DNA from: an uncultured Clostridia bacterium
GTDB lineage: Bacteria > Bacillota > Clostridia > Christensenellales > UBA1242
Direction: 5' to 3'
NCBI GenBank assembly: GCA_944384375.1
Contig: CALWTE010000002.1
Span: forward strand, 538 to 64,537
Length of the DNA stretch: 64,000 bases
Shown piece after piece: positions 1 through 64,000 of the stretch (position 1 is its first letter; each line of letters begins with the position of its first letter). The translations under genes were made by a program, and so were the position numbers. Under the pieces are notes generated by a model. That model was not told where the DNA came from and searched no databases. It was given only the letters and a program-made list of their open reading frames with translations.

Positions 1-10
1 CATAAACTAT

Positions 11-60
11 TATATTTAATATATAATATTTATTTATATTTAGTATATAATATTTATTAC
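11..60. repeat. Two tandem copies of a ~24-nt AT-rich unit (TATATTTARTATATAATATTTATT)
   Basis: Copy at 11-36 and copy at 35-60 differ at 3 positions; read directly from the sequence. Confidence 0.6.
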
Positions 61-200
61 ATTTTGTCAATGAAATTAATAGTCAAACATCAAGGGTATA
101 TCTCGTGTTTTTCTTATAAAAAATAGTAGTTATAAATATTTACATTATCTTTTTTGAGGGTTTTAAAAATTACTAATCTTAGTTTTTATTTTTTAACCAA

Positions 201-235
201 AAAAGAACTTTATCTTATTTAATAAAGTTCTTTTT
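201..235. terminator. Hairpin with 13-bp perfect stem (AAAAGAACTTTAT / ATAAAGTTCTTTT) flanked by A and T runs; bidirectional terminator-like
   Basis: Perfect inverted repeat at 201-213 and 222-234 followed by a T-run. No gene in the window is assigned to it. Confidence 0.4.
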
Positions 236-405
236 ATTCTACTAGTTTTTATAATTAAAACTTTTAATAAATTTGTATTAATGTAACAAAAAGTTTATAA
301 ATCACAAATTTTTTATGTATTTAACATAAACTATACTAATTAAATTTATATCTTAAAAACAATATAGAAACTAAGGTTAAACTTTTTTTACTAGAAGAAT
401 AAAAT

Positions 406-440
406 AAAGGAACTCTACACACAAAGTAAAGTTCCTTTTT
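406..440 (-). terminator. Putative intrinsic terminator downstream of spoVT
   Basis: Stem AAAGGAAC (406-413) / GTTCCTTT (431-438). It lies about 60 nt past the spoVT stop, with a T-rich tail on the minus strand. Confidence 0.45.
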
Positions 441-497
441 ATATTAGTTTCAAAAACAATAAAATAAAACCTGCTTTTTCTTATTTAAATTATAAGA

Positions 498-1028
498 TTA
501 ATAATTTAAAAAATAGTCGGCAATAAAGTTTGCTATTACTTTCGCAATATTGCTGTAAGTTTCATTTATGCCTTCGGCGCTTGAAACAACCACTCCACCT
601 AGCAAGTCCCCACCTGATACAATTGGTTGAATAAAGCAGTCATTTTCTAATTTTACGTCTTGAGTGAGTTGAAAGCCTGCTTGCTGTGTGACTGCTTCCC
701 TTTTGTTTAAGATGTCTTGAAGTTCGGGGGTAACATCGCCTGTGGGTAAATCTTTTTTGCCGTTTTTGCAAACAACTTTTTCGGTATCAACTACAAAAAT
801 ATCGCAATTTCTGCCCATAAGTGCGACTTTTACTATTGAATCGGCAAGCCCTGCTATTTCTCTAATCAAGTGAAATTTACGCATCACGACTTGTTTATCT
901 GAGCAAGCACTAAACTCCATTAAATCTCCGTAATTTATATGCAAAGCTTTCCTTACTTCCCTAGGAATTACTACCCTACCTAAAATATCTACGTGCCTTA
1001 ACATACCTTTTTTGTCATCAGACGGCAT
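498..1028 (-). CDS. spoVT: Stage V sporulation regulator SpoVT (AbrB-type N-terminal DNA-binding domain plus GAF-like C-terminal domain)
   Basis: 176 aa. N-terminus HVDILGRVVIPREVRKALHINYGDLMEF fits the AbrB/SpoVT LGRVVIPxExR signature. Length and two-domain layout match SpoVT. Confidence 0.85.
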   Translation of the reverse strand: MPSDDKKGMLRHVDILGRVVIPREVRKALHINYGDLMEFSACSDKQVVMRKFHLIREIAGLADSIVKVALMGRNCDIFVVDTEKVVCKNGKKDLPTGDVTPELQDILNKREAVTQQAGFQLTQDVKLENDCFIQPIVSGGDLLGGVVVSSAEGINETYSNIAKVIANFIADYFLNY

Positions 1029-1292
1029 TTATATACTCCTAATATCAATTTGTTATTAGTATTTATAATTTGTTATTTTTTATACATAAAAAGCGAAATT
1101 TGTAGAAATAAATCAAAGAAAAACATACATTTTAATCTAATAAATGGTACTAAACACAAAATAAATAGAATTATGAATGTTTTTGTAGCAATATGTTATT
1201 TTTAGTAGAATTAACTAATATAATATATTAAAATGTTTAATAAAAATTTTATTTGTAACTTTGAAAATTAAAATTTACCGTACAGTAAAAGA

Positions 1293-1317
1293 AAAAAGCA
1301 TAATTATTTATGCTTTT
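1293..1317 (-). terminator. Intrinsic terminator after the 206-aa ORF
   Basis: AAAAAGCATAA-TTAT-TTATGCTTTTT hairpin with flanking A and T runs, about 70 nt downstream of the stop at 1389. Confidence 0.5.
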
Positions 1318-1388
1318 TGTCTTTTATATAAATGAAATTCTTAAAAATCATTTATTTTGTAAATATTCAATATAGGAATTTTTTTAAT

Positions 1389-2009
1389 TTAAGCGATTAA
1401 CTCAATTAAGCGCGGAAGGACTTTTTTCCTTGCAACTTCGGCATCGTGTGAGAATTTGATAAAGTTTTCTTCTTCGTAAATAGGTTTTTTTGCAATTTCT
1501 AGCAAGTCAATCTTCATTTCTTGCATAAGCAGAATTGAGAAATTTTGAGAGATAAACTCAGCAATATTGTCTTGATTTAGATTATTTTTCTCCACGATAC
1601 TTTCTACCTTGCCACTATCTAACACGTAATCAAACACTGGCTCGTAAAATAGTCTAAGGCGCTCCATTGATAGTTTACTACCATTACTGCAAGCAATTAT
1701 ACCCCACTGATGTGCACGTACTAATTCTCTAGGCATAATACCCTCTATTCCCCTTTTATATAGGTAACAAAGGAAATCTTGAGCGGGAACAATACTGCCT
1801 GCTGCCATTTCTATAATGTCAACGATTTTTTGAATATATTTTTCTATAAAGACTTTATGAGGTAAAGTGCCTTCTTGCATATTCAAATTTGTAAATTCGT
1901 CTCTAATCGCATTAAAGAAAATAACTTGTGTATCGTAATCAACTTTAGAAATATCTAAAGCCCTAAAATCTTCTGGATTAAAAGCCTTTTGTTTTGCCAT
2001 CTTACCCAC
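1389..2009 (-). CDS. Hypothetical protein (206 aa), no recognisable motif
   Basis: Long ORF in an AT-rich background. GGTGGG Shine-Dalgarno-like sequence just upstream of the ATG. Confidence 0.6.
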   Translation of the reverse strand: MGKMAKQKAFNPEDFRALDISKVDYDTQVIFFNAIRDEFTNLNMQEGTLPHKVFIEKYIQKIVDIIEMAAGSIVPAQDFLCYLYKRGIEGIMPRELVRAHQWGIIACSNGSKLSMERLRLFYEPVFDYVLDSGKVESIVEKNNLNQDNIAEFISQNFSILLMQEMKIDLLEIAKKPIYEEENFIKFSHDAEVARKKVLPRLIELIA

Positions 2010-2199
2010 CTTTTGATTTCAGCTAAGCAATATAACTGAATCTATTATTAAATATGTTAATTAAATAAACCTATATTATATTACATAAATTTTTAGAAAA
2101 AGTCAAACACATAGCCTTGATAGTAGTAATTATTAATTTAAATTTTATTAACTACATTTATTTCTTGTATTATTCATTTTAAATAGCAATATCACGTTA

Positions 2200-5100
2200 T
2201 TATGTAGTTGACCTAATAACAAATTGCATAGTTTGTGTAGTTGTAAATACTTGTGAAGTATTAACTAAGTAATTATAATCTATACTTGAACTATCTAGTA
2301 CTGCCTCTTGCCATAATTCGTCTGTCCATCTACAACTATATGCTATACCCACAGACTTTGTAATTGTAACCGTGTAACTTGTGTTAGTTAACAATGCCGA
2401 TGAATCACGAATTTTAAAGATAAAGTTAGTGATTTCTCCACTTGTTTCGTCTTCTGTTAATTCATATTGTAAATAGTTGTTTTGACCTTGTGGTACTGTA
2501 ATTTCTATCTCATAATCATTGTCAACCTGAGTGTTTGTTAAACCATAATTCCCTGTAATGTTTGTTTTTAACAAATCATTTAGAGAAAATTCAATTTGTG
2601 TGGTATCTGCATCAAGTACGTAATATCCATCTACTGGTTTAATATTATCGTCCACTGGAGTAGATTCTGTCCATGCAGCACTCGGCCAGTCAAAATTAAG
2701 CATAACCATAGCAGGCTTCACTTCATCAATCGTAGAAGTTACCCCATCTACAGACGGACGGAAGAACATAAAGATTTCGTGATTCTCTGGTAATTCTTTA
2801 ATAAATTGTATTGTTTGATAAGTATTATAAGAAGGTTGCTCTATTATAACAGTAATAGTTTGTATATAGAAATTGTCCAAATCTGTAGAATTGTCTGCTC
2901 TATTAGTCTGTAACAGTAAATTATTCTTTATGAAATCCCAGTAAACCGAATAGAGCGAATCACTTTCATTTAGGCTATATGCATTACTGAAAATTTGTTT
3001 TACAGTCAAGTTTTCTCCATTAACCAAATATTCGGTAGAAGTATCAAAAATATAAAATTCTACTGTTTTTTGAACATTACTAGGCACAAAACCAGCAAAT
3101 TCATCAGTTGTACCATAAGATGCGTCAGGTACAACTATTATGTTACCGTCGCTATCTGTCCAATTTACTCTAACATAGTTTGTACCATTATATGTAATGA
3201 AGTCATCAGACAATTCAGTTGTAAATCTCCATGTTTTTAGTTCAGCATAATCTCTATCGTCAGTTATAGTAGTTCCATCAGTATCTATTTCAATGGAAGC
3301 AACTGGTATGTCGGTAGCTGCTAAGTAAATAGTTTCCTTACGGCTTTTACCTGAAGCGTCAAAATTATAATTTATATTTACCGCACCAATAGTAACAGCC
3401 TCTGGAGCACGCAAGATAAAACTCATATAACGCACATATGTTGCACCCGAGCCGCTCTCTACAAATTCCACTCCAGTTGAGAATCCACTCCCACCATCAA
3501 GGTTAGGTTTTTCAAAGTAATTAGTTTCATTTTCGCTAAATTCAATGTCACCGTAAGTTAATGACCAGCGAGTGTATTCTGCATTAGTAGGTAGCGCTAA
3601 TGCTGAATTTGGTTTAGCATAAAGAGTCAACTTATTCATACTCGTCGTACCCATAACTAAAGGATTTTGTGAATCTGTAACAACTTCTTGAAGTAAGTTT
3701 GCGTCTCTATAAATTGTGAAATCAGCCAATAGTTCTACAACATTTACAGTAAGTTCATTATAACTACGCTCAACAATATATTCACCTGGTAAAGCATTTT
3801 CAATATTACTTACCATTCTAAAACCTGTAGCACTACCGTCAGCAATAACTTGATTATTTACATCAATTGCCTGCCCAGATTCATTAGTACGCACGATATA
3901 TGGAACGATACCAACCGAACCTGCACCTAGTGCCCTAATAGTGTTATAAGGTAAAACTGTACCATCTGCAAAAATTTGTCTAAATTCATTTACAGCAATT
4001 ACCGCGCTACCTGTAACATTTATATTTGTACTAGTACCGCTCAAGAAAAATACGACTTTATTATAACTAACGTCTTCATCGCCTGTTGTAACGTAACTAA
4101 TATTACTAATCGCGTACTGGTTCCTGTCAGGATTTGTGTCATACTTTGTAATTTCCATAGAAAGTTCGGTTATTACTTTGTCATTGTTGTTTTCGTCAAC
4201 AAAAGTTAAAGTATCAGGAGTAGTTGAATATATATTTAATTCGCGTAAGATTGTTAAGGTATCGCTGTAGCCATCTATATTAATAGCCAAATATACTACT
4301 TCATCTGGAGCGAGTTCTCGTAAAGGGGTTATCTCATAATAGTATAAATTTTCTTGTCCTGGAACAAATCTTTGTTCAATTCGTAAAGCCGTACTTTCTT
4401 CTAGAATTATACTACCATCTTCTGTAACTCCCGCATTATAAACCGCTCTTATTCTATAATTAGAAAGCAGATTTGATAATGGGTTATCATTATTATCTGG
4501 ATTATAAATAGTAGGACGCAAGAACAAATCTAAGTTAATTACACCGTCAACCCCCGTATTCACAGCAGAAATTTTTAGAGGGTCATTTGCAAATAATTGA
4601 GTAGAAATTGCTGGTGGTTCAATCTCATCATTGGGGTCTGTATCTGCGTAATCTTCATTTCTAATTACAATTTCAGACAACTGCAAAGGAAACAATCTTA
4701 AATCACATTCAGCAGTAAGAGTTTCATTTGAGTTTGTGTAATATTTATCCATGACCGCCGTAATATGTGCGTATTCATAAGGATTAACCATAGGTTCGTT
4801 TGATGTAAATGTAGGATTATATGTAACAGTTAAATAGCCAGTACTTGCATCTACTGTAGCCTTCCACGTAAAATCAACACCATATGTAACATTTTTTAGT
4901 AAATCTTGATTATAAGCACTGATAGCACGCTCTGGTGTAACTTTTACAGATAACTGAACTTTATCGTCATAAACAAAATTAGCCGTAGTTAAATCAAATG
5001 TCTCACCTGTATTTGGGTCTGTTGCTACAATATCAATAGATACTACAGGCACATCAACTCTAACTTCCAAAGGTGTCTCTACGCGGTATAATTCACTCAT

Positions 5101-5616
5101 TGTTTCAGCATATATATAACATACTCCCCCTGCGTTATATCCATCTTCTGCTAAAATTGGAGTAATATCAAAATATTGCCCTAACATAACGCTTTCAGGA
5201 ACTGAAATGATATTATTAATTATATTATTATTTGCATCGCGGACAGTCAATTTTATTTCTTCTGGAATAGCATTATCATCTACTATAATTTCGCCATTAT
5301 CTCCATAAGAAAAATTAGCATCTGAACTCACAACCTTCATTCTTATTGTACCACTCTCACCATTGCCATTAATAACCAGTGCTTCTTCTGCGGTAAATTG
5401 CAGTCCTACTAAAGGTTCTGTCCCATCTTTAAAATAGCCCGCCCAATACATTATGACTAAGCAAAGGGAAATGAATAAAATTACCCCTACAAAGACATAT
5501 CCTACAATAGTCATAGCATTTAAAAAACTTATGGTGCTTTTACTCATACCATAAACGCTGCCAGACTGTTTTGACGGTTCCTTATTATTCAAAAAGTCGT
5601 CCGTTTTTTTATTCAT
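2200..5616 (-). CDS. Large N-terminally membrane-anchored extracellular protein (1138 aa), beta-rich, N/T/D-rich
   Basis: One N-terminal TM helix (MTIVGYVFVGVILFISLCLVIMYWAGYF) followed by about 1070 aa of beta-strand-like low-charge sequence. Purine-rich GGGGGAAAT upstream of the ATG. Confidence 0.8.
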   Translation of the reverse strand: MNKKTDDFLNNKEPSKQSGSVYGMSKSTISFLNAMTIVGYVFVGVILFISLCLVIMYWAGYFKDGTEPLVGLQFTAEEALVINGNGESGTIRMKVVSSDANFSYGDNGEIIVDDNAIPEEIKLTVRDANNNIINNIISVPESVMLGQYFDITPILAEDGYNAGGVCYIYAETMSELYRVETPLEVRVDVPVVSIDIVATDPNTGETFDLTTANFVYDDKVQLSVKVTPERAISAYNQDLLKNVTYGVDFTWKATVDASTGYLTVTYNPTFTSNEPMVNPYEYAHITAVMDKYYTNSNETLTAECDLRLFPLQLSEIVIRNEDYADTDPNDEIEPPAISTQLFANDPLKISAVNTGVDGVINLDLFLRPTIYNPDNNDNPLSNLLSNYRIRAVYNAGVTEDGSIILEESTALRIEQRFVPGQENLYYYEITPLRELAPDEVVYLAINIDGYSDTLTILRELNIYSTTPDTLTFVDENNNDKVITELSMEITKYDTNPDRNQYAISNISYVTTGDEDVSYNKVVFFLSGTSTNINVTGSAVIAVNEFRQIFADGTVLPYNTIRALGAGSVGIVPYIVRTNESGQAIDVNNQVIADGSATGFRMVSNIENALPGEYIVERSYNELTVNVVELLADFTIYRDANLLQEVVTDSQNPLVMGTTSMNKLTLYAKPNSALALPTNAEYTRWSLTYGDIEFSENETNYFEKPNLDGGSGFSTGVEFVESGSGATYVRYMSFILRAPEAVTIGAVNINYNFDASGKSRKETIYLAATDIPVASIEIDTDGTTITDDRDYAELKTWRFTTELSDDFITYNGTNYVRVNWTDSDGNIIVVPDASYGTTDEFAGFVPSNVQKTVEFYIFDTSTEYLVNGENLTVKQIFSNAYSLNESDSLYSVYWDFIKNNLLLQTNRADNSTDLDNFYIQTITVIIEQPSYNTYQTIQFIKELPENHEIFMFFRPSVDGVTSTIDEVKPAMVMLNFDWPSAAWTESTPVDDNIKPVDGYYVLDADTTQIEFSLNDLLKTNITGNYGLTNTQVDNDYEIEITVPQGQNNYLQYELTEDETSGEITNFIFKIRDSSALLTNTSYTVTITKSVGIAYSCRWTDELWQEAVLDSSSIDYNYLVNTSQVFTTTQTMQFVIRSTT

Positions 5617-5676
5617 ATTTCCCCCTATTTTTTCAAAAAACGTACTTTTTGTAAATTAGTATGTACATTTAATTAA

Positions 5677-5705
5677 ATTATATAATTTTATGCTAAATTT
5701 GTCAA
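5677..5705 (-). promoter_or_regulatory. Consensus sigma-A-type promoter: TTGACA-N17-TATAAT for the 1138-aa gene
   Basis: On the minus strand, TTGACA is the reverse complement of 5700-5705 and TATAAT of 5677-5682, with a spacer of exactly 17 nt. A second copy of the 19-nt ATAAAATGTTTTGACAA unit sits at 5720-5737. Confidence 0.5.
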
Positions 5706-5734
5706 AACATTTTATCATTTGTCAAAACATTTTA

Positions 5735-7360
5735 TTAAAAAACGGTAACTGTTATAATTTCTGATACATACCCTAGTTTACTGACGATTTTTAAGTAGTA
5801 AGTGCCACTTTTACAAAAATCAATTACAAAACTACCTATCGTCACATCTACATAGGATATTTCACCATTATTTAACTCTATTACATTACCGTCTTTATCT
5901 AAAAATTCTATATAACAATCTTGATTATTTACGACATCTCCATTTAGATTATATACTGTATAATAAATATCCACTCCAGCAATACCATTCACAGGAGTAA
6001 CATAAAAATTTGTCCTATCAACTTTAATAGTCGCATTTTTAATAGCATTATAGAAATGAATAATCTTAGTTATATTACTGCCGTCAGTACTCTGTATAAT
6101 TAGATAACCGCTCCCTACTTCGCCCGAAGATTTAACTAAAAAACCATTTTCAGTTGGTTCGCAATCAATATTATAGAAATCATAATTTATTTTATTTAAA
6201 GAATAATCACCTAAATCAACATTTACAAAAAATTGAGTTTTTCCTGTAAGGATATACTCACCTGCACTTGTTGTCTCAGTAACTTCAGTTTGACAAGTTG
6301 TATCAGTATATACTGTTGCATTAATTTCTTCTACTTGTTTATAGACATTTATCTTTATAGGATTACTATTTAGTATACTATTGTAGTTCATACCGATTTC
6401 AATGACACTTTCCATAAAATAATCAACACCGCTGTCTACACAATAAAAAGCCCTAAAATAAGTATTATTTGAGCCTACAATCACATCATTAAAACTAGTC
6501 CATTCAAACAGACGTTTACTACTGCCTGAAGTATTTGTACAGTCATTAGCAGTAGTAGATTCTGTTACATAACAACTGTCGTCAAAGTCTCTATTACTTG
6601 TAATTTTCAAAATATAAACTGGTGATTTATCGGTAGAACTAAAAAGATTGTAGTTTAGAATTCCATTTTCATCCAACTCACTTGCAACTGGTTCTAGCGA
6701 ACTATCTAGAATTTCTATATTTAATTCTGTACGGGCTTCAACTACTTGTACAGTCTTAGTCGCCCAAATGGTTTGATAGCCAGAGTCAACATAATTATCA
6801 ACAGCAGTTTTTGCAATAACTTTTATAGTAGCATAACCTAAACTCTTTGGTGTTATAATTCCATTTTCATCTATTGTTAAAATATTTTCATTTAAACTTT
6901 CATACTCTAGCCCCATATTGTAGCCTAAATTAGTATTTACTAATAACTCAGCAGTCTCCCCTAAAAGAATTTTATCTGTAGCATTAAAAGTAAGTGAAGT
7001 ACAATAAACTGCTTTATCAACAATGACATCAATAATGTCAACTTTATCGCCTGCTGTTGCTTTTATACGAGTAGTACCACTCTTTAAAGCCTTGATAATG
7101 CCAGTATCGGCATCATAACTAATTATATTAGAATCATATTCTATTACGCAATGACTTAAATCAATATTAGAATAAAGCGGTGCAAGAGCGATTTCATTAT
7201 TGCTATCTGTTGTGCCTAATTTCATATTAATTATTTCTGGGCACTCAAACTCCACCACATATTCTTCACTATTTTGCGAGTTATCATTCCCGCACCCGCA
7301 AAACAAAACCGCCATAAAAAGTAATGGCAAAGCAAAAACAAAGTATCTGTATTTAACCAA
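5735..7360 (-). CDS. Surface lipoprotein with bacterial Ig-like (Big_2-type) repeats, 541 aa from a TTG start
   Basis: Lipobox LFCGC after a hydrophobic signal. Big_2-like strings are GIIKALKSGTTRIKATAGDK and GIITPKSLGYATIKVIAK. GAGGAGG lies 7 nt upstream of the TTG at 7358-7360. The ORF-track start at 7423 adds 21 non-signal residues and has no RBS. Confidence 0.75.
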   Translation of the reverse strand: MVKYRYFVFALPLLFMAVLFCGCGNDNSQNSEEYVVEFECPEIINMKLGTTDSNNEIALAPLYSNIDLSHCVIEYDSNIISYDADTGIIKALKSGTTRIKATAGDKVDIIDVIVDKAVYCTSLTFNATDKILLGETAELLVNTNLGYNMGLEYESLNENILTIDENGIITPKSLGYATIKVIAKTAVDNYVDSGYQTIWATKTVQVVEARTELNIEILDSSLEPVASELDENGILNYNLFSSTDKSPVYILKITSNRDFDDSCYVTESTTANDCTNTSGSSKRLFEWTSFNDVIVGSNNTYFRAFYCVDSGVDYFMESVIEIGMNYNSILNSNPIKINVYKQVEEINATVYTDTTCQTEVTETTSAGEYILTGKTQFFVNVDLGDYSLNKINYDFYNIDCEPTENGFLVKSSGEVGSGYLIIQSTDGSNITKIIHFYNAIKNATIKVDRTNFYVTPVNGIAGVDIYYTVYNLNGDVVNNQDCYIEFLDKDGNVIELNNGEISYVDVTIGSFVIDFCKSGTYYLKIVSKLGYVSEIITVTVF

Positions 7361-7452
7361 AATTTTATCCTCCTCAAAAATCCCTTCGGTCGTGTATATA
7401 AACAAAATTTTCACTATTGTCAATACTTTTTGGCAAAAAAATTTAAAAATTT

Positions 7453-7485
7453 TACAAAAAAGCAGGATTTTTTAGACTCCTGCTT
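7453..7485 (-). terminator. Intrinsic terminator after ftsZ
   Basis: Minus strand reads AGCAGGA-gtctaaaaaa-TCCTGCT followed by TTTTTTGT, about 35 nt after the ftsZ stop. Confidence 0.65.
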
Positions 7486-7518
7486 AATATTATTTCTTTT
7501 TTAAACTAAATTTATTTA

Positions 7519-8724
7519 TTATTTACCCCTTAATTTACGTAAGAAAGGCGGAATGTCGGAATCGTCAAAATCAACAGTCATACGACTAGTTTTTTCATTT
7601 GAAGGTATATTTGCATTAATTAATTCTTGCTCGTCTGCACCTAAACTCGTAGCAGAAGCACGACCACTTTCAATCTTGTTAGCTAAAAATTCTGCATATT
7701 TTTGTTGCGAAACTTCGGGAGATTCTTCTGCTTCATTTTCTTTATCTAATAGTGATGGGGCGCCTTGAAAACCTGTAGCAATAACAGTAATTTCTACTGC
7801 ATCGTCTAGTGATTCGTCAATACTTGCACCAAAGATGATGTTACAATTAGGGTCAACAATTTCACGCATAAGGTCTGCCGCCTCGTGAACCTGGTCAATA
7901 GGCAAACTTGAGCCACCTTTTACGTTAAAGATAATACCAGTAGCACCTTCTATGGTAGTTTCAAGCAATGGACTAGAAACGGCTTGTGATAGAGCCTCAA
8001 AAATTCTTCTCTCACCCTTTGCTCTACCTATACCCATATGAGCTAATCCTCTATTTTTCATAGTAGTACGAATATCAGCAAAGTCTAGGTTAATAAGCGA
8101 GTTTTCTACAATAAGATTTGAAATACCTTGCACACCTTGACGCAATACGTCATCAGCATAGCGGAAAGTATCTACGATTGAAGTACCTTTTGGTACGAGT
8201 TTAAACAATTTTTCATTAGGTATAATTACTAATGAGTCAACAGTTTTACGCAATGCCTCCAAACCTTTTTCTGCATTTTCCATACGGCGACGGCCTTCAA
8301 AGTTAAAAGGTTTAGTTACAACGGCAATTGTTAAAATCTCTTTTTCACGAGTAAGAGTAGCAATCATAGGCGCAGCCCCTGTACCAGTACCACCGCCCAT
8401 ACCAGCGGTAATAAATACTAAATCAGCATCGCTAACTGCCTGATTTAACTCTTCATAGTTTTCTTCTGCCGCTTTCATTCCAACTTCAGGGTCAGCACCA
8501 GCCCCCCAACCGCGAGTTAATTTTGTACCGATTTGTATTCGGTAATCTGCCTTACTAATTTGCAAAGCCTGTTTATCAGTATTTACTGCTATAAACTCAA
8601 CTCCGTTCACTCCTGCATCTATCATACGGTTTACTGCGTTATTTCCGCCCCCGCCTACACCGATAACTTTAATTTTTACTACTGGGTTTACTCCTTGTCC
8701 GTAGTTATTTGAATAGGTATCCAT
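7519..8724 (-). CDS. ftsZ: Cell division GTPase FtsZ
   Basis: [17 protein letters not shown] and the tubulin signature [11 protein letters not shown]-terminal conserved peptide [16 protein letters not shown]. Confidence 0.97.
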
Positions 8725-8739
8725 ATTTTTTCCTCCAAA

Positions 8740-9903
8740 CTATTTTTTAAAAATTTTTATAAATATTGAGTAATGCGCACTTGTTTGTTTTAACGCAAAA
8801 TCAAGCAATCCTAACACCGCACTATTCTTTGGTTCATCCATCTGCGGTACTTGCGGCTCTAGAATTTTTACTTCTTTACCTAAATATTCTTTTAAAGTTT
8901 CAGTCACACCCTTAATATAAGAAATTCCGCCGCCCGTTAAATTTATACAAATATTTTCTGGCCTTTCATAAGCACAAGTTTCCAAACTCTTGGTAATCAT
9001 TTTCGCAATCTGCCGTACTTTTCTCTGTACGATTTCAAATACGGCTAAGGCGTCAAACTGATATTTTTGCACCTTGTAATTTATAGTGATTTTTTCATTC
9101 TCGCTAGGCTGCCCTGTAAGAGTGGCATACTTCTTTAACTCGGTAGCAACACCGAATGGAATCTCTAAGAATTTAACCAAATCTGCTACAATATGTCCTC
9201 CACCTAAAGAGAAACTTTTTAAACAAACAATTCCATCACCTACAACCACAGCCACACTTGTACTTAGATAACCACAGTCCACAAAAACGGCACATTTATC
9301 ACGTTCGGCAGGCTCTATTAAATACATAGTCTCTGCCATTGTCTCCGAAATGAAATCTACAAAGGGAATTTCTAGACTGCTTATAGCACTAGACAACAGC
9401 CCCATAAAGTTGCGTTCAGCAAGCACAAAACTTAAAGTCGCCCCCAAACTCTCGCTCCATTGCCCTTTAGGGTCTATCACTCTTTCTCCTGTATCTAACT
9501 CAAAGCAAACAGGACTACGATTTACCACGCTGTGAGTAGGGCTACTTGAGTATTCGTCTGCCAGTCTAAACAACTCATCAACATCTCTGTCTGTTATTCT
9601 TTTTCGCTTCCCAAATGCTAACGACACATTTTTAACTTCTGCAATACAGAACTCGCTAGGCACACCGATATATAGGTGTGTAATTTTACATTGTGCATTA
9701 TTTTGCGCAGTGTTGATGGCTTGACTAAGGACTTCCGGCAATTTCTCCTGTTCCAAAACCTCGCCTTCCATAAAGCCAGCAAAAGGAACTTCCGCATAGC
9801 CACGCACGTCAAAAGTGCCATTTACACTTCTGTCGCCGATTAAAACAACTATGTTACTTGAGCCAAAATTTAATACGGCTACATTTTTCCTTGCCACGCC
9901 CAT
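8740..9903 (-). CDS. ftsA: Cell division protein FtsA (actin-like ATPase)
   Basis: 387 aa immediately upstream of ftsZ. Actin-fold phosphate motifs (VLNFGSSNIVV, DCGYLSTSV, LTGGG) and a C-terminal amphipathic helix. Confidence 0.9.
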   Translation of the reverse strand: MGVARKNVAVLNFGSSNIVVLIGDRSVNGTFDVRGYAEVPFAGFMEGEVLEQEKLPEVLSQAINTAQNNAQCKITHLYIGVPSEFCIAEVKNVSLAFGKRKRITDRDVDELFRLADEYSSSPTHSVVNRSPVCFELDTGERVIDPKGQWSESLGATLSFVLAERNFMGLLSSAISSLEIPFVDFISETMAETMYLIEPAERDKCAVFVDCGYLSTSVAVVVGDGIVCLKSFSLGGGHIVADLVKFLEIPFGVATELKKYATLTGQPSENEKITINYKVQKYQFDALAVFEIVQRKVRQIAKMITKSLETCAYERPENICINLTGGGISYIKGVTETLKEYLGKEVKILEPQVPQMDEPKNSAVLGLLDFALKQTSAHYSIFIKIFKK

Positions 9904-10140
9904 TTACCCCCTAATAAAATACTCACAGATATTTTTATTTAATTATATTATATTTACTTAAAGCAATAAAGTCAAACGAATTTAGGCAAATTTTGAATAA
10001 TTATAAATAAATATTATTTATAAATGGCTTTATTTTGTAAATTTTTGTATAAAAATAAAAATTTTGCCCCATTCAAAAAACCTAATTTCAGCAAAATTGC
10101 ATAAACAAAAAATTAAATTTATAATTATGCTTTAGTATTA

Positions 10141-10156
10141 TGCATAGTACTATGCA
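10141..10156. repeat. Perfect 16-nt palindrome TGCATAGTACTATGCA (member of a recurring motif family)
   Basis: Self-complementary and intergenic, upstream of ftsA and downstream of the DUF4870-like gene. A related half-site GCATAGT lies at 10168-10174. Confidence 0.7.
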
Positions 10157-10217
10157 ACTAATTTTACGCATAGTTTGCCCTTTTTTAACGATAAAAAAAG
10201 AAAAGGCAGATTTAACA

Positions 10218-11081
10218 CTACCTTTCCCATTTAATAATAGTAATTCTGCCAATTAGTGGTAAATGTTTTGCTCTACCCCTTACAGCATAGGCAAACCCCA
10301 CCATAATTCCCAAAATATGGAACATACAAATCACAGGTATAGCAACAATATTAACGTTTGGAATAAAAGCAAATATCAAATATAGTGGTACAGCGAATAT
10401 CCACAAAACAAGTGCTTGATTTAAATGATATCTAGCATATGGTTCTTCCCTACAAAATATAAACGGTAAAAAAACAAACAAATAACCTAATGCAGAAACT
10501 GTTAAAATCTCAGCCCTAGAATAGTTATGTTTTGCCTTTGACTTTTTAATAGTAGCGTGCGTGCTATCTTCTTTATTTTTATCTGCTACCACACCCGTAC
10601 CCAAATCATTCTGCTCAGCAACTTTGTTTTCTAAAGCATTTTGTGATGCTACCTTTTCTGCTGGTTCGGCTGAATCTATATCAGTATTCGTATAACCATC
10701 TAACTTAGGCAACTCTTTTTTATTCGTAGACGTATCTTCAAGTTTTGTTTGTTCTTCACTAGACGCTTTTTGCTTAACTTTTGTAGTATCTTTTGTTTGC
10801 TTAGTCTTTGTTTTCGCAGCGTTTTTTGTTTTTTTAGTCTTTGCCGTCTTTGTAATAGTTTTAGTCTTGCCTACCGTATGCTTTTGGGCTGCACTTTTAC
10901 TAGAAGATTTCTTTTTGCCACTGCCACTTTCTTTTTCTTTATTCGCAACTTTTACTACTTTTGTGATTTCCTCTTCCTTTTTTGCCCCTATATCACTAAT
11001 ATTTAAATTAACATTTTCTATTTTTGAAGTGTTTTCCACAGTATCATTTTGTTGCTCTTTTGAAACCATTTCATCTGCCAT
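10218..11081 (-). CDS. Membrane protein with DUF4870-like C-terminal domain and long Lys/Thr-rich N-terminal region
   Basis: C-terminal ARYHLNQALVLW plus 3 TM helices is typical of DUF4870. The N-terminal ~190 aa are K/T/S/E low complexity. Confidence 0.65.
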   Translation of the reverse strand: MADEMVSKEQQNDTVENTSKIENVNLNISDIGAKKEEEITKVVKVANKEKESGSGKKKSSSKSAAQKHTVGKTKTITKTAKTKKTKNAAKTKTKQTKDTTKVKQKASSEEQTKLEDTSTNKKELPKLDGYTNTDIDSAEPAEKVASQNALENKVAEQNDLGTGVVADKNKEDSTHATIKKSKAKHNYSRAEILTVSALGYLFVFLPFIFCREEPYARYHLNQALVLWIFAVPLYLIFAFIPNVNIVAIPVICMFHILGIMVGFAYAVRGRAKHLPLIGRITIIKWER

Positions 11082-11136
11082 TTAAAAAACTCCTTTAAAT
11101 GTATTATACTAAAATAGTTTCTTCAAAGCAATTAAA

Positions 11137-11694
11137 TTAACTAAGATTAATTATAGATAAATCAACATTACTAAAAGGAACTGCACTTGCACTTAAGTTT
11201 TGCAAGTTTAACACTGCACCTTGCGGAACAGTAATCACTGAATTACTCGAAAGACTCAAAACATTCCCTGTCGTACCCGTAACGGTAGAAGTCGTCTGCA
11301 TATTCACAGCACCATTAACAGCAAGCCCAGCGGTAACAGTGTTTGCCTCAGCATTTGTAGTTACACTTGCAGACCATGTAACTAAATACGTACCCGCCGC
11401 CAAAGTAATATCAGCGCTGCCTGGTGTATGAGTGATTTTGTTGCCATTAAGCGCTATATTAGTAGAAAAAGGAACGTTACCATTTGCCAGCACTGAAGTG
11501 CTAGCATTTTGAGAAAAAGTGGCATTGTTTACAGTTGTTGTTGCACTACCAGGTATTCCTTGCAGGCCTTGAGGTCCCGCAGGACCTGTCGCACCTCTTG
11601 GCCCCCTAACTACAAATGCTTGTAATCTAGGACAAAAGAAAGGGTCACTACAGCCACAATTATTTTGATTCCAGCAATTGTTATTAAAACACAT
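11137..11694 (-). CDS. BclA-like collagen-repeat spore-surface (exosporium-type) protein with Cys-rich N-terminus and C1q/TNF-like C-terminal domain
   Basis: GXY run GPRGATGPAGPQGLQGIPG followed by ~130 aa of T/S/N/V-rich beta sequence, as in the BclA C-terminal domain. The N-terminus MCFNNNCWNQNNCGCSDPFFC has 5 Cys. Confidence 0.7.
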   Translation of the reverse strand: MCFNNNCWNQNNCGCSDPFFCPRLQAFVVRGPRGATGPAGPQGLQGIPGSATTTVNNATFSQNASTSVLANGNVPFSTNIALNGNKITHTPGSADITLAAGTYLVTWSASVTTNAEANTVTAGLAVNGAVNMQTTSTVTGTTGNVLSLSSNSVITVPQGAVLNLQNLSASAVPFSNVDLSIINLS

Positions 11695-11858
11695 AATAAA
11701 CTCCTTGTATTTAGCCCCCGACTAGCCTATTGCCAGTGTATGAAATTTGAATAAAAAAAGTGAAACCACTATCTATACTATCTATATATTTATATAAGCA
11801 TCATAGTATCAACTTAATTAAAATTTATTACTCTTATTCTTTTTCTTTATAACTCATA

Positions 11859-12308
11859 TTATAAATAAATTATTCTTTTATTTGCTTTTTCTGCATATTT
11901 TACCATTCTAAAAGCCCCGCTTTTATATTCATTTACTATACGACAAACTAAAACATCACAATTATCAACAATCCACTCATTACGCTTTATAATTTTTTGT
12001 TTAAAGTGATATTCTTCAATATTTGGGAAAATTGAACCATCAAAATTTTCTGACACTTCATATTTTTCTTTATCAGGGTGGTAATAAGTTAAAATTTTAA
12101 ATATTTTTATATAAGGATATCTATGCTTTAATGAAATCACGCAACTAGCACATAACTTGTCAAAAGCTCCTTTATCCCCATCATAAAAAACAGTGTAGCC
12201 TTCTAATATCAAATTTTCTATTACATTTCTTAATCTATCTTCAATTTTTGCAGAATAAATATCCAATCTATGCCCTGCAAAACATACTCTTTTTTCTTCT
12301 AAATCCAT
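11859..12308 (-). CDS. DUF1273 / YpsA-type SLOG-domain protein
   Basis: VCFAGHR...YDGDKGAFDKL...RNEWIVDNCDVLVC fits the DUF1273 pattern. The likely start is the ATG at 12306-12308 with GGAG 8 nt upstream. The ORF-track start at 12371 lacks an RBS. Confidence 0.7.
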   Translation of the reverse strand: MDLEEKRVCFAGHRLDIYSAKIEDRLRNVIENLILEGYTVFYDGDKGAFDKLCASCVISLKHRYPYIKIFKILTYYHPDKEKYEVSENFDGSIFPNIEEYHFKQKIIKRNEWIVDNCDVLVCRIVNEYKSGAFRMVKYAEKANKRIIYL

Positions 12309-12431
12309 TATTTTTATCTCCTTTTTATTTTTGTAGCATTTTATTATAGCACTTTTTACAAAAATTACCACTCTATAATTGGGTATTTTTTAAAAATAAA
12401 AGAGATAAAATAAAAATTAAGGAGAAATATT

Positions 12432-12674
12432 ATGCAATTACGAAGAGCAGTAGCAATGCGAATAAGTGATTTATTAATTCAAAATAATTTAAGCCGTTAT
12501 GCTCTTTGTAAGAAAATCGTTATGCCTGAACAGACTTTAAAAAACATAATAGATGAACGTAACAAAGACGTACAACTAACCACAATTGCTAAAATTGCTG
12601 ATGGGTTTGGAATGTCTCTAGAAGAATTTTTTAATGATAAATTATTTAAAAAAGAAGATTTAGAATTTGAATAA
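12432..12674 (+). CDS. XRE-family helix-turn-helix transcriptional regulator (80 aa)
   Basis: Small HTH protein (LSRYALCKKIVMPEQTLKNI...TTIAKIADGFGMSLEEFF). GGAG RBS. Divergent from the SLOG gene. Confidence 0.75.
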   Translation: MQLRRAVAMRISDLLIQNNLSRYALCKKIVMPEQTLKNIIDERNKDVQLTTIAKIADGFGMSLEEFFNDKLFKKEDLEFE

Positions 12675-12693
12675 TAAACTTTTTACTTTTAAT

Positions 12694-12725
12694 AAAGAAG
12701 AAAAAACGCTCGCTTTTTCTTCTTT
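12694..12725 (+). terminator. Hairpin terminator after the XRE gene
   Basis: 12-bp perfect stem AAAGAAGAAAAA / TTTTTCTTCTTT with an 8-nt loop, 20 nt after the stop. Confidence 0.5.
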
Positions 12726-12789
12726 ATATAATATTTTAAATTTGATAGTATTAACAGAAAAGTTCTAAAGAACTTATAAAAAATATCAA

Positions 12790-12859
12790 CGTCTAGCAAA
12801 CAGAGTCCCGCCCTAAAAACTCCGTAAAAATAAAAAAATGGAGCTAACGGCGGGACTCG
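12790..12859 (-). repeat. Copy 1 of a ~70-nt direct repeat; includes a 21-nt pseudo-tRNA fragment (3' end of tRNA-Thr, 12839-12859)
   Basis: CGTCTAGCAAACAGAGTCCCGCC...TGGAGCTAACGGCGGGACTCG is near-identical to 12972-13040. It carries only the T-arm 3' strand, acceptor 3' strand and CCA. Confidence 0.85.
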
Positions 12860-12971
12860 GTTCTGCGCCAACTAGCAAGGGATAAGACAAATTTATTTGG
12901 ATTAGACTTGCGACGTTGATTGAACGCAAGTTCAAACGTCGCGGGTTCGCACACTAAAAGTGTGCAGTTTG

Positions 12972-13040
12972 CGTCTAGCAAACGGAGTCCCGCCAAAAAC
13001 TCCGTAAAAATAAAAAAAATGGAGCTAACGGCGGGACTCG
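12972..13040 (-). repeat. Copy 2 of the ~70-nt direct repeat (overlaps the 3' 21 nt of the intact tRNA-Thr plus its downstream flank)
   Basis: Differs from copy 1 by a few substitutions and indels by eye. Spacing between copies is about 182 nt. Confidence 0.85.
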
Positions 13041-13095
13041 AACCCGCGACCTGATGATTACGAATCATCTGCTCTACCAACTGAGCCACGTTAGC
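13020..13095 (-). tRNA. tRNA-Thr (anticodon CGU), CCA encoded
   Basis: Reverse complement folds as a cloverleaf: acceptor GCTAACG/CGTTAGC, D-arm GCTCAGTTGGTAGAGC, anticodon stem GATGA/TCATC with loop TTCGTAA, T-arm GCGGG-TTCGAGT-CCCGC, then TCCA. Confidence 0.93.
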
Positions 13096-13204
13096 ATAAT
13101 AAATATTTAATTATAACTTAAAGTTAAGTGTAGTTTAATACTATCATAAAATAAGAATATTTTCAACTAATTTTAAAAAACAATTTCATTTTTATTATTA
13201 AAAC

Positions 13205-13239
13205 AAAAAATACACCCCATAGTCTTAGGTGTATTTTTT
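13205..13239 (-). terminator. Intrinsic terminator after plsC-type gene
   Basis: AAAAAATACACC...GGTGTATTTTTT hairpin with T-run, about 40 nt after the stop at 13275. Confidence 0.6.
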
Positions 13240-13274
13240 GTTATGAAATTCTATATCTTTTAATAATTTATATT

Positions 13275-13931
13275 TTAAGAATGTGTTGCGTGGATTTCTT
13301 TTTCAAGTTTTGCACGTTTCTTTTCGGGTAGCTTTGCGATGTAATCACTGCGGAGTTTTTGCATTTCTTCTAAAACTTTAGCACTAACTTCGTTTAAAAT
13401 TTCTTTTGTTGGTTTTTGCCCTTGATAAGCAGATAAGTCTATCGGTTCGCCTGCTATGATTTTGTTGCATCTAAAAATTTTAGGTTTCCTTAATAACACT
13501 ACAGGTATAAGTGGCGAATTTGTTTTTAAAGCAAACAGAGCCATACCATTTTTTAGAGCATCGGCTTCTTCAATAGAAGTTTTCCTTGTGCCTTCAGGGA
13601 AAATTATCATTTGATTTTCGGCTTCTAATAATTTTATTGCGGTTTTAATAGTACTTATGCCGACTTCTTCCCTATTTACAGGTATTGCGCCTAAGTGTCT
13701 CAAGATAAAGCCCAAAAACTTATTGTTAAACAACGTATGTTTTGCTAGAATGCAACTTTTCCTATGGTTATGAATTGCTAAAATAACTATATCCATATTA
13801 GACATATGGTTACAAGCCAATATTGCACGATTTTTTGTGCGGAAATTTTTCTTATTAATCACCGTTGTTGGATAAAATACCTTGAGTGGTATATATAATA
13901 AACACCAACAAAACCAATAAAAAATTGCCAA
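13275..13931 (-). CDS. plsC: 1-acyl-sn-glycerol-3-phosphate acyltransferase (PlsC family)
   Basis: HX4D motif NHMSNMD and FPEGTR motif. 218 aa. Confidence 0.85.
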   Translation of the reverse strand: MAIFYWFCWCLLYIPLKVFYPTTVINKKNFRTKNRAILACNHMSNMDIVILAIHNHRKSCILAKHTLFNNKFLGFILRHLGAIPVNREEVGISTIKTAIKLLEAENQMIIFPEGTRKTSIEEADALKNGMALFALKTNSPLIPVVLLRKPKIFRCNKIIAGEPIDLSAYQGQKPTKEILNEVSAKVLEEMQKLRSDYIAKLPEKKRAKLEKEIHATHS

Positions 13932-13958
13932 CTCTACCCTTCCTTTATATATATTATA

Positions 13959-14666
13959 TTATAATGATAATATATAATTTATTTCTTCTTGTGTCAATTC
14001 TCTGCTATGTCCTATCGGCAAATCGCCTAAGTTTAATTTACCGATTGCAATACGGCGCAAAGTCTCTACCTTGCTCCCCACTGCTTCAAACATTCGTCTA
14101 ATTTGCCTATTTTTGCCTTCGTGAATCACGACGCGATACGTTGATTGCCCTAACTGTTGCTTTTCCAAATCAATTTGCGCGGGGCTAGTTACAAATCCGC
14201 CTATATCCACCCCGTTACGCAACTTTTGCAAATCTTCATTAGACAACTGCCCATTAATCGTCGCTAAATACACTTTATCTAATTCAAAACTAGGGTGAAT
14301 CAACTTTTGGGCTGTATCGCCGTCATTTGTTAGGAGCAAAAGCCCACTAGTTTCATAATCTAGTCTACCTATCGGCCAAATTCTTTTTTCCATTTTTGGC
14401 ATACAATCAATAACCGTACGTCTGCCATAAGGGTCTTTTACTGTTGTAACGACACCGACAGGTTTATTCAACATATAATAGACAAAATTTCCCCTAATTC
14501 TAATAGGTTTATTATCTAGCGTAACCAAATCACGGTTTTCGTCAATTACAGTACCTAATTTTCTAACAACTCTAGCATTTACTCTAACTCTGCCACTTTG
14601 GATAATGTCGTCGCACTTTCTTCTGCTATCCACGCCCGCTAGAGCCATAAATTTGTTTAATCTCAT
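13959..14666 (-). CDS. rluB: Pseudouridine synthase, RsuA/RluB family (S4 domain plus catalytic domain)
   Basis: N-terminal S4 (MRLNKFMALAGVDSRRKCDDIIQSGRVRVN). Catalytic motif GRLDYETSGLLLLTNDG. Confidence 0.85.
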   Translation of the reverse strand: MRLNKFMALAGVDSRRKCDDIIQSGRVRVNARVVRKLGTVIDENRDLVTLDNKPIRIRGNFVYYMLNKPVGVVTTVKDPYGRRTVIDCMPKMEKRIWPIGRLDYETSGLLLLTNDGDTAQKLIHPSFELDKVYLATINGQLSNEDLQKLRNGVDIGGFVTSPAQIDLEKQQLGQSTYRVVIHEGKNRQIRRMFEAVGSKVETLRRIAIGKLNLGDLPIGHSRELTQEEINYILSL

Positions 14667-14690
14667 AAAATTGCCTCGTTAAGTAAAACT

Positions 14691-15857
14691 TTAACTCAAA
14701 ACTTCCCATTTGTCCAAAATGTCTTTTACTTTGTCTTTTAAAAGTTTTGAATCTACTTCATCTATTGTATATATTTTTTCGCTAAAAATCAAGTGTTTGT
14801 CGTAATAAACTTTTACTTCACCCACAACTTGCCCCGATTTAACTGGCGCGCTTAGAATTTCAGGCAAGTCATATTCGGTCGTGATTTTAGAATATTCTTC
14901 TTCGGTTAATGGCAATGTAAGGCCTTTTTTAGAGTATACTTGCACAGTTGGAGTTTCGCCGTTGCCTAACGGAATGTCTGCCACAAACTTATACGGCTCT
15001 AAAATTTCATAACTTTTATATTTTTGATAAACAGCATTTATCATTGCCGCACTTTCTTCAAACATAGGCCCACAATTTAATACCACACAAACAACACGCA
15101 AGCCATCACGTTCGGCAGCACTAACAAGGCACCTACCAGCTTTGCTAGTGTAACCTGTTTTAACACCGATACAGCCTTCCAAACTACTTAAAAGCCTATT
15201 TTTGTTAGACAAAAAACGGTAGCCTTCTTCTTTGCTCGGAATTTTTATATTCTTAGTTGATACAATTTGTGCAAAATCTTCATTATTTAGTGCATAAGCC
15301 GTGATTTTTGCCAAATCTCGTGCAGTTGTGTAGTGATTTTCGTTATCTAAGCCGTGCGGATTCGCAAAATTTGTATTTTCCGCCCCCGCTTTTTCGGCTG
15401 TTTTATTCATAAGTGTAGCAAACTCGTCTACACTGCCCGCCGTATAAATTGCCAGAGCCACCGCTGCGTCGTTTCCACTACGCAACATTAAGCCATATAA
15501 GAGTTCACGAACGGTTAAAACTTCGCCTTCACGCAGATAAATGCTTGTCCCTTCAATTCCAACCGCACGTTTGTCTATCTTGACTTCAGCATCTAAATCT
15601 TGACAATTATCTATTACCGTAATCGCAGTAGCAATTTTTGTCGTACTAGCCATAGCACGTTTTGCATCTGCATTTTTTGAATAGAACACTCTGCCACTAT
15701 CTGCATCAAACACAAAAGCAGAACCTGCCGAACTGCTAGCCGAAATACTTGCCTTTGGCAGAACGTCTTCCACTGTACCAGCAAAAGCCATTTCGTCAAC
15801 AAACATAAAAACTGCAATCAATAAAACTAAAATACTGAAAAATATTGTTCTTTTCAA
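14691..15857 (-). CDS. D-alanyl-D-alanine carboxypeptidase (S11 PBP, DacB/DacF-like)
   Basis: Signal peptide. SxxK (ASTTK), SxN (SGND) and KTG (KTGYT) motifs. C-terminal PBP5-C-like domain. Confidence 0.88.
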   Translation of the reverse strand: MKRTIFFSILVLLIAVFMFVDEMAFAGTVEDVLPKASISASSSAGSAFVFDADSGRVFYSKNADAKRAMASTTKIATAITVIDNCQDLDAEVKIDKRAVGIEGTSIYLREGEVLTVRELLYGLMLRSGNDAAVALAIYTAGSVDEFATLMNKTAEKAGAENTNFANPHGLDNENHYTTARDLAKITAYALNNEDFAQIVSTKNIKIPSKEEGYRFLSNKNRLLSSLEGCIGVKTGYTSKAGRCLVSAAERDGLRVVCVVLNCGPMFEESAAMINAVYQKYKSYEILEPYKFVADIPLGNGETPTVQVYSKKGLTLPLTEEEYSKITTEYDLPEILSAPVKSGQVVGEVKVYYDKHLIFSEKIYTIDEVDSKLLKDKVKDILDKWEVLS

Positions 15858-15863
15858 TTTTTG

Positions 15864-16286
15864 TTACTCCTTTTCTTTTTTAACGCTCTTTTTTGCAACC
15901 GTTTTTAAATAATCGGACAACGCATCACCGACTTTTGTCATAATGTTTGCCCACGCGTTTTCGTTTTGAATAGTTATTAATTGATGTTCTCCTTTACTTA
16001 CAATCAAAAAGCCCATAGGTTCTGCAGTAAAGCCCGCACCCGTTCCCCCAGCAAATGGGTAACTGTTATTTGTCTTGCGTACTATCATTTTGTTGGCATA
16101 TTGCCCACCGCCAGCGACTACACCTAATGTTATTTTTATAATAGGATACGCAACCACGCCGTCACCCATATCTAAGGCTTTCCCTACAATTGTATCCATA
16201 TCCACATACATTTTGATATTTTTTAATGCTTCACTTACAAGACTCGCAATCGGGTTAGCGGTTTTGTCTTCTTTCAAAATTTTCAT
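15864..16286 (-). CDS. ytfJ: Sporulation protein YtfJ (GerW family)
   Basis: 140 aa. PIIKITLGVVAGGG...GGTGAGFTAEPMGFLIV matches the GerW/YtfJ pattern. Confidence 0.8.
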   Translation of the reverse strand: MKILKEDKTANPIASLVSEALKNIKMYVDMDTIVGKALDMGDGVVAYPIIKITLGVVAGGGQYANKMIVRKTNNSYPFAGGTGAGFTAEPMGFLIVSKGEHQLITIQNENAWANIMTKVGDALSDYLKTVAKKSVKKEKE

Positions 16287-16938
16287 ACACTTTTACCGTC
16301 CTTTTAGTTCTCAATTTCGCCCTTATGTAACTTATCACAAACATAAGTGGCGTAACAATTACGCTAGCATAAGTAGCAAACTTCATTTCGTTACTCGTAG
16401 TATTTGAATCTGTGCTAATATAAGCCTTAAAATCACGTTTTAAAGTATAGAGCATTCCATACAAACAGTATATAAAATTTAAAATAGTACCGTTTATTAG
16501 ACTTGTTGTATACGCATCATCTTTTTTGCCTGCTTCTACAAAGATACTAATTTCGCGAATTTTTATATACCGAAAAACGCAAGTTATAAAGTTTTCCATA
16601 AAAATTGCTTTTTCGTCTATGATTTTTAGTTGAATTTGCTTTTCTTTCTTTCGCTTGATAATTGTGATGGCGCTTTTTCTTATTTCTATTTGGAAACAAG
16701 TTATCGGTATCCCCCAAATACTCAGTAAAATTACGCCTAGGTTTTGCTTAACGTTAAAGTAAATTCTGCAACTTAAAAAAAGTGGCAAAACTAAGATTAT
16801 CAGCAAAATGACAGAAATTAAAATTACGATTAAATACCACTGCATACGCATATTTTGTGTGAAAGTGTTAAAAAAATACCAAAAATTTACAAGTTTTTTT
16901 TGGTTTTTTGTTGGATTATATTGTAACTTCTGTGCCAC
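16255..16938 (-). CDS. DUF2953 / YtfI-like membrane protein (start uncertain)
   Basis: Sits directly upstream of and overlapping ytfJ, as ytfI does in Bacillus. N-terminal TM helix after MRMQWYLIVILISV. The true start may be one of the internal Met codons near 16845-16851. Confidence 0.6.
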   Translation of the reverse strand: MAQKLQYNPTKNQKKLVNFWYFFNTFTQNMRMQWYLIVILISVILLIILVLPLFLSCRIYFNVKQNLGVILLSIWGIPITCFQIEIRKSAITIIKRKKEKQIQLKIIDEKAIFMENFITCVFRYIKIREISIFVEAGKKDDAYTTSLINGTILNFIYCLYGMLYTLKRDFKAYISTDSNTTSNEMKFATYASVIVTPLMFVISYIRAKLRTKRTVKVYENFERRQNR

Positions 16939-17002
16939 TATTTTCGTATAAATATTTTACTTCTATTATTTTTTGATATTCATTTTCAACTAATATAGCC
17001 AT
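16916..17002 (-). CDS. Small ORF, 28 aa (MAILVENEYQKIIEVKYLYENSGTEVTI)
   Basis: Perfect AGGAGG 5 nt upstream of the ATG. This RBS overlaps the TAG stop of the preceding 98-aa gene. Too short for the ORF track. Confidence 0.4.
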   Translation of the reverse strand: MAILVENEYQKIIEVKYLYENSGTEVTI

Positions 17003-17011
17003 ATAGTCCTC

Positions 17012-17308
17012 CTAATCAACCAAATCAATTTCTTTTGCTTTGATTTTTGTGACTGTTTTAGAGCCATTTAGTATATTAGCAAGATAATCTAACACACCTT
17101 GTAATGTGCTTGCATTACCAAATTCCGGCTTAGAAGTTACAGAAATTGCGGTAGCACTGTTTGTAATTGCATCTGTAATTGCTTTTTGAGACATTAATTC
17201 AGTTGTGCTTTGTCCCTTTTCTTGTTGTATTTGTCCATCTTGCAAAAGGGAATTCATTTGTGTTGTAGTTAAAGGCTCAGAAGTTGTAAAAGTTATATTT
17301 TTAGGCAT
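17012..17308 (-). CDS. 98-aa protein with phage fibre N-terminal-type motif (GQSTTELMSQKAITDAI)
   Basis: My recollection is that the GxSxxxxMSQKAxTD string recurs at N-termini of phage tail-fibre and spike proteins. GGAG RBS. Confidence 0.5.
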   Translation of the reverse strand: MPKNITFTTSEPLTTTQMNSLLQDGQIQQEKGQSTTELMSQKAITDAITNSATAISVTSKPEFGNASTLQGVLDYLANILNGSKTVTKIKAKEIDLVD

Positions 17309-17434
17309 AATAATCTCCTTTTTAATTAATTTTTATGTTTTTTGTCAAAAATCGTCAAGATTGTTATCAATTTGTAATTGATTATAATGTAGAGTTATGA
17401 TATACTAAATGAAAAAATAGAGAGGTACAATAAT

Positions 17435-18067
17435 ATGAAGAAAGCATTAATGGCTAGTGTTTTGTCAATATTTTTAGGTGTGGGTGTTTTGTTTGGCGGT
17501 TGTGGTAATAATACTATTTCTAATGATTTAAGTGAAATTAATATACAAATCACTGAATTGCAACAGCAAATCACATCATTAACCCAAACCATATTAGAGT
17601 TGCAAACTGAATTGCAAAATGCAAAAGGTGATATATCTAGTTTACAATCTCAACTTGCTATTGCATCTGCTAATTATGATAAGTTGTATAATCAAGTGTA
17701 CGGTGAGCAAAATTCTTATTATAATATAGGTGAAACATTTAGTTATTCAATTAGTGGTATTAAGTTGTTTGATTTAACTTTAGAAAGTGCTACTTATGGT
17801 TTAACTTCTCGTTTCCATTATATTAACTACACATTTTATAGTTATGTCAGTGGTTTAACTAGTTTAGACAATGAAAATCTTAATTTAAGTATTTTATTTT
17901 ATGATTATACAACAAACCAAACTTATGAAGTTTCTAGAATAACAGAACAGATAATTACATTCACTTTAGACATCCCCGATGAAACAAGAGTAGGGTTGAT
18001 ATATTTATATCAAGGTGGAACTATTGCAAGTATTTTTGAAGTTAATTTTGACGAGCTTTCGAGTTAA
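17435..18067 (+). CDS. Lipoprotein with N-terminal coiled coil (210 aa)
   Basis: Signal plus lipobox LFGGC. Heptad-like ITELQQQITSLTQTILELQTELQNAKGDISSLQSQL. GAGAGG RBS. Confidence 0.7.
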   Translation: MKKALMASVLSIFLGVGVLFGGCGNNTISNDLSEINIQITELQQQITSLTQTILELQTELQNAKGDISSLQSQLAIASANYDKLYNQVYGEQNSYYNIGETFSYSISGIKLFDLTLESATYGLTSRFHYINYTFYSYVSGLTSLDNENLNLSILFYDYTTNQTYEVSRITEQIITFTLDIPDETRVGLIYLYQGGTIASIFEVNFDELSS

Positions 18068-18371
18068 AACGTAGTCCATTCTCAAGAGTTAATTCGTTAC
18101 TAACTATTTCGTAGCGAGTTAACTCTTCTTCTTTTTTGGAACGACTATCTACAAAAGTACCTAGATAAATTTCAGGATTGCCAAACCAGTCTGTCTCAAT
18201 ATACGATTTACCATCTGCATATTCAGAGAGAATAGAATTAGCAATTTCTTCTGCTTTTTCTTTACCATAAATACTTGCACTATCTAATTCAAATTCTACA
18301 ATGCCATTTCGTTTTTGGCTAACAATATTGTCTAAATTTAGGTACTTATCTTTTGAATAATTTATGAACTT
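18042..18371 (-). pseudogene. Start-less 109-codon open frame: C-terminal fragment of a phage tail/baseplate-like protein
   Basis: Open from the TAA at 18372-18374 to the TAA at 18042-18044, with no in-frame ATG, GTG or TTG. Translation reads ...IVEFELDSASIYGKEKAEEIANSILSEYADGKSYIETDWFGNPEIYLGTFVDSRS...YEIVSNELTLENGLRF. It overlaps the 3' end of the convergent lipoprotein gene. Confidence 0.45.
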
Positions 18372-18542
18372 TTATATCAAAAAATCTGACTATTTTAAAA
18401 ATCGCACTGGCTCTAATTTATATAAAAGAACAAAAATTTTGCAAACAAATAATATAACTACGGAAAAGTGAACATTGACTTTCAGTAAAGTACCAAACCA
18501 ATATTGTGTTTTTTATCGTAAAATAAGTGTTTTTTATAATAA

Positions 18543-18619
18543 AATAACACAAGATTTGAAGGAAGTAAAGGTTAATCTTTAATGGAAAACGGGACTATCC
18601 CCTAGCTTTCTTATAACAA
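18543..18619 (+). repeat. Left copy of an imperfect ~75-nt direct repeat (partner 34652-34725)
   Basis: AATAACACAAGATTTGAAGGAAGTAAAGGTTAATCTTTAAT..GGGACTATCCCCTAGCTTTCTTATAACAA. Shared exact blocks are GGGACTATCCC and TTTCTTATAACAA. Confidence 0.75.
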
Positions 18620-18646
18620 AAAAAAACGAGCAGATATATCTGCCCG
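18618..18646 (-). terminator. Intrinsic terminator ending the phage-like gene run
   Basis: Minus strand reads CGGGCAGAT-ATAT-ATCTGCTCG followed by nine T. It starts 11 nt after the stop at 18657. Confidence 0.7.
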
Positions 18647-18656
18647 TAAAAAACTT

Positions 18657-19544
18657 TTAATTTTGATTTAAAATTTTGTTTTTTATTTCAAGAAATTTCT
18701 CATTTGTTAGCGTTTTGACTTTACTATTAGTTTGCTTTTCACTACTTGTTACGTTATTCACCGCTAGCACTTGTGATTTTCTAGTATTTGTTGTGTCAGT
18801 CGTAATTGTTGAATTTTCTAAATTAAGAGAACTTTGAGTGTTCATATCAAGAGAATTTTGCGTTTCAGTTAAAGTTATGTTTTGGTTCATATTTTGGCTA
18901 TTATTCTGATTATACAAATTTGTATTGTTTTGATTATAACCGTCATTAGAATTTTGATTATTATTTTTGCTATACAAATTTGTATTATCTTCTTCATTTT
19001 GCGTATTAACAAAATTTTGAATATTTGCCAGTTCAGTAGCATTGTATGTTGGGTTTTCTAAACTTGACATTTCACTATAATTTGTATTTGTATGATTTTC
19101 GTGAAAATTATTGTCCACAATTTTTGTAGATTCCACAGCTTTTGCAGTAGAACTGTTATCTAAAGTTTTTGCAGATTCTGTTTTTAAACTATTTGTTTCA
19201 TTTGCATCAGTTTCCGCTGATTCTCCTTCCAAATTTTCTGTATTGACAACCTTTGTATTTGTCTTAGCAGCATCAGTTTCGTTTCCTTTATCCGCGTTGG
19301 TAGTTTCAGTTTCGTTTTCTGTTTCGGTATTTTTATTCTTTGCAAATAAGTTCTGAGCAGGATGCGAAATTATTCCCAGCACCACAAACACGCCAAGCGC
19401 ACTATTTACTATTGACATATAAGTTTCTTCGTCAACGGTAAGACTGAGTGGGCCACCTATTGCTTGAACCAACAATAAAACCGCGCTAGCAAGTGATACC
19501 CAAAAGCGATACGATTTTAATTTCTCTTTTAAATCTTCGCTCAT
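18657..19544 (-). CDS. Holin-like two-TM protein fused to a ~220-aa N/T/E-rich low-complexity tail
   Basis: N-terminal KSYRFWVSLASAVLLLVQAIGGPLSLTVDEETYMSIVNSALGVFVVLGIISHP resembles SPP1/XhlB-type class II holins. It is the last gene of the virion-type run. Confidence 0.45.
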   Translation of the reverse strand: MSEDLKEKLKSYRFWVSLASAVLLLVQAIGGPLSLTVDEETYMSIVNSALGVFVVLGIISHPAQNLFAKNKNTETENETETTNADKGNETDAAKTNTKVVNTENLEGESAETDANETNSLKTESAKTLDNSSTAKAVESTKIVDNNFHENHTNTNYSEMSSLENPTYNATELANIQNFVNTQNEEDNTNLYSKNNNQNSNDGYNQNNTNLYNQNNSQNMNQNITLTETQNSLDMNTQSSLNLENSTITTDTTNTRKSQVLAVNNVTSSEKQTNSKVKTLTNEKFLEIKNKILNQN

Positions 19545-19551
19545 TTTATCC

Positions 19552-20484
19552 CTACATCATTCTATTTACATAATCTAATACCGAACTATACCAGCCACCC
19601 AGCGAAGCCTTTATATCAGCATCATTTAAAATACGTAACGCTTCCGCCTTTGTTAACCCTTTTAACTGGTCAATAATGTAGACGCTTTTTTCCTGGCCTT
19701 TTTGAGCATCAAGGCGACTAGTAAAACTGTCAGCCCATTCTTGCCATTCCTGAATACGTTTGTTTCTAATTTCGGAAATTTCTGCATTGTACTTGTTTAA
19801 GTCAATAGTAAGTTGCTCATACTGTTTATTTAATTCTGCAATTTTATCTTCCAATTCTGATGCGTATGCAATATCAAACTTTTCCAAAGCGGAATTCATT
19901 TCGTTACGAGTCAATTCTCTTTGCAAATCAATCTCCGCTAGAGAATTATTTGCTCTTTGAATTTCGTACTCTAATTCGGTGTTAATTGAGTTTCGTAAAG
20001 AAGTTTGCATATTTTGTGCAATACTACTTCTCTCTATGCCTTGATTAATTTGGTTTGCTTGATTGTTTTCTAAACCTGTAGTCAATTCGTTTTCTAACTC
20101 TTGTTTAGTTTGTTCCAAATTTTGATTAATTGTATTTTTTCTTAAATCTAAAGATGCTAAGTCGTTTTGATACTCATTCACGATTTCTTGCTGATTAGTC
20201 ACACGATATGGCAATAAATCGTTTTCGGCTTCTTGTACAATTTGTTCTTGAGTAGGAATAGACGCATCTTTATAATCAGGCAAAGAATCTTCAAAATCTT
20301 CGTATACTGGATACTGTGATTCGTAACTTTTATCAATTTCGTTTAGCCTGTCTTTTACTGTGTCTAGAGTAGAACTAGTATTTATTTTAGGTTGTTGAGC
20401 AGCTACACGTGTAGAGTCACTAGTCGTAGTCACTTCTTCCATATCAATTTTCTCTCTATTGCTTTCTAAATTTTCCGTAGGCAT
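19552..20484 (-). CDS. Coiled-coil structural protein (310 aa), ejection/internal-protein-like by position
   Basis: Long Q/N/E/L heptad-like sequence. The probable start is the second ATG (20482-20484), preceded by GGAGGAGG. The ORF-track start at 20499 lies inside that RBS. Confidence 0.55.
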   Translation of the reverse strand: MPTENLESNREKIDMEEVTTTSDSTRVAAQQPKINTSSTLDTVKDRLNEIDKSYESQYPVYEDFEDSLPDYKDASIPTQEQIVQEAENDLLPYRVTNQQEIVNEYQNDLASLDLRKNTINQNLEQTKQELENELTTGLENNQANQINQGIERSSIAQNMQTSLRNSINTELEYEIQRANNSLAEIDLQRELTRNEMNSALEKFDIAYASELEDKIAELNKQYEQLTIDLNKYNAEISEIRNKRIQEWQEWADSFTSRLDAQKGQEKSVYIIDQLKGLTKAEALRILNDADIKASLGGWYSSVLDYVNRMM

Positions 20485-20537
20485 AATTACCTCCTCCATA
20501 TTTTAAATAAAAATTTTTTAAATACATTTGTATAATA

Positions 20538-20555
20538 AAAGAACTTTTGTTCTTT
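20538..20555 (-). terminator. Internal hairpin (AAAGAAC-AAAA-GTTCTTT plus T-rich tail) splitting the island into two transcription units
   Basis: Located between the 162-aa gene stop and the 310-aa gene start. Confidence 0.4.
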
Positions 20556-20605
20556 GTGTATATTTTATTTTTAGTCATTTTGTTACCATTTTTACTATAT
20601 TTTTA

Positions 20606-20646
20606 AGTACTATGCATGTGTATTATGCATATGCATAGTACTATAC
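20606..20646. repeat. Palindromic motif cluster: AGTACTATGCAT ... TATGCATATGCATAGTACTATAC
   Basis: Same half-site family as 10141-10156 and 59393-59439. It overlaps the stop codon of the 162-aa gene. Confidence 0.7.
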
Positions 20647-21129
20647 AAATACGCCTTTCGTAAGGGAAAAATCTTTGCTTAATAACATTTTTACGTTGCG
20701 TATTTCTCCATATAAACTAGTGTTTGTAGCCGTTAAAAATAATCCGCTATACGTAATTTCAGGAATAGGAACTTCTGCATATATAATCCCAGTCAACAAG
20801 TTATCACTTGCCGTTACATTAATACCACCACATGAAACATCATTATAAGTTAATGAAAAAGATACATCAACATTAGTTTTGAAATTAAATATTAAATAAA
20901 TTTTTGCTGTAGTAGAAGTAGATAATTGAGTAAGTTGCCCTAAAGGAATATTTGTTTCGGGTGAAAAATTTAAATAGTTTTCATACTCAATTAAGTTAAA
21001 ATTGTCACCTAAATATTGAGAAACATTAATATTATTAATTATTGAAAAATGGTTAGATAACTCATCTAGACGGTCTTCAAGTTCTGCTACCCTATTATAT
21101 AATTTACTATAATCATTATTATTTATCAT
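20641..21129 (-). CDS. Needle/fibre-like protein: N-terminal coiled coil plus C-terminal beta domain (162 aa)
   Basis: YSKLYNRVAELEDRLDELSNHF followed by a beta-rich domain. AGGTG lies 5 nt upstream of the ATG at 21127-21129. The ORF-track N-terminal extension overlaps the upstream gene. Confidence 0.5.
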   Translation of the reverse strand: MINNNDYSKLYNRVAELEDRLDELSNHFSIINNINVSQYLGDNFNLIEYENYLNFSPETNIPLGQLTQLSTSTTAKIYLIFNFKTNVDVSFSLTYNDVSCGGINVTASDNLLTGIIYAEVPIPEITYSGLFLTATNTSLYGEIRNVKMLLSKDFSLTKGVFV

Positions 21130-21136
21130 ATAACAC

Positions 21137-22630
21137 CTAACACAAAGCGACTTCCAATTGCGAATTTGAAATTTCACAACTTGCAACTTCACATTTAAAA
21201 GTAACACTAAACTTTTTACCTATTATATTTATAGGAACTCTACTTGGTGTAGCACTACCCTTGATTTTAAATTCAAAATCTTTTCCGTCTACATTAAATA
21301 TAACAGTAATATCCGTTTCTGTATTTAGCGAAAAATATTTGATTACCTTTTTATACGCAGGGTATCCCATATCAGTAAGGGGGGAAGTCCAAATTTTAGT
21401 AGTGATATTATCTTCAATTTTACCGTCTTGAGTTAATTCATATAACTTATTCCCTGCACTGCCATTTAATAGTATTAACAACTTACTAAATAGTGGCGCT
21501 TGAACTGCGTGCAAATAATTTATATCTACTCCCCTTAAAATTTGTATTTCACCCGTACTAATATCAAATTCTAGCAAAGTATTATTTGTATAGGTTGAAC
21601 TTTCACAACCAATTGTCCTACCATCATTATAGTTCAGTTTACATGCCAAATAATATTTTCCATCTAAAAAGGCGCCCACTGCCGACGAATTGTCTACATT
21701 CTCAAAATACTTATCTAAACCCAAATTTAACTTTTCCATACTTACGCCGTCAAAATAATACAAACCGTCTTTGCAAAGCATCAAAATCGTATTTCCGCAC
21801 AAAACAGCACTGTTGTAATACAATTTACCCGTTGTTAAATACATATTTTTTACAACAAAATCACTTTGCAATCCCCAAGCAGAAACGCGAGAAATACCAT
21901 ATTCTCTTATAACATATAGATAATTGTTTGATTCTATTACCTTCTTTAAAGTTCCACGTTCACCTGTTAATTCAATATAGCCACCTTCAAATTCGCTTAC
22001 ATTCCAATTTGTCGGGTCTAAATCATCGCTAAACCACAAAACGTTTTCATCACCAGCAACTGTTGCAAAAAGCCTACCCGCGTGCAAAGCAATTGACGTA
22101 ATGGACGGAACGTTTTCCGTATATGTCGTAACACTAGAATCTCCGTTAAATTTTGAAATTTTATTTAAACCACACAAAAAGAAGCAATCTCCCTCATCAA
22201 TTCTATAATTTATTCCGTTTGGAATATCGGTGAAACTAGCATTAATTTGTGTAAATGTAGCAATGGAACTTTCCAATCTAGCGTAGTAAATATTCCCGTC
22301 ATCACAATATGCGACAAGTAAAGGCACATATGAGTTTGTGTTATGACTAAATCTCGTGTAGACCCAACATCGTATAATTTGATTAACTCCTGTTGGTGTT
22401 TGCAAAACTTTAGTTCCATAACCGTAAGGAATTTCAAATTCTTTTATACCTAAACCTGTGCTAAGACTTCGTTTGTTAAAATTAAAGTTAAAAGTATTTA
22501 CTGCGTAATTTAATGGAAGTAGGTTTTCACTTAATTTTGTGTTAATTCCTTGAGAAAAATCACTCAAAGTCACACGCAACGATGATTTTGTATTGTCAGG
22601 TAAATTTTGACTATAAATCACTATACCCAA
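21137..22630 (-). CDS. Tail hub-like structural protein (497 aa), beta-propeller-like repeats
   Basis: Size and position after the adaptor-like gene resemble P22 gp10. Repeated aromatic/Gly beta-blade-like segments (LWFSDDLDPTNW, GGYIEL, LYVIREYGISRV). Confidence 0.45.
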   Translation of the reverse strand: MGIVIYSQNLPDNTKSSLRVTLSDFSQGINTKLSENLLPLNYAVNTFNFNFNKRSLSTGLGIKEFEIPYGYGTKVLQTPTGVNQIIRCWVYTRFSHNTNSYVPLLVAYCDDGNIYYARLESSIATFTQINASFTDIPNGINYRIDEGDCFFLCGLNKISKFNGDSSVTTYTENVPSITSIALHAGRLFATVAGDENVLWFSDDLDPTNWNVSEFEGGYIELTGERGTLKKVIESNNYLYVIREYGISRVSAWGLQSDFVVKNMYLTTGKLYYNSAVLCGNTILMLCKDGLYYFDGVSMEKLNLGLDKYFENVDNSSAVGAFLDGKYYLACKLNYNDGRTIGCESSTYTNNTLLEFDISTGEIQILRGVDINYLHAVQAPLFSKLLILLNGSAGNKLYELTQDGKIEDNITTKIWTSPLTDMGYPAYKKVIKYFSLNTETDITVIFNVDGKDFEFKIKGSATPSRVPINIIGKKFSVTFKCEVASCEISNSQLEVALC

Positions 22631-23190
22631 CTCCTTTTCTTCATTACAATGTTATTTTTGTTGCGTGCGGATATCAATGCTGCCTGTTCAAACATTGAAT
22701 TCCATGAATTTGCGTCTGTATACATACCTAAAAACATATAATATCTACTGACAACGCCTAGAGCCATTAATCGTACTGAAACTTTATTCTCCACAATTTC
22801 CAAATCCGTGACGCAATCCTCCACAAAATCAGGCATATATGTGTAAATAATGTTTAAAGTACCCTTTTTTGCTTCAAAATACGTTGGAAAAGAAGCATAA
22901 TCAACGTTTAAGTTATGTTCATCAGTTATTTTTACTATATCTATAATAGATTTTTCCAAACCAGAAAAACTATAAACGCACGTTTCAGAAGTGATTTTTT
23001 GCTCATATTTTAAAGGAAAATACATTAATGCTAAACTTTGTACAGTGTCATTAACACAAGTCAATAATAAATTTAGTTTTTCTACCTGTTGGTCTGTAGG
23101 CGTTATACTACCACCTAAAGTAGTAGTATTAGCCAAATCTGGCTCACCTATATAAACAACAGCTAGGTTTAAAACGTCTTTTGCAGTCAT
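22621..23190 (-). CDS. Head-to-tail adaptor-like protein (189 aa)
   Basis: Position immediately after the capsid genes. AAGGAG lies 6 nt upstream of the ATG at 23188-23190. Its 3' end overlaps the next gene by 10 nt. Confidence 0.4.
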   Translation of the reverse strand: MTAKDVLNLAVVYIGEPDLANTTTLGGSITPTDQQVEKLNLLLTCVNDTVQSLALMYFPLKYEQKITSETCVYSFSGLEKSIIDIVKITDEHNLNVDYASFPTYFEAKKGTLNIIYTYMPDFVEDCVTDLEIVENKVSVRLMALGVVSRYYMFLGMYTDANSWNSMFEQAALISARNKNNIVMKKRSWV

Positions 23191-23238
23191 TTTTACTCCT
23201 TTTAAGCCCATTTTGTTTGATAAGCATCTTTAAAATCG

Positions 23239-23583
23239 CTATCTTCTTCTCTTTTTTTTTGTATAATCAAACATTTCACGAACTTTCCAATTAGTTTCAT
23301 CTGTAATGGCTTTTTTAGAATTATTTTCTAACATTTCATTTTGTTTTTCTATTTCTGCTAAAATTTTACGTAAGTTCTCAATACGTGTTTTCCGTAATTT
23401 ATCTATAACCCTAGAATCAAGGCCAAAATCACAAGTTATGCAAAAAGTATTGCTTTTTTGGTGTTTATTGTGTATTTCGTACCTGTTTTTGTCGGTATTA
23501 TACACTGCATAGTACCCAGAGTCTATTTCTTTAATCCTAGTAGAAATATCAAAAACATCATTTATAATTTTTATTAAAGCCAT
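23239..23583 (-). CDS. Small basic coiled-coil protein (114 aa), head completion/decoration candidate
   Basis: Intact ORF with RBS between the capsid paralog and the adaptor-like gene. No motif recognised. Confidence 0.4.
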   Translation of the reverse strand: MALIKIINDVFDISTRIKEIDSGYYAVYNTDKNRYEIHNKHQKSNTFCITCDFGLDSRVIDKLRKTRIENLRKILAEIEKQNEMLENNSKKAITDETNWKVREMFDYTKKKRRR

Positions 23584-23597
23584 TTTTTCTCCTTTTA

Positions 23598-24788
23598 TTA
23601 ACCGCCTGATAGTATTAGACGTCCATTTTTGTTTGGTCTATCGCAAATTAAATCACAATATTTTACTAAAGTTGCTGTATGAGCGGCATAACCTTCTTTT
23701 TGGTGAATTACTTGTCCTTTGTCGTTACTCAACCATGTCCAATCGCATAATTGATGGAAGTTAAAAGTGCTAGAATCTAGCAAGTATCCTTCGCGTTTTT
23801 CAACAAATCTATTTGCAACAACAGGAATTCCATTCACTGTAATAGCGCGTACTCCACCTTCCATAACTGTAATGTCTGAGTTAAAAGCATAGTTTTTAAG
23901 AGCGCGTTGGTAATTTCTACGCCAAATATAGTCACATACAATAATGTCAATATTTGCGTTATAATTTAATTTTATATTATCAATTGCTTGCAAAACTGTA
24001 GCAAAAGTAGTTTCTGTTGATAAAAGTGTTTCCGTTGTCGCTGTTAAGAATGAATTGTTTGTCCTACTTAATCCATACAGTGTAGCCACTTTTGTTGGGT
24101 GCAAAATTCCGTGAACACCTACTATTTCACTACTTGCCTGTGTAGCCAGTTTAAACTTGATTTCACCTGTAACTGTATTTTCTTCGTCATATTCACAACC
24201 AACAGGCAAAGTTATTGTTTCGTTTTTATAGTCAACATCTAGAACTTCTACATTTGTTAGATATTCAATAGCTTCACCAAACATATCATAACCAGTGATA
24301 TGCATACCTGGCATAAATCTATTTACAGGGTCAACAGGATAAACTCTCTCACCGTCTACTTCATCGGTGGAAGCACCAATTAGTCCATCACCGTCTCCGT
24401 ATAGAATACGCCTTAAGTTAAACTTACTTGATTCTATCAAATTTTCCATTTCTGCATTCAAAAGATTTAAAAATGCGCCGGTTTCGTTTTGGCTAGCCCT
24501 AATTGCCTTGTCTGAAATTTCAATTTGACCATATAAATTTTTTAAAGTTGTAGTCAAAGCAGCATAATTGCTTTCTTGAGATTTTGGTAAGCTACCGACT
24601 TCAGAACCTGCTCCGATTCCACCATTGATGCCGATAGTTATAAGTTTCTTAATTTCATTACCCGTAATATCTTGAGATGTCTTTTTTATTTTTGAGTAAA
24701 AAGGGTCAGTGTCGTTTTCTAATTCGTTTTTAATAACATCAAGATAAACATTTTTTAAGGCACTATCTGCCGTACTTAAAGATATCAT
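23598..24788 (-). CDS. Major capsid protein-like, paralog 2 (396 aa)
   Basis: Follows the scaffold-like gene. About 55-60% identical to 24802-25998 over the first ~135 aa by manual alignment. Shared blocks are NGGIGxGSE, TTTLKNLxGxIEIxDKAIRAS and ATLVKYxDLICxRPN. Confidence 0.6.
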   Translation of the reverse strand: MISLSTADSALKNVYLDVIKNELENDTDPFYSKIKKTSQDITGNEIKKLITIGINGGIGAGSEVGSLPKSQESNYAALTTTLKNLYGQIEISDKAIRASQNETGAFLNLLNAEMENLIESSKFNLRRILYGDGDGLIGASTDEVDGERVYPVDPVNRFMPGMHITGYDMFGEAIEYLTNVEVLDVDYKNETITLPVGCEYDEENTVTGEIKFKLATQASSEIVGVHGILHPTKVATLYGLSRTNNSFLTATTETLLSTETTFATVLQAIDNIKLNYNANIDIIVCDYIWRRNYQRALKNYAFNSDITVMEGGVRAITVNGIPVVANRFVEKREGYLLDSSTFNFHQLCDWTWLSNDKGQVIHQKEGYAAHTATLVKYCDLICDRPNKNGRLILSGG

Positions 24789-24801
24789 ATTTTTACCCCC
24801 T

Positions 24802-25998
24802 TTATGAACTCAAACTTACTGTAATCAAACCTTGAGCATTTGGTCTGTTACAAATTAAGTCCGCATATTTTACTAAAGTTGCCGAAAAAGTTGGAAAACC
24901 TTCCTTTTGGCGTAGAATTGAGCCGTCATTATTAGTCAGCCATTCCCAGTCACACAATTGGTACAAATTGAACATTTCGGTGTTTAACATCAAAAGTGTA
25001 TTTTTTTGACAGAATTTATTCCTAATTACAGGTACCCCGCTAAAAGCAACACTTGTTATTCCACCCTCAAAATTAGTACTATCTAAATTTTTTGAATAAT
25101 TAGCAATAAAAGTTATAATTTTATAGTAAACTTCACTAGGACAAGCGATAATATTTGGTTGATACCCTGAACGTATTTCAATATCATCAAGCATAGTCTG
25201 GATAAAAACTTCGTCAAAAGTTTCAGTATCATTACCACTAGTTTTTTGGGTATATAGATATGGCATAAGTGATGCATAATCAGCACGATTTATTCCATAA
25301 AGTGTAGTACTGCTACCAAAAATAGCACCCAACCCTGTCAATTCACAATCTTTGCTACCTTGAATGTAAAATTTGTATTTTGTAGCATTAGTAGATGTAA
25401 AATTCGTTGATTTTGCTGAAACGTAAACTGTGTTACTAGCCCTGTTAATTTGAGTAATTGTTACCCCTTTCATCGCCGGGTCTAAAACGCCATCATTATA
25501 AAAATCTAGCACCATCCCTTCCATAAGGCTCGCAGTATTATCAACCACAAAAGAATTGTCCGTTGAGGAAATACTGGAGATTGTGCCTAGAGAACCAGTA
25601 CCATCACCATAAAACATACGCGCTAAATTAAATTTACTAGATTCTAGCAAACTATCCATTTCTGCAGTTAGTAAATTTACAAAAGCACCTTCATCATTTT
25701 CTGATGCTCTAATTGCTTTGTCTGTAATTTCTATTGTCCCAAAAAGATTTTTCAATGTTGTAGTAAAATTTACATATTTTGTTTCTGCACTTTCAGGCAA
25801 TGCGCCATCTTCGCTACCAGTACCAATACCACCATTTAGACCATAAGGCACTAATTTTACAATATTCTTGCCATAAATATCGGAAGAAGTTTGTTTAATA
25901 GTGTTGAATATAGGGTCAATTTGAGTGTTTAATTGAGCAGATATAGCGTCTAAATATACAGTTTTTAGCGCATTTTGTGCCGTAGTTAAAGTAATCAT
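24802..25998 (-). CDS. Major capsid protein-like, paralog 1 (398 aa)
   Basis: Capsid-size ORF directly after the scaffold-like gene. Paralogous to 23598-24788. AGGAG RBS. Confidence 0.6.
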   Translation of the reverse strand: MITLTTAQNALKTVYLDAISAQLNTQIDPIFNTIKQTSSDIYGKNIVKLVPYGLNGGIGTGSEDGALPESAETKYVNFTTTLKNLFGTIEITDKAIRASENDEGAFVNLLTAEMDSLLESSKFNLARMFYGDGTGSLGTISSISSTDNSFVVDNTASLMEGMVLDFYNDGVLDPAMKGVTITQINRASNTVYVSAKSTNFTSTNATKYKFYIQGSKDCELTGLGAIFGSSTTLYGINRADYASLMPYLYTQKTSGNDTETFDEVFIQTMLDDIEIRSGYQPNIIACPSEVYYKIITFIANYSKNLDSTNFEGGITSVAFSGVPVIRNKFCQKNTLLMLNTEMFNLYQLCDWEWLTNNDGSILRQKEGFPTFSATLVKYADLICNRPNAQGLITVSLSS

Positions 25999-26011
25999 AA
26001 ATAATTTTCTC

Positions 26012-26827
26012 CTATTTCATTAATAATTTTTTTGCCAATTCTTTGGCTTCTTTCATAGAAAGTGCTTGTTTTTTATGTTCTGCGATAATTTCCGCACCTG
26101 AATTTAAAGTTTTAGAAATCACAGCGGGTGCAGATTTATTTGATTTTAATGAATTTAAGTATTCTTGAATAACTTTTTGCTTAATTTTTTCATTTTTCAT
26201 TACTATTTCTTCTAAATCTGCATTATTTATTGCGTTTTCATCAACTTTATTTTCTAGAACTTTTATCCAAGCCTGTTGCAAGGGGTCTACTGAATCACGT
26301 ACAACCTTATCTTGCACTAAAACCTTACCTATTTCCTTTACATAATTCTTCGCTTTTGAATTATTATTGAAAAAGTTTTCTACATTTTTATTCCAACTAG
26401 CACTTTCCCAAATTTTTGCGGGAGTATTGGATACTTTGTCCGCAGCACTGTCAGGGGTTTTTACCTTGTCTGACTGATTTTCTATGACTAAAGACTCGTC
26501 CGTTTTAGAAATCTCGCCTGTAAACTCATTTAAATTATCGGTTTTTTCTTTATTTACATCATTTTTTAATAAATTTTCGCTATTTCTTGCTTGTTTTCCG
26601 TCATTTTCGGTTAAAATTTCGTTATTTTGAGCCTTTTGCGTACTATTTGCTTGTTCTTTTTTGATTTTTGATAGTTCCATAGCATTTTTAGTAAAACTTT
26701 TACGTAAGCAGTCATAAGCATCTTTTAGGGTTTTTACTGATTTAAATGTTCCTAAGTCCGTATTGTCTGGTTGCAATTCTTCTAGATTGAATTCTGGTAA
26801 ATTGATTTTAATTTCATTTTCTTCCAT
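26012..26827 (-). CDS. Scaffolding-like protein (271 aa, acidic/Lys-rich, helical)
   Basis: Position between portal and capsid genes. Low-complexity charged helical sequence. No protease motif. Confidence 0.5.
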   Translation of the reverse strand: MEENEIKINLPEFNLEELQPDNTDLGTFKSVKTLKDAYDCLRKSFTKNAMELSKIKKEQANSTQKAQNNEILTENDGKQARNSENLLKNDVNKEKTDNLNEFTGEISKTDESLVIENQSDKVKTPDSAADKVSNTPAKIWESASWNKNVENFFNNNSKAKNYVKEIGKVLVQDKVVRDSVDPLQQAWIKVLENKVDENAINNADLEEIVMKNEKIKQKVIQEYLNSLKSNKSAPAVISKTLNSGAEIIAEHKKQALSMKEAKELAKKLLMK

Positions 26828-26883
26828 AAAATTCTCCTAAAAATATGATTTTTTATATGTTTTTTAGTGTTTTTTGCTGTATT

Positions 26884-28806
26884 TTACTGGCTATTTGCTA
26901 CTGATGTTCCGTTTTCTGCTAATTGTGTCAAGCGTTTGTAGCGCTTGTGTTGTCTAATATGCTCTAGCATTTTTTCTTTTAATTTATTTTTATTTTTGTT
27001 TGCTTTTTCAAAATCAGCACTCAGCATAAATGCTGTATGACTACTAATATGCAAATCGTGGTCGTGTATTTCTAGAACTTCGGGGTCTTTTCCTTCTAAA
27101 AACTCTTGATTTTCACGTTTTGCTTTTTCTACTTGCAAACTATTGTTATCAAGGGCATCTTCCCAAATTCCAAAGCCCAGCATTTCCATTACTTTTAAAC
27201 GCATAGCGTTAGATAATTTACCATTCTCGTCATGTAACAAGCCTGCTTGCAATAATTCAAACACCATATTACGTTTTTGTGCAACAGTTTCACCGATTTC
27301 ACTTTCGGTTTCAAAACTTACATCGTCACTTGTTATTTCACTACTATCCCAGTAAAACAACTTGCTTGCGCCATTTTCGCCTACAATTTTGTTAATTCTT
27401 TGTGTCGTAATGAATTGTTTATATAGTCTCAAAATTTGTCTACCTATTTCTTTAAGAGCAAATCTTATATACTCGCCTGATGCCGAAATGCGCATATCTT
27501 CTTGTTCAACTAATACTTGCAATGCTACCCCACTCATATTTGCTAGCGCGCTAGTATTTGTTCCAAACAAATCGTTTACACCGCTGATATTTATAAATTC
27601 ACTAATTAATTTATCTTCTTCGTCTCTAAAATCTACAGGCAAACTTGAAGTGGCCAACATTTGCGGAGCACGTGCGCCTTGTCTATAAATCAAAACTTTT
27701 CCAGGACTCAAGCCCTCGTCTTCTAGGTTTTCAATATCAACAGAGCCGTCTTCTACACTCATAACCCCCATACAAAGTCTATTCATAAATTCGTGTTTTC
27801 TATTTTTTACTGCATTATACGCTCTTTGGACTGGAATACAACGTTCTACAATTGAAGTTCCCCAAAAAAGTGATGGCTGACTAATACTAATTTGCCGAAC
27901 AAAAGGAAAGCCCCTTTCATTATTTTGTAAATTTTTATAAGGCAAATCGCCATTATATAGCAATTTATCACCAGCAACAATTATCAACCTACCATTTGGG
28001 AATTCGTCGTTTGGCATTTCGTAACGTTCAATCACTAATGCGTGATTGTGTTTTACTGTTTTTGCAACTTTTGCCGAATGACTGGCGTAACCTAGCCCGC
28101 CCGCAACCTGTGAGTTTTGCAAGTTATATGTATCAATATCTTCGCCAGGGATATCAACGCCCCAGTGCTTTTTAATGGTTTTTACATCATAAGCGCGTGC
28201 ATGAATTATACTTTGGCAACTTTCAATTGATTCAGCAGTGTTACTATCAGGATAAATTTCAAAAGGCGAACAAACCAAAATATCCACATCGCCTTCATAG
28301 ATTTTTTCACCTAAAGTGGTTAGTCCTACGACAGACCCCGCCGAGTCATTCCAAACTATTTTGTAGAACACAGTACCACAGATTTCACTCCAGCGTGTCG
28401 CTAACGAAACAAGCTTGCTCAACTCTAGTTTTGCAGTAATTGACTGTAAAATATCCTTACAAATATGAGCGTTGCTTACGTCATCTTCGTCATTACTTGC
28501 TGGTAAAACGGTCATTTTAGGGCGAACTGTTGCAAGTTTTGATAGCCTAGTTTCAACTAATGGTGCGATGTGATTATAAACTTCACGTTCTTGCCAAAAA
28601 TATTGCTTATCAAAATCGTCTAATGTGTTGTTAATTCCTATACCGCAGTACTGATTACCCATTACAAAATTCATATTTAATTGCCATTGAGCATCAAAGG
28701 GACGACGTTCTTCACGACGTCTTTCAAAATCTTTTAAAACTTCGCCGACTAATTCTTTTTCTTGCAAAGTTTTACTTTTTTGTGTTTTTTTGATATCTTT
28801 TTGCAT
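26884..28806 (-). CDS. Portal protein-like (640 aa)
   Basis: Size and position immediately downstream of the terminase module. Assignment is by synteny only. Confidence 0.6.
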   Translation of the reverse strand: MQKDIKKTQKSKTLQEKELVGEVLKDFERRREERRPFDAQWQLNMNFVMGNQYCGIGINNTLDDFDKQYFWQEREVYNHIAPLVETRLSKLATVRPKMTVLPASNDEDDVSNAHICKDILQSITAKLELSKLVSLATRWSEICGTVFYKIVWNDSAGSVVGLTTLGEKIYEGDVDILVCSPFEIYPDSNTAESIESCQSIIHARAYDVKTIKKHWGVDIPGEDIDTYNLQNSQVAGGLGYASHSAKVAKTVKHNHALVIERYEMPNDEFPNGRLIIVAGDKLLYNGDLPYKNLQNNERGFPFVRQISISQPSLFWGTSIVERCIPVQRAYNAVKNRKHEFMNRLCMGVMSVEDGSVDIENLEDEGLSPGKVLIYRQGARAPQMLATSSLPVDFRDEEDKLISEFINISGVNDLFGTNTSALANMSGVALQVLVEQEDMRISASGEYIRFALKEIGRQILRLYKQFITTQRINKIVGENGASKLFYWDSSEITSDDVSFETESEIGETVAQKRNMVFELLQAGLLHDENGKLSNAMRLKVMEMLGFGIWEDALDNNSLQVEKAKRENQEFLEGKDPEVLEIHDHDLHISSHTAFMLSADFEKANKNKNKLKEKMLEHIRQHKRYKRLTQLAENGTSVANSQ

Positions 28807-28814
28807 TTTTTACC

Positions 28815-29018
28815 TCATTTTTCATTATTTTCTAAATAAAATTTACTTTTTACAGATTTTGGAATTATGATTTTACCTAATTGCATGTATAAATCAGTCA
28901 TACATTCTTTACATAAATTCACACTGTATTTGTTAAATTTAATGTTGCAAAAAATAATATTTTCACAACCTAATTTACCAGCACACCGTACCCGCTTGTT
29001 TACAATATTTACTTTCAT
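28815..29018 (-). CDS. Small Cys-rich zinc-ribbon-like protein (67 aa)
   Basis: CAGKLGC...C...CKEC cysteine pairs. Tightly packed between the 97-aa gene and the portal. Confidence 0.45.
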   Translation of the reverse strand: MKVNIVNKRVRCAGKLGCENIIFCNIKFNKYSVNLCKECMTDLYMQLGKIIIPKSVKSKFYLENNEK

Positions 29019-29019
29019 T

Positions 29020-29313
29020 CTAAGTACCCCCTTTTGAAATACTTGCTAGTACTTTTTCTCGTAATTTTTGTAATTCTTCATCACTTAGACTTTTAATTTT
29101 TTCCAAATTCATTTCATTGCTTTTTTCCAGCAAGGCTTTTGCCGCATTTATATCGGGTGGAATGTGCTTTTTTGTGATTTTTTTCTTAACAAGTTTTAAT
29201 TCATTCTCATCATTTACATATTCTTCAACAATTTCGTCAACAGAATAGCCCATTGCTTTTTTTAATAATGTTTTGGTTAATTTGTCATTTTCATCCGTTT
29301 TAATAATAACCAC
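29020..29313 (-). CDS. Small basic protein (97 aa), possible small-terminase/DNA-recognition subunit
   Basis: Overlaps the TerL 3' end by 14 nt. KKKITKKHIPPDINAAKALLEK resembles small-terminase-like proteins. Weak. Confidence 0.35.
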   Translation of the reverse strand: MVIIKTDENDKLTKTLLKKAMGYSVDEIVEEYVNDENELKLVKKKITKKHIPPDINAAKALLEKSNEMNLEKIKSLSDEELQKLREKVLASISKGGT

Positions 29314-30754
29314 CCCTTTTTAAATTGTTGTGCCGAACACGTGACAGCAATTTTTCTTTGTGAATTTGTATCATTGTTGGTTTTTCCTTTTCCAAAGTGG
29401 CATTTTCTGGGCGGGACATAATATAATAGCGCAAATCGTCCATCGCGTGGTCGTCTTTTTTAATGGGCGCATCTTCATTTCCCCACCAGTAGCCTTTAAT
29501 TTCGCGAATCATATTCACACAATTAGAAAAAATAAACAATTTTGCTTCATTTTTTGCATTTTTTAAGTAACTTTTTACTCTGGATATGCCTGAAAACATA
29601 TCTTTATTTACATTTGTGTTTACATTTATGCCATAATCATAAAACAACTCGCTGACACTTTTTGGACTAGAGAGCGTGCGTTGATTGGCTGCCGAATCTA
29701 TCAAACAGTCATAAAAACCATTAAAATTTTGCTTCCAACCTAACTTTTTGCAAATTTCTTTAATTTTGTTTGCATGATACTCTATTGTCTGTTCGGCTTC
29801 ATAATGTTCGGCAATGACATACACATTCCCATCATAATCAACTGCATACCAATGGCAACTTAAAGGGTTGTGTAGACCAGGGTCAATGCTTATTTTATCG
29901 TACCAGTCAGTAGGAACTTTGAATGGCTCTATAACGTGAGTATTGATATCAAATTCACTATAAACTAGCCCACCACGTGCCGAGAATTTACCAAACCTAC
30001 GTGATTCCAACTCATCAGGACTCAAAACACTGCTTAGACTATCAATTTCCGCTTTTTGCAAAAAAGGATTATCCGCCCACTCCATTTCTATATACCAGAC
30101 TTCAGCATCGTTACTTTCATTTAAGTAAATTTTATCATAAACCCAAGTCAGCCCTTTTAGCGGAGTCATTGTTCCAAAAATGTCGCCCACTTTATCCAAA
30201 ACTCGCATACGACATTCTAGATAGATATCAAAGGGTGGTTCTTCGTCAAACCAAACCCAATCTAGACTAGTACCCTGAAATTTTTCTCTACCCTGGTCAC
30301 AAGTTTTAAAGCCGATTTTACTGACGCCACCGAAAATGTTTTTGATTAATATGTAATCTATAACTCCACTTTTTGGTGAATCTTTTCTACCATTCAGCAT
30401 AACTATATCTACAATCCAATCGGGATTTAAGTAATATAAAATTTTATCTTGTGCCACATCACGCTGAACCTGTTGACTAAGACTAACCACCCACCCTTCC
30501 GTATTTGGTTTATTTTCTCTAAATGGATGAATGCCTCGTGCTAGCCAAATTGCTTCAACCGCTCCGCATTGCGTCTTGCCACTTCTATTGCCACCAAATA
30601 CCCATCTATTTCTTTTTTTACACTTATGAAACAACATTTGTTTTTTATGTATTTTTTTACCTTTGTTATACTCTTGTAGTTTGTTATTTTCTTTCCGTCT
30701 AGCAATTTCTTTATCAATTAATTCTAAGTTATATAGGGCTTCATTTAATTTCAT
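29300..30754 (-). CDS. terL: Terminase large subunit (ATPase plus nuclease)
   Basis: Walker A FGGNRSGKT and Walker B LDWVWFDEEP. The C-terminal half has a D-rich RNaseH-like nuclease pattern (IDPG..., DDHAMDDLRY). 484 aa. Confidence 0.85.
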   Translation of the reverse strand: MKLNEALYNLELIDKEIARRKENNKLQEYNKGKKIHKKQMLFHKCKKRNRWVFGGNRSGKTQCGAVEAIWLARGIHPFRENKPNTEGWVVSLSQQVQRDVAQDKILYYLNPDWIVDIVMLNGRKDSPKSGVIDYILIKNIFGGVSKIGFKTCDQGREKFQGTSLDWVWFDEEPPFDIYLECRMRVLDKVGDIFGTMTPLKGLTWVYDKIYLNESNDAEVWYIEMEWADNPFLQKAEIDSLSSVLSPDELESRRFGKFSARGGLVYSEFDINTHVIEPFKVPTDWYDKISIDPGLHNPLSCHWYAVDYDGNVYVIAEHYEAEQTIEYHANKIKEICKKLGWKQNFNGFYDCLIDSAANQRTLSSPKSVSELFYDYGINVNTNVNKDMFSGISRVKSYLKNAKNEAKLFIFSNCVNMIREIKGYWWGNEDAPIKKDDHAMDDLRYYIMSRPENATLEKEKPTMIQIHKEKLLSRVRHNNLKRGGYY

Positions 30755-30877
30755 TATCTACCTTTTAGTATAAAAAATATAATTTTCGCGTTCTTTTTGT
30801 TTAAAATTTGTAAAAAAAACAATAATTGCATTAAGAAAAACAATCATTGTTTGATAAAATAGCATAGGAGTTTAGTT

Positions 30878-31687
30878 ATGCGTAAATATTTATACATTTT
30901 TATTGCATTAATATTCATTTTTCAAATAAATTATTTTTGTAATCTATCGCCTACTTTTGCGCAAGGAGAAGTGTATTACCGAATCACTGGGCAAGAAGTT
31001 ACGCTATATCGCACACCCGTCTTAGACGAAGATTATAGCAATATTTATTTCACTTTGCCAACTAGTTATTTTGTAAAATTTATAGCGGAAGAAAATGAGA
31101 ATTTTTTAAAAGTTCAATATATTGATTTTGTGGGGTACGTGCTAAAAACTGATGTTACACAAGTTTATTCTACACCTGTAACACCATACTTTACTCAAAC
31201 TTTTACTGTCTTTGGAACAGCGAATCCAGTAGTTTGGAGTCAGCCTAGCACTCAATCAACGTATTTAGGAAATATTCCTTTTAATGCAGAAAGTGTAACT
31301 TGCTTTGGTGCTATTAATGGAGAAATCGCTCTAGAAAATGGTGGTAGCACGTGGTATTTTTGTCGCTACACTAGTTTTGAACAAGGCATTTTAACGGGTT
31401 ATGTTTATGCAAATTTAACTACTAATTTAAGTGAGTTTGTGGAAAATACCGAAATCGTCGAGACCGAACCATCGCAAGAAACTTCGGGTGAAATCTTTGC
31501 ACCTGAACTACAAAATGGCACAAGTATTATTTTAATTGTTGGCCTGTGCATCTTTGCTCTCATACTTTTAGTTCTAGTATTCAAGCCTGAAAGACGTCGC
31601 AAAAAAGCAGAAGCAAAACGTCAAATTACGACACTTAATAGACTAGCAATACCTGATAAAAACAAGCACGATGAATTAGATTTTTAA
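30878..31687 (+). CDS. Secreted, C-terminally anchored protein with two SH3b-like domains
   Basis: Signal peptide. VTLYRTPVLDEDYS...FLKVQYIDFVGYVLKTDV fits SH3_3. C-terminal TM helix IILIVGLCIFALILLVLVF plus RRRKK. Confidence 0.6.
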   Translation: MRKYLYIFIALIFIFQINYFCNLSPTFAQGEVYYRITGQEVTLYRTPVLDEDYSNIYFTLPTSYFVKFIAEENENFLKVQYIDFVGYVLKTDVTQVYSTPVTPYFTQTFTVFGTANPVVWSQPSTQSTYLGNIPFNAESVTCFGAINGEIALENGGSTWYFCRYTSFEQGILTGYVYANLTTNLSEFVENTEIVETEPSQETSGEIFAPELQNGTSIILIVGLCIFALILLVLVFKPERRRKKAEAKRQITTLNRLAIPDKNKHDELDF

Positions 31688-31694
31688 AAATTTG

Positions 31695-31717
31695 TGCATA
31701 GTACTACGTATAGTACT
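31695..31717. repeat. Palindromic motif variant TGCATAGTACTACGTATAGTACT
   Basis: Same half-site family. A further half-site AGTACTATGCA at 31835-31845 lies inside the 3' end of the regulator gene. Confidence 0.6.
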
Positions 31718-31828
31718 TTTTTAGTAAAAATTAGATAAAAAGCATTAAAATATTAGTTTTTTATTAATTTTTGCTCAAAAAACGTTAAATTTTAGCAATT
31801 TTTTTGGCTTTTCCATTTTTTATCGTAC

Positions 31829-32407
31829 TCAAACAGTACTATGCACATTTGATTTCACTTGCCTACCGTACCCTAAACTTAACACCTTGTCAATGCCGTG
31901 TAGAGTGGGTACTTTTAGACGCACAAGCTCTGGGTGACTTTTCTTAAATCTATCAACTATTGAATTATATACACCAATAATCCAGCCTTCATTCTCTAGC
32001 AATCTCTCTAAGTCTTCACACTTGTACCCCAAATCGTAGATCCTATCCATACAGTTACGCAAATATTTATTCATACGGCGCGCTAATGTCCTATTATTCA
32101 TTTTATACTCATCTGCCAACTCGTCAATAGCGACTTTGTCTATGTAAAATTTTATTAAAATTCTTGCTTCTTGCCTATCGGTATTTTTAAGTGATTCTTC
32201 TACCATCCATTTTACAATAAGTAATCTTTTTTTGCGCTGTATCAAATCAATAATTGCTTCCATTTTTGCTAAAGTGGTTGACTCGCCCGAATCAACAGTA
32301 TAGCTATGCACACTTTTTTCCATAACTAGTCTATCAATACTGCTAATTAATCGGCTCAAATATTTATAAGATTCAAAAATCGTTTTTGCCCATATTAATT
32401 TTTTCAT
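31829..32407 (-). CDS. Sigma-70 region-4-like / ArpU-RinA-Xpf-type late transcription activator candidate (192 aa)
   Basis: Central segment RQEARILIKFYIDKVAIDELADEYKMNNRTLARRMNKYLRNCMDRI has the region-4 HTH pattern. GGAGG lies 7 nt upstream of the ATG at 32405-32407. Confidence 0.45.
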   Translation of the reverse strand: MKKLIWAKTIFESYKYLSRLISSIDRLVMEKSVHSYTVDSGESTTLAKMEAIIDLIQRKKRLLIVKWMVEESLKNTDRQEARILIKFYIDKVAIDELADEYKMNNRTLARRMNKYLRNCMDRIYDLGYKCEDLERLLENEGWIIGVYNSIVDRFKKSHPELVRLKVPTLHGIDKVLSLGYGRQVKSNVHSTV

Positions 32408-32505
32408 AAAAATCCTCCAAAATTTTTTCAAAAAATCAAAGCATCTCTGCGTTTTGCTACAAATATTATTACAAGATGTTATGAATTGTCAATATTTTAG
32501 GACAC

Positions 32506-32555
32506 TTTTTTGCAAATTTTTGTAAAATTTTTTAATTTTTGCAAATCTGTAATAT
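32506..32555. repeat. Two direct copies of TTTTTGCAAAT(N)TGTAA(N)AT in the divergent intergenic region
   Basis: Copies at 32506-32528 and 32536-32555, between the regulator gene and the 601-aa gene. Confidence 0.5.
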
Positions 32556-32777
32556 ATTTGAGTTTTCAAACAAACGTTCTAAGTATATTTATAAATTATT
32601 GACACCTAGTATGCAAATTATTTAATAAGTTTAAAAAATTTTAGTTTTTTGTTTTATCATTTAAATTAAATATGATATAATATTATTATTAATAGTTTAA
32701 TAGTAAATTGTTATAGAGATTTATAAAGTTGCTAATTTCAATATAAAATATCAAAAAGGTTTCTTTAGGAGTTACTT

Positions 32778-34583
32778 ATGAAAAAATTTTGGTTAAATAG
32801 TCTTATCTTGTGCATTTGCTTGCTCGGGTGTCTAAGTGCGGATACCCTATTTGCTAGTGGCACTCAGTTTAATGCCGTCAACACACCTATAAATATTAGC
32901 GTAAGTGAAACTACTCCGCAAAGCATTGACGATTTATATTATAATAATAATTCACTTTTTGTTGTGGATAGCACGGGCAAAAATATTTTTAAAATAGATT
33001 TAGACACTGACGAACAAACCATAGTTTTTAATGATAATGACATTGTGCCTTTTGATATTGTTATTTCTAATGAACAATTGATAATTTCGTCTAACAATAT
33101 GTTCGTTTATATTGTAGATTTAAATAATGACAATGCTAGCGAAAGTTTTTCTCAAGAAATTCGCTATTATTATAATAATGGTGAAACAAGTGGTTTAACT
33201 TCTACAAACCGAAAAGTAGTAGCGAGTGCTACTGGCGAAGTATATTTTATATGGGATAGTGTAATTGCTAGACTAGATTTAGAAAATGACAGACTTGAAC
33301 ATTTTGCAACACTAAATTATGATGAACAAAATTTAACCTTTACTGACGGAGAATTTTTCGTAACCGAAGACAATTCAACCATTTACTTTACTATTGAAAA
33401 TTCCATCTATTCTCTTGACACGAATACGAAAAACATAACATTACTAGACAATTCTACCCTAGCAAATCCTAATCAAATTGATTTCTTGACTTTTGACAAT
33501 TTAGGTAATACCTATATTTTAGACGGCTCAACTTTAATAAAAGCGAACACTACTGGCACTGAAACTGTGACTTTAAGTGATATAAATAATATTGAAATCA
33601 ATTTAGAAACGGGACAAGTCTATACAGCGAACACGAATCAGCTCTACCTTACAACAATTATAGATGATGCGGGCAATCCTTTTATATTAGGTTACAAAAA
33701 TGAACCTGCTCCTGTTGATTTAAATGATATTGAAATTTCAAATGAACTTGTAAAAGTCATTGAAGCAAACACAGAAACAAACTTATACACATATAAAAGT
33801 TTGCAATTTACTACAACAACCTACGAAATCGGTAAAAAATTAATTGTTTTAGATGAAAGCGATTCTAATTTCTACTATGTTTATGACAGTAATTTTGCCG
33901 ATAGTGAATTTGGCTATATGCTCGGTTATGTGCTAAAAGACGATTTTAATATTTGCCCAAACACCTTGCCTAGTGATTTTGTATCAAGTCAACAAGGCAA
34001 AATTATAGTGCAAGAAAGTAAGGTTTTTGTGCTACCTACCAGTCTAAATATTGATGCTGATACTAAGGCTAAGTTTGCAACAAAACTAGACTACAACACT
34101 ATTGTAACGATAATTTCCGCTCCTATAATGCCTACCGATGCCGAAAATGTAGCTTTCTATGCAATTAGGCTAACTATTGATGACCAGGAAGTTATTGGTT
34201 ACATTGACAGTAGAACTGTTATAAACATTCAAGACGAAACTTTGCCAAACACCCCTGTAGCAAATGCTACCACAAGAGCAGAAACGATTGTATATCTTGA
34301 AGAAACTTGCGAAACAGAGATAGAAACAATTCCGCAAGGCATAAATGTACGTATAATTAGTAGTGCAGACGGTGTTAGTCATATTCAATATTTTATAGAT
34401 CAAGACGGGCAAACGATTATTAAAGAAGGTTATGTTAGGACAAGTTTTCTTGATGATGGCACACTTACACTAACTCAGATTTTAGGTATAGTTTTAATGA
34501 TTTTATCTATTATTATTGCTATTATTATTGCCATTGTAATTAATAAAAGCAAAAAGAAAAAGGAAGAAAGCAACTCTTTATAG
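32778..34583 (+). CDS. Secreted, C-terminally anchored protein: N-terminal beta-propeller-like region plus three SH3b-like modules (601 aa)
   Basis: Signal peptide. Repeated blade-like segments. SH3b-like strings ending GYVLKDDF, GYIDSRTV and GYVRTSFL. C-terminal TM helix plus KKKKEE. Confidence 0.6.
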   Translation: MKKFWLNSLILCICLLGCLSADTLFASGTQFNAVNTPINISVSETTPQSIDDLYYNNNSLFVVDSTGKNIFKIDLDTDEQTIVFNDNDIVPFDIVISNEQLIISSNNMFVYIVDLNNDNASESFSQEIRYYYNNGETSGLTSTNRKVVASATGEVYFIWDSVIARLDLENDRLEHFATLNYDEQNLTFTDGEFFVTEDNSTIYFTIENSIYSLDTNTKNITLLDNSTLANPNQIDFLTFDNLGNTYILDGSTLIKANTTGTETVTLSDINNIEINLETGQVYTANTNQLYLTTIIDDAGNPFILGYKNEPAPVDLNDIEISNELVKVIEANTETNLYTYKSLQFTTTTYEIGKKLIVLDESDSNFYYVYDSNFADSEFGYMLGYVLKDDFNICPNTLPSDFVSSQQGKIIVQESKVFVLPTSLNIDADTKAKFATKLDYNTIVTIISAPIMPTDAENVAFYAIRLTIDDQEVIGYIDSRTVINIQDETLPNTPVANATTRAETIVYLEETCETEIETIPQGINVRIISSADGVSHIQYFIDQDGQTIIKEGYVRTSFLDDGTLTLTQILGIVLMILSIIIAIIIAIVINKSKKKKEESNSL

Positions 34584-34651
34584 CAAATTGAATTTAATTT
34601 AAAATTTATTTATAGTACTTTATTTATATGTAAATATTTCTTACCAAATAC

Positions 34652-34725
34652 AATAACATAAGAAATGAAAGAAACTAAGATACTTTAATTAACCATGGGA
34701 CTATCCCGTGGTTTTCTTATAACAA
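34652..34725 (+). repeat. Right copy of the imperfect ~75-nt direct repeat (partner 18543-18619)
   Basis: AATAACATAAGAAATGAAAGAAACTAAGATACTTTAATTAACCATGGGACTATCCCGTGGTTTTCTTATAACAA. It contains the hairpin CCATGGG-ACTAT-CCCGTGG. Confidence 0.75.
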
Positions 34726-34726
34726 T

Positions 34727-34761
34727 AAAGAACGCTTTACCATTGTGATAAAGCGTTCTTT
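34727..34761. terminator. Strong hairpin AAAGAACGCTTTA / TAAAGCGTTCTTT
   Basis: 13-bp perfect stem directly after the right repeat copy. T-rich tail on the minus strand. Confidence 0.55.
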
Positions 34762-34875
34762 ATTCTGCTAGTTTCAAAGTTTAATAACCTTCTGTGACTT
34801 TTTTATAATTCATTTCATTAATTAAAAACTTAATTATATATTAATTCAACAAATAAAATCTTGATTGCGAATTTA

Positions 34876-35015
34876 TTTTCATTAATTAAATCATTTACGC
34901 AAACTTTTTACTAATTAATAACTTAATTTCAAACTTTTTCGCTAAATGAATTTTGTTTATAAACAGTTTAATTGATTTTTTCATTAATTTAATCTTTTAC
35001 GCAAACTTTCACTAA
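34876..35015. repeat. Two ~38-nt direct repeats (TTTTCATTAATTWAATCWTTTACGCAAACTTT-ACTAA), with a third partial copy near 34811-34829
   Basis: Copies at 34876-34914 and 34976-35015, inside a ~500-nt gene-free region. Confidence 0.6.
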
Positions 35016-35083
35016 AAAATCCATTTCTACAAATTAAAGTATTATATATGTATTGTTTTTATTTGTTAATTTTTAAAAACCGT

Positions 35084-36502
35084 CTAACTGTCCGTCTTGA
35101 TGTCAATAATTTTTTCTTTTTTAGGTTTAGAAGTCTTTTTCGTTGATTTTTTAGTCGTGGTTGTTTTCTTTGTTTTTGTCGTGCTTGATTTTTTCATAGT
35201 TTTGCTTGTAGTTTTCTTTGTTTTCTTGGTTTGGCTAAACTTTTTAGGATTTGCGATTTTCTTGAGTTTCTTTTCTTGTTTTTCAGTTAAAACAGCAATT
35301 TTTTCTGGAATTTCTGCTTCTAAATCTATTGCTTTGTGCGGTTCTAGTTTTTCACCTATCAAACTCTTGAAGAAACATCTTCTACGCCTAACTTGTTGAG
35401 TATCAAAAGATTTTAAAAATAATTGTTGGACTTTATAATTGTCTTCTAATTGTAGATTGGTTTCAGCAAATTTTATATGTGGGTACTTATCTTTTATTCT
35501 GCTTAGAATATTATGAAAAATTATAGACGTCAATGCCTTATCCTTGTATTCCCTACGCACACCGATTAGAGCCATTTCCACAACATCAAAATGCTTTATG
35601 TTTTTAAGCACTTTTACCCAACCAAACGGGAATAATTTACCCTGACAATCACGCAAAGATTGAGATAAACACGGGAAAACAATACCAACTCCGACAACTT
35701 TGCCGTCTTTATCCACGAGTACAGACATTAAGTCCTTGTTTAAAACCATTTTAAATTGGCTAACTAAACTATCACGCACTTCTTTTTTTATTGAGATTGT
35801 ACCATAAAGCACGCCGTACGCTTCGTCTAAAACGTCAAAAATTTGGTCATAATAATATTTAACTAACCAACTAATATTCTTTATTTTTAGTTCCTTGATA
35901 CCTAAACGTTTGGTAACATAGTCACAAAGTTTGGCCGTTCTTTCGTCACTATTAAATCTAGGCTTAAAGCGGTATTCTAGCCAGTCTACTTCCTTTACAT
36001 AGCCGTTTTGCTCAAATAAATCTTTATAATAAGGATAGTAATATTGAGTATTAAAGGTCGTTATCAAATCAAACCCCTCAATAAGCAGACCTTCACGCTC
36101 CATATCGTTAAAACCTAAAGGTCCGTGAATGATTGTCATCTCATGTTCTCTACCCCAATCTTCCACAGCGGTAAACAATAGTTTTGCTACTTCGCCATCG
36201 TTTATACAGTCAAAACGGCTAATGCGTACTCGTTTTTCGCCCGTCTTTTCATTATAAAGATTACTAATAATACCGCACACTCGTCCTACAATTTTATCAT
36301 TGTCATCAAGGCATAGAAAACACTGTGCTATAGCGTCTTCCCCCATATATGGGCTTTTTTTAGGGTTGAGTGCTTTTAATTCGTCTGATTCAAAAGGCGG
36401 TACAAAATATTCACAGCCTTTATATAATTCAAGTGGGAACTCTACAAAGTCCTTTAATTGTTTCTTGGTTGTTACTTGTTCTATTCTATACATTATATTC
36501 AT
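35084..36502 (-). CDS. GNAT-like acyltransferase family protein with C-terminal Lys/Thr-rich tail (472 aa)
   Basis: The N-terminal ~390 aa resemble a two-lobed GNAT-type fold family (…VGRVCGII…, …ALIGVRREYKDKALTSII…). The last ~70 aa are K/T/S low complexity. Confidence 0.45.
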   Translation of the reverse strand: MNIMYRIEQVTTKKQLKDFVEFPLELYKGCEYFVPPFESDELKALNPKKSPYMGEDAIAQCFLCLDDNDKIVGRVCGIISNLYNEKTGEKRVRISRFDCINDGEVAKLLFTAVEDWGREHEMTIIHGPLGFNDMEREGLLIEGFDLITTFNTQYYYPYYKDLFEQNGYVKEVDWLEYRFKPRFNSDERTAKLCDYVTKRLGIKELKIKNISWLVKYYYDQIFDVLDEAYGVLYGTISIKKEVRDSLVSQFKMVLNKDLMSVLVDKDGKVVGVGIVFPCLSQSLRDCQGKLFPFGWVKVLKNIKHFDVVEMALIGVRREYKDKALTSIIFHNILSRIKDKYPHIKFAETNLQLEDNYKVQQLFLKSFDTQQVRRRRCFFKSLIGEKLEPHKAIDLEAEIPEKIAVLTEKQEKKLKKIANPKKFSQTKKTKKTTSKTMKKSSTTKTKKTTTTKKSTKKTSKPKKEKIIDIKTDS

Positions 36503-36611
36503 TCCTTAATAAATGATTAAACAATTTAATTATAACAGCAAACGAAACAAAAATCATCTAATTTGGCATAATTTATCATAAAAAAAGAAAAAAATTCGCT
36601 AATTTTGCGAA

Positions 36612-37001
36612 TTAAAAAATATTTTGCCAGTCTATACCTACCATATTTTCAAAAGTTTCTACCACTCGTCTTAGGGTGTTACACTCAACTTTGGCTAGTT
36701 CAAAATCTTCATTTTCTAAGTGTGAAAGCACCAAATCTGCTTGTTTGCCTATTTGCTCGATATCTCTAAAATCAACAAACAAGCAAATGACGGCTTCTTT
36801 CTTCTCCCACTTGTCAATGATTTTTTGTGCTTGAACTTTGCTAGACTCTAAATCTTTGTTTTCAATTTCCATACTTAGAGTGCTAATTTCTTCTAGCATA
36901 GACGAAATGGAATTGTCGGTATAAACTTGCTCCCATGTGACAATTCCCGCTAATGCCACTACCAAAATTAAAATTGCTATTAATTTCTTAGTCATTTTCA
37001 C
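36612..37001 (-). CDS. DUF4363-family protein
   Basis: 129 aa with an N-terminal TM helix and a helical body. Sits immediately downstream of a DUF421 gene, as is typical. Confidence 0.6.
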   Translation of the reverse strand: MKMTKKLIAILILVVALAGIVTWEQVYTDNSISSMLEEISTLSMEIENKDLESSKVQAQKIIDKWEKKEAVICLFVDFRDIEQIGKQADLVLSHLENEDFELAKVECNTLRRVVETFENMVGIDWQNIF

Positions 37002-37751
37002 CTACCAATTCCCTTGATATTTTAATTGTAAGTTTTTAGAAGTGCCGTCAATAGTTTGAATATAGCACGCGCCACCTGTATCTATTGTAAATATAAGCAC
37101 GTCCTTTATTGACTCAATTTTTGCCTGTGAAAGTGCTTGCATTATGAAGTCTTCGTCAATTTGTGCCTTTTTTAAGTTTGAATTTACAATCTTGCCACCT
37201 GAAACCAAAATCATAGGCAACGTATTTTCTGGCGGATTGAGTTTTAAATTTTCATTCGTTACCGCTGCGCAACTTACCTTTGGAATTACTGTAATTGTAC
37301 CGTTTGTTTCCACAATAGCATAAAGCACATCTTCTATACTAAAATAGTCGCAACTGCGGATACCTTCCATTAAATCATCTAGCGACATATTTAATTCCTT
37401 TAGCGCTTGAAATTGAATTCCGTCAGGAGTAACGACTAGCACGGGTTTACCGTTGATGATTTTACGCATAAATATGCTTTTACGTGCGAGTGAGCAAACG
37501 ATAAAATGCAAAATGACCAAAGTCGTCAATGGTATTACGCTAAATAGTATCGGCATACTAGTTTGTGTCATAGGTAGAGATGCTATGTCGGCAATAAGCA
37601 ATGTAACGACTAACTCAAAGGGTTGCATCTCGCCTAACTGTCTTTTCCCCATTATGCGAAGATAAATTAAAACAACTAAATAAACAATTATAACTCTAAA
37701 TAAAATAATAACCATATCAATATTTTGTTGATATGGTTTGAAATTATGCAT
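37002..37751 (-). CDS. DUF421 / YetF-family membrane protein
   Basis: YLRIMGKRQLGEMQPFELVVTLLIADIAS matches the DUF421 N-terminal signature. 249 aa. Confidence 0.7.
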   Translation of the reverse strand: MHNFKPYQQNIDMVIILFRVIIVYLVVLIYLRIMGKRQLGEMQPFELVVTLLIADIASLPMTQTSMPILFSVIPLTTLVILHFIVCSLARKSIFMRKIINGKPVLVVTPDGIQFQALKELNMSLDDLMEGIRSCDYFSIEDVLYAIVETNGTITVIPKVSCAAVTNENLKLNPPENTLPMILVSGGKIVNSNLKKAQIDEDFIMQALSQAKIESIKDVLIFTIDTGGACYIQTIDGTSKNLQLKYQGNW

Positions 37752-37753
37752 AT

Positions 37754-39223
37754 TTAGGCTAATTTTTTATGCTTTTTTGGTTTAATTTTTACTAAAACGC
37801 TAGTAATGTCAATTAGTTTAAACATCCAGCAAAGTAGCGCAAAACTACCGCAACTAAGAATTGCACAAAGCGCTATTGTAACAAATTGTGGGAACACGTA
37901 CATAAGTAGCGGATAAGCCCATTTAGCAATTAATGTGGTAGGAATAATGAAAATTGTCATTAAAACAAGTGGTTTTACTAAGCCTAGTTTGATTTTTAAG
38001 TGGCGTTTTAGCATTAAAATATTTAACAGAGTAGTTACTATCATACAGCCACCGAACCCCCAAATAAGAGAATCTACGCCTAAGAACCCGCTCCCGAAAG
38101 TGACTACACCTAATAAAATCACGCCACCTAAAATGTTATTTATGAAACTTTTAACTTCTAAATTAAAGGCATTCAAAATACTACTTGTTATGTTACTAAG
38201 ACCTAAAGGAATCATTATCCACGCAGCACGGGCTAGATAGGTACCGCTAGTAGAGTTTGCGTAAAGGAATTCGCCGATAGGCTCGCCCACTCCCATATAA
38301 AACGGAATTACTGCGGCTGAAATAAATAGTGAGAACGCTAGGCACGAAACTATTCGGTTTTGTATTAATGTGTAATCTTTTTTTGCAATTGCAGTAGATA
38401 AATCAGGTATTAAAGTAAAACTTAAAGCACCCACGACTGTTGATGGCAAAAATAGTAGCGGAAATGTCATTCCCATAGCCATACCGTAATTTTCCATTGC
38501 TTGCTCATTTGTATAACCTGCTAAAACTAACATTGCTGGAAAAAACACGGCAATAATTGGTTGAATTAAACTACTCGTTACCCTTACGCCTGTAACTGGG
38601 GTTGCACTTTTAAAAATGGGCTTAAAGTAGTTTTTAGGGTTGCCGAGACGTTTGCCACTCTTTAAGTAAACTATTATTACTAATGTAGCACTCAACACAC
38701 AAGCAACGGACATTGATAGCCCTGCAATGCTTGCTCCATCGAGTGATGTAAACAACCAGTTTGCCATTATTACAAAGGCAATTATGCGTAAAACCTGCTC
38801 TGCAAGTTCTGTCCAACTGACGCTAAAATAACTTTGCGTACCCCACAATGAGCCACGAAAAGCCGAATATACGGCGCTCGCAATGACGGCTGGTAGTAAC
38901 GTGATTAGTATTGCCATACAGCGTTCGTCCGTAAATAGCCCTGATATAAAATCTTGAAAAATAAGTATTACAGCGCATAGAACTATAGATACGGCTAGTC
39001 CTATAATTAAGGCGCTAGTAGTTAAGGAATTTTCTGCCTTTATATCTTTAGTAACTCTATATGATGCCGTAAGTTTAGACACTGCAAGCGGAATTCCGCT
39101 AGATACAATAACTACAAGCACCATAAAGACAGAAAATGCCACTTGGTATACCCCCAGCATTTCTGCCCCTAATTCACGGGAAAGGTAAATTCTAAATATA
39201 AAACCAAAAAAGCGAGTAAGCAC
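37754..39223 (-). CDS. spoVB: SpoVB/MurJ-type MOP-family flippase; true start probably upstream at ATT 39272-39274
   Basis: Multi-TM protein. The FFGFIFRIYLSRELGAEMLGVYQ motif is typical of SpoVB/MurJ N-termini. The in-frame upstream segment KISTKSLFQSVLIVAGFS completes TM1. Confidence 0.65.
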   Translation of the reverse strand: MLTRFFGFIFRIYLSRELGAEMLGVYQVAFSVFMVLVVIVSSGIPLAVSKLTASYRVTKDIKAENSLTTSALIIGLAVSIVLCAVILIFQDFISGLFTDERCMAILITLLPAVIASAVYSAFRGSLWGTQSYFSVSWTELAEQVLRIIAFVIMANWLFTSLDGASIAGLSMSVACVLSATLVIIVYLKSGKRLGNPKNYFKPIFKSATPVTGVRVTSSLIQPIIAVFFPAMLVLAGYTNEQAMENYGMAMGMTFPLLFLPSTVVGALSFTLIPDLSTAIAKKDYTLIQNRIVSCLAFSLFISAAVIPFYMGVGEPIGEFLYANSTSGTYLARAAWIMIPLGLSNITSSILNAFNLEVKSFINNILGGVILLGVVTFGSGFLGVDSLIWGFGGCMIVTTLLNILMLKRHLKIKLGLVKPLVLMTIFIIPTTLIAKWAYPLLMYVFPQFVTIALCAILSCGSFALLCWMFKLIDITSVLVKIKPKKHKKLA

Positions 39224-39288
39224 GGAAAAACCAGCAACAATTAAAACTGATTGAAAAAGTGATTTTGTGCTAATTTTTGCTTACCCCC

Positions 39289-39606
39289 TTAGTCTATTTT
39301 TAACTGCATACCTACGAAAATTTTGGTTGATTTTAAGTTATTTATCTTAATTAATCTATCTACTGGCACGTTGTAAGTAGATGCAATATCGTATAATGTC
39401 TGCATAGGTTGAACTACAATTTTCCTTCTACCTATATCGGTTAGCCACAGCATACACCCTGCGTAAACACCGCTAAATAATGGGTTATTGCGAATTATAT
39501 CATCAGGCGAAATATTAAATTTTTGCGCAATACTATTTAAGGTGTCCCCTTCTACACAAGTATAAAGCAATTCATCAACTGCTGGTTTTTCTAAAACTTT
39601 AATCAT
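39289..39606 (-). CDS. Small protein with two LysM domains
   Basis: YTCVEGDTLNSIAQKFNISPDDIIRNNPL and VVQPMQTLYDIASTYNVPVDRLIKINNL. Confidence 0.8.
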   Translation of the reverse strand: MIKVLEKPAVDELLYTCVEGDTLNSIAQKFNISPDDIIRNNPLFSGVYAGCMLWLTDIGRRKIVVQPMQTLYDIASTYNVPVDRLIKINNLKSTKIFVGMQLKID

Positions 39607-39692
39607 ACATTATATTTATTTTTTTATTTTAGATTTTATAACTAAAAATAGAAAAAGTACTTTCTAAGAATAGCAAAATGGCTTATAAAACA

Positions 39693-39768
39693 AAAAATAC
39701 TACTCTATTTGTCCGCCCCCAAAAGTTATACTTTTGAAAGTGAGTCTCACTATAGAATAGTATTTTTT
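39693..39768. terminator. Long compound hairpin (outer stem plus two internal hairpins) with T-runs on both strands; bidirectional terminator-like
   Basis: Outer stem AATACTACTCTAT / ATAGAATAGTATT. Inner stems CAAAAGT-TAT-ACTTTTG and AGTGAG-T-CTCACT. Lies about 80 nt after the stop of the 1427-aa gene. Confidence 0.5.
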
Positions 39769-39850
39769 AATTTAGTCTTGCAATACTCTTTGGTGGTTTA
39801 GAAAGGGTATGCAAAATTATTAATATTCAAAATTATTAGGTAAAATTAGA

Positions 39851-42800
39851 TTAACTAATTTTTATTATGTTTGTCTTTTTGTGCTTTCTTGTCTTGCTGA
39901 TTACTATCCACGCAATGACTGCACCTAAGACAATTAATGCACCTAATGTTACGATACTAATACCAGCCGTTTGCTTAACTATTGCAATCTTCATATTTTC
40001 AGCATCAATACTAAATACAATTTTACCGTCAATAATTTGGTAAGATAGCAATTTTGCTTCGTTATTGTCGTTATATGCATACACGTAAACATTTGAATAG
40101 TCGTCAGTTTCATAATCTAGTTCTACCTTAACTACGGCCTCACTAGACTGGTTGTAACCTATTTCGTAAACCTTATCAACAGAACCGTTTACTGCATTTT
40201 CTGCACCTTGCAAATCTTTTATCTCGTCTAGAGTCAAGTTGATGTTTTCATTGTCAACATCGCCCGACTCAAAAACGACTGAACCGCCTGTAGTTTGATT
40301 TGTTGGAACTTCTACAATTTTTACATATCCACTAAAAGTATTATAGTTTGCGTTTACGTTGCCCGCTTCGTCGCAAATTTCTAGAATGTAGTCATGCTCG
40401 CCTATTTGATTAGAGGTAGAGCCGTCTAAGAAAGTAATTCTATAAGGCAAGTTGCACGCAATTTGTGGCTCAAATGCGCTACCAGAATATACAAAAATAT
40501 TTCTATAAACTACTATTTGAGCATCGGCTTTAGCAATACTGAATGAAATTTGCGTGCTTGCTGAATTGTAATTTTCATTACCAGCAAAACGAATGGTTGC
40601 AGTGTAGTCGCCCGCATTTATCGCACTGTCAACAACTTCGCCATTGCGGTAATAAGTGATAGTTAAATCACCCGTGCAATTCAAAGTGGCTGGAATTGTC
40701 TTATTTGTACCATCATAGATAAATTGAGTGTCTTCAACAGTAATAACTGCGTCTGCCTTTTGAATAGTTAAATAGGCTTCATTATAACTTAATTCGTAGT
40801 TAGGTTTGTCAATTGATGCTGTAATCTTGTAAGTACCAGCATCTTCCCCAGCTTCACGGCTTAAAGTAATTTCAACATTGCTGTTGCGAACTTGGTAAAT
40901 GTATGCTGGGTCGCTCTCGCCGTAAGTTTTAACTAGATTTGCAATATCTACAAATAGAGTGGCTGGTGTGATTGTAAACGTACCGCCTACAAAAATTATG
41001 TCATAGTTATCACTAGTGAGTGTGCCTTGTGTAATGTCATATTGCCCTGCGTCTTCGCCCGCAACACGACTTAACTTGCCACTAATTGCACTAGCAACAA
41101 AGTCCTTGTCTGCTGTCCAGATTAGTTCGGTATCATTTGCGCCAAATACTTTGCTTGTATTTTGAGCGATAATAGTAAGTTGCGCTTTAGTAATTGTTAA
41201 TTTTGCGTCATTTTCTTTAACTGTTACGTTGTAATTTCTATTTGCGCTTGATTTAAAAGTGAGTTTGTACTCGCCTACGTTTTCGCCGTATTCTCTAGTT
41301 ATATTTAAATTTAAAGTGTCGTTTGGCAATAACTCGCCTGAATTAATCGTATAAGTAAATTCAGGGTCACTAGCACCAAACTCTTTAGTAACTGAGTCTA
41401 AACTAATTTCAATAGTGCGTGGCTCAATAGTCAAAGTACCATTCAAAACTGTAGGTGAATAGTTTTTGTTTGCCCAGTCGGCAATTGAAATAACGTATCT
41501 ACCCACGTTTTCGCCTGCTACACGGGTAAAGGTGATTTTCCCTAAGTCGTCAATCGCACCACTCATTGTAGTTACAGTAAATTCAGGGTCGTTAGTACCA
41601 TATACTTTTGATACCGAATTAACACGCAAAACAACATTAATCGGTAAAATAGTAAAGACTTCTTCAAGGTAGTTAACTTGATAATTTGGGTTTAGCAAAT
41701 CTTCATTAACAAATAGCGCGTAACTGCCAGCGTCTTCGCCCGCTTCACGATTAATTTCAATACCTAAAACGTCGTCTTTTACAGTCTCGCCTGAAAGAAT
41801 TTCGTAAGTAAATTCGCTAGGGTCGTCTGTATTATAATATTTGTTTTGTCCACCTGTGATTGAAATGGTTATAGGTCGTTTATTTATAGTTAGTGTGGTT
41901 TCAGCACTGCCTGAATAATTGTCTTCGTTTAATGTTACTAAAATTGTGTACGTGCCTGCCGATACTGGAGTAACGGTTTCGCTATTTTGCAAATATTGAA
42001 TAGTGTATTTGTAGCCTAAATCTGCGTTGTACTCGTACTGTTCGCCGTCATAAACCTTAGATACGGTATCTAAACTCAATGTAATTTGTTTCTTTGATAC
42101 TTCAAATTCACCAGTTAGGACATTGCTTGCTGTCGCTGAATTTAATACATACGCGCCGTTTAAAGTGATTTTGTAGGTGTAAACACCTGCTGGCAAACTT
42201 ATGTTATAGTTTTCTGCAGTATAGGTTTTTTCGTTTGCATCAGTATATTCTATTGTGTAATTTAAAAAGTTTGCACTGTTAGTAATTTGTAGGTAATCGG
42301 CAAAATTTTGTACAGCATCGCTACTGTCTACAAAAGACAATTCGTTGTCGGTTACATCTAAGTTAACTAAAGTAAATGTGCCACTAGCAAAGTAAATTTC
42401 GTTATCAAGCAAGTAAACTGCGTTTACATAATCTTGCCCAACAAGAGTAGAGATAGGCTCGTCATAGAAGTTAGTAAATTGCCATGTTACACTCTCTATT
42501 ACTTCGGCTACGTCGGCATCAAACTGCACAACGTCATTTTCCACGCCTAAATATGTGATATTCACAATTCTACGGTAATCTAATCTGACGTTTGCCGTCT
42601 CGTTAACTGGGAATTCTATCCTATTATCCTCTACGAAAATTTCGCTTACTTGCTCACCATTAATTAAGTAAGCCTTATAGAAGATGTATTCAATATCGCC
42701 GTCTTTAATGCTAGGAGTGATTGTATAAGACACGTTTTGCCCGTACAAACCGCCTAAACTTGTTAGTACTGTAGAAGTTTTTTGTGAATCAAGTAAATTT

Positions 42801-44134
42801 TGTGTAATTGTATACTCACCTGGCACGGTAACATTGAATTTGGTGCTTGCTTCGTTACCAAACTCGTCAATAACTCTAATGTTTACGGTAAATTCCCCGC
42901 CTTTAGTAAAAGTAATCGTGTTTTCGCCGTTAGTTAAGGTTTTGCTCTCTAGAGTAGGAGTCGTGCCGTCAGTTGTATAGTAAATTGTTGTACTAGAATT
43001 ATCAACTACTGAAGTATTGAACTTGTATTCCCTTGCGGTAAGATTTAATGTAGTGTTTGCAATATTTTCGTCATCAAGAGAAGTAATAGTTACTTCGGGA
43101 GCGAAAACGTCAATTTTTTCTTCCACGTACTCAAAAGTAGTTTTATTGCCTACATTGTCATAAACGTCAATGTAGTATGTGCCATTTTCGGTTACGGTAA
43201 ATTCAGCACTGTTGTCCTTAGTATTTTCGGTAAAGTTAGCAATTTCAGTACCAGCGCTGTTTGGGTCTTGCCCTTTAAAGACAATTTTGTACAGCCCTGA
43301 TTGACTATCTGCAACATTAATCGTAACTGTCCTAGAATTTGTCCAGTCTGTTGTATTAAAGGTAAACAACTCTTTGGTACTAGATTGAGTAGGAGCGGTA
43401 ACATCCGTAGAGGTCAATGTAAAAGAAGGAGTACGTAAATAAACGTTTAAATTTCCTGAACAAAAAGTCGCAAAAAACCAATAAGTTTCACCACCATATG
43501 ATACACTGTAAGTAAATGTGTAAGTATTATCTTGTACCGCTATAGTATTATTTGTATTCCATGTAAAAACGTTAGTACCAATGTCATTATTTTTGTCTGA
43601 TTCATAGAGATATTCAACAGATGAACTAGTATTGTTTACCCCCGCTAATTTCACATTAACATTTACATTATATCCATCTAATACGGTATATGGTGTAATT
43701 GTCAAATAATTGTTTAGCCCTGCATTTTTTAAAGAATCACTTAAGTTTATAGTACTTGATAAAGTGGAATTTGGCTCTCCTAAAGCCCCCATAGAATTAC
43801 CTGCCGATTGCAAATAATTATGAAAGTAATCTGTACTATTCCTATCATTAGCGTTATTTGCAAAATTGTGGTCGTCGCTATATGTGAAAAAACTATTGAA
43901 AGTATTACTATCTTCACTAGAGCCATATAAATTATAGGTTAAAGTTTTAACATTATCTTTTAAAACTAAATCTTCGCTATCAACTTCTACTTTTACGGCT
44001 TGAGAATCCACACTATAATCCGACAAGTAAGCATTTGTCTTGTTTCCTGAAACAAATTGGAAAGGGAGCATTACCGCTATTGCCATAATGCTCAATATTG
44101 AAATCATTAAACTAAAACTTTTTGTTTTATTCAT
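39851..44134 (-). CDS. Giant cell-surface protein with multiple MBG-like repeats, signal peptide and C-terminal TM anchor (1427 aa)
   Basis: Repeating units of the type KVYGxxDPEFTYxxxSGxxxxDxLxxxxxREAGEDAGxYxI. C-terminal ISIVTLGALIVLGAVIAWIVI plus KTRKHKK. Confidence 0.8.
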   Translation of the reverse strand: MNKTKSFSLMISILSIMAIAVMLPFQFVSGNKTNAYLSDYSVDSQAVKVEVDSEDLVLKDNVKTLTYNLYGSSEDSNTFNSFFTYSDDHNFANNANDRNSTDYFHNYLQSAGNSMGALGEPNSTLSSTINLSDSLKNAGLNNYLTITPYTVLDGYNVNVNVKLAGVNNTSSSVEYLYESDKNNDIGTNVFTWNTNNTIAVQDNTYTFTYSVSYGGETYWFFATFCSGNLNVYLRTPSFTLTSTDVTAPTQSSTKELFTFNTTDWTNSRTVTINVADSQSGLYKIVFKGQDPNSAGTEIANFTENTKDNSAEFTVTENGTYYIDVYDNVGNKTTFEYVEEKIDVFAPEVTITSLDDENIANTTLNLTAREYKFNTSVVDNSSTTIYYTTDGTTPTLESKTLTNGENTITFTKGGEFTVNIRVIDEFGNEASTKFNVTVPGEYTITQNLLDSQKTSTVLTSLGGLYGQNVSYTITPSIKDGDIEYIFYKAYLINGEQVSEIFVEDNRIEFPVNETANVRLDYRRIVNITYLGVENDVVQFDADVAEVIESVTWQFTNFYDEPISTLVGQDYVNAVYLLDNEIYFASGTFTLVNLDVTDNELSFVDSSDAVQNFADYLQITNSANFLNYTIEYTDANEKTYTAENYNISLPAGVYTYKITLNGAYVLNSATASNVLTGEFEVSKKQITLSLDTVSKVYDGEQYEYNADLGYKYTIQYLQNSETVTPVSAGTYTILVTLNEDNYSGSAETTLTINKRPITISITGGQNKYYNTDDPSEFTYEILSGETVKDDVLGIEINREAGEDAGSYALFVNEDLLNPNYQVNYLEEVFTILPINVVLRVNSVSKVYGTNDPEFTVTTMSGAIDDLGKITFTRVAGENVGRYVISIADWANKNYSPTVLNGTLTIEPRTIEISLDSVTKEFGASDPEFTYTINSGELLPNDTLNLNITREYGENVGEYKLTFKSSANRNYNVTVKENDAKLTITKAQLTIIAQNTSKVFGANDTELIWTADKDFVASAISGKLSRVAGEDAGQYDITQGTLTSDNYDIIFVGGTFTITPATLFVDIANLVKTYGESDPAYIYQVRNSNVEITLSREAGEDAGTYKITASIDKPNYELSYNEAYLTIQKADAVITVEDTQFIYDGTNKTIPATLNCTGDLTITYYRNGEVVDSAINAGDYTATIRFAGNENYNSASTQISFSIAKADAQIVVYRNIFVYSGSAFEPQIACNLPYRITFLDGSTSNQIGEHDYILEICDEAGNVNANYNTFSGYVKIVEVPTNQTTGGSVVFESGDVDNENINLTLDEIKDLQGAENAVNGSVDKVYEIGYNQSSEAVVKVELDYETDDYSNVYVYAYNDNNEAKLLSYQIIDGKIVFSIDAENMKIAIVKQTAGISIVTLGALIVLGAVIAWIVISKTRKHKKTNIIKIS

Positions 44135-44156
44135 AATATTTTTACTTTCCTTTTAT

Positions 44157-47100
44157 TTACTTACCTAACATAGAATTTAACATATCACTAGGTATGCTAT
44201 ACCCTGATAATTTTTGCTCTATTGATTCACTACCATCAGTTATTGAAAATGTTTCAGTCAAACTACCTGTACAAGTTGCCAAACCGCTCATAACACTGTA
44301 TTCTTCTTTCACTTCTACCTTTTCTAAAACCCCTTCAAAAGTTACGTAATAAGTTAAATTTACATAATTAAAACTTGCATCTTGATTTGATAACTGTTTC
44401 ATTTGTTTTCTATAATTTGCAGTACCTGAATCTGTATTTAAGCCTAATGTGAATTTAAAACCTGTGCTAGTAACTTCCAAATTTGAATATGAAGTTATTG
44501 TTGAACTTGTAATTATATAAGAAGTTAGTGAAGATGGATTACCACCATAGATACCTTCATATCCGCTAAGAGTATTCGTTTGCCAACTATCGCTTCCGTA
44601 ATTTGTGGTAAAATCACTTGATAGCGCTTTTGTTTGGTGGTAATAAACGGTATTAGTATTTACTGAAGGATAATAATATGCAGTTAAAGACACTTTAGGG
44701 TCAACTCCAAACACCTTATCTCCGTAATTTTTATTTAGAATTAAATATTTCCCTGTATTGTCTTTCATTTTTAGTGCATCAACTGACTGCACTCCACCAA
44801 CACCTGCGTCAACCGTACCCGTAGTAGTATTTTTATACCCAGCGGCATCACGCAATTTTTGATAACCATTTTGTACTAACCACAATTCGTACTTGCTAGC
44901 ATCAACAGTAAAGTTGTAATTCGTAGTAGTTGTCTCCACTCTGGAAGCGCATTCGTTTGTAAACGTGCCTTCCACGGTCTCAACACTAGAATTGTTTTCT
45001 GCAATCAATATACCTTGCACTTGATTTTGCCCCGTAAGCCCTTCTATCTTATAATTACCATTGACATCTGTATAAGTAGTCACTCCGCCTGCTGTCATTC
45101 GCATACCATATACGCCCGTACCGTTTACTGTAACCTTACCACTGATAGAGTAAACATACACGTATGAAACATTTACTGTCCTAGACCTAGTAAAGTTAAT
45201 TTCTGCTACAAAGTCTGTCGTGCCGTCGTAAGTAAATTTATAATTATCTTTACTAATGCGGACTTGCATAGTGCCTACTAAATTATTAATAGTGAATGAT
45301 TCTGTGCTGTAAGTTACGGAGTCTTGCTTATTTTCTGCAGTATATTCTACAGTGTAATTTTCTAGTATTGCACCGTCAATATTTATGGTTATATCATAGT
45401 CTAATTCAACTCTAATTGTATCATTAGAGAAGGTGTCCAAAGTAGTTTGATTTGAATTGTAGCCGTCTGCAGTGATTTCAATTTGAACGCCACTAGTTAG
45501 TCCCCTAATTGTGTAGTAATTTGCAGTAGCATTCTTTACTATTTCTGCAGTCGTGTCGCCTGAAATGATTACAATATTATAGTTATCTACATTAAACGTA
45601 TTAGAACCGCTGTGCGCCTGAACTTTTAGTCCGTAAGTTGCGGTAAAGTCTAATGTGGTAGCACCAGTAAATCTATACGTTGTGCCGTAAAACTCATAAC
45701 CACTCAAAGCAAGTGTTATTATACCACTTTGAGTCAAGCCTGTCAAATTGTATACACCGCTAGAGTCTGTCTTAGCAGTAACCCCGTTAGAACTTACTTG
45801 TACATTTTCCAAAGGTTTGCCACCTAAAGTAATCGTACCTGTTACGGTAAATGAATCGGCAGTTATTGTTAAAGATTGATAGCCTTGTACAGTTACAGGG
45901 CTGAACACATAGCCTGCTAAAGTAAAGTTTAGGATAGTGTCTTGTGAAAGTCCTAAAATTGTAAATTCGCCGTTTTCATTTGTGTAAATAGTATTTTCGC
46001 CGTAAGTTATTGCCACATTTGCAAGATTTCCGCCCGAATACCTAACTACACCAGTTACACTATATGAACCAGTGATATCTATTTCGTTGCCTTGTGAATC
46101 TTCTGTAAAGTAGTCATTTGCTAAAATTTCCGAACCGAAATCGTAACCCGTTTTAGTAAATGTGATAATATCGCCTAACTGTAAATTATTTAAAGTAAAC
46201 GAGCCATTTTCTTCAGTTTTTGCAGTAGAATTACCATAACTAATAGTTACGTCGGCAACTGGTTGATTATCAATATTAATTACACCACTAATGGTAAATG
46301 TCAAAATTGCGTTTGATTCATAATTGCTATTTATATCAGCAATTGTATATTCATTGAAGCCGTCTTTTGTAATAGTCAAAGTTACTTTATCAGTTAGCCC
46401 TGAGAACTCAAAAGCGCCTGTTTCGTCTGTCGTAAACTCTTGCTCGCCTACCTTTACAAGTGCACCACTAATAAGTGTTTGCCCACTCATTACTACACCC
46501 TTTACTGTAAAGGTTGCATTAAAGTTAATATCTGCGCGGTCTTTGTCTGCACTAGAAATTTCGTAAGAATCTAGAATTGTATAGCCGTCTTTTATCGCAG
46601 TAATGGTAACTTCGCCCATTAGGAAGGTAAATGCATAATCGCCTAATGCGTCAGTCATAGCGGTTGCACTGAATGAACCGTCAGCATTTGTTGCTCTTAC
46701 CAAAACACCAGATAGCGCCGTATTTCCGCTAGTAACCTTACCACTTACTGAATAACCAGCAGCGCTAAAACTATATTCGCCACCACTACTTATTGTATAT
46801 GATGAAGGATAAAGGGTTGTGTCAGTTTCAGTCTCTAAGTAGTATTCACCACTTAAATCGGTAAAGGAATACCTTCCATCTTCGTCGGTAGTTGTTTCAT
46901 ACTTATCAACTCCGTTGCTTAATACCACTTTTGCATCGCTAAATGGCACTTCTTGTCCTAGGTCGTCTTGATTGATTAACTGACCACTAATTGAATAAGT
47001 AGCGCTAAACTCTAAATATGTTTCGCTAGTAGTGATTGACTGAGTAAAGTTTAGCCCTGTTACTGTAGGGATAATTGTGTTTTGCCCTGTTACATTTAAA

Positions 47101-48851
47101 CTAAACTCGCCGAGTTCGTTTGTCTCAGTAGTTACTTTTTCGCCTAATTCATTGGTTGCGGTAATTGTCGCACCACTAACTGGTAAATCGCCATTAATTA
47201 CAGAACCCGAGATGGTATAGTTTAAGTTAACCACTAAATTAGAGTTGTTTTTGTCCGCAATGATTTCACCACTTGCGTTGTAGCCTTCACTTTCTACATA
47301 AATAGTTACTGGTTCATATAAATGCAATAAGGAATATTGATTTTCAGTTAATTCCACTAAGTCGCCATTGATATAAACTTGTGCTTGTGGTAAGGCGATT
47401 TGTCCACTTACCACACTTAAACTCATATCAAAGTATTTGTTTAGTTTAATTTGTAAATTGTGGTTTTCTAGTGACAAAGTAACTTCTGCCGTCTTATAAC
47501 CGTCAAGGGTAATTGTGCCTGAGTGCGAGCCTATTAGGTTCTCTAAATTGATTGCGCCTAATTCATTAGTTAAATATTCTTGACTGCCTAAAGTTAATTT
47601 TGCGTTTTGCAATGGAGTGTTGTCTTCTAGCACTTGAATCACTGCATCGTAGTACTTTTCGGCATACAAAGTCACATCAAAAACGCTCGTAATAACCAAA
47701 TTATCCAGTTTGTATTCATCACTTATAAAACTTACCACATCGCCTATTTTCACATTAGGCAAACTGAAGTTACCTAAGTAGTCTGTGGTGTAAGTTTTGC
47801 TGTTTACACTTATCTCAAAGTCGTCAACACCTTCTGTACCGTCTAAAATTCGCCCGTTAAGCGTAAAAGTGCCTTGTATTTCTAAGATGCAATTGTCTTT
47901 TGTAATAGTTTCATTAGGGAATTGATAAATTGAATGACTGAAAGTGGCAAATTTGTCACCCCAAACATTAGCAATTGTAAATTGCCCCGTGCTGTCAGTT
48001 TTTGCTGTCTGGTCACCTATTTTTACATTTACATCAGCAATAGGAGTCTGCCCACTCAAAACAACACCCGTTACATCATACAATTCATAAGCGGTAAACT
48101 GTAATTCTTGATTTTCGCGAGTGATTGTTATGTTACTAGGTTCAAAGTGGTATCCGTCAGCCTGTGGAGTAACTACACTGCCTAGCGCGATATCGTTTGC
48201 ACTAAACGTGCCGTCTTGATTTAATGTAAGAGTCGCGTCGCCCACTGTCATTGTTACTTTTGATGCGTCAACACCCACCACACTAGCAACTATATCAGTT
48301 GTACCCGACATTGTAACGTGTGCTGAATCTATATTTACCGTCTTTTCTTCAAACAAGTAGCCGTCTTTTTCTACAACTATTCTGCATTCGCCAGCAACAT
48401 TAGGAATTTCAAAGTAGCCTAAGCCGTCGGTCGTGGCCTTTGCATTAATATTACCCACAGCATAAACAGTAGCGCCTGCTATACCGTAACCGCTAGAATC
48501 CACCCTACCCGTAATGGTGTAGTATTTTTCCGCGATAAAGACCATATTACCCGTTTTACTAGATGCCAGCATTGAACTTGTCTTAAAGTAATAACCTTCG
48601 GCCTGCACAGAAATTTCCACAGTGTTACTCAACCCAAAAAAGGCAAATATACCATTGCTATCTGTCAAAACGCTATTTTCAACTAAGTCTGCCTTGACTT
48701 CAGCATTTTCAATAGGCTCATCTCCGCAAATCACTTGACCATAAACGTCAAAAGACTGGTTGCTCTCGCCACAGCCCACAAAAACAAATGCCGAACAAAA
48801 TATTGCTAATATTAGAATAGAAAATAAACCGATTGATTTAACTTTCTGCAA
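44157..48851 (-). CDS. Giant lipoprotein with more than 10 CarboxypepD_reg/Cna-B-like beta-sandwich repeats plus a distinct C-terminal domain (1564 aa, TTG start)
   Basis: Lipobox FVFVGC. Repeats of the form GxVxxxGxPIxxAxV....TxTDxxGxFxxxNL. GGGGAAAT RBS before the TTG at 48849-48851. Confidence 0.8.
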   Translation of the reverse strand: MQKVKSIGLFSILILAIFCSAFVFVGCGESNQSFDVYGQVICGDEPIENAEVKADLVENSVLTDSNGIFAFFGLSNTVEISVQAEGYYFKTSSMLASSKTGNMVFIAEKYYTITGRVDSSGYGIAGATVYAVGNINAKATTDGLGYFEIPNVAGECRIVVEKDGYLFEEKTVNIDSAHVTMSGTTDIVASVVGVDASKVTMTVGDATLTLNQDGTFSANDIALGSVVTPQADGYHFEPSNITITRENQELQFTAYELYDVTGVVLSGQTPIADVNVKIGDQTAKTDSTGQFTIANVWGDKFATFSHSIYQFPNETITKDNCILEIQGTFTLNGRILDGTEGVDDFEISVNSKTYTTDYLGNFSLPNVKIGDVVSFISDEYKLDNLVITSVFDVTLYAEKYYDAVIQVLEDNTPLQNAKLTLGSQEYLTNELGAINLENLIGSHSGTITLDGYKTAEVTLSLENHNLQIKLNKYFDMSLSVVSGQIALPQAQVYINGDLVELTENQYSLLHLYEPVTIYVESEGYNASGEIIADKNNSNLVVNLNYTISGSVINGDLPVSGATITATNELGEKVTTETNELGEFSLNVTGQNTIIPTVTGLNFTQSITTSETYLEFSATYSISGQLINQDDLGQEVPFSDAKVVLSNGVDKYETTTDEDGRYSFTDLSGEYYLETETDTTLYPSSYTISSGGEYSFSAAGYSVSGKVTSGNTALSGVLVRATNADGSFSATAMTDALGDYAFTFLMGEVTITAIKDGYTILDSYEISSADKDRADINFNATFTVKGVVMSGQTLISGALVKVGEQEFTTDETGAFEFSGLTDKVTLTITKDGFNEYTIADINSNYESNAILTFTISGVINIDNQPVADVTISYGNSTAKTEENGSFTLNNLQLGDIITFTKTGYDFGSEILANDYFTEDSQGNEIDITGSYSVTGVVRYSGGNLANVAITYGENTIYTNENGEFTILGLSQDTILNFTLAGYVFSPVTVQGYQSLTITADSFTVTGTITLGGKPLENVQVSSNGVTAKTDSSGVYNLTGLTQSGIITLALSGYEFYGTTYRFTGATTLDFTATYGLKVQAHSGSNTFNVDNYNIVIISGDTTAEIVKNATANYYTIRGLTSGVQIEITADGYNSNQTTLDTFSNDTIRVELDYDITINIDGAILENYTVEYTAENKQDSVTYSTESFTINNLVGTMQVRISKDNYKFTYDGTTDFVAEINFTRSRTVNVSYVYVYSISGKVTVNGTGVYGMRMTAGGVTTYTDVNGNYKIEGLTGQNQVQGILIAENNSSVETVEGTFTNECASRVETTTTNYNFTVDASKYELWLVQNGYQKLRDAAGYKNTTTGTVDAGVGGVQSVDALKMKDNTGKYLILNKNYGDKVFGVDPKVSLTAYYYPSVNTNTVYYHQTKALSSDFTTNYGSDSWQTNTLSGYEGIYGGNPSSLTSYIITSSTITSYSNLEVTSTGFKFTLGLNTDSGTANYRKQMKQLSNQDASFNYVNLTYYVTFEGVLEKVEVKEEYSVMSGLATCTGSLTETFSITDGSESIEQKLSGYSIPSDMLNSMLGK

Positions 48852-48905
48852 GATATTTCCCCTTTTTAAATTAAAAAATTTTTTACACTCGTTTAATTTT
48901 TGTAT

Positions 48906-48934
48906 ATTTTATCACAAAATTCTCTATATGTAAA
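48906..48934 (-). promoter_or_regulatory. Candidate sigma-A promoter TTTACA-N17-TAAAAT with TG extension
   Basis: On the minus strand, the -35 is the reverse complement of 48929-48934 and the -10 of 48906-48911. It lies about 55 nt upstream of the TTG start. Confidence 0.35.
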
Positions 48935-49049
48935 GATATATGCAAAAGTAGAAAAAATTTGACATTTTAACAAATTTTGCCTAACAAAAATTTTTTTAAA
49001 TACATAGTATTTAACTTTTTTAGATTATCTAAGCAATTTTTTTGTAGTT

Positions 49050-49088
49050 TTTAAAAGAAAAATACGCAAATTAATAACCTTTGCGTAT
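49050..49088 (-). terminator. Intrinsic terminator after lemA
   Basis: Minus strand reads ATACGCAAA-ggttattaa-TTTGCGTAT followed by TTTTCTTTT. It starts 5 nt after the stop. Confidence 0.65.
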
Positions 49089-49092
49089 CTTA

Positions 49093-49632
49093 CTAAAACT
49101 TAAATAATGGCTTAGGAGTGAATTTGCACCATTTTGCAATCAAATTTGAAGGAAATAACTCTAATCTATTATTATAAATATTTGCTACATCGTTATAGAA
49201 ACTGCCTGAAATATTGATTTGCTTTTCTAGTTGTTCTAAATCTTTTTTTAGTTTCAAATAATTCTCGTTAGAAATTAGGCTAGTTTCATTTTGGTATTTT
49301 GCTAGCATACTCTTTATATTGTCGGATAAGATGACTTCGTTTTCCAACTGCTCTTGAATATTTTTGCTTGCTAATGCCAAATTGCGCGCAGTCATTATTT
49401 CTTCCGTTTGATTGTCACTAGTATTTACGCAAGAATTAATAATTTGAATAAAGGCTGGCACTAAATCGCAACGCTTTTTAAATTGCGCATCTAGTCTAGC
49501 AAAACCGTCTTCCGCATTGTTCCTTAAACGCATTAAAATATTATAAGAAGCAACAAATAAAGCGATGCCTATGATTACCATAATAATTACAATAATGCCT
49601 AAAATAACACCTATGATTGCACCAACGCTCAT
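49093..49632 (-). CDS. lemA: LemA family protein
   Basis: N-terminal TM helix followed by YNILMRLRNNAEDGFARLDAQFKKRCDLVP, as in the LemA family. 179 aa. Confidence 0.8.
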   Translation of the reverse strand: MSVGAIIGVILGIIVIIMVIIGIALFVASYNILMRLRNNAEDGFARLDAQFKKRCDLVPAFIQIINSCVNTSDNQTEEIMTARNLALASKNIQEQLENEVILSDNIKSMLAKYQNETSLISNENYLKLKKDLEQLEKQINISGSFYNDVANIYNNRLELFPSNLIAKWCKFTPKPLFKF

Positions 49633-49746
49633 TTTAAAGTCTCCTAAAAATCTTTTTTATATTATTATAACTTTTTTGCCTCTTTTTTTCAACTAAATAT
49701 AGGAAATAAAAAAATAAAAACGTAAAAATTTACGTCTTTATTTGTG

Positions 49747-52401
49747 TTATTTTGACATTGAATCGCTATTTGTATTTGCTGCTTGATACTCAGCAATTAC
49801 TTTTACCAATTCTGCTGCCGATTTGTTGATTTTGTTAATCTCTGCTTTGCTTGCTCCACGTGCTTTCGCTTGCTCGGCTTCTTCTTTAAGTTTAGCAATC
49901 AATTCTTTGATTTTCTTTATGTTGCGAGTACGCTCGGCCTTAGTTGCGTTTGTTGCTTTTTCCATTGTCTTTAAAGTTTTATCAATTTGAGCACGCAGTT
50001 CTTCTTGTTGCTTCTTCAAGCGCTCGTTTTCTGCTTCAATTTGTTGTTGCAAAGCCACCAAATCTTCATTTTCGGCATATTTTTTCTTGTCTTTCTCATC
50101 TACGTCTTTTTCTTTCTTGTCTGCATCTTTTTCTGCTTTTTCTGTGTCAGCCTGTACTTCCTTAGCGCTTTCTTTTGCTTCTTTTAAGTCTTTTTCAGCC
50201 TTTTTGTCTTCTTCCTTATCCGTAGATTGAGATTTAACTTCTTCGTCTTTTAATTTCTTAGCAGGTTTAACCTTTGCAGTCTTCTTTACACTACCCTTTT
50301 CGTTCTTACGTTTAGTTTGCTTTTCTTCCTTAGGTTCTTCGGTTACTTCTTTATTTTCCTCTTTTTCCTCTACAGGAACCTCTTGTTCTTGAGATGTTTC
50401 TTCCGTAGGTTGTGCAGTCTCTGGCTCAACAGGTTGCGCTGGTTCTTCTACAATAGGTTGAGTTTGTTCCACTGGTTGCTCGGCATATTGTTCAACATAA
50501 GGCTGTTCCATAGGTTGCTCTTGCATAGTTGCGTCATAATTTTGAGCGTTCTCGTAACTATAATCTACAGGATTACCATTTTCATCAACATAAGGTTGCT
50601 GGTAAACTGGATTCCCGTTTCCGTCATAGTAAACCTCTTGTTGTGGTTGCTCCATATTTTGAGTTTCAACATAGTTTTCAGGATTTTGTGCATAGTTATC
50701 TGCATAAACAAGGGCTTGCTCTACTGGCGCTTCTTCAACGAATGGAGCATTCATATCTTGTGGTTGCTGGTCTGCATATACTGGCTGCTCGGTTACCTGG
50801 CTAAAGTCTTGAGCCATCTCTGGGTTTACAAAGTTAGCATCTCCACTTGCTGTCTCGGTGTATTGAGGTTCAGTATAAACAGGTTCGCTAGCAGTTTCTG
50901 TAGTTTGTACAGGTGCTAGTTGAGTAGATTCTTGAGCGACATTATCTCTATTACGCTTTTTGTTCCTTTGCTTGTTTAATTGCTGACGTAAGTTGTCTAA
51001 TTCAATATTACGTGCTTCTACCAAAGTATCGCGTTTTTCAATATCGCGTGAGAACTCTTTAACTTTTGCCTTAAGTCTAGCAATAACCATTTCCATTTCG
51101 TGCATTTGCTCTGAATTATCACGAGTGATTCTTTCGTTTAACTCTTGATATACTTTAGTAGCAAATGTGTCGTACTCAGATTTAAGGGCTTCTTCAACTT
51201 CCTTCTTGTTCTCGTCAATAATTTCCTTACGTTTTTGAATTTCAACACGCAAAGCATCGCCTGCGACTTTTTCTTTTGTAAGCATAGTCTCCATATCTTT
51301 TTCTAGAGTGGTACGCTTATTCATTTCTTCAGTCGCTTGACGACGGTTGTAGTTGATTTCTACCCTATTAGTAGTTTCAGCCATTGCCTTATCAAGTCGC
51401 TCTAAGTTTTCCTTAATAGCCTGCAACTTCCTATTACCTTCACGCTCAATATCTTCCATATTGGCTTCTGATTTTTGCAATTGCTTTTCTAAGTCGTCAA
51501 TCTGCTTTTGAATGTCTAGTTTAGATAGTAAGAACTTCTCACTCTCTTGCACGGCTCTTTCCATTAATTGCTCGCCATTGATACCCAAATCGGCAAAGTT
51601 GTAAGGGCTCAAATTTGCTTCGTCCTGTTTAGCCTTTTCAAGTAAGCGTTGCTCCTCCATAGCGCGTTTTTCAAGATACTCGCGCAGTACAGGGATACCT
51701 GCATCAATTTCTTTCTTAGTAAATAGCAATTCATAATCAACGTAATCAGGCATAGCACTAGTTGCCTTGTCAATGTTACGCACGAAAGTGGTAAACAAAT
51801 CATAAAGATTGTGGTTTACAGTTGTGTAGCTAATATGCAAACACATACAGAACAAACTACCAAAAAGCACGCAAATAAACGGAATTATAGCAACTTGCAA
51901 GATTAATGTAAGTGTTAACCCCATATCGCCCGCACTTACTGCAATATTAGCCATTCCCAAAACTAAAGATAGAACAGCCAAAACAATAGTTACATAAGCA
52001 ATTTGCTTCTGCACCATTAAAATTGCACTATTATACAACGGACGTTTTACACAATATTCAACCGTCATATAACGGCTAGGGCTACCTTCTCGCTCTAGCA
52101 TAAACAATTGCCAACGGTCTCTAATACGGCGTGGCAATTTTTTCATTTTTTGGTGGAACTCCACTAAGTTATCATCGTTTACCTTAGGATTATCTTTTAG
52201 GTATTTGTTAATCCTTTTCATTTGGCGCATCGCTCTATTTTCGTAGCACCAAATCAAACGAAATATACTCGCTATAAAAATGGCAGCCATAATACCGACA
52301 AAGACATATAACAAAACATCAAGATTTATAGAGCCTAAAAAACTCTTAAAAAAATCAATCATTGTATCTATGGCGGTATCAGCACCTAAAAATAAAATCA
52401 T
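49747..52401 (-). CDS. Membrane protein (3 TM) with a very long cytoplasmic coiled coil, a P/Q/E/Y-rich region and a K/E-rich C-terminus (884 aa)
   Basis: TM helices near residues 27-50, 135-160 and 165-190. Then heptad-rich sequence, a Q/P/E/Y repeat region and a Lys/Glu helix. No catalytic motif seen. Confidence 0.65.
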   Translation of the reverse strand: MILFLGADTAIDTMIDFFKSFLGSINLDVLLYVFVGIMAAIFIASIFRLIWCYENRAMRQMKRINKYLKDNPKVNDDNLVEFHQKMKKLPRRIRDRWQLFMLEREGSPSRYMTVEYCVKRPLYNSAILMVQKQIAYVTIVLAVLSLVLGMANIAVSAGDMGLTLTLILQVAIIPFICVLFGSLFCMCLHISYTTVNHNLYDLFTTFVRNIDKATSAMPDYVDYELLFTKKEIDAGIPVLREYLEKRAMEEQRLLEKAKQDEANLSPYNFADLGINGEQLMERAVQESEKFLLSKLDIQKQIDDLEKQLQKSEANMEDIEREGNRKLQAIKENLERLDKAMAETTNRVEINYNRRQATEEMNKRTTLEKDMETMLTKEKVAGDALRVEIQKRKEIIDENKKEVEEALKSEYDTFATKVYQELNERITRDNSEQMHEMEMVIARLKAKVKEFSRDIEKRDTLVEARNIELDNLRQQLNKQRNKKRNRDNVAQESTQLAPVQTTETASEPVYTEPQYTETASGDANFVNPEMAQDFSQVTEQPVYADQQPQDMNAPFVEEAPVEQALVYADNYAQNPENYVETQNMEQPQQEVYYDGNGNPVYQQPYVDENGNPVDYSYENAQNYDATMQEQPMEQPYVEQYAEQPVEQTQPIVEEPAQPVEPETAQPTEETSQEQEVPVEEKEENKEVTEEPKEEKQTKRKNEKGSVKKTAKVKPAKKLKDEEVKSQSTDKEEDKKAEKDLKEAKESAKEVQADTEKAEKDADKKEKDVDEKDKKKYAENEDLVALQQQIEAENERLKKQQEELRAQIDKTLKTMEKATNATKAERTRNIKKIKELIAKLKEEAEQAKARGASKAEINKINKSAAELVKVIAEYQAANTNSDSMSK

Positions 52402-52463
52402 AATAAACTCCTATTTTTCACAAAAATTTGTCTATCTTTGTATATTCATTATACAAAACAGAC

Positions 52464-55400
52464 TCATTCATTGTCAATTAATATTAAGCGTTCTTGCAAA
52501 AAAAAGTAAAGAAATTTTTTATTTATTTTGCAATTCAGCGCTCCTTCAACTGCTTTTTGGTAGCAACGCATTTGTGTAAAGTAACTTTTTGCCCTTTGCT
52601 CTACGTTCTTAGTATTGCTCGTTTTATAGTCAAAAATGTATATTTCATTGTTTTTTACAGCAATTAAATCTACTACCCCCTGCACTAAAACTTTGTCGTC
52701 TATACTGGAATTTGTCAATTCTTTTAGCGGAACGTACATTAAAAACTCTTGCTCGCGGAAAAGTCTAGCATTATCTACAAAAGGCTTTAAGTTTTGAATA
52801 GCCGAGTATATCTTGCCACAATCTATCAAATTAAATTCTTCTATGCTTAATTTAGTTTGCAAAAAGTTCGTTACATCCATTACACTTGCTAAATCAAAGT
52901 CAATTAATTGCATTGCTTTATGGTACGCAATACCTACCGCTGTATCTACCTTACCCGTTTGCCCTGAGAAATTTTCCGAAACGTTAAAGTTTTTAGGCTC
53001 GTAGTTTTGGCTAATTTCGGGGTCTTCGTCTTGTCTATTTAGCATTGTTACCGTATTTTTTAGTGCGGTTTTAGTATTCTTGTCAAAATCATACACAAAG
53101 TCGCAATTTTTCGTCAGTATGTCGCAAAATTCGTCATCTTGCTCTACATTAAAGTTATTTTCTTTATTTTCGTCTATTTTTATACTTTTTTCGCACGGAA
53201 AAACTTCAAAATTAATAAAATTTTCGTCATTTATTTTATGGGTTAGATGCTTAATATTTTTTAATTTATCTATTTCATCTTTATTTAAAACGGACAAAAT
53301 TAAATTCATATTGTTGTTTGTAATTTTTAGCGCATAAGGGAGTGTGCTACTAGCAATTTTGTCTAAATTTGTGCTACCAGTAATAAATAAATGATTTTTT
53401 GCCCTAGTCATTGCAACATACAATAAACGCAAGTTTTCGGCAAAACGTTTATTATTTAAGGCAATTTTTATAGCGCTATGAGAGACTGTCTCTTTTTTTA
53501 CACGCATTTCGGTATCATATACATACATACCTACGCCCAGTTCGGAATGAAGTAAAAAGTCTCCGCGCATTTCTTCCATATTAAAACCATGTCCTGTATC
53601 CACTAAAAACACAATAGGATACTCAAGACCTTTACTGTGGTGCATAGTTTCTACACCTACCACACTTACGCCCGTGTTATTCTCAGGAGTTATTTTAGGC
53701 ATAGAGTCATTTTCTTCAACGCTAGCAATATACTCACACAAATCGCCATTAAACCTTTTACCTATAAAACTATTTATGTACCCTTGCACATTCCTTACTC
53801 TATTCTGCCCACCGTCAAAAGCACTGATAATTTCTAGGTAATTTGTCTTATCGCAAAAATCAACTAGCAACTCATAAATTGTCTTATTTACCAAAAACAA
53901 TCTGCCGTCTTCAATCAAAGTTAGCGCGCGTTTTAACTTGTCCCCTATATTATCATATATATTATAGTTAATTATACAGTCATAAAAAGTTTCGCTCTCA
54001 GGCGAGTTTAGACGAATACGGGATAGTTCGTCTTCATTTAAATTAATAATAGGCGAAATCAAAAATTCTGTTAATTTAATATCATCTGTTTTATTATTAA
54101 CTAAATATAGATAGGTGTATAGTAAGTTTACTTCATACTCACCAAAAACGGTTTCGCGCTCAATAGGTGCAAGTGGCAAGCCTAAATCGGTGAGTTCTTT
54201 TAGTAAAATATCCAAATAATCACTACGTGTGCGAGCAAGCAAAGTAATATCGTCTAGCCTTATATCTCTAAATTTGCCTGATTTTGCGTCATAAATTTGT
54301 TTCTGCTCGTGCAACAACTGTGCAATTTTAGAAAAAATGATGTTGGCTTCCGTTTTTGCATAACTTTTTTCTTCGTCTTCTAGAACAGGTGCTGTACTTA
54401 CCTTGTAACTCTCAGTAGGTATTATTTGCTGTTTTTCTTCCTTTTCCTGCTCCACGATTAGCACTTCTACCGAAGGAAGCGAATTTTGGCTAGATTTGAA
54501 CTCCCTACCCGAAACCATTTTGTTATCGGGCAAATAATCAATTCCGCCTAGTCTTTTAGTCATTAGCACACCGAATACTAGGTTTACTACGTCTAAGATT
54601 TTTTGGTCAGTACGATAATTTTCGTTTAATGGTAAGGAAATTGCACTCTCTAGACTACTATCGGCGAATTTAGTCTGCTTGTCCAAAAAAATCTGCGGAT
54701 TTGTATTCCTAAAACCATAAATACTTTGCTTTACGTCGCCCACCAAAAACAAGTCTTTAATCTGGTGAATTTTATTTATAATGCCTTCTTGAATGTCGTT
54801 AATATCTTGATACTCATCTACATAAATTTGTTTGTATTTTTCACGCACTTCGGCTTGAACTTGCGGATTACATAAAATTTGATACGCGTAATGCTCTAAG
54901 TCAGAAAAGTCTAAAATATTGTTGTCTTTCTTTAATTTGCTATACTTTTTTGTAAACTTTTCAACAAGGTTAAACATTGCAAACACGACGTTTTTACTCG
55001 CCTGCAAGTCTTTGCTGATTTCGTTTAAATCACTACTTAAATAAACATTATCACGCAACTTTGCTAGCACTTTGCTAAAACTCGTCTTTAGTACGCTAGC
55101 GTCTTCTTTAAGTTCTAAACACTCGGCATCGTCAGTTCTAACAGACAAAGTGCTTAAATTTAAATTAAACACTAAATAATGATTTTGTGAAAACGTGTTT
55201 TTTGTACTAATCTTGCTTAATTCTGTGATATACTCGCTTAATTTTTCGCTTAAAGCATCAAAGCCTAAAAAGTCGGCTTCTTGCTTTAAATCAGCAAAAC
55301 TCTGCGTAAAATAGTCAAAAACTTCGCATACATACCTGTTTATTACGTCTGTATATGCATTTGTATCAATAGTCCCTAAATATGCATTATTTACTCTATT

Positions 55401-55976
55401 TTTAAAGTCGTCTATGCTAGGTTGATTTGTCAAAAAGTCGTAAATTTTAAAGGCGTATTTTTTAATTTTATCAAAACCGCGCTTGTCGTCAAACGTATTA
55501 GCAAGTAGTAAAAAATCTGCGTCTTTTTTCTCCGCCAACTCTGTGATTAGGTTGTTTATCGCACGATTTTTTAGGCTGAGAGTGTCGCTTTCTTCCCCTA
55601 TTGCAAATGCTGAATCTATATCAATAGTATAAAAATATTTCTGTATCAATGTTTGGCAAAACTTATGCAAAGTACAAATATCGCTCTGCCCCATTAAATC
55701 AACTTGATTAAGCAAATATTTTCGCTCATTACTGTCCAAATTGTCGTCATTTAATAATTCTAGCAACTTATCATTCAGTTTTAAGCGCATTTCGTTTGCC
55801 GCTGCATTAGTAAAAGTAACGACTAGCAATTCGTCCACAGAAACGTTGTGTTTAATAATATTTTCAGCAATTCGCTCAATCATTACGAAAGTTTTACCAC
55901 TACCCGCCCCCGCGGACACTAAAATATCTTTATCTTTGGTAAAAATCGCTAACTCTTGGTTTTGATTATATTTCAT
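52464..55976 (-). CDS. addA: ATP-dependent helicase/nuclease subunit A (AddA)
   Basis: UvrD-type Walker A SAGAGSGKT and motif VDEYQD. C-terminal PD-(D/E)xK nuclease (DLI...FDYKT). Overlaps addB by 11 nt. Confidence 0.92.
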   Translation of the reverse strand: MKYNQNQELAIFTKDKDILVSAGAGSGKTFVMIERIAENIIKHNVSVDELLVVTFTNAAANEMRLKLNDKLLELLNDDNLDSNERKYLLNQVDLMGQSDICTLHKFCQTLIQKYFYTIDIDSAFAIGEESDTLSLKNRAINNLITELAEKKDADFLLLANTFDDKRGFDKIKKYAFKIYDFLTNQPSIDDFKNRVNNAYLGTIDTNAYTDVINRYVCEVFDYFTQSFADLKQEADFLGFDALSEKLSEYITELSKISTKNTFSQNHYLVFNLNLSTLSVRTDDAECLELKEDASVLKTSFSKVLAKLRDNVYLSSDLNEISKDLQASKNVVFAMFNLVEKFTKKYSKLKKDNNILDFSDLEHYAYQILCNPQVQAEVREKYKQIYVDEYQDINDIQEGIINKIHQIKDLFLVGDVKQSIYGFRNTNPQIFLDKQTKFADSSLESAISLPLNENYRTDQKILDVVNLVFGVLMTKRLGGIDYLPDNKMVSGREFKSSQNSLPSVEVLIVEQEKEEKQQIIPTESYKVSTAPVLEDEEKSYAKTEANIIFSKIAQLLHEQKQIYDAKSGKFRDIRLDDITLLARTRSDYLDILLKELTDLGLPLAPIERETVFGEYEVNLLYTYLYLVNNKTDDIKLTEFLISPIINLNEDELSRIRLNSPESETFYDCIINYNIYDNIGDKLKRALTLIEDGRLFLVNKTIYELLVDFCDKTNYLEIISAFDGGQNRVRNVQGYINSFIGKRFNGDLCEYIASVEENDSMPKITPENNTGVSVVGVETMHHSKGLEYPIVFLVDTGHGFNMEEMRGDFLLHSELGVGMYVYDTEMRVKKETVSHSAIKIALNNKRFAENLRLLYVAMTRAKNHLFITGSTNLDKIASSTLPYALKITNNNMNLILSVLNKDEIDKLKNIKHLTHKINDENFINFEVFPCEKSIKIDENKENNFNVEQDDEFCDILTKNCDFVYDFDKNTKTALKNTVTMLNRQDEDPEISQNYEPKNFNVSENFSGQTGKVDTAVGIAYHKAMQLIDFDLASVMDVTNFLQTKLSIEEFNLIDCGKIYSAIQNLKPFVDNARLFREQEFLMYVPLKELTNSSIDDKVLVQGVVDLIAVKNNEIYIFDYKTSNTKNVEQRAKSYFTQMRCYQKAVEGALNCKINKKFLYFFLQERLILIDNE

Positions 55977-58900
55977 TTTCTTTTTCCTTAAAATTAAAAG
56001 TATCTAAATCAACTTTAAAGTTTTCTTTGCGTTGTTGTTTTTCTATCAATGTGCCTACTCTACAAATCTTTGCATAAGGGCAAAAATCACAGGCGTTGCT
56101 CGCAAAAAGGGGTTCAATAAGGCCTTGTGATATATCATTTAAGGCATTTTCTAATACTTGCACGGCATAATTTAGAATATTTTTAAACTGTTCTTCACTA
56201 GCCACCACGCCTATTCGCTTATCAAACACAAATTCACCGCTAGTTATATTCGTCTTTGAATTGCTGATTTTTACCTTTATAATGTCACTTTCCGTATGTT
56301 CAAAACTGATTTGGTTGTCTTGTGCTAGTGCGTTTACCGCATTATCAAGAGTAACTCCTTGCATACAAAAGCCCGAATATCTGCTAAAAGGCGTCTTTTC
56401 CAAATATTCCTTATGTACTGGCAAATAATATGCTCCGCCTACTTGAATTCCTAGTGCCGATAAAATTACTTGTAGATAGTAAAACAACTGTATTTTTTTA
56501 CCTAAATAGAAATTCAACAACTTAAAATCGGCGCTATATTTGCTCGTCTTGTAATCAATAATTCTTAAACGATTATTAAAAATATCTGCTCTATCTATCT
56601 TACCGCTTACTTTTACTCGCCTATTTGTATTTATAATGGCAATTTCGGGCACAGGCACAAAACCTTCCGTACCGAATTTGGCTTCTATAAACTTAATTTT
56701 ATACTGCGAATGGCTCAACTGATAGTTTATGGCTTGACAAGCGCGTACCGCTTCGCTTTTTAGTGCGGATAGAAAAGTTTCATTGTGTCCCGCAAAAATT
56801 AGATATTCAAATTCCTTTAACTGCATAATTTCGTCAAACATTTCGGTAACAATGCTTTCTATTTTGTTGTCTTCTTGCACACCACATTTACGTACAAGTC
56901 TGCCGAACCTTTCCAAAACAGCATGTAGAATATTACCCACATCTACCGCTTCAATGCGTGCTGTCTTTTTTTGTTTGAGTCGCAAACCGTAAGTTAAAAA
57001 ATGCGCGTACGGGCAGTCGTAAAATTTTTCAATCTGCGTTACGTTGACTTTATCTTTGGTAAAGAACACCTTGTCGGGGTTACTTAATTTTGCTACTTTT
57101 ACTTCATTATTCTTTATTGTTTTGAAATTTTCTAGCAACTCATTATAGCCGTATTCGTTTAGGACTTTATACGCACTACTGAGATTTTTCTTGCTTATTT
57201 GAGTATTGTCTAAATTATTTAAAAAGCCGTCTAGAATTAAATGTTTGTTTAACCATAAGTAGCCTAGTCTTTGCTTTTGCCCGCCGAAATAGTTATCGTC
57301 TTTTAGCATTTCGCTTAAACTAATGCTTTCAAGATTTCCGCCCCTAAAAGCAAACATATTTGTTAGCGAGTTAATCGCCCCCGCTGGCTTACATTCTTCT
57401 GCGTCATTATTTAAAGGGTATGAGACAATCAAGCCTTTTTTAGCATATGAAAAACTTTGCAAAACACTAAAACGACTACGTTCGTTTACCTGCCTAATAG
57501 TAGGCGTGATTTGGACACTGAACTTGTCTAGCGCCGAAATATCTTTGTCCGCTATTAGCCCTACGTCGTTTACAAATGCAGGAAAATCGCCATCTACTGC
57601 GCCTAGTATATAGTAATAATCGGTTGCCGTGAACACACTTTGCAAACTCTGCCCCACATACACGCAATCCATACTCATAGGCAAGGGCGAAATAGTAATT
57701 GTTGACGTTCCTGTTTTCCAGATTTTATTGAATTCGGCAAAATCACATTCCGCCTGCCCCATTATATCTCGCATTTGAGTTAGCACGTTATCTAGTTTAT
57801 TAAAATTTTGCCTAGCGATACTATTTCTCTCTAAGTCGCCATCTTCCAAATATGCTTGCGCTAGCCCGTCTAGATTTTCGGCAAATTGCATTTCTTCCAA
57901 AAATACGTACGTACTTGAAACCATTTCGGCAATGGTTTTGCTAATTTCTATATTTTTTGCAAAGGTAAATAGTGGCATTAAGTTTTTCCTAATCTCTAAG
58001 AACTTTTCAAAATCGGCATCTTCATTCTTGGGGGCGGAAATTTCTTGAAAATTCTTCCCAACAAAGCAATATTTATTTACCACATTTTCAAAAACTTCAC
58101 AATCGGTAGTACTCAAACCTATCAATGTATTTTTAATAAAACGCAATACGTCTTTTGCTTGAAATCCGTCTTGAACGCAATCAAATGCCGATTGAATGAA
58201 TTTGTAGCCTTCTGAATTTTGCAATTTAAAAGGCAAATCTATCCAAACAGGTATTTTATTTACTGCAAAAACTTTCTTAATTATTGGTGCATAACTCTCT
58301 AGTTTTGAGCAGTTTACCGCAAAATCTCTAAATCTCGCGCCGTCCTTTACTTTGTTTAATAAGTCTATTGCTAGCCACTCTACTTCTTGTCTACGATTAC
58401 TCGCAGTATACAGACGAACAGTCGTGGTATCGGGCAATTCAAATTTGCTAGGTTTAATTGCTATTAGATTGTCTAAAATGTGGTTTGTCCAGTTTGGCAA
58501 AGTAGAGTTTGCACTTAAAAATGTGGGCGTGATATTTAAATTTTTAGATAAAACTTGCAAGTTGTTATACATTTCTAGGTTGTAGATTTCTGCGTTTGCC
58601 TGTTCCCTTTTAGGCAAAGTAACACCTATATTTACACTATTTGCCTGACGCGATAAAACTTTAACTACATCTAACCCTTGATTAGTCATACTATCAAAAT
58701 TACAGAAATGCACGTCGGTACGCTCAAAATCACGACTATCTGCAATATTTTCACACAAAAGTTGCAATTTGTTATTTGAGTCAATATAGACGTCACTTAA
58801 ATATTCTTCATAATATTTATAAATCAAAGCGATGTCGTGTAATTTTAACTGTAAAGACTTATTCTTTATATTCTCTATACTATTTAATAAATCTATAGGA

Positions 58901-59292
58901 GAAATTTTACAAGATTTAAGTTGAGCAATAGAGTCAAACAAGATACTAGCAAAAGAAATTGTCTTAATCGTGCTACCAAAACAAAGCAATTCCTTCTCGT
59001 GCTCGAGCAGTAGCATTTCTATTACCATTGTAGCACCTAGACTAGATAACACTTGTGGAGCATTAAGCCTAGCTAGCATTTTACTAGACATTCTAGCAAA
59101 ACTCACCACTTCTACATTGAATGTAGCGACTAAGTTTAGTTTATCTAAAATCAAACGCTCCATAGTTAATGAAAACCTATCAGGCACTATTACTAATTGG
59201 CGTCTGCCTTGAATTAGTCCTTGTCCTATCAAATCAATTTGGGTGTCATTTATATCAATAAAGTTAGTACCAGTAATTATGTTTAATCTCAT
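55966..59292 (-). CDS. addB: ATP-dependent helicase/nuclease subunit B (AddB)
   Basis: 1108 aa upstream of and overlapping addA. C-terminal nuclease IIDYKTSK and Fe-S cysteines including CDFCPYAKIC. Confidence 0.9.
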   Translation of the reverse strand: MRLNIITGTNFIDINDTQIDLIGQGLIQGRRQLVIVPDRFSLTMERLILDKLNLVATFNVEVVSFARMSSKMLARLNAPQVLSSLGATMVIEMLLLEHEKELLCFGSTIKTISFASILFDSIAQLKSCKISPIDLLNSIENIKNKSLQLKLHDIALIYKYYEEYLSDVYIDSNNKLQLLCENIADSRDFERTDVHFCNFDSMTNQGLDVVKVLSRQANSVNIGVTLPKREQANAEIYNLEMYNNLQVLSKNLNITPTFLSANSTLPNWTNHILDNLIAIKPSKFELPDTTTVRLYTASNRRQEVEWLAIDLLNKVKDGARFRDFAVNCSKLESYAPIIKKVFAVNKIPVWIDLPFKLQNSEGYKFIQSAFDCVQDGFQAKDVLRFIKNTLIGLSTTDCEVFENVVNKYCFVGKNFQEISAPKNEDADFEKFLEIRKNLMPLFTFAKNIEISKTIAEMVSSTYVFLEEMQFAENLDGLAQAYLEDGDLERNSIARQNFNKLDNVLTQMRDIMGQAECDFAEFNKIWKTGTSTITISPLPMSMDCVYVGQSLQSVFTATDYYYILGAVDGDFPAFVNDVGLIADKDISALDKFSVQITPTIRQVNERSRFSVLQSFSYAKKGLIVSYPLNNDAEECKPAGAINSLTNMFAFRGGNLESISLSEMLKDDNYFGGQKQRLGYLWLNKHLILDGFLNNLDNTQISKKNLSSAYKVLNEYGYNELLENFKTIKNNEVKVAKLSNPDKVFFTKDKVNVTQIEKFYDCPYAHFLTYGLRLKQKKTARIEAVDVGNILHAVLERFGRLVRKCGVQEDNKIESIVTEMFDEIMQLKEFEYLIFAGHNETFLSALKSEAVRACQAINYQLSHSQYKIKFIEAKFGTEGFVPVPEIAIINTNRRVKVSGKIDRADIFNNRLRIIDYKTSKYSADFKLLNFYLGKKIQLFYYLQVILSALGIQVGGAYYLPVHKEYLEKTPFSRYSGFCMQGVTLDNAVNALAQDNQISFEHTESDIIKVKISNSKTNITSGEFVFDKRIGVVASEEQFKNILNYAVQVLENALNDISQGLIEPLFASNACDFCPYAKICRVGTLIEKQQRKENFKVDLDTFNFKEKENEI

Positions 59293-59392
59293 AAAAATTT
59301 CTCCTAAGTAATATTCTTTATTATACCATAAAGTAGGAATTATTGCATTTGTTTTTTTTAATTTTTTCTATTCAAATTTTAGTCTAAATTTA

Positions 59393-59439
59393 AGTACTAT
59401 GCATTTATTAAAATAGGTACTATGCATATGCATAGTACC
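59393..59439. repeat. Palindromic motif cluster: AGTACTATGCAT (59393-59404) and a perfect 24-nt palindrome GGTACTATGCATATGCATAGTACC (59416-59439)
   Basis: Self-complementary. Lies between the stop of the 285-aa gene and the addB start. Confidence 0.75.
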
Positions 59440-59465
59440 CCTATTTTAGGCAAAAAGTGGCAATT

Positions 59466-60323
59466 TTAATTAGTTTTTTGCTCGCTAACAACTAATGAGT
59501 TAATAAAAGACTTTAATTCTTCCATTTTAGAACTTGTGGCTAGCGTGTTAAGAGTTAAGAAACTAGAGAGCATCTTTTCTTGTGAAGACTGCAAATTTTT
59601 TTGAGTCTCCGCTATTCTTTCTTTTAATTTTTCGTTTTGTTCTTTTAACTCTTTAATCAATATATTTTTTCGTCTTAAATCTATTAAACTTTTCTCTAAC
59701 TGTGAGTTTGCAAACTCTGCTTCCCTAATCAAATTTTGTTCTATTTCGTCTTGTGCCGATTTTTTTACTAAACGAACTAGCCCCCAAAAAAGCGATTGAA
59801 TTTCATTTTGCGTGATTGGTTCTACTTTCTTTTTTGGTAACATAACGATATTATTATACTTTATATCTCTAGTTTTGATATTTTTTTGTTTGTATTCGTC
59901 CAAAATTGCACGCACTTTTTCTGGTTCTTTCTTTAATAAATTGCGGAATTTGTTTTGATATCTAATCATCTTTTTTGTATCGCCGTTTGCTAACTCCATA
60001 CAACTTTGGCGAATACTCTCTTTTCTGTCAAAGCGTAAAAGTTTTCGTAAAAGAATATTTGTCTCGCTATCGGAAAAATGATTTGTCTTTAAATCGCTAT
60101 CAAGTTTGTTTGCCTTAATTATTTTTTTTATATTAGGATTGCTGTCGTATTCTTTTATTAATTTATAATAAAAATTACGCACGCTAAATGTTTTTCTGTT
60201 AGTTTTATCGGCAAATTCTTGAAAAGCTTGAACTAGGTTGTTGTAATTTTTTTGCTTAATTGTGTGTAGTAAGTCCTTTATGTCTGTAATTGTCCACCCT
60301 AAAATTTTATCTTTACTTTGCAT
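59466..60323 (-). CDS. Myb/SANT-like plus coiled-coil protein, possibly an RsfA-type sporulation regulator (285 aa)
   Basis: The N-terminal pattern W..TDIKDLL......LVQAFQEFADKTNRKTFSVRNFYYK resembles the RsfA Myb-like domain. C-terminal heptad-rich region. Confidence 0.35.
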   Translation of the reverse strand: MQSKDKILGWTITDIKDLLHTIKQKNYNNLVQAFQEFADKTNRKTFSVRNFYYKLIKEYDSNPNIKKIIKANKLDSDLKTNHFSDSETNILLRKLLRFDRKESIRQSCMELANGDTKKMIRYQNKFRNLLKKEPEKVRAILDEYKQKNIKTRDIKYNNIVMLPKKKVEPITQNEIQSLFWGLVRLVKKSAQDEIEQNLIREAEFANSQLEKSLIDLRRKNILIKELKEQNEKLKERIAETQKNLQSSQEKMLSSFLTLNTLATSSKMEELKSFINSLVVSEQKTN

Positions 60324-60440
60324 TTTCTCTCCCCTAAAATATTATTTTTCACTATGTAAGTGTTGACTAGTTTTGAATTTTTTAGACAAACAAAAGCATA
60401 ATTTATTAGAATTATAAATAAAATACTGCGAGGTTATAGA

Positions 60441-61412
60441 ATGAACAATTACTACATTCATCTATATAGCGAAATACCTGCCGTATTTATGATAGACGGT
60501 AAACAAGTTGGTTTTGTGGAATATCCAAATCAAAGTATAGATATCCTATCTGACCAGCCTAGTTTTTTACTATATGTTTACCCGACCATACCAAAACAAA
60601 ATTCAAACACTGCGATTTCATATTCAGCCGAAATTACTATGAATGCTGGCAAATTATTTTGCGACAATAGTAATATTGAAATCACCTATTATGGCAAATC
60701 ACATTTCAAAATAAATGCTACCCCCTTATATGTCCACTCACAAGCAAAAAACATTCCGCCCTTTTATCAAAAAATTGACGATTACACATTCAGCATTATA
60801 AAGGGAACGCTATTTGCACAAAGTAAAGAACATAACTTTTATTACCCACTGCCTTGTGATTTAGATAAAATTAATATAAAAAAGATAAATGATTTTTTTG
60901 TTTTGTCGGCTACTGACGAGACGGGACAAAATTATATTTTAATTCTAAATGCAAATTTGCAATTACAATTTGATGCACTTGCTGATAAAATTGAATTTGA
61001 CGGCAAAACTGTGGTAACACTGCAAAACGTTTATGATATTGCTCGGCATGGTTTGGTAAAAACTTTTAATCTTAACAAAACAGGCTTTGTAAAAACGCAA
61101 CAATATTCCGTTTATACTCAATCTGAGCCTGTATCACCCGCAAATTACAGAGCGTTGCCGTGGGCCTTTATGGAAGCGGTAAATATTCAAAACTACACAC
61201 TTGCCCGCTCTTACTTGCACCCAAACTTAAGTCAAGTTTTAAAAGATGAGCATATCAGCGCATATTTCGGCGACTTTTTGGAAGTTTTGCCGTCATTAGA
61301 TAACGACTACTCCGTTTTGGCTCTCGTTTACTCAGGCAATCCACGTTTTGTAAAAAACTACAAGTTTGAAATAATTGAAAACAGAATTTATAATATTGAT
61401 TGTCAAGATTAA
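60441..61412 (+). CDS. Hypothetical protein (323 aa)
   Basis: Long ORF with GAGG RBS. No motif recognised. Confidence 0.55.
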   Translation: MNNYYIHLYSEIPAVFMIDGKQVGFVEYPNQSIDILSDQPSFLLYVYPTIPKQNSNTAISYSAEITMNAGKLFCDNSNIEITYYGKSHFKINATPLYVHSQAKNIPPFYQKIDDYTFSIIKGTLFAQSKEHNFYYPLPCDLDKINIKKINDFFVLSATDETGQNYILILNANLQLQFDALADKIEFDGKTVVTLQNVYDIARHGLVKTFNLNKTGFVKTQQYSVYTQSEPVSPANYRALPWAFMEAVNIQNYTLARSYLHPNLSQVLKDEHISAYFGDFLEVLPSLDNDYSVLALVYSGNPRFVKNYKFEIIENRIYNIDCQD

Positions 61413-61482
61413 TCATTTTAGTTGTAAAATTGCTATAATTTTGGTATAATAATACAAGAAAAATTTTTATGGAGAGTTAACT

Positions 61483-62208
61483 TTGGACATTTTTATAATT
61501 TATTGGTTACTAGGCATCATTGTCGTGCCTGGAATTATATTCGCAGCAATTGCTCAAGCAAAGATATTTTCCACATATAACACATACAAGCAACGTCCTG
61601 CTTCTTGTGGAAAAACTGCTGATGTGGTGGCACGTGAAATACTAGACAAAAACGAATTGGAGAATGTCATTATCACGCACTCAAACGGCGGAGACCTTTC
61701 AGACCACTACAACCCAACAAAAGAAACAATCGGGCTAAGCAATGGTGTTTATTCTAGCGATTCAATCGCGGCACTTAGTGTCGCTGCACACGAAGTCGGC
61801 CACGCAATTCAACGTAAAGAAGGCTATTTTGCGTCTAAAATACGTTCATTTTTAGTGCCTGTTGTGAATTTTTGCTCCGTTATGTTATGGCCACTCGTAA
61901 TTATCGGCGTTATTATTAACATTGGTGCGGCTTGGGATTCATTCGTCGGGAATCTGTTCCTATGGCTGGGTATTGCTTTCTTTGGTGTGTCGGTTTTGTT
62001 TAGTTTAATCACCTTACCCACCGAACTTGATGCATCAAAGCGTGCAATGGTGCAATTGCAAGAAGGCGGATATATAACCACCGAAGAAGAAATTACAGGT
62101 GCAAAAAAGGTATTAAGAGCCGCTGCGATGACTTATGTTGCGTCTCTTGTTGTGTCTATACTCAACCTTGTCCGCTTTATACTTGCCGTTTGGCTAGCGC
62201 GTGAATAA
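61483..62208 (+). CDS. yugP: Membrane zinc metallopeptidase, YugP family (Zn_peptidase_2), TTG start
   Basis: HEVGHAIQ zinc motif. N-terminal TM helix plus C-terminal TM helices. 241 aa. GGAGAG RBS before the TTG. Confidence 0.8.
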   Translation: MDIFIIYWLLGIIVVPGIIFAAIAQAKIFSTYNTYKQRPASCGKTADVVAREILDKNELENVIITHSNGGDLSDHYNPTKETIGLSNGVYSSDSIAALSVAAHEVGHAIQRKEGYFASKIRSFLVPVVNFCSVMLWPLVIIGVIINIGAAWDSFVGNLFLWLGIAFFGVSVLFSLITLPTELDASKRAMVQLQEGGYITTEEEITGAKKVLRAAAMTYVASLVVSILNLVRFILAVWLARE

Positions 62209-62502
62209 AGGTTTTGTTACTAAAAATTCAAAAAAATAAACCTAAATATTCGTATTTGGTTAAGTAAAATTAAACCTATAAAATCATTTTAACCATAAAA
62301 TTGCAACTATATCATACTGAGTTAAAAAAATTAAAATTAAAAATTCATATTTCATTAACAAAAACTAAAAGTATAATTTTTTGTACGAAAAATTAAAAAA
62401 ATGTTAATTTTATATTTAAAACTATAAAAAACAATAAAATTTTGTGTTTGATTAAACTCTTAAAAACTAAAATGCACAATATTTTTTAGTGTTTATAATA
62501 TA

Positions 62503-62535
62503 AAAACTCTATCGCGGTGTGATAGAGTTTTTTGC
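62503..62535 (+). terminator. Intrinsic terminator AAAACTCTATC-gcggtgt-GATAGAGTTTT plus TTTG
   Basis: 11-bp stem followed by a T-run, about 295 nt downstream of the yugP stop. Confidence 0.55.
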
Positions 62536-62761
62536 TTTAAAAGCAATTATATCTTTTGTTTTAAAAATTACTAGAGCTTTTGTTTTAAAAGTAAAATGTA
62601 AAAAAATCATTTGTTAAGATTTGTCATTTTGGAAAAATATGCTTTGAGAAAAATATGCAAAGTATAAACTTTTTTCATAAAATATATTAAATTTATAAAA
62701 TATATTAAGATTAATTAACCTATTAGATTTATTTGCAAAATAATAAATTATTCGTAAAATA

Positions 62762-63559
62762 TTAATTTAGCACGATTTGGTTATCTAAAAATCTAACCCA
62801 AACTCCCCAGTCTTGTGCTTGGTTTTTGAGAAATTCAAATGGGCTATTCCCTAACTCTTGCAAAGTTTCATTTTCTAATCCTAATGAATCTAAAATTTTG
62901 TCTATGCAGTATTGATTATCTTCACCTGTTAACTGATTGATTTGCACCGTCACATTACTTGTATTACCTGTATAAATGTCGCGTTCGGCACTCAAAGTAA
63001 GGAAAATTTGAGTCGGCATATTATCGCCCGAAAAAATAGGCAAAATAGCAGAAATTTCACTAACATTAATGTAAAATTTTGCCGAATATGAAACAGTCGT
63101 TTCTGTCGTCGCAAAATCTAATTGATAAATTGAAATTGCAAAATCGTCAGAGTACTCGCTCAGCAAAAGCGATTGTACAACATAGTTAAAAAACACCGCT
63201 ATTTCATTGTTATTTAGGCTCAAAGTATTCGTAAAACTCACTTCGTTACTAAAAAATACAGAAGTATTTAGCGTGTTGTTTGATAAAAATAAATTGCTGT
63301 TACCTGTTACGCTATTTCTAATTTTATTGTGAAAACTAGTTAAATCTGCGTCCGTAATTTCATTGCTAAAAGCACTTTGATTGTATTGCCTATTGATAAG
63401 TTCAACAAATTTTTCGTCTTGCGAGTACTCTTCATCGCTATTTGCAAACACCACAAAAACAGTTACCAAAATTATTGCTATACCTATACATAATAGCAGT
63501 AAAGTTGATTTCCCGCATCCACCCTTACCTTTAGACTTTGATTTGTTTTTCTTTTTCAT
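62762..63559 (-). CDS. N-terminally anchored extracytoplasmic protein (265 aa), unknown function
   Basis: Basic N-terminus plus TM helix LLLLCIGIAIILVTVFVVF, then N/S/T-rich sequence. Confidence 0.6.
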   Translation of the reverse strand: MKKKNKSKSKGKGGCGKSTLLLLCIGIAIILVTVFVVFANSDEEYSQDEKFVELINRQYNQSAFSNEITDADLTSFHNKIRNSVTGNSNLFLSNNTLNTSVFFSNEVSFTNTLSLNNNEIAVFFNYVVQSLLLSEYSDDFAISIYQLDFATTETTVSYSAKFYINVSEISAILPIFSGDNMPTQIFLTLSAERDIYTGNTSNVTVQINQLTGEDNQYCIDKILDSLGLENETLQELGNSPFEFLKNQAQDWGVWVRFLDNQIVLN

Positions 63560-63561
63560 TT

Positions 63562-63708
63562 TTATAATTTAAAGTCCTTTAGATGCGAAATTAAATTTGA
63601 AGTGGTTTCAGCAGTTTGTCCTCCTGATTTGTGGAAAAATACAAAATATACGATTACTCCTATTATTGCGATTACAATTAACAGTTTAAATAATTTCCAA
63701 AAGCACAT
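63562..63708 (-). CDS. Small membrane protein (48 aa: MCFWKLFKLLIVIAIIGVIVYFVFFHKSGGQTAETTSNLISHLKDFKL)
   Basis: GAGGGAAG RBS. One TM helix. Its stop lies 2 nt before the ATG of the 265-aa gene, suggesting coupling. Preferred over the antisense track ORF 63602-63790. Confidence 0.45.
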   Translation of the reverse strand: MCFWKLFKLLIVIAIIGVIVYFVFFHKSGGQTAETTSNLISHLKDFKL

Positions 63709-64000
63709 ACTTCCCTCACTTTATATAATACTAATTATACAAAATAATTTTATAATAAATCAACCGCTTTTAACTAAATTTTTGTTTTAGACAATTTTTT
63801 TAGAGAAGAAATTTACAAAATAACAATTTTGGCATAGCTTGATTATTTAAGTTTTATAATCACTTTATCTACTAAGTAATATTTTTATCCAACTCAGTTT
63901 TGCATCTCTCCTCGTTAATACACTTTTAGTAAAAGTAACATAACTTTTGTAGTCAAATAATAGTGCAGTGTAGTTGACTTTTACATAATGATTTTATATA

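Follow-up and report, generated by a model that had tools for sequence, protein, structure and literature searches.

The window analysed here, a stretch of 64,000 nucleotides on contig CALWTE010000002.1 of an uncultured Clostridia bacterium, carries a ~14-kb cluster of phage genes for head, short tail, DNA packaging and lysis, and the question it raises is whether this cluster is a dead prophage, part of an element that still moves, or a system owned by the host. An earlier note on the sequence had described it as a P22-order head and short-tail gene set that lacks early genes and was, as proposed there, retained through domestication. Our analysis supported this description, and none of the three outcomes that would have refuted it was seen, i.e., a complete prophage in relatives, a lack of virion-protein folds, or neutral decay.

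Gene content of the cluster

Every ORF reported earlier was recovered intact on the minus strand at 18657–32407, with overlaps or short gaps between them. In order, the genes encode a sigma-region-4-like regulator, the large terminase (TerL), two small proteins, a P22/SU10-type portal, a scaffold-size protein, two podovirus major-capsid paralogs, a 114-aa protein, an adaptor, a nozzle, a 162-aa protein, a DUF7934 coiled coil and a holin. The operon ends at an intrinsic terminator (18626–18647, minus strand) with a 9-bp stem, including 5 GC pairs, and T8. The conserved unit was larger than this run and included two divergent genes (30878–31687 and 32778–34583). The GC content of the block was indistinguishable from that of its flanks.

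TerL (29300–30754; minus strand, as are all genes below unless stated otherwise) matched PF03237 (4.9e-13) and phrog_2 (9.6e-31), and both Walker motifs on which it had been called, GGNRSGKT and LDWVWFDEE, were present. The match to the PBSX-family TerL model TIGR01547 was weak, at 32 bits against a cutoff of 105 bits. The following 97-aa helical protein (29020–29313), previously termed basic, is highly charged yet near neutral (pI 7.9). Only its C-terminal segment showed a weak match to the small terminase family phrog_309 (8e-6), and neither a PDB relative nor a recognisable DNA-binding domain was found; on sequence grounds it is a possible small-terminase-like partner of TerL, but a small terminase is not established. 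A 67-aa Cys-rich, zinc-ribbon-like protein (28815–29018), found in 33 loci, precedes the portal-size protein (26884–28806), whose identity as a portal was borne out by matches to PF16510 (P22_portal, 5e-17), PF23899 (SU10_portal), phrog_156 (1.9e-31) and the portal of phage GP4 (8jov_0, 4e-6).

Between portal and capsid, like gp22 of phage Shocker, sits the 271-aa scaffold-size protein (26012–26827), which had no family match and is assigned from this position; its pI of 6.1 is not markedly acidic, contrary to what had been stated. The two capsid-size paralogs both matched NF033394, the NCBIfam model capsid_maj_Podo, at 220 bits for paralog 1 (24802–25998; phrog_14242, 8e-49) and 197 bits for paralog 2 (23598–24788; phrog_14242, 1e-28), and neither matched TIGR04387 at E ≤0.01. 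They are 40% identical to each other, and an orthologous duplicate was retained in loci L004–L009, L012, L018, L033 and L084. Paralog 2, with a dN/dS of 0.11, is possibly a vertex-specific subunit like T4 gp24, an assignment inferred by analogy only.

Downstream of the capsid genes, a basic 114-aa protein (23239–23583) had no PDB or Pfam relative; its function is unknown, and only its position points to a head completion or connector protein. The next two proteins were assigned from predicted folds. The 196-aa ORF at 22621–23211, which likely starts at Met8 to give a protein of 189 aa, was modelled by AF2 with a pLDDT of 74.5, and Foldseek matched the model to the adaptors of KHP30, DEV, Pa223, PhiM1, N4 and SU10 (prob 1.0) and to T7 gp11 (prob 0.99), making it a predicted head-to-tail adaptor of the T7 gp11/SU10/N4 class. 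The model of the 497-aa protein (21137–22621; pLDDT 88, pTM 0.87) best resembled the Pa223 tail protein 9nwi_Y (E 2e-21, TM 0.73) and also matched tail-complex entries of VP1, GP4, PhiM1, SU10, P22 and T7, and on this basis it is a podovirus nozzle of the P22 gp10/T7 gp12 class. The virion-protein folds expected under the earlier proposal were thus found in both. After the nozzle comes a variable slot, occupied elsewhere by 1–3 ORFs of 140–800 aa and here by a 162-aa protein (20641–21129) whose N-terminal part is a coiled coil and whose C-terminus is rich in beta structure. It had no family or PDB match and is a candidate needle, fibre or receptor-binding protein by inference; no other tailspike or receptor-binding protein was recognisable in the cluster. 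The earlier parallels with gp26 for this protein and with ejection proteins for the 310-aa coiled coil stay conjectural.

The reported lack of autonomy genes also held: a Pfam screen of window ORFs of at least 110 aa detected no integrase, recombinase, replication gene, repressor, protease, tape measure or endolysin, the last being absent from the cluster as well. Several of the ORFs screened had no Pfam match at all. An 80-aa Cro/C1 HTH gene is located at 12432–12674, 6 kb from the block, with four host genes between.

Regulator, upstream signals and lysis genes

The 192-aa regulator (31829–32407, from the ATG at 32407) carries the sigma-70 region-4-like HTH claimed for it, with a profile match to PDB structures of SigW/SigL region 4 (5e-7) and to phrog_36 (1.8e-8). 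It was present in 45 of 55 complete loci and is a candidate late-gene activator or antiterminator. Upstream of it lies a sigma-A-type promoter-like site, TTGACA-16-TG-AATAAT (32465–32492, minus strand; 11/12 matches), identified by consensus match only. Divergent from it on the plus strand, a conserved neighbour of the block (32778–34583) encodes a 601-aa surface protein with a signal peptide and a C-terminal TM, whose homologues elsewhere are 590–1170 aa long with weak SH3_3, GW and NHL matches.

The second divergent gene (30878–31687, plus strand), transcribed away from TerL, encodes a 269-aa membrane protein with a signal peptide, two SH3b-like GYV modules, a TM and a short tail, as defined from an alignment of 35 homologues; it was found in 48/55 loci with a dN/dS of 0.04–0.15. 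Between its 3′ end and the convergent end of the regulator gene, a palindrome, AGTACTA-TACG-TAGTACT (31700–31717), is possibly a bidirectional terminator; its motif recurs across the genome, with 9 copies observed where 0.29 would be expected. Just upstream of TerL, a hairpin with a 12–13 bp stem followed by T8 (30812–30852, minus strand) precedes a TTTTAAAC box (30799–30806, minus strand). The hairpin (RNA fold −11.7 kcal/mol, z −4.9) was kept in 8 subclade species with a varying loop, and together with the box it could be either a terminator/attenuator or an operator.

A palindrome and hairpin cluster (20531–20642, minus strand), present after the 162-aa gene as described before, separates the structural from the lysis part, and the first of its palindromes belongs to the AGTACTATGC repeat found genome-wide. 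The lysis part consists of an acidic coiled-coil DUF7934 protein of 310 aa (310/315; 19552–20484; PF25588, 1.2e-16) of unknown role, with a dN/dS of 0.07–0.13 and a divergent homologue in locus L079 (8.7e-26), and of the two-TM holin-like protein (18657–19544), confirmed by PF04531 and phrog_297. The holin domain is N-terminal and is followed by a ~230-aa low-complexity tail, which is lineage-specific; homologues elsewhere are 100–190 aa.

Distribution, neighbourhood and selection

A relative of the capsid gene was encoded in at least 587 of 600 pattern matches on one-genome-per-species GTDB contigs, and the named organisms among the carriers were Christensenellales. Loci were read in 83 other genomes, 80 of them species representatives, and gene-presence counts given out of 55 refer to the loci with full coverage. 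All 83 showed the same compact block amid housekeeping and sporulation genes and never within a prophage, which answers the test for a complete prophage in relatives. Neighbours included polysaccharide deacetylase, an SSB-domain protein, spoIIGA with a sigma factor, RNase J, Mur ligases and DnaK; the deacetylase and SSB-domain pair was upstream of the block in 21/36 loci, and RNase J downstream in 13/41. In a sister species (84% capsid identity), the block occupied the same site, adjoining YtfJ, dacB, rluB and plsC. The window itself has YtfJ, dacB-type S11 peptidase, RluB-type and PlsC-type genes on one flank and YetF, DUF4363 and a SpoVB/MurJ-type flippase on the other, so that the sporulation and housekeeping character claimed for the flanks stood, except for 'ytfI', a 227-aa ORF without a family match. 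Any sporulation link of the block is contextual only.

The 97-aa protein, portal, capsid, adaptor and nozzle genes were present in 55/55 loci, TerL in 49 and the 114-aa gene in 48; in 6/55 loci, TerL, the regulator and the 269-aa gene were all absent beside the rest of the block. All genes were under purifying selection, with dN/dS of 0.015–0.33 overall, far below the value expected from neutral decay (1). TerL (0.015–0.05) and portal were among the most constrained (0.015–0.08 for the two), and the scaffold-position protein had the highest values of the block (0.13–0.33). In the comparison of L003 with L010, where dS was unsaturated (0.2–0.67), dN/dS was 0.015–0.19 in all genes; the neighbouring RNase J and peptidase U32 had dN/dS of 0.017 and 0.010, with dS similar to that of the block genes. 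Divergence of the element correlated with that of neighbouring genes (Mantel rho 0.23–0.82, p ≤0.0065), which leaves transfer of larger segments possible.

An ordinary, strain-specific defective prophage in neutral decay would account for the missing early genes and for oddities such as the long low-complexity extension of the holin and the split capsid gene of locus L049, but it is already contradicted by the number of species carrying the capsid relative, the intact ORFs with low dN/dS and the core genes found in 55/55 loci, and can be given hardly any credence. Scarcely more can be said for a working temperate phage that has only its late genes here and keeps those for early functions, replication and integration outside the window or the 10-kb flanks. 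Other genomes were covered for only 10 kb on each side, and relatives with 25–32% capsid identity on 42–60 kb viral contigs look like complete phages; however, the flanks of 18 and 30 kb in the window, like those in dozens of other species, consist of housekeeping genes. To our knowledge, no tailed phage has its late genes at a chromosomal locus separate from its early genes.

A mobile satellite of the cf-PICI type, making its own capsids and taking other functions from a helper phage, would fit the compact capsid and packaging set without an endolysin or obvious fibres, the late-activator-like regulator and the many fragments classed as viral by IMG/VR. Such an element is nonetheless improbable: no integrase, primase/rep gene or repressor was found among the window ORFs screened, no serine recombinase occurred within 10 kb in the 83 genome loci, the chromosomal neighbourhood is shared across species with dS equal to that of neighbouring host genes, and, with adaptor and nozzle genes of its own, the cluster would not need to borrow a tail. 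Since almost all the evidence derives from MAG contigs with flanks of ≤10 kb, and only the 25 top families were considered, a distant or lone tyrosine integrase could have been missed. IMG/VR loci with >40% capsid identity carried this same block, which in some was interrupted by a foreign prophage, and phage-like gene contexts appeared only in the most distant loci (25–32%). On some metagenomic contigs a prophage was inserted in TerL or the capsid gene; because of these insertions, the system is not indispensable.

Proposed function and comparison with known systems

Hundreds of Christensenellales species from the gut retain the block intact between housekeeping genes, with purifying selection acting on it; it therefore looks host-owned rather than a dead prophage. 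We consider it fairly probable, if far from settled, that a short-tailed phage of the P22/SU10 class left this remnant, which became fixed in the chromosome, is passed on vertically and is kept by Christensenellales as a GTA-type viriform; particles, packaging and transfer are all inferred. The regulator would be made from the ordinary sigma-A-type promoter, which rests on a consensus match, and may switch on the 13-gene operon starting at TerL by activation or antitermination at the conserved hairpin/T8 and TTTTAAAC region. A procapsid would presumably assemble from portal, scaffold-size protein and capsid protein(s), of which the portal and capsid are identified by homology, and be filled by TerL in headful fashion. 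As no sequence-specific small terminase is recognisable, the expected cargo is host DNA in fragments shorter than the ~14-kb cluster. Adaptor and nozzle, as judged from their folds, would close the portal into a very short tail, with the variable post-nozzle protein as a putative needle or fibre, and release may depend on the holin together with either host autolysins or a lysin from another locus.

The same conservation would also be expected of a domesticated particle without a gene-transfer role, acting by PBSX-like killing or lysis without DNA delivery, by programmed lysis with DNA release, or by delivery of protein cargo. PBSX offers a Bacillota precedent that packages host DNA yet kills (PMC12946183), no receptor-binding protein was recognised in the cluster, and the conserved membrane SH3b proteins beside the operon have no GTA counterpart. 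Podovirus particles, however, lack a contractile killing device, and the strong constraint on TerL and portal argues that DNA packaging matters; we regard these alternatives as possible but unlikely.

For the GTA-type reading, the closest parallel is FpGTA of Faecalibacterium, a podovirus-like GTA with ~40-nm particles holding ~9 kb of host DNA, published in 2026, which renders outdated the earlier view that podovirus-type elements of this sort were unknown (PMC12946183). GTA-like packaging of 4–7 kb fragments has been reported in Christensenellaceae (HGM11616, QANA01) without a gene cluster (PMC12946183), and the present cluster is a strong candidate for the genes behind it. Without direct sequence comparison, FpGTA resembles the cluster in its Clostridia gut commensal host, near-ubiquity in the host clade, podovirus-type tail, lack of autonomy genes and compact operon of TerL, portal, portal–capsid intermediate protein, capsid, hypotheticals, nozzle and a coiled-coil 'TolA-like' protein (PMC12946183). 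Its operon I of ~9.6 kb equals the TerL-to-nozzle span here. In contrast, the FpGTA capsid is named N4-gp56 family by NCBI, unlike the NF033394-matching capsids here, a Prp-like protein occupies the slot of the scaffold-size protein, and fibres, holin and endolysin are encoded 125 kb away at a second locus. In the present cluster, holin and regulator share the locus, no endolysin/fibre locus is known and the host order differs.

RcGTA-type elements of Alphaproteobacteria likewise are phage-derived head, tail and packaging clusters that lack genes for replication and integration, pass on vertically and are subject to purifying selection, with a small terminase lacking sequence specificity and accessory genes that may be elsewhere. 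They differ in being siphovirus-like, with tail tube, tape measure and prohead protease, and in having no homologous regulator; the RcGTA neck matched the adaptor model only weakly (prob 0.1–0.2). PBSX of Bacillus subtilis is also a defective phage-like element of Bacillota that packages host DNA and lyses its producer, but it is myovirus-like, with a contractile tail, a repressor, SOS induction and a narrow host group, and shares no structural homology beyond the weak TIGR01547 match.

With the modules of P22, SU10, Pa223, GP4 and T7, the cluster shares the portal family (PF16510/PF23899), the adaptor and nozzle folds, the order terminase, portal, scaffold, capsid, adaptor, nozzle, and the absence of a prohead protease. 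Unlike these, it has no tailspike or long fibres, identified ejection proteins or needle homologue, its terminase gene is followed by two small ORFs rather than preceded by TerS, and its capsid gene is paired. Known phages reached only 22–27% identity to the capsid and portal. The closest deposited ones, Shocker (Microbacterium) and Jasmine, Adat and Brad (Arthrobacter), are complete phages of ~45 kb that possess early genes. In Shocker, no significant match was obtained with profiles of the 97-aa and 114-aa proteins, the adaptor and the nozzle. All four phages share with the window the order TerL, two small ORFs, portal, scaffold-size ORF, capsid, and Shocker has two small ORFs at the position of the 67-aa protein.

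Gene content of the block and its predicted virion

The block, the phage-like minus-strand gene set at 18657-32407 that extends from the large terminase (TerL) to the holin and includes a regulator, had a G+C content of ~33%, the same as its flanks, and contained a tight series of minus-strand ORFs from 30754 down to 18657. The TerL ORF (29300-30754, minus strand) matched PF03237 (4.9e-13) and phrog_2 (9.6e-31), and contained the Walker motifs quoted in the earlier note. The portal (26884-28806, minus strand) was of the P22/SU10 type (PF16510, 5e-17; PF23899, 4.9e-9; phrog_156, 1.9e-31). Two major capsid paralogs, 40% identical to each other, were encoded on the minus strand at 24802-25998 (phrog_14242, 8e-49) and 23598-24788 (phrog_14242, 1e-28), scoring 220 and 197 bits against the NCBIfam family NF033394 ‘capsid_maj_Podo’, for which the cutoff is 80 bits. 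Family searches thus recovered the P22-type portal, HK97-class podovirus capsid and large terminase of a P22/SU10-class virion module. The 97-aa protein matched the small terminase family phrog_309 only weakly (8e-6) and in its C-terminal part, with no relative in the PDB and no helix-turn-helix detected. Toward the end of the series were a DUF7934 coiled-coil protein (19552-20484, minus strand; PF25588, 1.2e-16) and a holin (18657-19544, minus strand; PF04531, phrog_297), followed by an intrinsic terminator at 18626-18647. The holin of the window was fused to a ~230-aa Asn/Thr/Glu-rich low-complexity tail; its homologues in other species were 100–190 aa long.

The tail proteins were recognized by fold comparison only, not by sequence profiles: PDB profile searches with the nozzle, adaptor, 97-aa, 114-aa, 162-aa and capsid families returned nothing significant. 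The nozzle (about 494 aa), modelled from a 54-sequence alignment (pLDDT 88, pTM 0.87), best matched the tail of podovirus Pa223 (9nwi_Y; E 2e-21, TM 0.73), with further matches to tail-complex entries of VP1, GP4, PhiM1, SU10, P22 (9jg6_a) and T7. The model of the 196-aa adaptor, built from a shallow 13-sequence alignment (pLDDT 74.5), matched the head-to-tail adaptors of KHP30, DEV, Pa223, PhiM1, N4, SU10 and crAss001 with a match probability of 1.0, and T7 gp11 with one of 0.99. These matches support the parallel with P22 gp4 and gp10 that the earlier note had inferred from synteny. With portal, adaptor and nozzle all encoded in the block, its predicted tail is a podovirus stub tail, as judged from monomer folds, the oligomeric state being inferred. 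Needle or plug, tailspike or fiber, and ejection proteins were not identified; the 162-aa and DUF7934 proteins gave no informative matches and, like the 114-aa protein, are unassigned.

A Pfam scan of all window ORFs of at least 110 aa, and of the smaller ORFs of the block, found no integrase, recombinase, replication protein, prohead protease, tape measure or endolysin, although several ORFs had no match at all; the absence of autonomous functions named in the earlier note was upheld at this level. Outside the block, Pfam matches were to host functions only: SpoVT, FtsZ, FtsA, YtfJ, a dacB-type peptidase, RluB, PlsC, YetF, DUF4363, a flippase of SpoVB/MurJ type, surface proteins of large size, LemA, AddA/AddB and a Zn peptidase. 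The sole tRNA, tRNA-Thr (CGT) at 13020-13095 on the minus strand, was 5.5 kb from the block. Beside it was an 80-aa Cro/C1-type HTH gene (12432-12674, plus strand), separated from the block by 6 kb and four host genes and with no integrase nearby.

A PBSX-like defective myovirus or tailocin was rejected, as contractile sheath, tube, baseplate and tape measure were all missing and the tail genes were those of an adaptor and a nozzle. A capsid-forming PICI or phage satellite would be expected to be mobile through att sites and to carry an integrase, an alpA/stl-type regulatory module and a replication module on either side of its capsid genes; none of these modules was found in the window or the flanks, and the chromosomal neighborhood was conserved. 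One hallmark of a gene transfer agent (GTA), a phage-derived structural and packaging cluster without genes for replication, integration or control of lysogeny, was met by the block, and the same compact content recurred in 83 other loci.

Distribution, synteny and selection

As commensals, members of the Christensenellales are widespread in the gut, and they have been linked to host health; most have not been cultured. In the protein collection, over 4,200 of the scored candidates were relatives of the capsid protein, with many located on contigs of 0.1–1 Mb, and a capsid profile search of 50%-identity representatives recovered 677 clusters at E ≤1e-30. In the GTDB collection of one genome per species, at least 587 stretches encoded a relative (587 of the 600 matches listed). 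Among the matches listed, the named carriers were Christensenellales (Candidatus Onthoplasma, Borkfalkia, Fimimonas, Scatosoma and ‘Christensenella sp.’); a few genomes labeled Spirochaetales, Corallococcus and Acidiphilium were probably mis-binned, by our own inference. The window as a whole was identical to Logan contig L087 and shared 99.9% identity with L088, a contig of a Brazilian metagenome-assembled genome. Deposited phages reached only 22–27% identity to the capsid and portal.

In other genomes, 83 loci were read, each with flanks of at most 10 kb; species-representative genomes supplied 80 of them and metagenome assemblies the other three. A recurrent unit emerged. On its left were a large membrane or surface protein encoded divergently, the regulator and a divergent SH3b membrane protein of 250–350 aa (269 aa in the window; 30878-31687, plus strand), followed by TerL, the 97-aa protein, in some cases the 67-aa protein, then portal, scaffold, capsid, 114-aa protein, adaptor and nozzle. 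After the nozzle came between one and three variable ORFs, and then the holin, with or without a DUF7934 protein. Profile HMMs applied to the 55 loci with full coverage detected nozzle, adaptor, 97-aa protein, portal and capsid in every one (55/55 each), TerL in 49, the 269-aa membrane protein and the 114-aa protein in 48 each, and the regulator in 45.

Host genes surrounded the unit. Of 36 informative loci, 21 had a polysaccharide deacetylase and an SSB-domain protein upstream, in many cases with spoIIGA and a sigma factor ahead of the pair; downstream, two multipass membrane proteins were followed by RNase J, an O-methyltransferase and peptidase U32. The flanks also included Mur ligases, MurG, FloA, DnaK, SpoIVA and ribosomal protein S2. 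In the sister species represented by L084 (capsid identity 84%), the block occupied the same position as in the window, adjoining YtfJ, dacB, rluB and plsC, with the deacetylase and SSB-domain pair upstream. It had been proposed that close relatives carrying the block inside a complete prophage would refute domestication; no such case was seen, and all 83 loci had the same compact block flanked by host genes. Serine recombinase homologues were absent from these loci within the flanks of up to 10 kb, and none of the families to which at least two of the 149 flank proteins belonged was a recombinase family.

Several loci departed from this arrangement. In the window, the deacetylase/SSB pair was replaced by a 472-aa ORF, DUF4363, YetF and a SpoVB-type gene. 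In many species the SSB-domain protein, of 217 aa and with its SSB OB-fold at the C-terminus, lay with the deacetylase immediately upstream of the element (L084, 1-1345; L015, 1440-2093), and spoIIGA and a sigma factor of sporulation type often adjoined the pair. In six species (L011, L034, L057, L058, L067 and L074), the genes from the 97-aa ORF to the holin were intact, and the left end lacked the regulator, the 269-aa gene and TerL, with FloA, ABC-transporter or Mur-ligase genes in their place, which suggests either a split multi-locus arrangement or loss of packaging. In one sub-lineage, TerL was separated from the 97-aa gene by an ORF of 730–766 aa, with only a weak GLUG motif, and at times by a 369-aa ORF as well (L046, 4984-7284; L055, 3634-5871; L057, 3970-6246; L060, 2685-6295; L105, 3204-6691). 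The tandem capsid duplication (23598-25998 in the window) was restricted to the window's subclade (L004–L009, L012, L018, L033 and L084), other lineages having a single gene.

Nei–Gojobori estimates for the pair L003/L010, in which dS was unsaturated (0.2–0.67), gave dN/dS ratios of 0.015 for TerL, 0.022 for the portal, 0.032 for the capsid, 0.055 for the nozzle and 0.081 for the adaptor, with a maximum of 0.19 for the 67-aa protein. Adjacent host genes had comparable dS and ratios of 0.017 (RNase J), 0.034 (O-methyltransferase) and 0.010 (U32). Values near 1 would have indicated neutral decay, the outcome named beforehand as contrary to domestication; those of L003/L010 (0.015–0.19) were far lower. 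Between the window and L084, the ratio was 0.03–0.24 with dS near saturation; full saturation of dS precluded an estimate for two genes, those of the regulator and the 67-aa protein. Both capsid copies of the window's subclade were kept under purifying selection. Pairwise divergence of portal, capsid and nozzle tracked that of neighboring host genes (Mantel rho 0.23–0.82, p ≤0.0065). Selection and co-divergence fit a long vertical residence with functional constraint on every gene. A further GTA criterion, a fixed chromosomal locus vertically inherited within a host clade under purifying selection, was met, without a full species-tree reconciliation.

Among viral sequences, IMG/VR contained 70 loci. 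Those with >40% capsid identity contained the same compact block where they were long enough to be read, many others being short fragments. Only the distant loci, at 25–32% capsid identity on contigs of 42–60 kb, looked like real phages, with many small upstream ORFs and without the regulator and SH3b gene. Four long IMG/VR contigs appeared to be counter-examples, but in each the TerL or capsid gene proved to be truncated and to adjoin another, foreign prophage with two adjacent large serine recombinases and an Mtd-type fiber or amidase. Because the foreign prophage abuts truncated genes of the element, these prophages had integrated into its TerL or capsid gene. They were located in L125 (3376-6515 and 6733-7263), L135 (5867-9026 and 10223-11113), L159, L160 and L146 (5141-7187), the last with an amidase-type lysis end instead of the two serine recombinases. 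Such insertion represents either inactivation or a phage-borne on/off switch; it was found in none of the 83 genome-derived loci. Microbacterium phage Shocker shared the order TerL, two small ORFs, portal, scaffold-size ORF and capsid. Profile searches found no Shocker homologue of the adaptor, nozzle, 97-aa protein, 114-aa protein or regulator, so the parallel rests on gene order, portal and capsid only.

Putative regulation

The regulator, an ORF of about 200 aa upstream of the block (31829-32407 from the ATG), matched phrog_36, and its 43-sequence profile matched sigma region 4 of SigW and SigL in the PDB (5e-7). A near-consensus sigma-A-type promoter was matched upstream of its gene; no strong sigma-A promoter was found upstream of TerL in the window. 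RinA and ArpU are families of late activators in Gram-positive phages. By analogy with such activators, and mostly by inference, the lack of a strong sigma-A promoter at TerL would fit dependence on the sigma-region-4-like regulator. An order-wide promoter motif upstream of TerL could not be established, the intergenic regions being too divergent and the ORF starts too uncertain beyond the window's subclade.

Between the divergent TerL and 269-aa genes was a spacer of 123 bp, which in the window's subclade contained a conserved 12–13-bp hairpin followed by T8 and a TTTTAAAC box. The predicted RNA fold of the hairpin had a free energy of -11.7 kcal/mol (z = -4.9). Its loop varied, and two variable stem positions changed only between A-U and G-U; in the absence of double compensatory changes it was not accepted as a proven RNA element, and a DNA operator is not excluded. 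The hairpin could be a terminator insulating or attenuating the operon, or a palindromic operator.

The palindromes after the 162-aa and regulator genes were discarded as a block-specific regulatory site, as their core AGTACTATGC occurred nine times in the window, including far intergenic positions. The core AGTACTATGC/GCATAGTACT (9 copies vs 0.29 expected) was mostly intergenic, inside and outside the block, with copies at 10142-10155, 20606-20646, 31696-31717, 31835-31844 and 59393-59402, and is a genome-wide REP-like repeat or terminator motif.

Relationship to FpGTA and possible role

To our knowledge, hardly any GTA outside the Alphaproteobacteria has been described gene by gene, and FpGTA of Faecalibacterium, reported in 2026, is the only one of podovirus type. 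Its operon I (~9.6–10.5 kb, ten ORFs) encodes TerL together with a small terminase that lacks a DNA-binding domain, the portal, an ‘N4-gp56 family’ capsid preceded by a Prp-like protein, the nozzle and a ‘TolA-like’ protein, with fibers, holin and endolysin at a second locus (PMC12946183, Nat Commun 2026). Its particles are ~40 nm, apparently tail-less, and contain ~9 kb of host DNA (PMC12946183). The architecture of the window cluster was similar. However, its capsids belonged to NF033394, and not to the N4-gp56 family (the NCBI name of RCH50849.1), with no TIGR04387 match at E ≤0.01 in NCBIfam, an indirect test of orthology made without FpGTA sequences; a scaffold-size protein stood in place of the Prp-like protein, and unlike in FpGTA the regulator and holin were in the same locus. 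Given these differences, the cluster is treated as a putative separate member of the GTA-like kind and not as FpGTA. Full-text searches found no other description of it in the literature.

Thus, the original observation, both in its gene identities and in the absence of autonomy genes, was confirmed, and the interpretation as a domesticated particle system is supported as a candidate by multi-species spread, shared neighbors and strong purifying selection; particle production, packaging of host DNA and DNA transfer are inferred. GTA-like packaging has been reported in the Christensenellaceae genera HGM11616 (4.1 and 7.1 kb) and QANA01 (6.3 kb), with no cluster named (PMC12946183); for the window cluster it bears only indirectly on the GTA criterion that particles contain quasi-random pieces of host DNA shorter than the cluster itself. 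A joint reading, which we offer tentatively and rate at somewhat less than an even chance, is that the cluster is an ancient podovirus-derived GTA, fixed before the Christensenellales radiation, and the unidentified machinery of this packaging in human fecal virus-like particles (VLPs), with a switch of sigma-region-4 type, a leader resembling an attenuator, two conserved SH3b partners in the membrane, a shell of two capsid proteins in one subclade, and a role as recurrent target of serine-recombinase prophages (which could turn it off or serve as its phage-borne on/off switch). Being defined across the order and having a candidate master regulator, the cluster provides a concrete target for VLP proteomics, read mapping and genetic induction, and could make gene flow in the Christensenellales directly testable. 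It also raises further questions, among them capsid-gene duplication as a natural experiment, split loci and prophage insertion into GTA genes.

A capsid homologue was also found in a cultured member of the Eubacteriaceae, Anaerofustis stercorihominis (L162, 9191-11230; CP176644.1, ~1337820-1339859), where a charged, scaffold-like ORF of 262 aa upstream was its sole companion from the block within 10 kb. The pair sat between pyruvate formate-lyase and an LRR protein and was identical on contigs from several sources; it is either a relic reduced to the capsid or a component of a system dispersed over the genome.

Follow-up and report, generated by a model that had tools for sequence, protein, structure and literature searches.

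The genes considered here form a cluster of about 12-16 kb within a window of 64,000 nucleotides (the whole stretch of DNA that was analysed), in the order regulator, terminase large subunit (TerL), portal, scaffold, two major capsid proteins (MCPs), four structural genes and holin. The upstream edge is marked by an accessory gene (32778..34583, plus strand), found in the same position in the related loci L024-L029, whose 601-residue product has no family match in Pfam, PHROG or NCBIfam. A near-consensus promoter-like site at 32492-32465 lies upstream of a gene (31829..32431, minus strand) for a sigma-70 region-4-like protein of about 200 residues, which matches the transcriptional regulator family phrog_36 (1.8e-08), has homologs with weak Sigma70_r4_2 matches, and is a putative activator of the cluster. 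Beside terL, here and in all close relatives, is a divergently oriented gene (30878..31687, plus strand) for a membrane-anchored protein of 269 residues, whose homologs give only faint SH3_3 matches. TerL itself (29300..30754, minus strand; 484 residues; Pfam Terminase_6N 4.9e-13, phrog_2) shows 60-90% identity among all the related loci. It is followed by two small open reading frames (28815..29313, minus strand), p97 and the Cys-rich p67, both conserved in relatives, p97 being weakly similar to a terminase small subunit (phrog_309, 8e-06). The portal protein (26884..28806, minus strand; 640 residues) matches Pfam P22_portal (5e-17) and SU10_portal (4.9e-09) as well as phrog_156. Between the portal and capsid genes, in the same place in all related loci, lies a gene (26012..26827, minus strand) for a protein of 271 residues, scaffold-like by its position, with no family match in Pfam or PHROG.

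The two capsid genes come next. MCP1 (24802..25998, minus strand; 398 residues) is the more conservative paralog and the proposed hexamer-forming shell subunit. MCP2 (23598..24788, minus strand; 396 residues) is the derived paralog, proposed to be a specialised subunit and most likely a penton-forming one. Downstream are three virion genes, p114, p196 and p497 (21137..23583, minus strand), whose conserved order is kept in loci with a single MCP gene as well as in those with two. The p497 product matches the virion structural protein family phrog_3287 (4.4e-08), and the three genes probably encode pieces of a connector or short tail. This assignment is a guess, as neither p497 nor p196 had an informative match when PDB sequences were searched with phmmer. 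The operon ends (18626..21207, minus strand) with a variable gene, p188, a DUF7934 protein, p315 (1.2e-16), a holin, p295 (Phage_holin_1 4.9e-06, phrog_297), and a terminator-like hairpin of 9 pairs followed by T8, at 18647-18626.

The capsid genes are tightly linked in this operon, and both carry strong translation signals. In the window 13 nt separate them, with no terminator-like site between them in its sequence. Across 11 loci the gap is 1-21 nt, and a Shine-Dalgarno (SD) sequence and ATG are conserved on both genes. A rare vertex protein might be expected to have the weaker ribosome-binding site, but the opposite is seen: the SD of MCP2 (-10 to -14 kcal/mol) is stronger than that of MCP1 (-7 to -9 kcal/mol) in 11 of 11 loci.

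The two capsid proteins and their predicted fold

MCP1 and MCP2 align over their full length with 41% identity and 57% positives (BLASTP, E 8e-89), and on this comparison they are true paralogs. An earlier note on this DNA had described two capsid-size paralogs, and both reading frames are present as homologs from end to end. The identity is unevenly spread, at 61% over residues 2-135, 22% over residues 136-330 and 49% over residues 331-395. The earlier note had rightly put the N-terminal identity at 55-60%, and had called the middle parts much more divergent, as they are; its four conserved blocks, NGGIGxGSE, TTTLKNLxGxIEIxDKAIRAS, ESSKFNL and ATLVKYxDLICxRPN, all occur in both proteins. The divergent middle is variable beyond this pair, across the whole family and in its single-copy members too. 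Synonymous divergence between the paralogs is saturated (dS 1.4-3.7), so that the conserved ends reflect constraint rather than recent gene conversion or an assembly artefact; for the N-terminal part, dS is 1.38, which rules out recent gene conversion there.

Several lines of evidence agree with the earlier view that both proteins are of major-capsid type. Both score well above the curated cut-off of 80 bits for NCBIfam NF033394, capsid_maj_Podo (219.6 bits for MCP1 and 197.3 for MCP2), and both match phrog_14242 (8e-49 and 1e-28, respectively). No Pfam family was found for either at E values up to 0.01, while several of their homologs have precomputed matches to PF17236 (SU10_MCP). A search of PDB sequences with a profile from the MCP alignment found nothing significant, and only the fold search gave matches there. 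The AF2 models (pLDDT 88.4 and pTM 0.84 for MCP1; 85.8 and 0.84 for MCP2) have their secondary-structure elements in the same order. Foldseek matched these models to the HK97, SU10, Pa223 and Mic1 capsids at probability 1.0 and E about 1e-10, those of HK97, SU10 and Mic1 being matched by the MCP1 model. The closest solved fold is that of the Escherichia phage SU10 capsid, the top PDB match of the MCP2 model (7z48, E 5.6e-11), and the closest predicted fold is the sole MCP of Arthrobacter phage Jasmine, to which MCP2 aligns with a TM score of 0.79. Both proteins are thus predicted to have the complete HK97 fold. Lack of the HK97 core in one paralog had been named as a finding that would count against the pair, and these models show no such lack in MCP2, which keeps the whole MCP architecture and the invariant residues of the family. 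Secondary structure was the sole guide to where the N-arm, E-loop, spine helix, G-loop and P and A domains begin and end.

Duplication history and selection

The phylogeny that the earlier note had called for points to one old tandem duplication, nested among single-copy relatives. We built two neighbour-joining trees, the first from database hits and the second with a much larger set of single-copy loci. The first copies group together in one clade (bootstrap 81), and the second copies in another (79, with a core at 91). In the second tree the two clades are sisters, nested among single-copy lineages, with a bootstrap value of 67, which we regard as moderate support. The first, less well sampled tree did not resolve them as sisters (14% bootstrap); under a midpoint root it placed MCP2 at the base, which we put down to a long-branch effect. 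For L034/L121 we suspected a second, independent duplication, since the best BLAST hits of its second copy are single-copy proteins. With moderate confidence we have dropped this idea, as the better-sampled tree places this copy on a long branch inside the second-copy clade.

Both genes are intact in all 16 of the distinct descendant loci that were sampled, the sole exception being an in-frame TAG in one contig, and no single-copy descendant of the duplication was seen among them. The TAG (TAT to TAG) lies 30 codons from the end of the second gene in L037, which is the same contig as L122, and the frame downstream of it is still conserved, which suggests that it is either very recent or a sequencing error. 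Against a relative 98.5% identical, where divergence is unsaturated, dN/dS is 0.050 for MCP1 and 0.038 for MCP2, and against L031 the scaffold, MCP1, MCP2, p196 and p497 genes all give values of 0.04-0.08; the structural genes of the cluster are under purifying selection. Inactivation of one copy in relatives, which had also been raised as a possible objection, is therefore not what we find, the single TAG excepted.

The two copies have not diverged equally. Every single-copy relative is closer to MCP1 than to MCP2, MCP2 evolves faster, and nine of the 12 fixed differences between the paralogs are derived in MCP2. These MCP2-derived sites fall at the end of the N-arm, the base of the E-loop, the G-loop and the C-terminal strand, placed by the order of secondary-structure elements and not by coordinates. 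Root-to-tip distances are longer in both paralog clades (0.65 and 0.71) than in single-copy relatives (0.49), as expected if each copy had been freed from part of the ancestral job. Differences that strictly separate the two clades come down to one residue (D358/K357) and two one-residue indels, so there is no obvious penton signature and these sites are not diagnostic.

Chromosomal setting of the cluster

The earlier note overlooked the context of the capsid genes, which is a chromosomal, vertically inherited element that has neither replication nor integration genes. Searches with Pfam, PHROG and NCBIfam found no integrase, replication or lysogeny genes in the cluster and its flanks, and the gene tables of related loci list none. 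The hallmarks of capsid-forming satellites of the cf-PICI type (an integrase, an AlpA-type regulator and a primase-replicase) are likewise absent from the 64-kb window and from related loci. We rejected a cf-PICI origin on this ground and because the cluster includes a holin and keeps its syntenic site in hosts that have diverged deeply.

The flanking genes indicate that the cluster has been inherited vertically at a conserved chromosomal site and has diverged together with its host. The right flank (YtfJ, PBP5, pseudouridine synthase and acyltransferase genes) is common to the window and to L024 and L025; host genes are 82-96% identical in this comparison and genes of the module 57-92%. A left flank with polysaccharide deacetylase (Polysacc_deac) and SSB genes, a right flank with RNase J, or both, recur in L026-L030, L033 and L035, and RNase J is 52-54% identical between hosts whose TerL proteins are 63-67% identical. 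Values of dS are alike for host and module genes. Forms of the element with one MCP gene and with two occupy the same chromosomal site in related bacteria. A set of head, packaging and lysis genes with no integrase or replication genes, at a syntenic site in diverged hosts, marks this as a domesticated element resembling a gene transfer agent (GTA). We regard the element as a candidate GTA, a podovirus-derived head-and-packaging cluster rather than a phage genome, which is widespread in gut and digester Clostridia.

A close parallel is FpGTA of Faecalibacterium, a podovirus-like, GTA-like element that is near-ubiquitous in the genus and makes particles of about 40 nm containing 8.4-8.9 kb of host DNA (PMC12946183). 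Like the cluster described here, it is a small chromosomal operon of gut Clostridia with a TerS-like gene, TerL, portal, scaffold, MCP, a few structural genes and no replication genes. FpGTA has a single MCP, however, of the family that NCBI names N4-gp56, while the proteins here belong to capsid_maj_Podo, the two being set apart by family names. FpGTA is also divided between two clusters, whereas structural and lysis genes are in one cluster here. In the Christensenellaceae, GTA-like packaging of 4-7 kb fragments has been reported with no gene cluster found (PMC12946183).

Composition of the shell

Strong selection has preserved both copies ever since a single old duplication, and the shell of the particle is therefore probably built from two proteins. 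The earlier note had suggested a hetero-oligomeric shell, or else a decoration or cement role for one copy, and had rightly remarked on how small the module is. There is precedent for a shell of two proteins. In phage T4, whose genome is about 169 kb, the genes for gp23 and gp24 are neighbours that follow those for the portal and scaffold, and the gene for the main shell protein precedes the other. A review (PMC13185644) assigns gp23 to hexamers and gp24 to pentameric vertices, and gives the genome size as about 145 kbp. Like MCP1 and MCP2, gp23 and gp24 are HK97-fold paralogs from a duplication, one a generalist and the other a derived copy. The differences are that T4 has a T=13 prolate head with gp24 as a minor component, whereas the present element spans about 12-16 kb, with the stronger ribosome-binding site on its second capsid gene. 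Searches of Pfam, PHROGs and NCBIfam matched neither MCP1 nor MCP2 to any capsid family of T4; this is an independent duplication in an unrelated MCP family, so that the relation to T4 is one of analogy and not of membership. A second example is the Mycobacterium abscessus siphophage Jabs, in which MCPh (ORF72) forms the hexons and MCPp (ORF73) the 11 pentons (bioRxiv 10.64898/2026.07.24.740622). Here too the two capsid genes are adjacent with the hexon gene first, and the Jabs shell has no cement proteins. The Jabs proteins differ in length (594 and 257 residues) and build a T=9 shell of an autonomous phage, in contrast to two proteins of equal length, 41% identical, from a non-autonomous chromosomal element.

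Retention, co-transcription and these precedents lead us to favour, at somewhat less than an even chance, a co-assembled two-component HK97-fold shell with MCP1 in the hexamers and MCP2 in the pentons. The capsid gene would have been duplicated once, in tandem, inside a chromosomal podovirus-derived GTA-like cluster, and both proteins would be made from the same long operon. We infer that both enter a single shell, put together on the scaffold and around the portal, in distinct lattice positions: MCP1, the conservative copy, would form hexamers, and MCP2, the derived copy, would sit elsewhere, most probably at the eleven pentameric vertices, like T4 gp24 and Jabs MCPp. Penton subunits would make up about a third of a T=3 shell (55/175) or a quarter of a T=4 shell (55/235), so that in so small a shell MCP2 would be a major and not a trace component; the expected ratio of MCP2 to MCP1 is 1:2.2 to 1:3.3. 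We count against this penton assignment that the SD of MCP2 is at least as strong as that of MCP1, unlike that of a minor vertex protein.

A serious contender, if on balance an unlikely one, is a shell in which both paralogs are tiles that are not divided by capsomer type, on a pseudo-T lattice with near-equal stoichiometry. They might form hetero-hexamers (for example with MCP1 and MCP2 alternating), distinct classes of hexamer, or the cap and body tiles of a prolate head. The strong, conserved translation signals on both copies, with those of MCP2 the stronger, would fit such a shell, as would the contact segments (N-arm, E-loop, spine helix and G-loop) that both proteins keep. Identity between MCP1 and MCP2 is also slightly higher within genomes than between them in all three regions (0.58 vs 0.55, 0.29 vs 0.27 and 0.52 vs 0.50), which hints at co-evolving partners, although the excess is small. 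We know of no precedent for hetero-hexamers in a tailed phage or GTA, and the asymmetry between a conservative and a derived copy fits a generalist and a specialist better than equal partners. The head built by the related SU10 MCP, on the other hand, is prolate and contains six variants of the hexamer (PMC9509320).

Quite improbable, in our judgement, is that each paralog builds a shell of its own, either for two particle sizes or conditions or as a spare copy whose redundancy protects the element. Each protein is complete in fold, like an MCP that works alone, single-copy relatives of the element get by on one MCP gene, and GTA-like packaged DNA of gut Christensenellaceae, to which no gene cluster has been linked, has more than one size peak (4.1 and 7.1 kb for HGM11616; PMC12946183 supplement). 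The two genes are, however, 13 nt apart in one operon with a single scaffold, portal and terminase, which makes independent regulation unlikely, and pure redundancy would leave unexplained their strict retention in every descendant across deep divergence, with dN/dS values of about 0.04-0.05.

We give still less weight to the suggestion that MCP2 is no longer a tile and serves instead as a decoration or cement protein, a factor that governs assembly or size, or a decoy against host capsid sensors. Its faster evolution and the low identity (22%) of the surface-exposed middle might point this way, but that part is variable in all members of the family, single-copy ones included. MCP2 retains the whole MCP architecture and the family-invariant residues, and a decoration or cement role is less likely for a protein in which no element of a shell subunit is missing; decoration proteins are not known to have the HK97 fold. 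Lastly, the TAG in L037 might suggest that MCP2 is a functionless duplicate, either decaying or neutral, but this is close to refuted by a second copy that is intact in every other locus, its dN/dS of 0.038, its conserved SD and ATG, and the 60 distinct 90%-identity clusters of full-length MCP2-type proteins.

In Family 2B encapsulins, too, two paralogous HK97-fold shell proteins co-assemble. These differ from the present case in having no portal, terminase or scaffold and in enclosing enzymes and not DNA, whereas the cluster here has a full DNA-packaging set. SU10 and Jasmine share with the cluster an SU10/P22-type portal and the order TerL, two small genes, portal, scaffold-position gene and MCP. 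They are autonomous phages in which a single MCP, 10-27% identical in sequence to the proteins here, makes both hexamers and pentamers by conformational switching. Pentamer and hexamer subunits of the single SU10 MCP differ in the N-arm and E-loop, among other elements (PMC9509320), and it is partly in these two regions that the sites derived in MCP2 are placed, in keeping with the penton reading.

Separate genes for capsid positions have been called rare and linked to large genomes such as that of T4 (PMC13185644). The two-protein shell that is probable here is rare for so small an element. The two-gene solution occurs in a cluster of about 12-16 kb, arose independently, and is kept across a whole clade, so that such pairs are not limited by genome economy. 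The single- and double-MCP forms at one chromosomal site offer a natural before-and-after view of the passage from a one-protein to a two-protein quasi-equivalent shell. Tentatively, and as something less likely than not, we suggest that a single duplication, after an ancestor of this Clostridia lineage had domesticated a podovirus head module, led to an obligate two-protein shell, with both proteins stoichiometric, as T=3 pentons or as mixed capsomers of a pseudo-T lattice, and that this shell is behind GTA-like packaging in the Christensenellales. The cluster is, in any case, a concrete candidate for the genes behind the packaging reported in the Christensenellaceae (PMC12946183). If the suggestion is true, the two-protein shell would fix the head at a small size, for the packaging of a few kilobases of host DNA, and the element would be the first gene transfer agent with two major capsid proteins and the missing cluster behind GTA-like packaging in gut Christensenellales.

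Two capsid paralogs and their predicted fold

The two tandem capsid genes lie on the minus strand of the window, MCP1 at 24802-25998 (398 aa) and MCP2 at 23598-24788 (396 aa), with 13 nt between them. That they are paralogs, as the earlier note proposed, is borne out by an alignment that covers both from end to end (41% identity, E 8e-89), and every motif quoted there is found in both proteins. The similar N-terminal part and far more divergent middle that it described are seen as well, identity being 61% over residues 2-135, 22% over 136-330 and 49% over 331-395. The middle segment is variable across the whole family, including single-copy members, and not just between MCP1 and MCP2. Synonymous sites are saturated in all regions, thus the conserved ends reflect constraint, and recent gene conversion as their source is ruled out. 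For the pairs of the window and the related loci L024, L026-L029, L033, L036 and L118, paralogs of one genome are nominally a little more alike than paralogs of different genomes, and this is so for each of the three regions (N-terminal identity 0.58 versus 0.55, for example); the small difference could reflect co-evolving interacting partners or rare gene conversion.

Database homologs number over 4,000 for each protein, and the Pfam SU10_MCP domain is annotated in some of them. There is no direct Pfam match for either MCP1 or MCP2; both match PHROG 14242 ("major head protein") and NCBIfam NF033394 capsid_maj_Podo, at 219.6 and 197.3 bits respectively against a cut-off of 80. Confident AlphaFold2 models from alignments of about 100 sequences (pLDDT 88.4 for MCP1 and 85.8 for MCP2, pTM 0.84 each) have the same order of secondary-structure elements, and Foldseek pairs both, with probability 1.0, with the capsid proteins of HK97, SU10, Pa223 and Mic1. 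The MCP2 model also superposes on the structure predicted for the sole MCP of Arthrobacter phage Jasmine (TM 0.79). The HK97 core is thus present in each copy, contrary to the alternative given in the earlier note that one paralog lacks it, and MCP1 and MCP2 are members of the capsid_maj_Podo/HK97-fold MCP family. Domain boundaries, read off secondary structure rather than model coordinates, place the N-arm at residues 1-44, the E-loop hairpin at 45-81 with NGGIGxGSE at its tip, the spine helix at 103-129, the G-loop at 130-135 (YGDGxG), a beta-rich variable segment at 136-212, and A and P domain elements after residue 212.

Duplication history and selection

We retrieved 194 related loci, of which 130 have enough flank to judge copy number; 20 of these (16 distinct) have a tandem MCP pair and 110 a single MCP, in a sample in which MCP1-like sequences are over-represented. 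A neighbour-joining tree of 141 sequences places every first copy in one clade (bootstrap 81) and every second copy in another (79, with its core at 91), with no single-copy locus inside either. The two clades are sisters (bootstrap 67), nested among the single-copy lineages of the element, a relation left unresolved by a previous tree in which single-copy sequences were fewer. The simplest history suggested by the sequences would be one tandem duplication, after which both copies were kept in every sampled descendant. The second copy in loci L034 (11196-12374), L121 and L192 is a long branch with best BLAST matches to single-copy proteins; the tree nonetheless puts it within the second-copy clade, so that for these loci an additional, separate duplication or a recombinational replacement is a less likely alternative.

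MCP1 is always nearer than MCP2 to the single-copy relatives. Ortholog identities are 84, 67, 60, 55 and 50% for MCP1 and 76, 57, 49, 43 and 45% for MCP2, indicating that MCP2 evolves faster, and 9 of 12 fixed paralog differences are derived in MCP2. Both paralog clades have greater root-to-tip distances than the single-copy relatives, and dN/dS at unsaturated divergence is 0.050 for MCP1 and 0.038 for MCP2. Inactivation of one copy in relatives, a possibility raised in the earlier note, was looked for, and the outcome favors function. The sole possible case is an in-frame TAG (TAT in relatives) in the second copy of locus L037 (8380-8620; a metagenomic contig, the same as L122), 30 codons before the normal stop and with the frame beyond still conserved. 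Possible explanations are a nonsense mutation of very recent date, an error in sequencing, or read-through.

At 11 loci both genes are ATG-initiated and preceded by a conserved Shine-Dalgarno sequence; the gap between the two genes is 1-21 nt. Anti-Shine-Dalgarno pairing is stronger for MCP2 (-10 to -14 kcal/mol) than for MCP1 (-7 to -9 kcal/mol), thus MCP2 is not marked as a low-abundance product. The element needs two complete, selected, co-transcribed capsid-fold proteins.

The surrounding cluster and its inheritance

The whole cluster, from regulator to holin, occupies 18626-34583. On the minus strand, a sigma-region-4-like regulator (31829-32431) is followed by TerL (29300-30754), the small TerS-like p97, the 67-aa Cys-rich p67 (28815-29018), the portal (26884-28806), a scaffold-position gene, MCP1 and MCP2, and then by p114 (23239-23583), p196, p497 (PHROG "virion structural protein"), the variable p188, a DUF7934 protein and, last, a 295-aa holin homolog (18657-19544). 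A terminator-like hairpin lies directly 3' of the holin, and no site of comparable strength was found within the cluster. By its sequence p67 resembles a zinc ribbon with CxxC-type pairs, and it is kept only in closer relatives. Profiles match only the first ~110 residues of the holin homolog (Pfam 6-63; PHROG 4-113); the remainder is a long low-complexity N/Q/T/E-rich tail, and orthologs have 93-192 aa. The window's p114 ends in DYTKKKRRR, while in locus L031 (98.5% identical) and other relatives it has 124-126 aa and ends in KKREEDSDFKDAYQTKWA, which points to an indel close to the 3' end, within a run rich in A and G, that may be a genuine frameshift or an error in sequencing. Two genes opposite to the operon accompany the element in every close relative, including those with different flanks. 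The product of one (30878-31687) has 269 aa, with a signal peptide and a C-terminal membrane anchor predicted, and that of the other (32778-34583) has 601 aa and no family match; homologs show nothing beyond faint SH3_3 matches.

Outside the cluster, the 64-kb window has the gene content of a normal bacterial chromosome (FtsA/FtsZ, DD-carboxypeptidase, YtfJ, AddAB, large surface proteins). Two very large secreted proteins, of 1427 and 1564 aa, are encoded in tandem at 39851-48851; they contain repeat domains of the MBG and CarboxypepD_reg types and resemble common surface proteins. Genes for an integrase, a recombinase, replication or lysogeny were not found in the window, and identity as a capsid-forming PICI satellite was rejected because the element has neither integrase nor replication module.

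The cluster recurs with its order unchanged in Clostridia MAGs, some of them labelled Christensenellales or Borkfalkiaceae, where it lies on chromosomal contigs as long as 1 Mb. The window and loci L024/L025 share a right flank; between them host genes are 82-96% identical, the genes of the module 57-92%, and dS is similar for the two sets. At seven further loci (L026-L030, L033 and L035) the cluster follows Polysacc_deac-SSB and/or precedes RNase J-methyltransferase-U32 peptidase, and between three of these hosts RNase J is only 52-54% identical and TerL 63-67%. Structural genes have dN/dS of 0.04-0.08 against L031. The syntenic site, host-like dS, divergence of RNase J relative to TerL and low dN/dS together form a pattern unlike that of a prophage or satellite and typical of a domesticated, vertically inherited, gene-transfer-agent-type element. 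In Clostridia of the Christensenellales type this GTA-like element seems to be widespread and not yet described. Among autonomous phages, the relatives known are remote, as with Jasmine (46.7 kb, single MCP, 22-27% identity).

Possible shell architectures

A two-component shell is the best-supported reading of the pair, and a hetero-oligomeric shell is well motivated but unproven. We tentatively favor an arrangement in which MCP1 would form the hexamers and MCP2 the pentons, since one copy is conservative and the other derived, an asymmetry that suits a generalist paired with a specialist, since several of the sites derived in MCP2 are placed by the secondary-structure reading at the end of the N-arm and the base of the E-loop, and since the pairs of phage T4 and the Mycobacterium abscessus siphophage Jabs split the labor likewise with identical gene order. 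By the same secondary-structure reading, the other derived sites are in the spine helix (118), G-loop, C-terminal strand and variable middle. The single MCP of SU10 has pentamer and hexamer conformers, and the elements in which these differ include the N-arm and the E-loop (PMC9509320).

The main rival, a mixed lattice of hetero-hexamers, distinct hexamer classes or cap-versus-body tiles, is in our judgment unlikely but deserves serious weight, as it is favored by the strong MCP2 ribosome-binding site and the slight excess of paralog similarity within genomes. By standard geometry, with one vertex given to the portal, pentons supply 55 of 175 subunits at T=3 and 55 of 235 at T=4, and this large share in a small shell makes a vertex role compatible with strong MCP2 expression too. 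Separate shells or redundancy seem improbable, and a non-shell role for MCP2 quite improbable. Decay of MCP2 is hardly credible.

With MCP1 in hexamers and MCP2 in pentons, the pair would work like the two documented cases of a split capsid gene, T4 gp23/gp24 (hexamer/penton; PMC13185644) and Jabs MCPh/MCPp (hexon/penton; bioRxiv 10.64898/2026.07.24.740622), without homology to them; the duplication is an independent one. FpGTA, a GTA-like element of Faecalibacterium, is alike in architecture and lifestyle (PMC12946183); FpGTA has one MCP, named as N4-gp56 family, and is compared with MCP1/MCP2 by family name rather than by sequence. GTA-like packaging of 4-7 kb fragments has been reported in Christensenellaceae with no gene cluster assigned (PMC12946183), and by inference the element described here is a candidate source. 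The pair represents a split capsid gene of independent origin that has become fixed in one clade of a GTA-like element, itself domesticated and very small.
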